DNA from: Delftia acidovorans NBRC 14950
GTDB lineage: Bacteria; Pseudomonadota; Gammaproteobacteria; Burkholderiales; Burkholderiaceae_C
DNA length: 32,000 nt
Assembly: GCF_001598795.1 (NCBI RefSeq)
Contig: NZ_BCZP01000007.1
Coordinates: 30,001-62,000, forward strand
Direction: 5' to 3'
In this document: piece after piece, positions 1 to 32,000 of the stretch
Layout of the letters: each line of letters opens with the position of its first letter
Position numbering within the stretch: the stretch's first letter is position 1
Program-made: the position numbers and the translations under genes
The notes under the pieces: generated by a model
The model's database searches: none
What the model was told of the DNA's origin: nothing
What the model saw: the letters and a program-made list of their open reading frames with translations, nothing else

Positions 1-2
1 GC

Positions 3-662
3 ACGCGCATCGAGGGGCTGGACGACAGCCCGGCCGGCCTGGTGCGCGTGACCAGCACCGACTCGATCGCAACCGAATTCCTGCTGCCCGCCATAGAACG
101 CCTGCAGCAGCGCTGGCCCGGCATCCGCGTCGATCTGGAGGTGTCCACGCACATGCTGAACCTGGGCCGCCGCCAGGCCGATATCGCGTTTCGCAACGTT
201 CGCCCCGAGGCACCCGAGCTGGTGGTGCGCCGCGTGGTTGCCTGGCCCGTGGGACTGTTTGCGAGCGCAGCCTACGTGGCGCGCTTTGGCCAGCCGTCGG
301 CAGAGGACGAGTTGCGCGGCCACCACCTCGTGGTCTACGGCCCCTTCCTGGAGCAGCGGCCCGTTCCCACCATGGTCGATGTGCCCGCGCGCCAGGCCCG
401 GATCGCCATGGCCGCCAACTCGAGCCTGCTGGTGCGCAAGGCCGTGGCGGCCGGCATCGGCCTGGGCGAAATGCCCGTGAGCATGGGCGAGCGCGAAGGC
501 CTGCTGCGCATCTGGCCCCAGCGCCAGCGCTCGGACGACTACGAGGTCTGGCAGGTCATGCACCCCGACCTGCAGCGCACGGCCCGGGTGCGCGTCACGG
601 CCGAGTTCCTGGCCCAGGCGCTGGGCCAGACGATCAGCCCTGCTCCAGCAGCACCCGGATGA
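3..662 (+). CDS. LysR-family transcriptional regulator, C-terminal effector-binding domain (5' end lies outside the window)
   Basis: The frame is open from the window edge (TRIEGLDDSPAGLVRVTSTDSIATEFLLP...). The pattern is typical of an LTTR substrate-binding domain (RVDLEVSTHMLNLGRRQADIAFR..., GIGLGEMP). The M at 42 in the ORF track is a GTG inside the frame. The 3' end overlaps the convergent kinase gene by 29 nt. Confidence 0.8.
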   Translation, partial: TRIEGLDDSPAGLVRVTSTDSIATEFLLPAIERLQQRWPGIRVDLEVSTHMLNLGRRQADIAFRNVRPEAPELVVRRVVAWPVGLFASAAYVARFGQPSAEDELRGHHLVVYGPFLEQRPVPTMVDVPARQARIAMAANSSLLVRKAVAAGIGLGEMPVSMGEREGLLRIWPQRQRSDDYEVWQVMHPDLQRTARVRVTAEFLAQALGQTISPAPAAPG

Positions 663-2595
663 GTAGGTGCGGCTGCAGCGGCTTTTCCAGATAGTGGTCA
701 AAGCCTGCCTGCAGCGCCTGGGTGCGGTCCTGCTCCCGGGCAAAGGCGCTGAGCGCCACGATCTTCACCTGTCTTGTTCCGCCAAAGTGAGCGGCCTCCG
801 CTTCGCGCAGGGCCTTGACCAGCTGGAACCCGTCCTTTCCCGGCAGCCCTATGTCGCTGACGATGAGGCTGGGCCACTGCGCCTGGACCAGGGCCATGGC
901 CTGGTCGAAGTTCTCGGCACTCCTGACGGTGGCACCCTGGTCGGTCAGCACCACTTTCAGCATTTCGCTGGTGTCCGCATTGTCTTCAACGATGACGATG
1001 TCCTTGCCTTCCAGGGATTCGCCATTTTCAAGATGCGCATTCATCGGGTCGGCCTGGGAGGCGCTTGCCTCGTGCAGCGGAATCTCCACCCGCATGGTGA
1101 CGCCACGGCCCACGCCTTCGCTGTGGGCACGCACGGTGCCCCCATGCAGCTCCACCAGGTGCTTGACGATGGACAGCCCCAATCCCAGGCCGGAATGGCC
1201 ACGGGTGGCGGGGGCGGAGGCCTGCGAGAAGCGCTCGAAGACATGCGGGAGGAATTCAGGCGCGATGCCCACGCCCTCGTCCGCCACGCTCATCACCAGG
1301 CTTTCGTCCCTGATTTCAAGGCCCACCTTCACCACGCTGCGCGCATTGGAGAACTTGATGGCGTTGGAGACCAGGTTCCACAGGATTTGCTGGAATCGCG
1401 TGACATCGATCCACGCCATGATGTCATCGGACGGCGCCTCGAACTGCAGGGTGATGTTCTTGTCGGCGGCGTTGTCGCGCAACGGCTCCAGGCTTTGCAC
1501 GGCCAATGAGCAGACATTGACCTCCTCGCGGTGCAGATTGAGTTTTCCCGTCGTCAGGCGCGAGATATCCAGAATGTCCGCAATGATGCGGCTTTGTGCC
1601 TTCACGCCTTTCTCGATGGCATCTATGCCCTTCTTGAGCATGGCCTCGCTGAGGTTGGCGCGCTTGAGCAAATGCGTGCCCCCGTTGAGCAGGGACAGCG
1701 GCGTGCGCAGTTCATGCGAAAGCACGGCGACAAAATCATCCTTGGTGCGGCTGATGCGCTCTGCGGCCACGCGCGCCGCCTGCTCCTGCTCCAGCATCTG
1801 CTGGCGCTGCCTCTCGAACTCCAGCGACTCCGTCAGGTCCTGGGCCACGGCCAGGCGGATGCCGGGCTCGATGGGATCGGAGAACTTCCAGGAGATCAGG
1901 CGCTCCTGCCCGTCTGCCTGGAGGATGGGGAACTCGCCGCGCCAGGACTTTTCTGGGTCTTCGGCCAATTGCTGCGCAGCTTTTTCCCGAACGGCCTGCG
2001 GAACAAAGCCGGCCAGCGGTTTGCCCGCCAGGTCGTCAATGCCGCGCTGCAGCAGTGCCTGCGCCTGGGAGTTGGCATCGCTAATCAGGCCGCCGGTGCT
2101 GACCAGCATCATGGCCGCCGGCGCCTGGTCATAGATGGCGCGAAAGCGTGACTCGCTGCGGCGCAGCCCGTCTTCCGCCAGGCGTGCGCGGATCAGGGCA
2201 TGCAGCGTGGCAATCAGCAGCTGCGGCTCCACGGGGTGCACCATGTAGGCGTCGGCCCCTGCGTTGAGGCCCGCCACCTGGTGGTTGCTTTTCACATACT
2301 CGGCCGACAGGTGCACCACGGGAATCAGGCTGGTGTGCCGCGCACCGCGGATGGTGCGGCATACGTCAAAGCCCGAGATATCGGGCAAGTGCACATCCAG
2401 CACCACGGCTGCCACGCCGGTCTCCGACAGGGCAATGGCCTTTTCCCCGGTTTCCGCCTCGACCGTCTGGAATCCCGCCGCCCTGATGACCCGTGCCGTG
2501 GAGTAGCGCGTGGCAGGGTTGTCATCAACGACAAGAATGGTGTGCAGGCTTCGGTCGAATGAGGGAAGAATCATTCCAGTCGTGTTCTTGGGCAT
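634..2595 (-). CDS. Hybrid sensor histidine kinase/response regulator (REC-PAS-HisKA-HATPase_c-REC)
   Basis: N-terminal receiver (ILVVDDNPATR...VVLDVHLPDISG). PAS-like segment (FRAIYDQAPAAMMLVS). H-box SHELRTPL. N and G boxes (WNLVSNAIKFS, DEGVGI, GLGLGLSIVKHLVELHGG). C-terminal receiver (IVIVEDNADT...IVSDIGLPGKDG...KP). ATG at 2595 is preceded by AGGA. Confidence 0.9.
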   Translation of the reverse strand: MPKNTTGMILPSFDRSLHTILVVDDNPATRYSTARVIRAAGFQTVEAETGEKAIALSETGVAAVVLDVHLPDISGFDVCRTIRGARHTSLIPVVHLSAEYVKSNHQVAGLNAGADAYMVHPVEPQLLIATLHALIRARLAEDGLRRSESRFRAIYDQAPAAMMLVSTGGLISDANSQAQALLQRGIDDLAGKPLAGFVPQAVREKAAQQLAEDPEKSWRGEFPILQADGQERLISWKFSDPIEPGIRLAVAQDLTESLEFERQRQQMLEQEQAARVAAERISRTKDDFVAVLSHELRTPLSLLNGGTHLLKRANLSEAMLKKGIDAIEKGVKAQSRIIADILDISRLTTGKLNLHREEVNVCSLAVQSLEPLRDNAADKNITLQFEAPSDDIMAWIDVTRFQQILWNLVSNAIKFSNARSVVKVGLEIRDESLVMSVADEGVGIAPEFLPHVFERFSQASAPATRGHSGLGLGLSIVKHLVELHGGTVRAHSEGVGRGVTMRVEIPLHEASASQADPMNAHLENGESLEGKDIVIVEDNADTSEMLKVVLTDQGATVRSAENFDQAMALVQAQWPSLIVSDIGLPGKDGFQLVKALREAEAAHFGGTRQVKIVALSAFAREQDRTQALQAGFDHYLEKPLQPHLLIRVLLEQG

Positions 2596-2640
2596 GATGT
2601 TCCTGTTGTTTTTGATGGGATGAAGACCGGCTTGGCCGTA

Positions 2641-3501
2641 TCAGGCCTTCAGATCCTTGGTATCGACCGGAAGATGCGCGGGAACGATCACGGAAAAGGT
2701 CGAGCCTTCGCCCAGGGCGCTTTGCACTTCCACCCAGCCCCCCAGAAGCTGTGCCAGCTGCTTGGACAGGGCCAGGCCCAGGCCCGTGCCCCGCAGGCGC
2801 TTCTGGATGGGTGAATCGACCTGGGTGAAGTCATTGAAAATCGCGTCGTGGAATTCCGAGGCGATGCCTATGCCGGTATCCGCCACCGAAAATTTCACCA
2901 GCATGTCCCCCACCAGCTCTGCCGACACCTTGATCTCGCCCTGCGGCGTGAATTTCAGTGCATTGGAGATGAAGTTTCTGAGGATCTGCGAGAGCTTGCG
3001 GTTGTCGGTGTAGAAGCGCGGCAGATCACCGGGCTCTTCGAACACCAGGCTCAACTCCACGTTGTCCGCCATGGCCTTGAACATGCCGCGCAAGGCGGCA
3101 AACAAATCCATCATCTCGAACCAGCCCGGCGAGATTTCCAGGCGGCCCGCCTCGATCTTGGCCAGGTCGAGCAGGTCGTTGACCATCTCGGAAAACTCGG
3201 CGGCGGTTTCCTGGATGAAGCCGACCTGCCGGGTCTGCTCGGTGGTGAGCGGTCCATCCACATGGTCCAGCAGCAGGCGCGCATTGCTGCGGATGGCGCC
3301 TATGGGCGTGCGGAACTCATGGCTCATGTAGGAGAGGAAATGGCTCTTGAGTTCGGTGGCCTTGCGCAGCTTCTCGGCCTGCACATCCAGCTCGCCGTAG
3401 AGCGCGACCACGCCGCGATTGGTCTCGTCCAGCTCCTCGCGCAAGGACCTGATCTCGGCGCGGCACAGTTCCAGTTCAGCTTTGAGATCGTCTTCGTTCA
3501 T
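2641..3501 (-). CDS. Soluble histidine kinase without TM or sensor domain (N-terminal coiled coil-HisKA-HATPase_c)
   Basis: Coiled-coil N-terminus (EDDLKAELELCRAEIRSLREELDETNRG). H-box SHEFRTPIGAI. N box RNFISNALKFT. G boxes ADTGIGI and GTGLGLALSKQL. The start ATG overlaps the stop of the upstream gene (ATGA at 3498-3501). Confidence 0.9.
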   Translation of the reverse strand: MNEDDLKAELELCRAEIRSLREELDETNRGVVALYGELDVQAEKLRKATELKSHFLSYMSHEFRTPIGAIRSNARLLLDHVDGPLTTEQTRQVGFIQETAAEFSEMVNDLLDLAKIEAGRLEISPGWFEMMDLFAALRGMFKAMADNVELSLVFEEPGDLPRFYTDNRKLSQILRNFISNALKFTPQGEIKVSAELVGDMLVKFSVADTGIGIASEFHDAIFNDFTQVDSPIQKRLRGTGLGLALSKQLAQLLGGWVEVQSALGEGSTFSVIVPAHLPVDTKDLKA

Positions 3502-4541
3502 TGCTCTTCCTCGGCCTTGAGGACGACCACGGTGGCGTCATCCCTGCTGCGGGTGTTGTGCCAGAGAAGGCAGGCAGCCAGCAGGCCGGGGTCCCTGCCC
3601 AGCAGGCCCGCATAGTCCCCATGCTTCCAGCGGGCGGACACGCCGTCGGAGTGCAGCACCAGAACGCCATGGTCAAGGCTGGAGCAGTCGGCCACCCTGG
3701 GCCGCGAGATCTGTACACCTGCCGTGCCGTGCTGGCTGCTCAGGGAAAGGCTGGCCACGCCATTGAAAAGCCTGCCACTGATGTTTCCCGCACCGCAGCT
3801 GTGCACGCCCTGTGCGCCGAAGCGCACCGCCAACAGGGCCGCCCCGCGCGTGCCACGCAGCGCTGCATGGGCCTGGGCCACGAACTCCTCCAGCGGCATG
3901 GCGGCATAGGCACCGCCGTTCCCGTTCCCATTCCAGTTCTGCGACGCAAAGACATCGACCGCCGCCCGGGCCGCCTCGCCCGCCAGCGGTCCATGGCCCA
4001 GGCCATCGACCACCAGCACCTCGGCCAGCCCCGCGCCCGACCTGACCGCCCAGGCGTCGCCGCTGATGGTCTCGGGCGCCACGGCCAGGCAAACGGCGCC
4101 CATGCGCAGCGACAGTGCCGACGGCGCCCTGCGGCCTTTGCGCAGCCGCGCCAGGCTCACCGTGCCGGTGGCTTCAGAGACGACAAAGAAGTCGTCGGCC
4201 ACCCTGGAGATGGCCCCCAGGCCCGTGCCCGGCGAGCCCGAGCCGGTGCTCACCCCGTCCTGCATGGCGGTGGCAATGTCCTCGATGCCCGGGCCGCGGT
4301 CGACACAGATGATTTCGATGTCATGCAGGGGCGGCCGCGCGGCTATCCAGATTTCAGCGTCCCGGGCATGCCGCACCAGGTTGGTGGCCAGCTCGGTCGC
4401 CACCAGCCCCGAACGGCCCATGTCCTCGTCGCCCCAGCCCATGTCGGAGGCCAGTGCAACCACATGGCGCCTGACCTCACCCACACGGCTCGCATCGCCT
4501 ATTGGAAATGAACGATGGGTCCAGCCCCGGATTACTTCCAC
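3498..4541 (-). CDS. Fusion protein: RsbT/RsbW-like HATPase Ser/Thr-kinase domain + RsbX-like PP2C (SpoIIE-family) phosphatase
   Basis: N-terminal half has GHKL kinase boxes (ATELATNLVRHA, VDRGPGI, GTGLGAISR). C-terminal half matches RsbX/SpoIIE motifs (ISGDAW, VVDGLGHG, RGAALLAVRF, LHSDGVS, RDDATVVVL). The start is GTG at 4541 and overlaps the rsbT stop by 10 nt. Confidence 0.85.
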   Translation of the reverse strand: MEVIRGWTHRSFPIGDASRVGEVRRHVVALASDMGWGDEDMGRSGLVATELATNLVRHARDAEIWIAARPPLHDIEIICVDRGPGIEDIATAMQDGVSTGSGSPGTGLGAISRVADDFFVVSEATGTVSLARLRKGRRAPSALSLRMGAVCLAVAPETISGDAWAVRSGAGLAEVLVVDGLGHGPLAGEAARAAVDVFASQNWNGNGNGGAYAAMPLEEFVAQAHAALRGTRGAALLAVRFGAQGVHSCGAGNISGRLFNGVASLSLSSQHGTAGVQISRPRVADCSSLDHGVLVLHSDGVSARWKHGDYAGLLGRDPGLLAACLLWHNTRSRDDATVVVLKAEEEQ

Positions 4542-4912
4542 TTGGTGATACTCACTCGTGTGCCCTGGCCCAGCTCGGTTTCTATCTTGAAATCATTCAC
4601 CAGCCGCTTGCTTCCCGGCAGGCCCAGGCCCATTCCCGTGCCGGTGGTGAAACCATCGGTCATGGCCATTTTCAGATCCTTGATTCCAGGCCCTGTGTCT
4701 TCAAAAATCAATTGCAAGGCCTGTTTTCCATTGACTTCGATGATGGCCCAGTTCATGTGGCCACCTTTTCCATGAATCAGCGTATTGCGGGACAGCTCGC
4801 TTGCAGCGGTAATCATCTTTGTCTGATCGACCAGCGAGAACTTCAGCATCTGGCAAAGCGAGCGCACCGTTTGGCGCGTGGCAACAATCTGCTGCTCGTT
4901 TTGTAACGGCAT
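4532..4912 (-). CDS. rsbT: RsbT-like anti-sigma regulatory factor / stressosome Ser/Thr kinase
   Basis: Aligns along its whole length with Bacillus RsbT as I remember it (AASELSRNTLIHGKGG, EDTGPGIKDLKMAMTDGFTTGTGMGLGLPGSKRL, ITKWK). I chose ATG 4912. The alternative TTG 4936 (the track start) would overlap the rsbS stop. Confidence 0.85.
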   Translation of the reverse strand: MPLQNEQQIVATRQTVRSLCQMLKFSLVDQTKMITAASELSRNTLIHGKGGHMNWAIIEVNGKQALQLIFEDTGPGIKDLKMAMTDGFTTGTGMGLGLPGSKRLVNDFKIETELGQGTRVSITKWK

Positions 4913-4925
4913 TTGGCCGCTGCGA

Positions 4926-5300
4926 TCATGTTCCAAGGGTGGCTCCCGACTGCTGGGCCCGCAAAAGGGCCAATCCCCTCTCGACGGTCATCGCCGTCCT
5001 GACCCCGCCAAGGGACAGGCCCAACTCCACCAGGGTGATTGCAACGGCAGGCTGCATGCCCACCACGACGGTGGCGGCAGACAGGATGCGGGCAATGCCC
5101 GAGATGGTCACCAGCATGCGCCCGACGAAGGAGTCCACCACCTCCAGCGCCGAGATATCGATCATGACGCCGCTGGCGCCCGTGCTCGCGATGCGCTCGG
5201 CCAGGTCGTCCTGGAGCGCCAGCGCCGTCTGGTCCTGCATGTCGATCTGGATGGAAACCAGCAGCACATCGCCCATGCGCAGGATTGGAATGCGGTCCAT
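4926..5300 (-). CDS. rsbS: RsbS-like STAS-domain stressosome scaffold protein
   Basis: MDRIPILRMGDVLLVSIQIDMQDQTALALQDDL...VMIDISALEVVDSF...GMQPAVAITLVELGL closely parallels B. subtilis RsbS, including the conserved VDSF serine. ATG verified at 5298-5300. The longer track ORF (to 5435) is an unsupported upstream extension. Confidence 0.9.
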   Translation of the reverse strand: MDRIPILRMGDVLLVSIQIDMQDQTALALQDDLAERIASTGASGVMIDISALEVVDSFVGRMLVTISGIARILSAATVVVGMQPAVAITLVELGLSLGGVRTAMTVERGLALLRAQQSGATLGT

Positions 5301-5307
5301 GGATGGC

Positions 5308-6150
5308 TCACTCCTGTGTCTGGCGGGTGATGCGCCAGCCGGTCTTGCCCATGGCCAGCTTGAGCGCCTCGGCCAGCGTGGCCTTGGTGGTGATGTCGCG
5401 CATGTCGATGCCCAGGTGCACGATGGTCTGGGCAATCTGGGGCCTGATGCCGCTGATGATGCATTCCGCGCCCATCAGGCGAATGGCCGTCACGGTACGC
5501 AGCAGGTGCTGGGCCACCAGCGTGTCCACCGTCGGCACGCCGGTGATGTCGATGATGGCCAGCTCCGACTCGGTCGACACCAGGCTTTGCAACAGGGATT
5601 CCATCACCACCTGGGTGCGGTTGCTGTCCAGCGTGCCGATCAGCGGAATGGCCAGCACCCCCTCCCACAGCTTGACGACGGGGGTGGACAGCTCCAGCAA
5701 TTCTTCCTGCTGGCGGATGATGATCTCCTCGCGTGCCTGCTGGAAGCTGCTGACCGTGTGCTGGGCCATGTTGTCCACCAGCACGGTGGCCTTCCAGATT
5801 TCCTGGATGGCCGCTGCAGGATCGCCCGACAGCCCGCGCTGGATGTGTGCGAACAGCGGCTTTTTCAGCGACAGGATGAACTGGCTGGTTTCACCGGCAC
5901 GCTGGCCCTGGGCGGCGCGGGTGCGGGACAGCTCGGCCAGCAGGCGCCGCGCGGGATTCCAGCCCTCGTCCGAAAACCTTTGCGGATCGGCGCCGGAGGC
6001 GAAGGCGCCCACAATGGCGTTGATAATCCCGCGCGCTTCTTTTTCAGCATTCTTTCCAAGCGTGGAATCACCCATGCTGGCCTGGGCCATCCAATCATGG
6101 ATCAAGGCATCAATATCATTTTGGAGTGTTTGCTGGATAATTCCGGTCAT
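5308..6150 (-). CDS. rsbR: RsbR-like stressosome sensor protein (N-terminal non-haem-globin-like sensor domain + STAS)
   Basis: The C-terminal STAS domain (ELSTPVVKLWEGVLAIPLIGTLDSNRTQVVMESLL...IIDITGVPTVDTLVAQHLL...SGIRPQIAQTIVHLGID) is near-colinear with B. subtilis RsbRA, including both phospho-threonine contexts. ATG verified at 6148-6150. The track start at 6231 is a TTG in AT-rich leader sequence. Confidence 0.9.
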   Translation of the reverse strand: MTGIIQQTLQNDIDALIHDWMAQASMGDSTLGKNAEKEARGIINAIVGAFASGADPQRFSDEGWNPARRLLAELSRTRAAQGQRAGETSQFILSLKKPLFAHIQRGLSGDPAAAIQEIWKATVLVDNMAQHTVSSFQQAREEIIIRQQEELLELSTPVVKLWEGVLAIPLIGTLDSNRTQVVMESLLQSLVSTESELAIIDITGVPTVDTLVAQHLLRTVTAIRLMGAECIISGIRPQIAQTIVHLGIDMRDITTKATLAEALKLAMGKTGWRITRQTQE

Positions 6151-6351
6151 AGATATTTGCTGGATTTCAAATAAATTATTCGTTGAGGCTGCCAGGGAAC
6201 TGCATTGGTGAAAATACAGCTGGTGTACCAACCATATTTTTCTACAGATTATTCACTGATGCCCTCGTCACGCGAGACACAATTTGTAATATCAAATGGC
6301 ATCTTCCTGTAAGGGTTTTTCGACAGATGCATGTCCGCCAAGCAGCCACCT

Positions 6352-6380
6352 GGTCAGCAAGCCCCGGTCAGCAAGCTCCC
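6352..6380. repeat. Tandem direct repeat GGTCAGCAAGC(C/T)CC(C) x2, followed by a degenerate third copy (GGTACGCAGCC)
   Basis: Read directly: ggtcagcaagcccc (6352-6365), ggtcagcaagctccc (6366-6380), then ggtacgcagcc (6381-6391). Confidence 0.7.
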
Positions 6381-6504
6381 GGTACGCAGCCACGGGGGAC
6401 GTGGGCACGCCGGCTCCGCCCTTCTTGGAGGGCGGAACCGGCACCGGAAGCAGCCCGCAACCCGTGTGCTCACAGGTTTTTTCATCCGTCAAACTGCGCA
6501 ATAT

Positions 6505-6530
6505 ATGCCCTTGAAAAATCCCAAGGGCAT
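6505..6530. promoter_or_regulatory. Perfect inverted repeat ATGCCCTTG-N8-CAAGGGCAT, 65-90 nt upstream of the pentapeptide-repeat gene start (operator or 5'-UTR hairpin)
   Basis: Arms at 6505-6513 and 6522-6530 are exact reverse complements; the loop is aaaaatcc. There is no U-tract after it, so it is not a classical terminator. Confidence 0.5.
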
Positions 6531-6594
6531 TTCACACCTGCGCGCGGCAAGGCCATACACTGCCCAGCCTTTCTGAAATACGCCATGCCTGATA

Positions 6595-7302
6595 TTGACC
6601 ATGCAAACAACGCCTTCCACAAAAACCATCGTCAATCAGATTTTTGATGAGGACCGTTTGTCGGAGCTATTGAAACAAGAAGCCTCTGATGGCCTTGGTT
6701 TCGAGCAATGCGAATTCGATGGATTGAATCTCTATCAACTCGATTTGCAGGGCGCGCAATTTGTGGAGTGCAGTTTTGCCGACACCTGCTTTGAAAGCTG
6801 CCAACTGGCCGGCACCCGCTGGCTGCATTGCAAGGCGGGCCACGCCGATTTTCGGCTGGCCAACCTGACGGATGCCCTGTTTTGCCAGAGCGACCTGAAC
6901 AACACCAACTGGGAATTGGCCAAGCTGGCCTCAGCGCGCTTTCTTGAAGTCAAGCTGACGGGCGCCAGGTTTGGCGGTGCGCAAACCCTGGGCATTGATT
7001 TTCATGAGTCCCTGCTGATTGGTGCCGATCTGCGCGGCATGTCCTTCCGCAAGAAAACGCTGGAAGGCCTGAACTTCAGCGATGCCGATCTGGCCGGCTG
7101 CGACTTCCGCGATGCCGTTTTCCACAAGGCAAGCCTGCGCGATGCCCATCTCAAGAATGCCCGGTTCGATGGCGCGGACCTGCGCTCGGCGGACTTGCGC
7201 GGCTTGACGATTGCCTCGCTCAGCCAGCATTTCAAGGGCAGCCTGATCTCGCATGAGCAGGCTGCCGAGCTGGTGGGCGGGCTGGGCGTGCGCGTGATGT
7301 GA
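6595..7302 (+). CDS. Pentapeptide-repeat protein, MfpA/Qnr-like (probable topoisomerase-interacting DNA mimic)
   Basis: 33 consecutive pentads in unbroken register, from CEFDG|LNLYQ|LDLQG|AQFVE... to ...ARFDG|ADLRS|ADLRG, with F/L/W at the centre position. The C-terminal tail ISHEQAAELVGGLGVRVM resembles the dimerisation tail of Qnr/MfpA proteins. A non-repeat N-terminal extension of about 40 aa precedes the repeats. Confidence 0.85.
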   Translation: MTMQTTPSTKTIVNQIFDEDRLSELLKQEASDGLGFEQCEFDGLNLYQLDLQGAQFVECSFADTCFESCQLAGTRWLHCKAGHADFRLANLTDALFCQSDLNNTNWELAKLASARFLEVKLTGARFGGAQTLGIDFHESLLIGADLRGMSFRKKTLEGLNFSDADLAGCDFRDAVFHKASLRDAHLKNARFDGADLRSADLRGLTIASLSQHFKGSLISHEQAAELVGGLGVRVM

Positions 7303-7337
7303 AGTCGAGGCGGGTGCGCCGCCACCGCCATCCGCAC

Positions 7338-7838
7338 TCAGTAAACGATGTCGTGCTTGTACAGCAGCCTGGAGATGTCCTTGGGCACAAAGCCTGTCAG
7401 CAGCGAGTTCTCGTCGAGCAGATTGATGAACTCCCCCGCCGTGCAGGACTTGGAGTGGTCAATGATGAAGTCCAGAAACTCCTCGCTGACGCGGTCACCG
7501 TCCTGCTCGAAGGACCAGCTGTGCTCCTGGCCGCCCGATTGAAAGCGCAGCGTGACGGTGTCGCCCTCCATGCCGGATTCGATGCCCTCATAGCCGATGG
7601 CGCCACCGCAAGCCTTGGCGAAGCGCTTGAGCAGGGCCACGTAGTCTTCGTCGGCCTCGTTGTCTTCGCCAATGCCGCCATCGAACAATTTGACCTGGGC
7701 GGCCTTGGTGTGCTGGCGCAGTGCCGCCATCAAGGCGTACTCGTCCTCGATGGAGGCGATGTCGAAATCCGCAGGCACGATGCCGTGCGTCTTCATGGCG
7801 GAGGCAATCACGGCGACAGGGTTCTGGCTCTGGGTCAT
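7338..7838 (-). CDS. Hypothetical acidic protein (166 aa); no family recognised
   Basis: Codon bias looks like coding sequence, and the protein is D/E-rich (IEDEYALMAAL, GEDNEADEDYVALL, EQDGDRVSEEFLDFIIDH). ATG verified at 7836-7838. An alternative in-frame ATG at 7913 would add 25 aa. The rest of the 345-aa track ORF upstream is Pro/Arg/Ala-rich junk that overlaps the VF530 gene in another frame. Confidence 0.6.
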   Translation of the reverse strand: MTQSQNPVAVIASAMKTHGIVPADFDIASIEDEYALMAALRQHTKAAQVKLFDGGIGEDNEADEDYVALLKRFAKACGGAIGYEGIESGMEGDTVTLRFQSGGQEHSWSFEQDGDRVSEEFLDFIIDHSKSCTAGEFINLLDENSLLTGFVPKDISRLLYKHDIVY

Positions 7839-7941
7839 GGTGGTGTCTGAAAGGGTTGCGGGATCGGAGACGGTGCCGATGATAGGCACAGCCTGTGCCT
7901 GCGCACTGGACATCTTGTCCGGTGGCGTCCGGCTTGCGCCT

Positions 7942-8205
7942 TCAGTCTGTGGAAGCGGGGCTGCGCCTGTCCTTGCGCAGCATGTCCAGATAGAGCGCTT
8001 CCACCTTCTCGCGCGCCCAGGGCGTCTTGCGCAGGAATTTGAGACTGGAGCTGACGCTGGGGTCCAGCGTGAAGCAGCGCACCGGAACCTGCCGTGCCAG
8101 GGCGGGCCAGCCATAGCGGGCCTCCAGGGCACGGACGATGGCTTCGAGCGTGACGCCGTGCAGCGGATTGCGGGGCTGGGCGGCGGGGGGCGGAGTTTCT
8201 TGCAT
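7942..8205 (-). CDS. VF530-family (DUF2132) small DNA-binding protein
   Basis: [63 protein letters not shown] matches my recollection of the VF530/DUF2132 family signature (HG.TLE....L...YGW..L......CF...[20 protein letters not shown]). ATG verified at 8203-8205. Confidence 0.75.
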
Positions 8206-8411
8206 GGGGTGATTCTCCCTTGTGATGGACCGCAAGCCTGGCAGTGCGGTGCACGCGCTGGTGCCGAAGTTGGCAGCGGCAGGACAGGTTCCGCAGAAAC
8301 GGGGCTGCGCCGGCACTGTGCGAGCGCGGAAAAATTTGTAAACACATGAAACCAAAGAAGAAGTTTCTGTAGCATTCACGGCGTCCCCGCCTCTTCTTCG
8401 AACCCGCTTCC

Positions 8412-9968
8412 ATGCCTGCCCTGTCCCTTCGCCAGAAACTGCTGGCTCCGCTGGTTTTCTGCCTGCTGGCGCTGCTTGCGCTGACCCTGTTCAACGCCTA
8501 CCAGGCACGCAGCAAGGCCTATGAGGCCCGGCAGCAGGCGCTGCGGGACTTTGTCGATTCGGCAGACAGCCTGATTGCCGCCATTGCGGCAGAGGCCAAG
8601 GCCGGCAAGCTGCCTGAAGAAGACGCCAAGGCCACGGCCATTGCCCGCGTGGGGCAGCTGCGCTATGCCGGTGGTGCGGGCTACATCACCAGCATCACGA
8701 CGGATTCCGTGGTGCTGAACAACCCCGCAAGCCCGGGCATCAACGGCAAGAACATGGGCGCCTTCCAGGACGCCAAGGGCAGCTACCTCTACCGCAGCAT
8801 TGCCGCCGTGGGCGCGTCTGCCCAGGGCAACGGCTACCTCACCTACTGGTGGCCCCGTCCCGGCGCGAAGGAGCCCAGCGAGAAGCTGGCCTATGCCAAG
8901 CGATCCACCTCCTGGAACTGGGACCTGATCGCGGGTGACTATGTGGACGACATCCAGCAGGCCTTCATCGCCACCATCATCAAGTCGGTGGCGGCGCTGG
9001 CGGTGCTGGGCGCACTGCTGTCGTTGATCGCCTGGATGGCCACGCGCAGCGTGCTCCAGGCCATCGGCGGAGAGCCGGCCGTGGCGGCAGCGATCGCCAA
9101 CCGCATCGCCGCCGGGGATCTGTCGCAAACCGGGCTGGAGGGGGCATCGCACGCACCGGAAGGCAGCGTGATCGCGGCGGTGCAGCGCATGAGCGAGCAG
9201 CTGCGCCAACTGGTGACGCGCATCCATGACACGGCGGGCATCATCCACCGCTCGGCCGGCGAGATTGCCACGGGCAGCCTGGACCTGTCGCAGCGCACGG
9301 AGCAGCAGGCCAGCTCGCTGGAGGAAACGGCGGCGTCCATGGAGCAGTTGACCGCCACCGTGCACCAGAACGCGGAAAACGCGCAGCAGGCAAGCCAGAT
9401 CGCCTCGGGCGCCTGCGCGGTGGCCGAGCGCGGCGGCACCGTGGTGGACCAGGTGGTGAGCACGATGGGCGAGATCAATACCTCGTCGCGCCGCGTGGTG
9501 GACATCATCGGCGTGATCGACGGCATCGCCTTCCAGACCAACATCCTCGCACTGAACGCGGCCGTGGAGGCTGCGCGCGCTGGCGACCAGGGGCGCGGCT
9601 TCGCGGTCGTGGCGGGCGAGGTGCGCACCCTGGCGCAGCGCAGCGCCTCGGCCGCGCGCGAGATCAAGACGCTGATCCAGGCCTCGGTGGAGCGTGTGGA
9701 TGCCGGCGCCACCTTGGTGGACCAGGCCGGGCAGACCATGCGCGAAGTGGTCACCACGGTGCGCAACATCACAGGCATCGTGACCGAGATCGCCTCGGCC
9801 AGCCGCGAGCAAAGCAGCGGCATCGAGCAGGTGGGCCATGCCGTGACCGACATGGACCGCGTGACCCAGCAGAACGCCGCACTGGTGGAGCAGTCCTCGG
9901 CCGCCACGCAGGTGCTGCAGCAGGAGTCGGAGAAGCTCTCCCGCCTGACGGCATCGTTCAAACTCTAG
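8412..9968 (+). CDS. Methyl-accepting chemotaxis protein (N-terminal TM, sCache_2-like sensor, HAMP, MA signalling domain)
   Basis: Cache_2-type motif [46 protein letters not shown] region. The highly conserved MCP hairpin is present ([21 protein letters not shown]...[40 protein letters not shown]). Confidence 0.95.
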
Positions 9969-9994
9969 GCTTCGCTTCCCTTCTCTTTTCAGAC

Positions 9995-10300
9995 ATGATC
10001 ACCTGCTACCTGCGCTACATCATCGACCCGTTCAAGGCCAAGGAATTCGAGGAGTACGGCAAGACCTGGATTCCGCTGGTCGAGAAATTCGGCGGCAAGC
10101 ACCACGGCTACTTCCTGCCGTCCGAAGGCGCCAACAATGTGGCGCTGGCCATGTTCAGCTTCCCCAGCATGGCGCTGTACGAGGAGTACCGCATCAAGTC
10201 CATGCAGGACCCCGAATGCCAGGCCGCCTTCCGCTACGCGGAGGACACGCGCTGCATCCTGAGCTACGAGCGCAGCTTCATGCGCCCGGTGTTCGGCTGA
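9995..10300 (+). CDS. NIPSNAP-family protein
   Basis: About 100 aa with an NIPSNAP-like pattern (YIIDPFKAKEFEEY...GGKHHGYFLPSEGANNVALAMFSFPSMALYEEYR). Lies 27 nt after the MCP stop. Confidence 0.75.
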   Translation: MITCYLRYIIDPFKAKEFEEYGKTWIPLVEKFGGKHHGYFLPSEGANNVALAMFSFPSMALYEEYRIKSMQDPECQAAFRYAEDTRCILSYERSFMRPVFG

Positions 10301-10309
10301 ACCTCCCCC

Positions 10310-10340
10310 CGCGCCACGCCCATGTGCGTGGCGCGCGTTT
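10310..10340 (+). terminator. Probable intrinsic terminator after the MCP-NIPSNAP unit
   Basis: Perfect 10-bp GC stem CGCGCCACGC (10310-10319) / GCGTGGCGCG (10326-10335), loop ccatgt, followed by cgtttgc (short T tract). Confidence 0.6.
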
Positions 10341-10412
10341 GCAAATACGGAATCGGTATTTTCACAACTGAAGTACGCTAACTAGCATCCATCCCATTGC
10401 AATCTTTTGAGG

Positions 10413-11405
10413 ATGGAGCGCGTGAACAAGCGTCGTTTCCTGCTGGCCGGCCCTTCTCTGCTGGCCGCTGCCGCCCTGGCTTCCACCACCGCCGCACGTG
10501 CTGCGGCCGACCCCAGGACCCGATTGGTCGTCGCCGACCAGAGCGAGCTGCTGCGCCACCTGCTGGATGCCAGCGGTGAGCGCAAGCGCCTGGGCTTTCA
10601 GCTGGAGCTGCCCAACTTCGCGGGCGGCCCGGCCATCTTCGAGGCCATACGCGCAGGCGCGCTGGACATTGCCTATGTGGGCGACACGCCGCCCATTCAG
10701 GCGCGCGCCGCCGGTGTGCAGCTGCCCATCATCGCCACCTTCACGCGCGAGCGCGCCCAGTACCGGCTGGTGCAGCGTGCCGATGCAGGCATAGAGCGCC
10801 TGGCCGACCTGCGCGGCAAGCGCCTGAGCTATGTGGAAGGCTCGGGCCGCCAGGTCTTCCTGATCGAGGCATTGACACGCGCGGGCCTGACGCTGGCCGA
10901 CGTGAAGCTGGTCAACCTGCGCGTGGCCGAACTCAACGACGCGCTGCGCGCCAAGGCCGTGGACGTGGCCGTGCTCATGGAGCCCCATGTCACGCGCCTG
11001 GGCAAGCAGATCGGCGCGCGGCCCGTGCCCGATCCGCAGGAGCGCACGCTGCTGCCCGCCACCTCGTACCTCTACGCACGGCCCGACGTGCTGGCCGACC
11101 CGGCCAAGTCCCAGGCCATCGTCGATTTCCTGGGCGCCTTCGTGCGCGCAGGCAAGTGGAGCAATGGCCACGAGCAGGAATGGGGCCGCCACTACTACAC
11201 GCAGTTCCAGCGCATCGATGCGGAGAGCACGGCGGCCATCCTGGCATCGCAGTCCGACCTGCTGTTCCAGACGGCCGCCGAGGCGCAGCCCCACCACCAG
11301 AAGCTGATCGACATCCTGCACGCAGCCGGCAGCCTGCCGCAGCGGCTGGATGCGGCCGGCTCCTTCGTGTCCACCTACGACCGCGTGATCGTGGCCAACC
11401 GATGA
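10413..11405 (+). CDS. ABC transporter periplasmic substrate-binding protein, aliphatic-sulfonate/NMT1 (SsuA-like) family, with Tat-type signal
   Basis: RRFLLAGPSLLAAAALASTTAARAAA signal peptide. SsuA/NMT1-like body (GGPAIFEAIRAGALDIAYVGDTPPI, LRGKRLSYVEGSG). The start is uncertain: ATG 10413, or GTG 10422, which has better spacing to an AGGA. Confidence 0.8.
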   Translation: MERVNKRRFLLAGPSLLAAAALASTTAARAAADPRTRLVVADQSELLRHLLDASGERKRLGFQLELPNFAGGPAIFEAIRAGALDIAYVGDTPPIQARAAGVQLPIIATFTRERAQYRLVQRADAGIERLADLRGKRLSYVEGSGRQVFLIEALTRAGLTLADVKLVNLRVAELNDALRAKAVDVAVLMEPHVTRLGKQIGARPVPDPQERTLLPATSYLYARPDVLADPAKSQAIVDFLGAFVRAGKWSNGHEQEWGRHYYTQFQRIDAESTAAILASQSDLLFQTAAEAQPHHQKLIDILHAAGSLPQRLDAAGSFVSTYDRVIVANR

Positions 11406-11424
11406 ACCGGCCAGAAAACACACG

Positions 11425-12288
11425 ATGACGCAAGCGCACCTGGACATCAACGCGGCCGGTCTGGCACCGGCCACCGCAGCCGCCGCTCAATCCGAGCCCG
11501 CCACCCGGGCCGCCGTGCAACTGGTGCCCGCGCGCCTGTCGCAGGGCGCGCTGCTGGTGGGCCCCGGCCTGCTGCTGGTGCTGTGGGAGGCGGCCTCGCG
11601 CCTGGGCTGGCTGTCGCCCGAGACACTGACCGCGCCCTCGCAGGCCCTGGTCGCCGGCTACGGCATGGTGGCAGACGGCAGCCTGCTGCCCCACCTGCTG
11701 GCATCGGCAGGCCGTGCCTACAGCGGGTTGCTGCTGGGCGTGGTGGCTGGCGTGCTGCTGGCCCTGGCCTCGGGCCTGACGCGCACGGGCGAGGCCCTGC
11801 TCGACGGCCTGGTGCAGATCAAGCGCGCCGTGCCCACGCTGGCGCTGATTCCCCTGGCCATCATCTGGCTGGGCATTGGCGAGTCCATGAAGATCTTTCT
11901 GATCTTCACGGCCGTGCTGGTGCCCGTCTACATCAACACCCACGCGGCCCTGCGCGGCATCGACATCGGCCATGTGGAGCTGGCCCAGACCCTGGGCCTG
12001 TCGCGCGCCGAATTCATCCGCAAGGTGGCGCTGCCGGGCGCACTGCCGGGCTTCTTCGTGGGCCTGCGCATTGCCGTGTCGCTGTGCTGGACGGCGCTGG
12101 TGGTGCTGGAGCTGATCAACACGCAGACCGGCATCGGCTACCTCATGAACCGCGCCCGCGACTGGGGGCAGACCGATGTGATCGTGGTGGGCATCCTCAT
12201 CTACGCCCTGCTGGGCCTGCTGTCCGACGCCGTGGTGCGCCGCATCGAGGCGCACGTGCTGTCCTACCGGAGGTCGCTGGGATCATGA
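11425..12288 (+). CDS. ABC transporter permease (SsuC/TauC-like, BPD_transp_1)
   Basis: Multi-TM protein with the EAA-type loop (ELAQTLGLSRAEFIRKVALPGALP). Its stop overlaps the ATPase start (ATGA at 12285-12288). Confidence 0.9.
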   Translation: MTQAHLDINAAGLAPATAAAAQSEPATRAAVQLVPARLSQGALLVGPGLLLVLWEAASRLGWLSPETLTAPSQALVAGYGMVADGSLLPHLLASAGRAYSGLLLGVVAGVLLALASGLTRTGEALLDGLVQIKRAVPTLALIPLAIIWLGIGESMKIFLIFTAVLVPVYINTHAALRGIDIGHVELAQTLGLSRAEFIRKVALPGALPGFFVGLRIAVSLCWTALVVLELINTQTGIGYLMNRARDWGQTDVIVVGILIYALLGLLSDAVVRRIEAHVLSYRRSLGS

Positions 12289-13010
12289 GCCATCACCCCA
12301 CCCCGGGCGCCGTGCGGCTGCAGCGCTTCACGCGCAGCTTTGGCGGCAAGAACGTGCTGGACGCCATCGACCTGGACATTGCCCCGGGCCAGTTCGTGGC
12401 CCTGCTGGGCGAGTCCGGCTCGGGCAAGACCACCTTGCTGCGCGCGCTCGCCGGGCTGGACGGCCATGCGCAGTCCAGCGGCGCGGCCAGTGCGCAGGGC
12501 AATGTGTCCGTGCTGTTCCAGGACGCGCGCCTGCTGCCCTGGCTGTCGGTGCTGGACAACCTCACGCTGGGTCTGGGCGCGCGTGCCGTGCTGCCCGCAG
12601 CACGGCAAATCCTGCACGACGTGGGCCTGCAGGACAAGGCCGGCGCCTGGCCCGCCACGCTGTCGGGCGGCCAGAAGCAGCGTGCATCGCTGGCCCGCAG
12701 CCTGCTGCGCGACCCGCACGTGCTGCTGGCCGACGAGCCCTTCGGCGCGCTGGACGCGCTCACGCGCATGCGCATGCACGGCCTGCTGCTGCGCCTGGTC
12801 GAGCGCATACGGCCCACGGTCATCCTCGTCACGCACGACGTGGACGAATCCCTGCTGCTGGCCGACCGCATCCTGGTGCTCAGGGACGGCCGCATCGCCG
12901 AAGACCACGCCGTGGACCTGCCCCATCCCCGCCGCCCCGACCATCCTGTCTTCATGCAGCTGCGCGCCACCTTGCTGCGCAGCCTGGGCGTCGAGACAGA
13001 GATCGCCTGA
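12285..13010 (+). CDS. ABC transporter ATP-binding protein (SsuB/nitrate-sulfonate-bicarbonate family)
   Basis: Walker A GESGSGKTT, signature LSGGQKQR, Walker B VLLADEPFGALD, H-loop VTHD. ATG verified at 12285. The longer track ORF from 11583 is an out-of-context upstream extension over the permease gene. Confidence 0.9.
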   Translation: MSHHPTPGAVRLQRFTRSFGGKNVLDAIDLDIAPGQFVALLGESGSGKTTLLRALAGLDGHAQSSGAASAQGNVSVLFQDARLLPWLSVLDNLTLGLGARAVLPAARQILHDVGLQDKAGAWPATLSGGQKQRASLARSLLRDPHVLLADEPFGALDALTRMRMHGLLLRLVERIRPTVILVTHDVDESLLLADRILVLRDGRIAEDHAVDLPHPRRPDHPVFMQLRATLLRSLGVETEIA

Positions 13011-13057
13011 CGCCGGCCCCGCCCGCGAAACAACCCACACAACAAAGGACTGCTCCC

Positions 13058-14425
13058 ATGTCTCGGCAACTGCACCTGAACCTGTTCCTCATGACGCGCG
13101 GCCACCATGAAGGCGCCTGGCGCCATCCCGGCGCCAACCGCAAGGCGCTCACCGACCTGGAGCTGTACGTCGATGCCGCACGCATCGCCGAGGCCGCCAA
13201 ATTCGACGCCGTCTTCCTGGCCGACAGCCTGGTCGGGCCCGAGAACGGCCAGCAGATCACCTCGGGCCTGCTGGACCCGCTGGTGCTGCTGACGGCACTG
13301 GCGCTGCGCACCGAGCGCATCGGCCTGATCGGCACCGCCTCCACCACCTACAGCCATGCCTATACGCTGGCGCGCCAGTTCGCCTCGCTGGACCATCTGT
13401 CCAAGGGGCGGGCGGGCTGGAACATCGTCACTTCCTGGGCGCCCAATGCGGGCCTGAACTTCGGACTGGCCGACAACGTGGACCACGGCGACCGCTACCG
13501 CATCGCCGAGGAATTCGTGTCCGCCGTCGATGCGCTGTGGCGCAGCTTTCCGGCCAGCGCCCTGCTGGACGACACGGCGGCCGGCCAGTTCCTCGATGCA
13601 TCGCAGATCCGGCCCGTCCACTTCGAGGGCAAATACATACGCACGCGCGGCCCGCTCAACGTGCCCGGCAGCCCGCAGGGCCGGCCCGTCTTCGTGCAGG
13701 CCGGCCAGTCCGAGTCCGGCCGCGCCTTTGCCGCGCAATGGGCCGAGGCCATCTTCACGGCCCACGGCTCGCGGGAATCGGCCCAGGCCTTCTATGCCGA
13801 CATCAAGGGACAGGCGCAGCAGTTGGGCCGCCGCCCGCAGGACATCGTGATCCTGCCCGGCATCAGCGCCGCCATAGGCTCTACCGAATACGAGGCGCGC
13901 CAGGTCTGGGAAGAGCTCGACAGCCTGACCAGCATCGAGGTCGGCCTGGCCCGCCTGTCCGCACGCTTTGGCGGCCACGACTTCTCGGCCGTGCCGCTGG
14001 ACCGCCTGCTTACGCGCGACGACTTCCCCGATCCCGACAAGGTCGAAGCCTCGCGCAGCCGCGCCGTGGGCTACGTGGAAACCAGCCTGCGCGACGGCCT
14101 CACCCTGCGCGGCCTGCTCAAGCGCCTGGCCGGCGCCCGCGGCCACCTGGCCGTGGCCGGCACGCCCGAACAGGTGGCCGACATCATCGAAGACTGGTTC
14201 AAGCACGGCGCAGCCGACGGCTTCAACGTCATGCCGCCCATACTCAACCAGCAGTTCGAGCTGTTCACCAGCGAAGTCGTGCCCCTGCTGCGCAAGCGCG
14301 GCCTGTTCCGCGAGGAATACGAAAGCCGCACGCTGCGCGGGCATTTCGGGCTGGGGGAGCTGGCGGGGACGGGGGCGGGTGGTGCCCCAGCCGCCCGCCC
14401 AAGGGAGCAAGCGCTGGCGGCTTGA
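13058..14425 (+). CDS. LLM-class flavin-dependent monooxygenase, NtaA/SnaA/DszA family
   Basis: The N-terminus LHLNLFLMTRGHHEGAWRHP is characteristic of the NtaA/DszA group, and the length is about 455 aa. AAAGGA lies upstream of ATG 13058. Confidence 0.85.
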   Translation: MSRQLHLNLFLMTRGHHEGAWRHPGANRKALTDLELYVDAARIAEAAKFDAVFLADSLVGPENGQQITSGLLDPLVLLTALALRTERIGLIGTASTTYSHAYTLARQFASLDHLSKGRAGWNIVTSWAPNAGLNFGLADNVDHGDRYRIAEEFVSAVDALWRSFPASALLDDTAAGQFLDASQIRPVHFEGKYIRTRGPLNVPGSPQGRPVFVQAGQSESGRAFAAQWAEAIFTAHGSRESAQAFYADIKGQAQQLGRRPQDIVILPGISAAIGSTEYEARQVWEELDSLTSIEVGLARLSARFGGHDFSAVPLDRLLTRDDFPDPDKVEASRSRAVGYVETSLRDGLTLRGLLKRLAGARGHLAVAGTPEQVADIIEDWFKHGAADGFNVMPPILNQQFELFTSEVVPLLRKRGLFREEYESRTLRGHFGLGELAGTGAGGAPAARPREQALAA

Positions 14426-14456
14426 CCGATGCGGCGCAGCGGCTGCACAGACAGGC

Positions 14457-15350
14457 CTACAGCAGAATGTCCGCCGTGGGGTACTTCCAGAAGTCGCGCA
14501 GCAGGTAGCTGATCGGCAGGTTCAGATTCGTGGAGCTGGGTGGAATCGGCTGCAGGAACCACTTCTCGTAGATGGGGTGGATTTCGCGGCTGGTGATGAT
14601 CCGCTTCATCTCTTCATCGACCAGTTTCTTGAACGCGGTATCGGCCTTCGGCAGCATGATGGCCAGGGGTTCGGTGGACAGGAACTTGCCCACCACCTTC
14701 AGGGCGCGTGGATCGGGCCGTGCAGCGGCCAGCCCGTTGAGAAGCACGTCATCCATCACGAACGCGTCGGCTTCGCCCTTCTCCACCATCTCCAGGGCCC
14801 TCGCGTGATCGGGGGCCTCCACAATGGTGATGCCCATGAGGCGCTGCCTGTTGGCCTGCGTCACCAGGGCCATCGGGCTGGTGCCCTTGGTGGAAACCAG
14901 CTTTTTGCCCTTGAGATCTTCCATCGCGTTGACGGTGCTTTCGGCCTTCACGAGCATCCGGGCGCCGGTGATGAAATGGGGAACCGTGAACGCCACGGTC
15001 TGGCGCCGCTGCGCGTTGTTCGTGGTCGAGCCGCACTCCATGTCGGCCTTGCCCTGCTCGATCACGGCCATGCGATTGGCGGGCGTGACCATCAGGAACT
15101 CCACCTTCATGTCCTTCCTGCCTGTCTGCTTGCGCACCGCCTCGGCCAGGCGAAGGCACAGATCCAGCGCGTAACCGACGGGCTTGCCGCTGCGCGTGTC
15201 GATGTAGGAGAAGGGGACCGACGATTCCCGGTGCGCAATCACCAGCGCGCCACCGGCCTGGACCTTGTCCAGCACACCGGCTGCAGATACACCGCTCAAG
15301 GCCGACAGGCCCAACGCACCCAACGCAATTCCCCACTGGCGAAAGATCAT
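14457..15350 (-). CDS. Periplasmic amino-acid-binding protein, GltI-like (glutamate/aspartate type), orphan
   Basis: HRESSVPFSY, ECGSTTNN, FVMDDVLL and KWF..PIPP...NLN match E. coli GltI as I remember it. A signal peptide follows ATG 15350. There is no adjacent permease or ATPase. Confidence 0.85.
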   Translation of the reverse strand: MIFRQWGIALGALGLSALSGVSAAGVLDKVQAGGALVIAHRESSVPFSYIDTRSGKPVGYALDLCLRLAEAVRKQTGRKDMKVEFLMVTPANRMAVIEQGKADMECGSTTNNAQRRQTVAFTVPHFITGARMLVKAESTVNAMEDLKGKKLVSTKGTSPMALVTQANRQRLMGITIVEAPDHARALEMVEKGEADAFVMDDVLLNGLAAARPDPRALKVVGKFLSTEPLAIMLPKADTAFKKLVDEEMKRIITSREIHPIYEKWFLQPIPPSSTNLNLPISYLLRDFWKYPTADILL

Positions 15351-15531
15351 CGAAGTCCTTGGATCGCAAGCGCCGGGCGGCGCCCAGCAGTGTCGTGACA
15401 GGTTATACACGTATTGTTACCAGATGTGCAAACCTGGCTGCTGGCGGTTTTGCCGGCACCTTGGCCGCTGGCTTTTCCCCCTCCCCCGTTATGGCAGGAT
15501 CACCAGCACCAGAATTACCGAGGGAACTCCC

Positions 15532-16506
15532 ATGCTGATCAACTGCGTCGCCTACGAAAACGGGGCCAAGCTGGCGGACATTCCCGTCGCCGACATCAGC
15601 AACTACATAGAGCGCCCCGGCTGCTTCGTCTGGGTGGCGCTGGCGGACGCCACGCCGGCCGAGCTGGAGGAGATGCGCCAGGAGTTCGGCCTGCACGCCC
15701 TGGCCGTGGAGGATGCGCTGCACGGCCACCAGCGGCCCAAGCTGGAGGAGTACGGCAGCTCGCTGTTTGCCGTGATGCACCTGCTGGAGCCCGAGCCCGA
15801 GCGGCCCGGGCACTTCAACCACGGCGAGGTCGATGTCTTCGTGGGCTCCAACTACGTGCTGTCGGTGCGCAACCGCAGCAAGCGCGGTTTCCTGGGCGTG
15901 CGCGAGCGCTGCGAGAGCGAGCCCGAGCTGCTGCGCCACGGCTCGGGCTTTGTGCTGTATGCGCTGATGGATGCGGTGGTGGACCGCTACTTTCCCATCA
16001 TCGACGCGCTGGAGGTGGAGCTGGAGCAGATCGAGCAGCAGATCTTCACCAAGGGCGCGGCGCGCGACAACATCAAGCAGCTGTATGAACTCAAGGGCCG
16101 CGCCATGGACCTCAAGCACGCCGTGGCCCCCCTGCTGGAAGCCGTGGGCAAGCTCAACGGCGGGCGCGTCCCCCAGATCTGCGTGGGCTCCAGGGACTAC
16201 TTCCGCGACGTGATGGATCACCTGGGCCGCATCAACGCCCAGATCGACACCATGCGCGACACCGTGGGCACGGCCATCCAGGTGAACCTGTCCATGGTGT
16301 CCATCGAGGAAAACGAAGTCACCAAGCGGCTGGCAGCCTGGGCCAGTATCTTCGCCATCTGCACGGCCTTCTTCGGCGTCTGGGGCATGAACTTCGAGAA
16401 CATGCCCGAACTGAAGTGGCAATACGGCTATCCGGCCGCACTGCTGTTCGTGCTGGGTGTTTGCGGCCTGCTCTACTACAAGTTCCGCAAGGCGGGGTGG
16501 CTGTAG
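15532..16506 (+). CDS. corA: CorA-family magnesium/cobalt transporter
   Basis: GMN motif (FFGVWGMNFENMPE) followed by the terminal TM helix. CorA-type N-terminal domain (HALAVEDALHGHQRPKLEEY). ATG verified at 15532. Confidence 0.9.
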   Translation: MLINCVAYENGAKLADIPVADISNYIERPGCFVWVALADATPAELEEMRQEFGLHALAVEDALHGHQRPKLEEYGSSLFAVMHLLEPEPERPGHFNHGEVDVFVGSNYVLSVRNRSKRGFLGVRERCESEPELLRHGSGFVLYALMDAVVDRYFPIIDALEVELEQIEQQIFTKGAARDNIKQLYELKGRAMDLKHAVAPLLEAVGKLNGGRVPQICVGSRDYFRDVMDHLGRINAQIDTMRDTVGTAIQVNLSMVSIEENEVTKRLAAWASIFAICTAFFGVWGMNFENMPELKWQYGYPAALLFVLGVCGLLYYKFRKAGWL

Positions 16507-16620
16507 GCGGCGGGAAGGCGAACGGTGCCAGGGTATTCCCCCAGCCGCACCGTCACAGCCGCGTCACACATCCACGCCACCATCCCAGGCGCCAACTCCT
16601 GGACGCCCGGATTCCCCACC

Positions 16621-17541
16621 ATGTACGACGAACTTCTGCCCGACCACCATGATTCGCTGATGCAGCGCATCGAACGCGATCTGCTCGACAGCTACGACGA
16701 AGAACTGGAGATGGAGATAGACGACGCCCGACTGGGCAGCGGTGGCGACGATCTGGACAGTGCCGACACCGTGAGCCGCCAGACCTACTTTCGCGAACTG
16801 CTGCGCCTGCAGGGCGAGCTGGTCAAGCTGCAGGACTGGGTGCAGCACCACAGGAAAAAGGTGGTCATCCTCTTCGAGGGCCGCGATGCGGCCGGCAAGG
16901 GCGGCGTGATCAAGCGCATCACCCAGCGCCTGAACCCGCGCGTGTGCCGCGTGGCCGCCCTGCCCGCGCCCAATGACCGCGAGCGCACGCAATGGTATTT
17001 CCAGCGCTATGTCTCCCACCTGCCCGCGGGCGGCGAGATCGTTCTCTTTGACCGCAGCTGGTACAACCGCGCGGGCGTGGAGCGCGTGATGGGCTTTTGC
17101 TCCGACGAGGAGTACGAGGAGTTCTTCCGCTCCGTGCCCGAGTTCGAGAAGATGCTGGTGCGCTCGGGCATCACGCTGGTGAAGTACTGGTTCTCCATCA
17201 CCGACGACGAGCAGCACCTGCGCTTTCTGGGCCGCGTGCACGACCCGCTCAAGCAGTGGAAGCTCAGTCCCATGGACTTCGAGAGCCGCCGCCGCTGGGA
17301 AGACTACACCAAGGCCAAGGAAGCCATGCTGGAGCGCACCCACATCGCCGAGGCGCCCTGGTGGCTGGTGCAGGCCGTGGACAAGAAGAAGGCGCGGCTC
17401 AACTGCATCTCCCACCTGCTGACGCAGCTGCCCTATGAAGAGATAGAGCACCCGGCCATCGTGCTGCCAGAGCGCACGCGCAATCCCGAATACACACGCA
17501 ACCCCGTTCCCCAGCACATGTACGTTCCGGACAAGTACTGA
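16621..17541 (+). CDS. ppk2: Polyphosphate kinase 2 (single-domain PPK2)
   Basis: PPK2 Walker A region (VILFEGRDAAGKGGVIKRI) and lid region (FDRSWYNRAGVERVMGF). ATG at 16621 is preferred over the upstream alternative start at 16525. Confidence 0.85.
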   Translation: MYDELLPDHHDSLMQRIERDLLDSYDEELEMEIDDARLGSGGDDLDSADTVSRQTYFRELLRLQGELVKLQDWVQHHRKKVVILFEGRDAAGKGGVIKRITQRLNPRVCRVAALPAPNDRERTQWYFQRYVSHLPAGGEIVLFDRSWYNRAGVERVMGFCSDEEYEEFFRSVPEFEKMLVRSGITLVKYWFSITDDEQHLRFLGRVHDPLKQWKLSPMDFESRRRWEDYTKAKEAMLERTHIAEAPWWLVQAVDKKKARLNCISHLLTQLPYEEIEHPAIVLPERTRNPEYTRNPVPQHMYVPDKY

Positions 17542-17550
17542 CACCCCCTG

Positions 17551-17598
17551 AGGCGCTTCGCGCCTTCCCCCTCTCTACCCGCTTTGCGGGGGAGGGGG
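17551..17598. terminator. Two GC-rich hairpins between the convergent ppk2 and giant helicase genes (possible bidirectional terminator or REP-like element)
   Basis: Hairpin 1: AGGCGC-ttc-GCGCCT (17551-17565). Hairpin 2: CCCCCTC tcta CCCGC ttt GCGGG g GAGGGGG (17567-17598). No clear U-tracts. Confidence 0.35.
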
Positions 17599-17679
17599 AC
17601 GACACCCTCGGTGCGGGGGCGGCCCTTCCTTGGTGTCTCTGGCTTCAGCAAGTGCCCATTTCATGCGCACGGCCGACTT

Positions 17680-20600
17680 TCAGACCTTATGCGCCTCGCC
17701 GTCCTCCACGGATGCCTCGGACGCCTCAGGCGTCTCTGGCGCTGGCGCTGGCTCTGCCCCGGCGACTGCAGCCGCCTGCGGCACCTCGGCAACCTCGACA
17801 ACCTCGGCCGCACGCTTGCGCCGGTCCTGCTCCAGCAGCGCGGTCAGCGCCGCGTGGATGCGCTCCAGCGTGCCGCCCGGGTTGACCCACCAGTCCGTGG
17901 ACCAGATGCGCAGAATCTGCCAGCCCAGGCCGCGCAGCACCTGCTCGCGCAGCTTGTCGCGGTCGCGCGCCGTGGCCGAGCGGTGGTAGGTGGCGCCGTC
18001 GCACTCCACGCCCGCCAGGTAGCTGCCCGCATGGTCCGGGTGCACCACGCCCAGGTCCACGCGGAACGAGGATGCGCCGATCTGCGTGTGCACGCGCCAG
18101 CCCTTGCGCTCCAGCGCCTGGGCCACGCTGGCCTCGAACGGGCTGTCGAAATCGCCCTGGCTGCCATGGTGCGACTCGGCCAGCGCGCGCGGGCCGCGCT
18201 CGGCAAATTCCAGGAAGTGCTTGAGGTCGCGCACGCCCGCCGCCTGGGTGCGCGACAGGTCCATCTGCTCGCCGCGCAGGCTGGAGAAGATGCGAAGCTC
18301 CTGCCGCGCGCGCGTCACCGCCACGTTCAGCCGCCGCTCGCCGCCATCGCGGTTGAGCGGGCCGAAGTTCATGGACACCGCGCCCGAGATATCGGGCCCG
18401 TAGGTGATGGAAAAATACATGATGTCCCGCTCGTCGCCCTGCACGCTTTCCAGGTTCTTGACGAAGACGGGCTCCAGCAGCGCATCGGAGAAAAACGGCT
18501 CCAGCCCCGGGTCCTTGCGGCGCTCCTCGTCCAGCAAATCCTCGATCAGGCTTTGCTGCTCGGAGTTGAAGGTGACCACGCCGATGGTGGCACCCGACTG
18601 CGCAAACCCCGGCGACTTCAGACGCGCCACCAGGTCGGCCACCAGGGCCTTGGCCTCGGGCTGGTTGATGCGGGCGCCACCTTTTTCATAGCGGCCCTGC
18701 ACGGCGTGGAAGCTGACGGCGCGGTCGTCGGTGACGGGCGAGGGAAAGGTCACCAGCCCGCCGCCGTAGTAGCGGTGGTTGCTGAAGGCGATCAGGCTTT
18801 CATGGCGCGAGCGGTAGTGCCACGACAGGTTGCGCGTGGGCAGGCTGGCGCCCAGGCATTCGTCCAGGATGCTTTCCATGTCGCCTTCCACGCCCTGCGT
18901 GTCGTCGTCGAAGGTGTCGGAGGTGTCGGCGCGGCCGAAGAAGCTGGTGGGCGGCAGCTGCTTGGGGTCGCCCACCATGACCACCTGCCTGGCACGCGCC
19001 ATGGCGCCGATGGCGTCCCAGACGGGGATCTGCGAGGCCTCGTCGAAGATGACGATGTCGAAGTTGCTGGTCTCGGCGCTCAGGTACTGGGCAATGGACA
19101 GCGGGCTCATCAGCAGGCAGGGCGTCAGGCGCAGCACGGCCGAGGGGATCTGCTCCAGCAGCTGGCGCAGCGGCAGGTGCTGGCGCTTCTTGGTGATTTC
19201 GCGCCGCAGGATGCCCCACTCGCTGTTGCGCTGGATGCTGTCGGCCGACGGCAGGCCCGCGCACAGCCGCGCACGTATCCACTGGCGCGTGACCGAGGTG
19301 AATTCATCGTCCAGCGCGCGGAAGTCGGCAATGCGCCGCTCATGCTCGGCAGAGACGAAGCGCTTGAGCACCTCGTCCTCGTCCACGGCCAGCGCCAGCC
19401 ACCAGCGCGCGTAGTTGACCTCGAAGGCCTTGGGTGCCTGAGCCGGTTCCAGGCTGCCGGACTCGATGGCGTCGGCCAGCGCACCCAGCCCGCCCGCGCG
19501 GGCCGCGGCCTGGGCATTGCGCCAGGCGCACCAGGCATGCAGGCCGCCCTGCCCGGCCAGCACGCCGCCCGCCGTGGCCGCCAGCTGCTCGGCCGTGCGC
19601 TGGGCCAGGGCACGCTGCTGCGGCTCGCCATGGGCTGCCGCAGCGCTGAAGGGGTCTATGGCCGCGTGCAGGCCGGCCAGGCTGTCCAGCAACTGCTGGC
19701 AGGCCATGCCGACCGCGGCGCCCTCGCCCAGCTCGGCGCTGCGCAAGGCCAGCACCTGGTGCAGGGCCTGGCGTGCCTGGGCCAGTTCGGCCTCCTGCCA
19801 GCCCAGCCCGGTCAGCCCTGCCTGCAGCGATCCCTGCAGGCGCAGCGCATGCTCCACGGCTTGCGGGCGCGTGTCCAGGCCGTCCCAGACGCCGGGGCAG
19901 CGCAAGCGCAGATCGTCCAGCGCCAGCAGCTGTTCCTCGATGGCGCTGCGGGCCGCCAGCTGCGCATGGGCCTGCTGCAGTGTCGCGCCACAGCGGCCCT
20001 GGGCCACGGCGGCGTGCGATGCCATCAGGCCGCCGCGCCGCGTCAGTTGCAGGCGCTCGCGCTCGAAGGCCAGCGCGTCCTGCAAGGCCTGGGCATCGGT
20101 TTCCAGGCCGCGCCACAGGCCGTGGCTGGCATCGGCCAGCGGCAGGTAGCCATCGAGCTGGCGGTCGATCTGGTACAGGGCCTGCAGGCGCTGCACTTCG
20201 GCAGCCCAGCGCTCGCCGCCATGGCCTTCGGCCACGGCCTCCAGGCCGTCGAGCGAGAAGGATTTCTGCGCGCGCGCGGCCAGCAGGGCCGAATTGGCCT
20301 TCAGGGCGCTGCGCGCATGGTCGGTGCGCGTGCGGTGTCCGGCCCACAGGCCGTCGGCTGCGGCGCCGGGCTGGATCTGGTCCAGTTCCTCGCGCAGGCC
20401 CCGGATGCGCACCAGGGCGGCCAGGTCATCGGCCACGCGCGGCTCGCCCGCGCCTTCGATGGTGGCCTCCAGCGCCGCGCGCACCTTGCGCCGGCCCAGC
20501 CAGGACAGCGGCCACAAGGACTTGCCGGCCCTGGCCCATTCGCGCTGCAGCTGCGAGACATTGAGCTGGCCCACGCCCGCGCCGTACTTGACGGACAGGC

Positions 20601-23600
20601 CCTGGCGCAGCGCCGCGATCTCGTCGATGCACTGCAGGCCGCGCTCCAGCTCGTCGCCCAGGGCCACGGGCCAGGGCGTGCCCAGCCCGGCCTGCAGGCG
20701 CCGGCGCTGCGCCAGCAGGTCCAGCGCCTGGGCCAGGCGCGTCTGCAGCTCGGCCGGCCAGGGCGCCGGAATCTGTGCGGACAGATCACCGTGCTGCGCC
20801 AGCAGCTGCAGGCCCGATTGCAGGGATTCTCCAATGCGCGCGCCGTCAGGCAGCACGCAGAAAGCCAGGTTGCGGCCTGCGGCCGCAGGCAGCGCGCGCG
20901 CGATCACGCCCAGCGCCGAGCGCGCCTGGCGTCCCAGCGCCGGCCACTCGATGCGCAGCAGCCGGCCCAGCTGCTGCGCCGCCTCGGCAAAGCCCTGGCC
21001 TGCATCGTGCAGCGCCTGGGCGGCATCCACCATCTGCTGCTGCCAGCGTACGGACCAGTCGCTGGCCTGCACCGTGGCCAGCGGCCCGTCCTCCAGATGC
21101 TGCGCGCCCACGGCCTGGGCATTGGCCTGCAGGCGGCCCGCAGTCTCGCGCAAAAGGGCCAGGCCCGCTTCGTCATGGGCCTGGGGCGTGGGCCAGTGAA
21201 ATCCCAGGCGCGGCAGCGCCTCGCCACCGGCCACGGCGCCAATGGCGCGGTAGATGGTCCAGCCGTTGGCGTGGCGCCGGTGCAGACGCTCCACATAGGC
21301 CGACAGCTGCTCGCGCAGGCGGCCAAGCTGGCTGGCCTTGGCGGCCCAGGCCTCGGCATCCACCTGGCCATGCGAGTCCCAGGATTTCTGCAACTGGCCC
21401 AGCACGTCGAGCTTGCGGCTCTTGTTGGAGTGCAGCTCCAGGCAGAACTCGCCCAGGCCCACTTCGCGCAGGCGGCGGTAGACCACGTCCAGCGCGGCGA
21501 TTTTCTCGGCCACGAAGAGCACGCGCTTGTCCTCGGCCAGGCACTGCGCGATCAGGTTGGCAATGGTCTGGCTCTTGCCCGTGCCCGGCGGGCCGATGAG
21601 CACGAAGTCCTTGCCGCGCGCAGCGGCCATCACGGCCGACAGCTGCGATGAATCGGCCGGCAGCGGGCTGAAGACCTGCTGCGGCGCGAACTCCTGGTCC
21701 AGCCGCCGCGTGTCGGGAAAGGCGATCTCCGAGCGATAGGGCTCGCGCGGCGTGTCGATCAGGTGGGCGACCACGGGCGAGCTGCGCAGTTGGTCGGCGC
21801 GCTCGGCCAGGTCCTTCCACATCAGGTACTTGGCGAAGGAGAACATGGACAGCACCACGTCCTCGCTGACCTCCCAGCCGCGCACGTCCTTGATCGCCTC
21901 GCGCACGCGGGCCCAGATGCCGGCGATGTCCAGCCCGGCCTCGTCGCGCGGCAGGTCGCCTGCGGGCACGCCCAGCTCCAGCTGGAAGTCCTGGCGCAGC
22001 ATCTCGACCAGCGTGGGATTGAAGCGCGGCTCGTCCTCATGCGCCTGCAGCGTGAAGCCTGAGCGCGCGCTCTTGCGCTCCAGCGTGACGGGCAGCAGGA
22101 TCAGCGGCGCGCGCACGCGCACATCGGGCTTGTCGGGCCGGCTCCAGACCAGAAAGCCCAGGGCCACGAACAAGGTGTTGGCGCCGCCTTCCTGCAGCGC
22201 GTTGCGCGCGCCGCGGAACAGCTCCACAAAGCGGCTGTCCAGCTCCAGCGGCTCCAGGTCGATGAAGACCTCGCGCCGCTGCAGCGCCTCGTCGGCGTGC
22301 GCGCCGCGCAGGTCTTCCAGGCTGCGCGCCTCGTGCAATGGCTGGCTGCGCGGGTCCTTGCCCTGCATGAGCTCGGGGCTGGGCAGCAGCTTGAGCACCT
22401 GGCCCCGGGCCAGCGTGTCCTCCAGCGCGGGCGCGGCCACCTGCAGCAGCAGCGATTTCTTGCCGGGCTTGAAGTTGAGCAGGGCATTGCGCAGCGACAG
22501 GTCCAGCAGCCGGCGCTGCCAGCGCGCCAGCCTGTCCTTGGGATCGAGCTGGGAGGTGGGCACTTCGCGTGTCTGCGCCTGTGCCAGGAGTTCGGGCGGC
22601 GGCTCCACGGTGAGCCGTGGCTCGGCCTGGCCTTCGCCGGCCTCGGGCGCGGCGTCCTGCGGCTGGGCCAGGGCCAGCGCCAGCGGGCGGATGCGTTGCA
22701 TGCGCGCGCGCCGCACGTCCACCAGCAGCTCGAACTGGTCCTCATGCTCTTCGGCCAGCTGGCGCGCGCCCTGGGCAATGGCCTGGCTGAAGGCCACGGC
22801 CTGGCCTTGCGCGGCCAGCGTGGTCTCGAAGACCACCAGCTCCTGCAGCTTGAGCCGCTTGCGCACGGCCGTGATGTCATCGACCACGGCGGTCGAGAAT
22901 TCCTGCCTGCCTAGCCACAGGCCCACGAAGGCATGGCCGCGCGTGAAGACCAGCAGCGGGTTCAGGTGCGCCTGCTCCAGGCAGGAGGCGAACAGCAGCG
23001 TCAGGTCCAGGCAGGTGGCCAGGCCCGCATCCAGCACCTGGGACGCGCCGCGTATCTTCTGGCCCGCATGCTCGAAGCTGGCCGGCGGCAGCGCGTAGTT
23101 GAGTTTCTTCTGGAGCACGGAAGTCCAGATGGCCGAGGCCAGTTCCCAGGCCCGCTGCGGCCCCTGTTCATAGCCGTTGATGGCGCCGGACTTGCCCGCC
23201 GACTCCAGCGCCTGCGCCGCGCCCTTGAGGATGCGGTCCACGGCCGGGTCGTTGGGTTGCACGAAGGCCGCCACCATCTCGGGCAAATGCCCCAGGCCGC
23301 CCCACTGGTTGCGTGCCAGCAGTTCCAGCGGGTGTTCGTGCCGGGCCAGCACCGTCTCTGCCGGCTGGCCGCTGCGCAGCTCCAGCCGCAGCACGGCGGG
23401 CTCGGCCTCGGTCAGGCGCGAGAGCAAGGCGCCGTCCAGCGCCACATCCAGGTCGGTCAGCGCATAGGTGCTGTGCGCGGCCACCGACTCCAGGCGCCAG
23501 GTACGCGGCTTGATGAAGGCAGGCTCGGAGGCCAGGTGCAGGCTCAGCGCCTGCAGCGGCAGCTCGCCCTCGTTGACGATGGCCAGCTCCAGCAGCGCGG

Positions 23601-23733
23601 GCACGGCGTTCTGGAAGTCGGCGAGATTGAGCTTGGCGACGGTGCCGATGCGCAGCTGCGGGGCCGTCTGCGGCGCCTGGGCGGCGGCGGGGGCGGCATC
23701 TGCGGGGGAATCTCGGCGGGGGTCTTCTGTCAT
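17680..23733 (-). CDS. Giant (2,017 aa) multidomain protein: transglutaminase/papain-like domain + DUF4011-like region + Upf1-like SF1 helicase (AAA_11/AAA_12 type, with a ~840-aa insertion) + DUF559/Vsr-like restriction-endonuclease-fold domain (DUF3320-type C-terminus)
   Basis: ATG verified at 23731-23733 and TGA at 17680-17682. TGase-like core GLATC(241)LDLTLLFASCLEQAHL...RGH(267)AFVGLWL...VVD(285)D. RLLDLSLRNALLNF region. Walker A GPPGTGKS (nt 21571-21594, aa 714-721). Walker B IVIFDEASQ (nt 19030-19056, aa 1560-1568). Further helicase motifs VMVGDPKQLPP, WHYRSRHESLIAFSN, VVTFNSEQ, VQGDERDIMYFS and RRLNVAVTRAR. Nuclease-fold core FRVD(1893)L...GVE(1910)CD(1912)GATYH...LRGLGWQILRIWSTDWW (nt 17884-18102). 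Confidence 0.9.
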   Translation of the reverse strand: MTEDPRRDSPADAAPAAAQAPQTAPQLRIGTVAKLNLADFQNAVPALLELAIVNEGELPLQALSLHLASEPAFIKPRTWRLESVAAHSTYALTDLDVALDGALLSRLTEAEPAVLRLELRSGQPAETVLARHEHPLELLARNQWGGLGHLPEMVAAFVQPNDPAVDRILKGAAQALESAGKSGAINGYEQGPQRAWELASAIWTSVLQKKLNYALPPASFEHAGQKIRGASQVLDAGLATCLDLTLLFASCLEQAHLNPLLVFTRGHAFVGLWLGRQEFSTAVVDDITAVRKRLKLQELVVFETTLAAQGQAVAFSQAIAQGARQLAEEHEDQFELLVDVRRARMQRIRPLALALAQPQDAAPEAGEGQAEPRLTVEPPPELLAQAQTREVPTSQLDPKDRLARWQRRLLDLSLRNALLNFKPGKKSLLLQVAAPALEDTLARGQVLKLLPSPELMQGKDPRSQPLHEARSLEDLRGAHADEALQRREVFIDLEPLELDSRFVELFRGARNALQEGGANTLFVALGFLVWSRPDKPDVRVRAPLILLPVTLERKSARSGFTLQAHEDEPRFNPTLVEMLRQDFQLELGVPAGDLPRDEAGLDIAGIWARVREAIKDVRGWEVSEDVVLSMFSFAKYLMWKDLAERADQLRSSPVVAHLIDTPREPYRSEIAFPDTRRLDQEFAPQQVFSPLPADSSQLSAVMAAARGKDFVLIGPPGTGKSQTIANLIAQCLAEDKRVLFVAEKIAALDVVYRRLREVGLGEFCLELHSNKSRKLDVLGQLQKSWDSHGQVDAEAWAAKASQLGRLREQLSAYVERLHRRHANGWTIYRAIGAVAGGEALPRLGFHWPTPQAHDEAGLALLRETAGRLQANAQAVGAQHLEDGPLATVQASDWSVRWQQQMVDAAQALHDAGQGFAEAAQQLGRLLRIEWPALGRQARSALGVIARALPAAAGRNLAFCVLPDGARIGESLQSGLQLLAQHGDLSAQIPAPWPAELQTRLAQALDLLAQRRRLQAGLGTPWPVALGDELERGLQCIDEIAALRQGLSVKYGAGVGQLNVSQLQREWARAGKSLWPLSWLGRRKVRAALEATIEGAGEPRVADDLAALVRIRGLREELDQIQPGAAADGLWAGHRTRTDHARSALKANSALLAARAQKSFSLDGLEAVAEGHGGERWAAEVQRLQALYQIDRQLDGYLPLADASHGLWRGLETDAQALQDALAFERERLQLTRRGGLMASHAAVAQGRCGATLQQAHAQLAARSAIEEQLLALDDLRLRCPGVWDGLDTRPQAVEHALRLQGSLQAGLTGLGWQEAELAQARQALHQVLALRSAELGEGAAVGMACQQLLDSLAGLHAAIDPFSAAAAHGEPQQRALAQRTAEQLAATAGGVLAGQGGLHAWCAWRNAQAAARAGGLGALADAIESGSLEPAQAPKAFEVNYARWWLALAVDEDEVLKRFVSAEHERRIADFRALDDEFTSVTRQWIRARLCAGLPSADSIQRNSEWGILRREITKKRQHLPLRQLLEQIPSAVLRLTPCLLMSPLSIAQYLSAETSNFDIVIFDEASQIPVWDAIGAMARARQVVMVGDPKQLPPTSFFGRADTSDTFDDDTQGVEGDMESILDECLGASLPTRNLSWHYRSRHESLIAFSNHRYYGGGLVTFPSPVTDDRAVSFHAVQGRYEKGGARINQPEAKALVADLVARLKSPGFAQSGATIGVVTFNSEQQSLIEDLLDEERRKDPGLEPFFSDALLEPVFVKNLESVQGDERDIMYFSITYGPDISGAVSMNFGPLNRDGGERRLNVAVTRARQELRIFSSLRGEQMDLSRTQAAGVRDLKHFLEFAERGPRALAESHHGSQGDFDSPFEASVAQALERKGWRVHTQIGASSFRVDLGVVHPDHAGSYLAGVECDGATYHRSATARDRDKLREQVLRGLGWQILRIWSTDWWVNPGGTLERIHAALTALLEQDRRKRAAEVVEVAEVPQAAAVAGAEPAPAPETPEASEASVEDGEAHKV

Positions 23734-23934
23734 GCGCGGTAGTCCTTGGCTGGCCAGCAGGCGGCGGGAATTGTCGAAATCCCGTCATATTCCTGGCCCG
23801 ACGATTGTCCGCTGCGAATGGGGCGCCGTGTCCGAGATGGGCGGTTTTCAGGGGTCACTGTTTGCAAAAAATGAGAGCACGGATGAAGGCGCCGGCCACC
23901 GGCGCGCCCGGCTCCAGTACGATGCCGGCCAGCC

Positions 23935-24822
23935 ATGCGCAACATCCCGCCCCTTCACCTCATCGCCGCCTTCGATGCCGTGGCGCGAAGCCAGAGCTTC
24001 AAGCAGGCGGCCGAAGAACTGAACCTTTCGGACAGCGCCGTCAGCCACCGCATCCGCGAATTGGAAAAGCTGCTGGGCACCCCGCTGTTCCACCGCACCA
24101 CGCGCGTGGTCACGCTCAGCGCCGAGGGAGCCTGGCTGCACCAGCAGACCCGCGCCCCGCTGCAGGCGCTGGAGACCACCTTCGGCAGCCTGGTGCAGGG
24201 GCGCGACGTGGTGCGCATCAGCGCCCTGCCCTCGTTCGCACGGCTGCGGCTGGTGCCGTCGCTCACGGCCTTTCAGCGCAGCCACCCGGACGTTTCCATC
24301 GCCATCGATCCGACCACGCGCACCGTCAACCTCCAGCAGGGCGAGGCGGACATCGCCATCCGCTTTGCACACCAGGCGCCTCAGGCACCTCTGGCATTCC
24401 ACTGCGAGCGCCTGCTGGACGACGAATGGTTTGCCGTGGCCGCGCCACGCTACCTGGAGCAGTTCGAGGGCCTGGATCTGGCCGGGCTGTTCCGGCGGGC
24501 CAACCTGCTCTCGCACAGCCGCCAACCCTGGGAGCCCTGGCTGCAGGCCGCGGGCCTGCGCATCTCGTCAGCCCAGCGCCAGCTCAGCTATTCGGACACG
24601 GGCTTCATGCTGGACGCGGCGCTGAACCTGCAAGGCATTGCGCTGGGCCGCCGCTCCCTGGTCCAGCGCCTGCTGGCCGAGCGCAGCCTGGTGCGCGTCT
24701 CGGACACGGCCATCCCCTGCAGCCAGAGCTATTTCCTGCTGGCTTCCGAACGCGCCATGGTCTCGCGCCATGGCGCGGCCGTCATGGACTGGATTCGTGC
24801 GGTGGCGGCCGAGGCCGGATAG
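23935..24822 (+). CDS. LysR-family transcriptional regulator (GcvA-like subgroup)
   Basis: N-terminal wHTH (LHLIAAFDAVARSQSFKQAAEELNLSDSAVSHRIRELEKLLGTPLFHR) plus an LTTR effector domain. Divergent from the giant gene, with a 201-bp spacer. Confidence 0.9.
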   Translation: MRNIPPLHLIAAFDAVARSQSFKQAAEELNLSDSAVSHRIRELEKLLGTPLFHRTTRVVTLSAEGAWLHQQTRAPLQALETTFGSLVQGRDVVRISALPSFARLRLVPSLTAFQRSHPDVSIAIDPTTRTVNLQQGEADIAIRFAHQAPQAPLAFHCERLLDDEWFAVAAPRYLEQFEGLDLAGLFRRANLLSHSRQPWEPWLQAAGLRISSAQRQLSYSDTGFMLDAALNLQGIALGRRSLVQRLLAERSLVRVSDTAIPCSQSYFLLASERAMVSRHGAAVMDWIRAVAAEAG

Positions 24823-24881
24823 CCGGGCGCCGCCGCCCGCGTTCACGCTTCCCACGCTCACACGTTCACGCCCTCACATCC

Positions 24882-25751
24882 TCAGCGCGCCATGGTCAGC
24901 GCAATGCCCAGCAGCACGCCCGCCATGGCCGCCGCCTTGGGCCGCAGATGGCGTTCGGCAAAGAACCGTGCCGACAGCGCAAACACCATGACCAGATTGG
25001 CGCGGCGCAGCACCGAGATCACGGCAATCTGCGCGCCCTCCATCTGCACGGCGGCCAGGTAGATGGACTCGGCCAGCACATAGGCCAGCGAAATGGCGGG
25101 CACGGCCCAGTTGCGCCCCAGCAGGCTGCGCAGCTCCAGCCCGCGCCAGATCCAGGGCAACAGCAGCAAGGCCAGGGCGCCGCGCTGCAGCGCAGACCAG
25201 GCCTGGACGGCAACCAGGTCCATGCGCAGCGTGGCCAGAATGTGCTTGTCGTACAGGGCATTGGCCGAGGACAGCAGCGTGGCCGCCAGCATGCACAGCA
25301 CCCACAGATTGCGGCCAAAGCCTATGCCCTCCTTCTGGCCGACCAGGGAGAACAGGTAGTACGAGGCCATGGACACCGCCAGCCCCAGCCATTGCCACCA
25401 GCCCAGTTGCTCGCACAGCAGGAGCACCGCGCCCAGCGCCGTCCACAGCGGCCCGCTGGCACGCACGCCCGCAGAGATGGACAGCGGCAAGGCCTTCACC
25501 GAGTAGTACGACAGCACCCAGGTGGCCACCATCATCAGCGACTTGGGCAGCAGCAGCATCTGCTGGCGCAGGTCCAGCGCGGCGGACGAGGAATCGTCCA
25601 TCGCCACGAAAGGCAGCCACAGCAACGCGCCCAGCGCCGGGCACCAGAACACCACCTCCAGCACGGACTTTTCCCCCAGCGCCAGCTTGGTCAGAAAGTC
25701 ATATGCCCCCAACACCAGGCCGGCCAGCAGCCCCAACACCATCCAGTCCAT
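24882..25751 (-). CDS. EamA/DMT-superfamily membrane transporter
   Basis: About 10 predicted hydrophobic helices in two similar halves, typical of the EamA family. ATG verified at 25749-25751. Confidence 0.6.
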   Translation of the reverse strand: MDWMVLGLLAGLVLGAYDFLTKLALGEKSVLEVVFWCPALGALLWLPFVAMDDSSSAALDLRQQMLLLPKSLMMVATWVLSYYSVKALPLSISAGVRASGPLWTALGAVLLLCEQLGWWQWLGLAVSMASYYLFSLVGQKEGIGFGRNLWVLCMLAATLLSSANALYDKHILATLRMDLVAVQAWSALQRGALALLLLPWIWRGLELRSLLGRNWAVPAISLAYVLAESIYLAAVQMEGAQIAVISVLRRANLVMVFALSARFFAERHLRPKAAAMAGVLLGIALTMAR

Positions 25752-25861
25752 ATCCGCCTGCACTCCTGCATTGACAAGGGTGCAAGCGTAGGAGCGATGG
25801 CCGCAGGCATTGCTGAGACCTGTGCGGCGATTGCGCAATCGCGCTCATGAATGCGCGGGCA

Positions 25862-27532
25862 TCACTGCGCGCCGGCCACCGCAGCCTGGCGCGCACCGGG
25901 CTGCTTGAACAGCTTGAAGTACGGCGTGTTCGACGGATTCACCGGGATGTCGAACTTGCGCACCATGGCATAGGTCTGGATCTGGTCGTGCAGCGGCAGG
26001 TAGATCAGCTCCTTTTGCACCGTGCTCCAGATGGAGTGGATGGTGGCGTCGCGCTTGCGCGCATCGCCCTCGGAGGCCAGGGAGACGATCTGGCTGTCCA
26101 GCTCGGCATTGCTGTAGCGCGTGGCATTGGTGTTGCCGCGGCCGTTCTTGCCGCGCGTGTGCACCAGGTAGTCGAAGACATAGGCCGAGTCATAGGTGGG
26201 CACGCCCCAGCCGTAGAGGTAGAAATCCGTTTCCTGGTTGTTGATGGCCGCCGTCTGGATGGCCAGCGGCCGGGACGACACGGCGGTCTTCACGCCGATG
26301 CGGCCCAGAAATCCGGCGATGGCCTGGCAGATGGCCTCGTCGTTCAGGTAGCGGTCGTTCGTGCAATGCAGGGTGATGCCGAAGCCGTTGGGATAGCCGG
26401 CCTCGGCCAGCAGCTTCCTGGCCTGGGCCAAGTCGGCCTTGCCCACGGCGCCAAAGGATTTCTCGTAGCCGTGCACAAAGGGCGGCGCAATGATGTTGGT
26501 GGGCACGGACAGGCCGCGCATCACGGCGCGCTGTATGGCCTGCCGGTCGATGGCCAGCTGGAAGGCCTGACGCACGCGCAGGTCAGCTAGGGGGTTCTTG
26601 TCCTTCACATCGGAATGCGACAGCGGGGCGGCGCCCACGTTCAGGCCCAGGAAGATGGTGCGGTTCTCGGCGGCCTGGTTGATGCGAAAGCGCGGGTCGG
26701 CGCTCAGGCGCGCAATGTCCTGGATGGGCAGGTCCTGCACGAAGTCCACCTCGCCCGACAGCAGCGCCGCCACGCGCGTGGCCTGGGACTTGATGGGCAG
26801 GTAGACCAGTTCGTCGATCTCCAGCGGGAACAGCCCCTTGCCCCAGTAGCCGGGAAACTGCCGCAGCACGGTGCGCGTGTCCTGTTCGCGCGAGGCGATG
26901 ACGTAGGGACCCGTGCCGTTGACGTTGCGCGTGGCGTAGTTCTCTTCCTTGGCCAGCGCGTTCTGCGGCTGCTCTGCGCCATGGGCCTTGGCCCAGGCGG
27001 CGCTCAGGATCTGGATGTTGATGAGGCTGGCCGGCAGCAGCGGGTTGGGCCCGTTGGTCCTGATGTGCACGGTGAAGGCATCGACCTTGGTCACGTCGGT
27101 GATCGAGGTCAGCAGCGAGCGCATGTCCGAGGTGGCCGAGCGCGCGCGGCGCAGAGAGAACAGCACGTCGTCGGCCGTGAACAGGCTGCCGTCATGGAAC
27201 TTCACGCCCTTGCGCAGCTTGAACTCCCAGACCGAGGGGTCGGCAGTCAGCGCCCAGGACGTGGCCAGGGTGGGCAGCAGCTTGCCATCGGCCGTGCGGA
27301 TGATCAGCGGCTCGTAGATCTGGTGCAGCAGGTTGTGGTTGGGGCCGTTGTTCAGCGCATGCGGGTCCAGCGTGGAGGCATCGGTGGAGCGCGCCCAGCG
27401 CAGGGTTTCGGCCTGGGCGGGCGGTGCGCACAGCAGGGCTGCGGCCAGGGCGGGAAGCAGTGCGGAAGTTCGCAGGGTGCGCAAGTGGGTGCGCAGCAGG
27501 GAAAGGCGAGGCAGGAAGCGTCTTTGGGTCAT
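25862..27532 (-). CDS. ABC transporter substrate-binding protein, family 5 (DppA/OppA-like peptide/nickel binding), orphan
   Basis: Signal peptide ending APPAQA. Family-5 SBP pattern (ETLRWARSTDASTLDPHALNNGPNHNLLHQIYEPLI...TSWALTADPSVWEFKLRKGVKFHDG). ATG verified at 27530-27532. The 701-aa track ORF is an upstream extension into the peptidase gene. Confidence 0.85.
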   Translation of the reverse strand: MTQRRFLPRLSLLRTHLRTLRTSALLPALAAALLCAPPAQAETLRWARSTDASTLDPHALNNGPNHNLLHQIYEPLIIRTADGKLLPTLATSWALTADPSVWEFKLRKGVKFHDGSLFTADDVLFSLRRARSATSDMRSLLTSITDVTKVDAFTVHIRTNGPNPLLPASLINIQILSAAWAKAHGAEQPQNALAKEENYATRNVNGTGPYVIASREQDTRTVLRQFPGYWGKGLFPLEIDELVYLPIKSQATRVAALLSGEVDFVQDLPIQDIARLSADPRFRINQAAENRTIFLGLNVGAAPLSHSDVKDKNPLADLRVRQAFQLAIDRQAIQRAVMRGLSVPTNIIAPPFVHGYEKSFGAVGKADLAQARKLLAEAGYPNGFGITLHCTNDRYLNDEAICQAIAGFLGRIGVKTAVSSRPLAIQTAAINNQETDFYLYGWGVPTYDSAYVFDYLVHTRGKNGRGNTNATRYSNAELDSQIVSLASEGDARKRDATIHSIWSTVQKELIYLPLHDQIQTYAMVRKFDIPVNPSNTPYFKLFKQPGARQAAVAGAQ

Positions 27533-27632
27533 GAAGTGTCGTGGCAGCCGGAACAAGATCGCAGGAAGGCGGCGGCTGCACCAGACGGCCGATTGTGTGG
27601 AGCCACCGGCCCGCCGCAAAGCCTGATTGCGC

Positions 27633-29120
27633 CTATGCAAATGCGCTGCACGCAGATGCAAAGCGCTGCGACAGCAGGGCGTACAGCGCGCGCAGGCCCT
27701 GGGCCTCGCCGCCCCTGGGACGGCCGGGGCGCTCCTCCAGATTCCAGGCGAACAGGTCCAGGTGCAGCCAGGGCAGCTCGGGCGGCACAAAGCTCTCCAG
27801 GAACAGCGCAGCCGTGATGGCGCCGCCCTGCGGCGTGCTGGCGGCGTTGAGCAGGTCGGCCTGGTCGGAGCGGAGCATGCGGCGGTAAGGCGCCCACAGG
27901 GGCAGGCGCCACAGCGGGTCGGCCTGCGCGCGGCCCTGGGCCAGCAGCGCATCGGCCCAGCCGTCATGGTTGCTGAACAGCGCGGGCAGGTCCGGCCCCA
28001 GCGCCGTGCGCGCAGCGCCCGTGAGCGTGGCCAGGTCGATCAGCAGCGCGGGCGGCGTGGGCGCGCTGCGAATGGCGTGGTGCAGCGCATCGGCCAGCAG
28101 GAGCCGGCCTTCGGCATCGGTGTTCTCGATCTCCACCCGCCGGCCGTCACCGGCCTCGATGATGTCGCCGGGCCGCAGCGCGCCGGCACCCACGGCGTTC
28201 TCCACCGCAGGCACCAGCAGCTTCAGGTGGATGGGCAGGCCCGCCTGCATCAGCAGATCGGCCAGGGCCAGGGCGTGTGCGGCGCCGCCCATGTCCTTCT
28301 TCATCCAGCGCATGCCTGCGGCGGGCTTGAGGTCCAGCCCACCGGAGTCAAAGCACACGCCCTTGCCGATGAGCACCACATGGGGCAGCGCGGCATCGCC
28401 CCAGGTCAGCTCGGCCACGCGCGGCGCCTGGGCCGCCGCCCGACCCACGGCGTGCACCAGGGCAAAGCCTGCGGCGGGCAGCTCGTCGCCCATCCATTGC
28501 CGGAAGCGCGCGCCATGGCGCGCGGCCAGGTCAGCCACGGCCTGGGCCAGCTGTTCGGGACCCAGCTGGTTGGCAGGCAGGTTGACCAGCCGCCGCACCT
28601 CGCCAATGGCTGCGGCCATTGGCGCGACGGCGGCCTGCTCATCAGGGCTTGCCACCAGCTGAGCGAGTGATGGAGCGGTTGCCGCATCCGACTGCCGCGC
28701 CTGGCGGGTCGATGGCAGCGCGCCCAGTGCCCAGCCCAGGAGCAGATGCGGCCTCTGAGCCTCATCCGCATCGGCGAGCGCATAGGTGCCGGGCGGCAGC
28801 GCAGCCGGCAGGCCGGCCAGCTGCCACAGCGGCTGGTCCGGGTCCACGCCGACCAGCACGCCAGCGAGGGCAGTGCACTCGCCCTGCCCTTCCCTCTGCA
28901 CTTCGGCCTGCACTTCAGCCTGCATGCCGGGCAACAGCAGGATGCGGCCCGGCTGCGCATCAAAGCCTGCAGCGCGCGCCCATCGGGCCTGGGCCGGAGG
29001 CAGTTGCTCCAGCACGGCCGCCAGCGTGGCGGGCGTGGCACGGTGCAACGCCGTGGCGGGTTGGGGGGAAGTGGCGAATGCGCCGGATTGGGAAGGGGAG
29101 CTTGTGGCAGGGCTGGACAT
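27633..29120 (-). CDS. M17-family leucyl aminopeptidase-like protein
   Basis: M17 catalytic-domain motifs (LIGKGVCFDSGGLDLKP, MKKDMGGAA and the signature NTDAEGRL). Start chosen at ATG 29120. An in-frame Met further upstream cannot be excluded. Confidence 0.85.
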   Translation of the reverse strand: MSSPATSSPSQSGAFATSPQPATALHRATPATLAAVLEQLPPAQARWARAAGFDAQPGRILLLPGMQAEVQAEVQREGQGECTALAGVLVGVDPDQPLWQLAGLPAALPPGTYALADADEAQRPHLLLGWALGALPSTRQARQSDAATAPSLAQLVASPDEQAAVAPMAAAIGEVRRLVNLPANQLGPEQLAQAVADLAARHGARFRQWMGDELPAAGFALVHAVGRAAAQAPRVAELTWGDAALPHVVLIGKGVCFDSGGLDLKPAAGMRWMKKDMGGAAHALALADLLMQAGLPIHLKLLVPAVENAVGAGALRPGDIIEAGDGRRVEIENTDAEGRLLLADALHHAIRSAPTPPALLIDLATLTGAARTALGPDLPALFSNHDGWADALLAQGRAQADPLWRLPLWAPYRRMLRSDQADLLNAASTPQGGAITAALFLESFVPPELPWLHLDLFAWNLEERPGRPRGGEAQGLRALYALLSQRFASACSAFA

Positions 29121-29236
29121 GGTGCTGGCAAAGCGCGCCAGCCTAAGGGCCGACTCCGCTTGGCGCAAACACGCCTGCCGCATATGCAAAGCAGAAATGA
29201 TTGGTGGACGTCTGCGTGCAGGCGGGCCGCAGCCGC

Positions 29237-29626
29237 TCAGTCCAGAAAGCGCGCGGCCACCTGCGGATCGGGCACCATGCACTGCGCGCTGCGGCCAAAC
29301 CAGCGGTAGCGGTTGCGGGCCAGCCAGCGGTACAGCCCATCGCGCAGGGGGCGGGGAATCAGCCACGCCGCCCATGCCAGCCGCCAGGGCCAGCCCAGGC
29401 CATGGAGCACGCGCAGGATGGCGTCCGTGTGCTGCCAGGAACGGTCCCCATCCACCAGCAGCAGCGTCTGCAGACCTTCGACCCGCAGGCCTGCATCGGC
29501 CAGCATCCTGCCGCCGGCCTCGCCCTGGATGGAGGCAAAGCGGAACCTGCCGCGCCTGTCGTGCCTCAGCAGAAACTGCACCCAGCCATTGCACAGCAGG
29601 CATTGGCCATCGAACACCACAATCAT
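29237..29626 (-). CDS. DCC-family thiol-disulfide oxidoreductase (DUF393)
   Basis: The N-terminal FDGQCLLCNGWVQFLLRHD motif (DxxCxxC) defines the DCC family. A strong SD (AAGGAGGG) precedes the ATG. The start overlaps the upstream stop (ATGA at 29623-29626). Confidence 0.85.
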   Translation of the reverse strand: MIVVFDGQCLLCNGWVQFLLRHDRRGRFRFASIQGEAGGRMLADAGLRVEGLQTLLLVDGDRSWQHTDAILRVLHGLGWPWRLAWAAWLIPRPLRDGLYRWLARNRYRWFGRSAQCMVPDPQVAARFLD

Positions 29627-30198
29627 GATTCACCCTCCTTGGGCACTGAAGTGTCTTGCCGCACCGTGGGCAATTGCAGATGCCCGCTGTAGCTGGCGAC
29701 CACGCCCACCCAGGGCACGGCTGCCTCGATGTGGAAATGCAGGCGATCCCCCTCGCCGCGCTCCTCGGCCACGATGCGCGGCTCCAGCCAGGCCGGGCAG
29801 GCCATGCCCAGAAAGCGCAACTTGCGCAGGCGCATCACCAGCCGATTGCCATCGGCCTCCAACCCGAAGCTCAGCCGCGCTGCGCCCAAGGATTCGATGA
29901 TCTGCCCGTCCTGCATGCGCAGGCTGGAACGCATGGTCTGCGCGGGAAAGTGGCGGGTCCAGACCTCACGCTGGGGCTGGGCATGCAGCGCGAAGCGGAT
30001 GGGCCCCTCGCTGGCGCGCAGCGGCGTGCCCAGACACAGCGCCAGCAGCCGGGCCGCCAGGGACTGCGGCGCCTGGGTGCGGACCCAGCCATGGAGCTCA
30101 TGGCGGCCCGTCAGGCGGTGGAAGGCCTGCACGGCGGGGTCCAGCCGGGCAAAGCGCTCGCCCATGGCCTGCTCGTACATGGACAGCCTCCGGCTCAT
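29623..30198 (-). CDS. DUF4166-domain protein
   Basis: About 190 aa. The beginning (ERFARLDPAVQAFH) and the overall pattern match my recollection of DUF4166, which is commonly found next to saccharopine-dehydrogenase-like genes. The ATG overlaps the upstream stop (ATGA at 30195-30198). Confidence 0.6.
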   Translation of the reverse strand: MSRRLSMYEQAMGERFARLDPAVQAFHRLTGRHELHGWVRTQAPQSLAARLLALCLGTPLRASEGPIRFALHAQPQREVWTRHFPAQTMRSSLRMQDGQIIESLGAARLSFGLEADGNRLVMRLRKLRFLGMACPAWLEPRIVAEERGEGDRLHFHIEAAVPWVGVVASYSGHLQLPTVRQDTSVPKEGES

Positions 30199-31310
30199 GG
30201 ATGGATCTCCCTCATGCGGATGTCCAGGCCACGGGCCTCCTGCTCGAAATCCTCCAGGGTCAGCAGGCCCATGCAGGGCATGGCGCCCACGGCGGGCAGT
30301 TGGCCTGCCGCCAGCTTCCGCGCCAGGGCCGAGGCGGCAAGCGTGGGCACATAGGGGCCGTCGCCCGACCCGGCGACCAGCACCCAGACGCGCTCCTGCA
30401 CGAAGCCCTGTGCGTCCCGCCCACGCACGCACACATGCATGGCACCCGCATCGCTGCCCCAGTCCTTGAAGCAGTCCGCAGCGCGCTTGAGCCACGCGGC
30501 GTGCACCGACCAGTCGCGCACCAGGCCCAGGCGCGCCAGCCAGGCCATGGCATTCATGCCCCTGTGCAGAAATGCCAACTCCAGCCCCGCGCCAAAACGC
30601 ACGCCAGGCTTGCCCGCATACCGGGGTGCCAGCAGTACCAGATCAGGCACATCGCAGGGCGACAGCAGCCGCGCCCCCACAGGCTCGGGATAGCGGTGGC
30701 GCCAGCTGCCCGACCAGCCGAACACCGGCTGCGGGCCAGCGGACGCGAGGCGCTTGCCGCAGTAGCTCAGGATGCCGGCCACCGTGGACAGGCCGCGCTC
30801 CGTGCGGTTGCCGGGGCTGATGCCTATGTCGATGGAATCCACGCAGGCCATGCCGCCTGCCAGCCGATCGGCCACCGCCGTGGACAGTGCGGGGACGGAA
30901 CTGGCCCCGCTGGTCAGCAGCACGCCCCGGGCCAGCGCAGCGGCTTGCAGGGCGGTGATGCCGCCGACGAAGTCGCGGCCATCGGCCAGGTCCACGTAGT
31001 GCACGCCCGCATGGGCGCAGGCCTGTGCCACGCGATGGTCCTGCCCCTGGAAAGGGCCTGAGGTATGAATGAGGAGATGGATGCCATGCTCCTGGAGCCG
31101 GGCCTGCAGCCCCGGGTCCATGGCGTCCACCGCCACGGCGGACAGCCCGGCATGGGCATCGGGCAAAAGCGCATCGACCAAGGCCTGTGCCTTGGCGCCC
31201 GAGCGGCCCACCACCACGATGTGCAGCGCCTTCTGCCGTGCCAGCCGGCGCACCAGCCGGCTGCCGAAAAAGCCATATCCCCCGACAACCATCACCCTGA
31301 ATTCGTGCAT
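30195..31310 (-). CDS. Saccharopine-dehydrogenase-like NAD(P)-binding protein
   Basis: Rossmann motif immediately after the start (VMVVGGYGFFGSRLVRRL), then HLLIHTSGPFQGQ..VAQACAHAGVHYVDLAD, typical of the Sacchrp_dh_NADP family. ATG verified at 31308-31310. Confidence 0.75.
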   Translation of the reverse strand: MHEFRVMVVGGYGFFGSRLVRRLARQKALHIVVVGRSGAKAQALVDALLPDAHAGLSAVAVDAMDPGLQARLQEHGIHLLIHTSGPFQGQDHRVAQACAHAGVHYVDLADGRDFVGGITALQAAALARGVLLTSGASSVPALSTAVADRLAGGMACVDSIDIGISPGNRTERGLSTVAGILSYCGKRLASAGPQPVFGWSGSWRHRYPEPVGARLLSPCDVPDLVLLAPRYAGKPGVRFGAGLELAFLHRGMNAMAWLARLGLVRDWSVHAAWLKRAADCFKDWGSDAGAMHVCVRGRDAQGFVQERVWVLVAGSGDGPYVPTLAASALARKLAAGQLPAVGAMPCMGLLTLEDFEQEARGLDIRMREIHP

Positions 31311-31455
31311 GCGCCAGTGTAGGGCCGACCGGTCGCCAGGACGGCGGTGGCAGCATTTCCCTACAAGGTGTTTCATCAGGAAAATATATGGTTAGCCACC
31401 ATACAATATGCTGACACCACACCTGGCGCACAGCGCCTCAACCCCAGGAAACACC

Positions 31456-31794
31456 ATGTCCCACTATCTGGTCGAGCTCTATTCCCCCAACCCCGCCTGG
31501 CTGGCCCTGCCCGCCGCGCAGCGCCAGCAGTTTCTGGAAGGGGTTGCCAGCGCCATGGGCGGGCTGGCTGCCATGGGCGTGCAGGTGCTGGCCCTGGCCG
31601 AGACCGACCGCGGCCTGGACCAGGCCAGCCCCCACCGCTTCCTGGGCATCTGGCGCTTTCCCGATACCGCCGCGCGCGATGCCCTGCTGGCGGGCATCAA
31701 GGCCAGCGGCTGGTACGGCTACTTCGACCATGTGAACGCGGCCAGCGGCACGGGCGGCCTTGAAAGCCATCTGAAGGCGCTGGCCGAGGCCTGA
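31456..31794 (+). CDS. Darcynin-like small protein (family of unknown function)
   Basis: 112 aa. NPAWLALPAAQRQQFLEGV...WRFPDTAARDALLAGIKASGWYGYFD fits the darcynin pattern as I recall it (TPAWLAL..R..F........W.......AL......W..YF). ATG at 31456. Confidence 0.5.
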   Translation: MSHYLVELYSPNPAWLALPAAQRQQFLEGVASAMGGLAAMGVQVLALAETDRGLDQASPHRFLGIWRFPDTAARDALLAGIKASGWYGYFDHVNAASGTGGLESHLKALAEA

Positions 31795-31834
31795 GGCGGA
31801 CGGGTGATGGGTGCTGGATGGGTCCGCGCCCGCG

Positions 31835-31999
31835 CTACGGCTGAATCGGACACCCCAGACGCTTGAGCGTCTCGTCGATCCATGGCGCGCTGTAAGTACC
31901 GGCAGCGATGTCGGCCACCATCCTGGCCTCAACGACCTGCTTCCCGAGTGCTGCATCCAGCAAGGCCTGCGCCTGCGCATGCGGTACGCACAGCAAGCC
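31835..31999 (-). CDS. 3' end of an unidentified gene (the start lies beyond the window)
   Basis: My manual reverse-strand translation gives an open frame to the window edge with strong GC3 bias: GLLCVPHAQAQALLDAALGKQVVEARMVADIAAGTYSAPWIDETLKRLGCPIQP*. The stop is TAG (cta at 31835-31837). It is absent from the ORF track because it has no start in the window. No family assigned. Confidence 0.4.
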   Translation of the reverse strand, partial: GLLCVPHAQAQALLDAALGKQVVEARMVADIAAGTYSAPWIDETLKRLGCPIQP

Positions 32000-32000
32000 A

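Follow-up and report, generated by a model that had tools for sequence, protein, structure and literature searches.

Is the giant gene on the reverse strand of this stretch of the Delftia acidovorans genome an immune gene or a housekeeping gene, and, if it is immune, does it represent a new kind of system? In the window (the whole stretch of DNA that was analysed, 32,000 nucleotides), the original prediction had seen an uncharacterised, defence-like fusion of a protease fold, a helicase and a nuclease fold in one uninterrupted gene of 2,017 codons.

Reading frame and domain architecture

The single reading frame is well supported. It starts with ATG, its GC3 (0.90) is that of the real genes of the window, an AAGGA motif precedes the start, and the N-terminus (MTEDPRRD) is also kept in two other Delftia-lineage copies. 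The product is identical to WP_034395724.1 of Delftia acidovorans (exact sequence look-up). We found no sigma-70 consensus promoter within positions 23600-24000. An open reading frame of 1,355 amino acids on the opposite strand (17584-21651) was rejected as a high-GC shadow of the 2,017-codon gene. The features of the locus are as follows.

23743..23747, reverse strand: likely ribosome-binding site AAGGA, 9 nt 5' of the ATG (read from sequence)
17680..23733, reverse strand: whole gene, ProA-family protein, 2,017 codons plus stop (open reading frame and translation)
23314..23658, reverse strand: beta-sandwich domain, aa 26-140 (AlphaFold2 model and Foldseek)
22678..23307, reverse strand: transglutaminase-like (papain-like) alpha/beta domain, aa 143-352 (model, Foldseek, invariant columns)
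21997..22512, reverse strand: DUF4011 region (RLLDLSLRNALLNF...), aa 408-579 (Pfam PF13195)
21448..21654, reverse strand: first part of the SF1 helicase, aa 694-762 (Pfam AAA_11/AAA_19/AAA_30)
19111..21447, reverse strand: insertion of about 780 amino acids that separates helicase motif Ia from motif II, aa 763-1541
18283..19110, reverse strand: second part of the SF1 helicase, aa 1542-1817 (C-terminal part of Pfam AAA_11, and AAA_12)
17845..18138, reverse strand: Vsr-type nuclease of the restriction-endonuclease fold, aa 1866-1963 (Pfam PF18741 and DUF559)
17683..17844, reverse strand: short, variable Ala/Pro/Glu-rich tail, aa 1964-2017, in place of the DUF3320 of most relatives

The gene holds up on checking, and each of the four domains claimed for it is present, the transglutaminase-like one as a structure-based prediction. 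The DUF4011-like region matches PF13195 with an E-value of 8e-45 over the entire profile (positions 1-158 of 158). The helicase is split in two. Its first part carries motif I (GPPGTGKS, with K720) and motif Ia and matches IGHMBP2 in a PDB sequence search (E 2.7e-10), while the second part carries motifs II (DE 1564-1565), III, IV, V and VI and has Sen1 among its PDB matches. The Upf1-like SF1 motif set (I, Ia, II-VI) is thus complete, as had been claimed, with its catalytic Lys and Asp-Glu pair in place; K720, D1564/E1565, Q1592 and R1808 are invariant. The intervening insertion has no Pfam family above threshold and is rich in invariant Trp, Leu and Arg residues. At the C-terminal end, the proposed DUF559/Vsr-like nuclease fold is borne out by a strong match to PF18741 (REase_MTES_1575; E 5e-35, 119.8 bits against a gathering score of 38.2), by a match to DUF559 (E 7.5e-5) and by the invariant acidic residues D1893, E1910 and D1912.

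AlphaFold2 models of the N-terminal region are confident (pLDDT 88.9 and 94.9). Residues 26-140 are modelled as all-beta (pLDDT about 96), and their Foldseek matches are Ig-like or beta-sandwich domains. When the following domain (pLDDT 94.9) is searched in isolation, essentially all Foldseek matches belong to the transglutaminase-like superfamily, though they are weak, with E-values of 1.6e-3 to 1 and TM no higher than 0.39; they include 3kd4, PeiP/PeiW, TglA, TgpA, PNGase, Rad4/XPC, LapG and NAT. This domain has no Pfam (PF01841 included) or PDB sequence match, even at an E-value of 10. Its C241 and H267 are invariant in 29 homologues with identity down to 33%, and an Asp 18-19 residues past the His is conserved in most homologues (the family consensus at 285-286 is DD, and both D285 and D286 are invariant in 18 close homologues). 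Models, Foldseek matches and the invariant Cys and His together support a predicted transglutaminase/papain-like core, in agreement with the original prediction. The domain is found in 3,843 clusters at 50% identity; among the best 150 of these matches it occupies the N-terminal end, and most of the complete proteins have 1,740-2,400 amino acids, the remaining entries being shorter fragments. Most likely, the beta-sandwich and transglutaminase-like module is a sensor or regulator, or else a second, peptidase-type effector.

The catalytic residues named at the outset (K720, D1564/E1565, C241, H267, D1893 and E1910) are all at the positions given for them and do not vary among 18 homologues (68-99% identity). 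As a whole, the protein scores 2194 bits against the NCBIfam equivalog NF058533, "anti-phage protein ProA" (cut-off 1500), its residues 36-2007 aligning with model positions 1-1742 of 1903.

Selection and the missing C-terminal domain

The dN/dS ratio is 0.23 for the whole gene and 0.00-0.18 across the helicase, transglutaminase-like (0.15) and nuclease (0.18) segments; it is 0.25 for the insertion and 0.69 for the tail. As judged from these substitution patterns, the Delftia gene is under purifying selection, and the SF1 ATPase, the Vsr-type nuclease and the transglutaminase-like Cys-His domain are intact and selectively maintained.

The label "DUF4011/DUF3320 type" given in the original prediction does not suit the Delftia copy in its second half. 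DUF3320 (PF11784, two wHTH domains), which is present in most relatives, is missing here, and a remnant downstream is impossible because only 139 bp separate the stop codon from the next gene. Four relatives, plasmid-borne and chromosomal, cover the ProA model from position 1 to 1903 (2224-2439 bits). Is the Delftia copy, then, a decaying or disabled remnant? The match to the ProA model does stop at position 1742, and the tail is of low complexity, differs in length between strains and has the high dN/dS given above. We nevertheless regard decay as very improbable: the 6-kb frame is intact, every catalytic motif is invariant and the catalytic domains stay at or below a dN/dS of 0.18. Moreover, 22 of 121 sequences (120 close homologues and the Delftia gene; 21 of 120 without it) have no DUF3320, and they form at least two sizeable clades, which argues for a stable subtype. 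DUF3320 is an optional part of the ProA family. It has been lost in this subtype and yet purifying selection continues; therefore target recognition would lie elsewhere, in DUF4011, in the large insertion or in the N-terminal module.

The Delftia locus and relatives elsewhere

Three Delftia-lineage genomes have the gene in one and the same place, flanked by PPK2 and an SBP_bac_5 solute-binding gene, and its neighbours (PPK2, CorA and the SBP_bac_5 protein) are housekeeping genes. PADLOC finds no match among 10 neighbours, no mobile-element or defence gene was found beside the gene, and no methyltransferase or partner gene accompanies it. The host-like GC and the absence of mobile or defence neighbours remarked on earlier hold on checking, and the caution attached to a "domesticated" copy is fair given the fixed site. 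With 290 cluster members across Delftia species, the gene appears near-universal in the genus, as a core gene would be.

The relatives elsewhere stand alone: no cluster of common flanking genes recurs at more than 6 of 80 loci, and outside Delftia these loci have neither repair or replication neighbours nor conserved synteny. In Xanthomonas the order is HTH gene, ProA, then JetA and JetC (Wadjet), and flanking-gene clusters tie this layout to loci in Achromobacter, Bordetella and Endobacter. A Pseudomonas relative has the order pheT - ihfA - ProA, which is where the P. aeruginosa defence hotspot cDHS1 lies; the conserved flank of that hotspot is "a large DUF4011 gene" (PMC10250203). A P. aeruginosa relative lies on a conjugative MOBH/MPF_G plasmid and those of Raoultella/Klebsiella on IncF plasmids; conjugative plasmids and ICE-type elements carry relatives beside toxin-antitoxin genes and a bacteriocin. 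Other neighbours are AbiEii, an integrase and PDC-S02, and a T4SS coupling protein is found near the relative at one Pseudomonas locus (L037). The family is essentially absent from phage genomes. Relatives occur in at least 570 species among the 185,579 species genomes searched, so that the distribution seems patchy, not universal. Sequence identity and taxonomy are out of step (69% in Limisphaerales and 70% in Aquimonas, but 57% in Roseateles), which points to horizontal spread of the family.

Might the protein be a housekeeping helicase-nuclease of genome maintenance, acting on R-loops, stalled forks or damaged host DNA, and not immune in Delftia at all? Sen1-, IGHMBP2- and Upf1-like helicases resolve R-loops, stalled forks or damaged DNA, and IGHMBP2 and Sen1 are the nearest solved helicases by sequence. 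The fixed Delftia site, its freedom from defence and mobile neighbours, the host-like GC and the spread over Delftia species also fit a housekeeping role. So does a DUF4011 gene that is core to all P. aeruginosa isolates (PMC10250203). Beyond Delftia, however, the lack of synteny and of repair or replication neighbours, the homologues on conjugative plasmids and beside Wadjet, AbiEii and integrases, the patchy distribution, the identities incongruent with taxonomy and the curated anti-phage name of the family all speak against it, and we consider a housekeeping role unlikely.

The same contexts suit a family directed mainly at plasmids and conjugative elements, or serving mobile elements in their mutual competition, rather than one directed at phage. 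Wadjet, which adjoins the gene in Xanthomonas and whose layout recurs in the linked loci, is anti-plasmid; the conjugative settings with toxin-antitoxin genes and a bacteriocin, the T4SS coupling protein and the near absence from phage genomes agree with this. Plasmids and ICEs, however, commonly carry defence systems, irrespective of what these target. Since the NCBIfam name reads anti-phage and the related Hhe acts on T7 and Bas63 (bioRxiv 10.1101/2024.10.10.617714), we think a mainly anti-plasmid role improbable, somewhat more so than a housekeeping one.

Proposed function and known systems

We consider it likely that the Delftia gene is a chromosomal, stand-alone, single-protein helicase-nuclease of the ProA family, anti-phage or more broadly directed against mobile DNA, where "anti-phage" is the curated name of the family. 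The defence-like, single-gene logic originally proposed fits the NF058533 score, the matches to PDC-S37 and Hhe, and the defence and mobile contexts of the relatives. Its best reading is a modification-independent restriction or abortive-infection protein, for which the polarity, the trigger and the choice of DNA or RNA as substrate are inferred. The protein would be idle until infection yields a cue, which by analogy with Hhe would arise from phage DNA metabolism and not from the modification state of the DNA. The SF1 motor would then load and translocate along invading or replicating nucleic acid, handing it to the C-terminal nuclease for cutting, with restriction or growth arrest as the outcome. 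On this reading, the gene illustrates how an immune module made of one large protein can become a settled part of the chromosome, with relatives that remain mobile on plasmids and in defence islands.

It is tempting to go further, and we do so tentatively. In some genera, the ProA-type gene may be a "core" immune gene that is handed down vertically (in Delftia, and perhaps as the conserved DUF4011 flank of cDHS1). Its invariant transglutaminase-like Cys-His domain could work as a peptidase or isopeptidase, either to sense a phage protein or as a second effector directed at proteins. If true, losing the wHTH tail time and again would mean that invaders can be recognised without the domain long assumed to do so. 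The DUF3320-less subtype is in effect an experiment of nature in which the domain proposed to recognise DNA has been deleted.

How does the protein compare with known systems? The closest is ProA itself, equivalent to the single-gene defence candidate PDC-S37, which is the top PADLOC match (1189 bits, E 0). Both are single-gene units, and their domains follow one order from the N-terminal module through to the nuclease of Vsr type. The Delftia protein differs in leaving the last approximately 160 model positions (DUF3320) unmatched, in being about 230 residues longer than the model and in its housekeeping surroundings.

Hhe, reportedly a single-gene system of Gao et al. 2020, likewise joins DUF4011, an SF1 helicase and a Vsr-type nuclease in a single polypeptide, and the two probably share a motor-plus-nuclease logic. 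The HMM matches are strong but partial: the score is 569 bits with the PADLOC model (PDLC02194) and 831 bits with NF042953, far below the curated cut-off of 2000, and the best stretch (residues 1345-1988 against model positions 1065-1705) is the C-terminal third only. Hhe is an established, experimentally used anti-phage system that targets T7 and Bas63; T7 DNA-metabolism genes act as its triggers, and Hhe together with the phage gene g40 is toxic (bioRxiv 10.1101/2024.10.10.617714). The earlier view that no role had been assigned to proteins of the DUF4011/DUF3320 type is thus not supported.

Nor is the system uncharacterised, as first supposed: beyond the named equivalog and the PDC-S37 match, the architecture of transglutaminase, SF1 helicase, Vsr nuclease and wHTH was described in 2013 by Anantharaman et al., who predicted a modification-independent, restriction-like defence in which the wHTH recognises DNA and the transglutaminase is a possible protein-cleaving arm (PMC3710099). 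The ProA family is the proteobacterial form of these giant proteins. As in the MTES_1575-type proteins, a transglutaminase-like domain (predicted in the Delftia protein), an SF1 helicase and a Vsr-family REase are fused without a methyltransferase, and the Delftia nuclease falls in the Pfam family named after MTES_1575. The MTES_1575-type proteins have an N-terminal HEPN RNase domain, in place of which the Delftia protein has a predicted beta-sandwich (aa 1-400 match no Pfam family at an E-value of 10), and it lacks their C-terminal wHTH pair.

The comparison with Mokosh, drawn in the original prediction, stands for the COG1112/Upf1-like helicase core joined to a nuclease as a defence design. 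It is otherwise weak: the MkoA and MkoC HMMs match the helicase core only (E 1.7e-34 and 6.4e-24), the PLD-type nuclease of Mokosh is not found by Pfam in the Delftia protein, which has the Vsr type instead, and no MkoB-like partner lies in the neighbourhood. Set against these systems, the Delftia gene belongs to the ProA family as a fairly unremarkable member, which differs mainly by its lost DNA-binding tail and is not a new type of system; its value is that of a good experimental representative of a widespread family rather than of a discovery.

The gene and its domains

A single gene fusing a protease fold, a helicase and a nuclease fold had been proposed from the sequence, and ORF calling and translation bear out the reading frame (window 17680..23733, minus strand; ATG start; 2,017 amino acids). 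Its GC3 of 0.90 matches that of the genuine genes of the window, the ATG is preceded, 9 nt upstream, by an AAGGA ribosome-binding site, and the N-terminus is common to two further Delftia-lineage copies. An identical protein is present in the database (WP_034395724.1, “DUF4011 domain-containing protein [Delftia acidovorans]”). No convincing consensus promoter or terminator was found at either end of the gene. A 1,355 amino acid ORF antisense to it (window 17584-21651, plus strand) failed the GC3/GC2 likely-gene filter and is not a gene; it is a shadow that the very high GC content produces.

Domains of the protein (gene on the minus strand; amino acid positions)
26-140: beta-sandwich (AlphaFold2)
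143-352: alpha/beta domain, putative transglutaminase-like fold (AlphaFold2, Foldseek)
408-579: DUF4011 (Pfam, E 8e-45)
694-762: SF1 helicase part 1, AAA_11/AAA_19 (Pfam)
1542-1817: SF1 helicase part 2, AAA_11/AAA_12 (Pfam)
1866-1963: REase_MTES_1575 (Pfam, E 5e-35; the DUF559 match there is weak)
1964-2017: Ala/Pro/Glu-rich C-terminal tail (window 17683-17844)

By sequence, IGHMBP2 and Sen1 are the closest solved helicases to the motor, which is therefore assigned to the Upf1-like SF1 group. Helicase motifs Ia and II are kept apart by approximately 780 amino acids, an insertion with no usable Pfam family even at E 10. The residues put forward for mutagenesis (K720, D1564/E1565, C241, H267, D1893, E1910) had been numbered correctly, and they are unchanged in 18 homologues (68-99% identity).

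Amino acids 1-400 have no usable Pfam match even at E 10, and their alignment, used as a profile against PDB sequences, returned a chance match to Rpt4 only. With an alignment of 29 diverse homologues as input, AlphaFold2 gave a two-domain model (pLDDT 88.9) in which the beta-sandwich is followed by the alpha/beta domain. Since Foldseek with both domains was swamped by beta-sandwich matches, the alpha/beta domain was remodelled by itself (pLDDT 94.9). Its matches against the PDB are weak (E-values from 1.6e-3 to 1, TM at most 0.39) and nearly all of one kind: the putative protease 3kd4, the pseudomurein endoisopeptidases PeiP/PeiW, TglA, TgpA, PNGase, Rad4/XPC, a Cytophaga cysteine protease, LapG and arylamine N-acetyltransferases, every one of these in the transglutaminase-like/papain-like superfamily. 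C241 and H267 are kept in all homologues compared, down to 33% identity, and an Asp 18-19 residues past H267 is present in most sequences. Because nearly all the matches belong to one superfamily and C241 and H267 are invariant, we accept the transglutaminase/papain-like fold of the original prediction and, with moderate confidence, regard amino acids 143-352 as a transglutaminase-like fold with a putative Cys-His module.

Family membership and the absent DUF3320 region

The protein scores 2194 bits against NCBIfam NF058533 (cut-off 1500), an equivalog model called “anti-phage protein ProA” in which “anti-phage” is the family name. Against the NCBIfam model of Hhe, a related DUF4011 helicase-nuclease anti-phage system, it scores 831 bits, far under the cut-off of 2000. 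PADLOC likewise ranks its ProA equivalent, the candidate PDC-S37, on top (1189 bits) and Hhe next (569 bits). The earlier comparison with Mokosh is weak, and we reject membership of that system: PADLOC's MkoA/MkoC match the protein in the helicase core alone. The study behind the name ProA did not turn up in our literature search. Giant proteins with HEPN, transglutaminase, SF1 helicase, Vsr REase and two wHTH domains, of the type of MTES_1575, were described by Anantharaman et al. 2013 (PMC3710099), who equate the wHTH pair with DUF3320. The architecture is thus already known, from a computational description in 2013, an NCBIfam name and a PADLOC candidate, and can no longer be called uncharacterised; the Delftia protein itself is a new, unstudied member of the ProA family.

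The match of the Delftia protein to the ProA model ends at position 1742, and Pfam finds no DUF3320 (PF11784), the C-terminal region carried by most relatives. Plasmid and chromosomal relatives, taken from Raoultella, P. aeruginosa, a further Pseudomonas and Xanthomonas, score 2224-2439 bits and match model positions 1-1903 completely. The interval between the stop codon and the convergent PPK2 gene is only 139 bp, which leaves no room for a DUF3320 remnant. Among 120 close homologues and the query, DUF3320 is absent in 22 of the 121 sequences, which include at least two sizeable clades and require six parsimony changes on a neighbour-joining tree; the region is therefore optional in the family. 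The C-terminal tail varies in length between strains via short EAS/EVV repeat expansions. The 90% cluster brings together 290 members across several Delftia species, and its proteins are 2,010 to 2,028 amino acids long.

Compared with a copy of 91% nucleotide identity, the gene has a dN/dS of 0.23 overall (transglutaminase-like domain 0.15; DUF4011 0.17; helicase parts 0.00-0.16; nuclease 0.18; tail 0.69). It is kept up as a working whole. That the Delftia copy is a decayed remnant is hardly credible, since it conflicts both with this selection and with the finding that stable clades lack DUF3320.

Genomic setting of the gene and its relatives

In three genomes the gene is placed between PPK2/CorA and an SBP_bac_5 gene (copies 98% and 91% nucleotide-identical). 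None of its ten neighbours has a PADLOC match and, as had been noted, no mobile-element genes surround it. The LysR and EamA genes directly upstream (window 23887-25862) are missing in one Delftia-lineage locus (L028) and replaced in another (L025). The site is fixed among Delftia-lineage genomes though its surroundings are indel-rich.

Other features of the window
634-2640: PAS hybrid kinase with receiver domains
2641-3537: HisKA/HATPase kinase
3498-4592: HATPase_c_2 kinase-like gene
5308-6252: RsbRD_N+STAS protein
6001-7000: GC 0.525, in the sole low-GC stretch of the window (6001-7302)
6595-7302, plus strand: pentapeptide-repeat protein gene, its start overlapped by the low-GC stretch
10300-15492: NMT1/ABC-transporter/luciferase-like block, missing in L028
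29186-31392: DCC1 and saccharopine dehydrogenase, missing in both L025 and L028

The cluster at 634-6252 resembles a signalling module of the partner-switching or stressosome type, and the low-GC stretch at 6001-7302 may be foreign DNA.

The N-terminal domain falls into 3,843 clusters at 50% identity. Its best 150 matches all place it at the N-terminus; complete proteins among them are mostly 1,740-2,400 amino acids long, and the remainder are shorter fragments. When a single genome was scanned for each species, carriers were found in at least 570 species, mostly Proteobacteria. A complete Limisphaerales chromosome (OZ260084.1) and a Planctomycetota MAG carry ProA homologues with 69% and 73% identity to the Delftia protein, respectively; these copies came about either by recent transfer between phyla or, in the case of the MAG, through mis-binning. 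Many Burkholderiales copies are more distant than these two, some of them just 52-62% identical. Identity is thus at odds with taxonomy, which indicates horizontal transfer.

No neighbouring gene is conserved throughout 80 homologue loci, the largest shared cluster of flanking genes covering six of them; we therefore reject a conserved operon partner and treat the gene as a stand-alone unit. A supposed tandem paralogue upstream in two loci (L016, L030) is a 2,022 amino acid alpha-2-macroglobulin. Outside Delftia, the surroundings frequently include defence or mobile-element genes. In Xanthomonas arboricola (L031, 9268-23538), an HTH_3 gene lies upstream of ProA, which is followed by Wadjet JetA/DUF2397 and a 1,414 amino acid SbcC-like JetC. 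Similar flanking-gene clusters occur in L020, L024, L044, L057 and L060, direct annotation being from L031 only, and together with PADLOC JetA matches they extend the layout to loci of Achromobacter, Bordetella and Endobacter. This apparently recurrent layout suggests a co-transferred defence island. Neighbours of other homologues include AbiEii, an integrase, PDC-S02, a YhcG-nuclease and, in L037, a T4SS coupling protein. The associations with Wadjet and ICE would suit a family acting mainly against plasmids, a reading we hold to be quite improbable.

In Pseudomonas sp. SZMC_28357 (L022, 6418-16555), pheT, ihfA (himA, 178.6 bits) and the ProA homologue follow one another with nothing intervening. 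The core defence hotspot cDHS1 of P. aeruginosa occupies this position, and one of its flanks is “a large DUF4011 gene”, in every isolate (PMC10250203). The Pseudomonas locus looks like an “empty” version of cDHS1, whose flanking DUF4011 gene would be a ProA orthologue. An RNA-phage defence preprint mentioning cDHS1 is unrelated.

Full-length copies are also found on a P. aeruginosa conjugative MOBH/MPF_G plasmid and on Raoultella and Klebsiella IncF plasmids; the P. aeruginosa variant of the gene is present on at least 1,000 contigs. Homologues are essentially absent from phage genomes, and a phage origin is rejected; only one unannotated 11-kb phage-labelled contig holds a near-full-length homologue (67% of the query). 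The Delftia context agrees with a housekeeping helicase-nuclease for repair, but the family is plasmid-borne, without synteny and taxonomically incongruent, and we consider this role unlikely.

A possible mode of action and related systems

A defence role is likely for the family and for the Delftia protein, in which motor, nuclease and Cys-His module are all intact within one polypeptide and which has no methyltransferase and no partner. We hold each single mechanistic step with far less confidence. The protein would stay inactive until a cue like that suggested for Hhe, a consequence of phage DNA metabolism, appeared; the SF1 motor would next move along invading or replicating nucleic acid, and the Vsr-type nuclease would then cleave it. 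The N-terminal module might serve as a sensor or regulator, or add a peptidase activity. Given that the wHTH pair is missing while selection is ongoing, recognition in the subtype without DUF3320 would fall to other parts of the protein.

For the MTES_1575-type proteins, a modification-independent restriction-like defence was predicted, to which the transglutaminase domain was suggested to contribute protein cleavage (PMC3710099). Hhe, a related system, is also one helicase-nuclease gene. It is toxic upon co-expression of phage Bas63 g40, and several T7 DNA-metabolism genes act as triggers, which suggests that what Hhe detects is a consequence of phage DNA metabolism (bioRxiv 10.1101/2024.10.10.617714).
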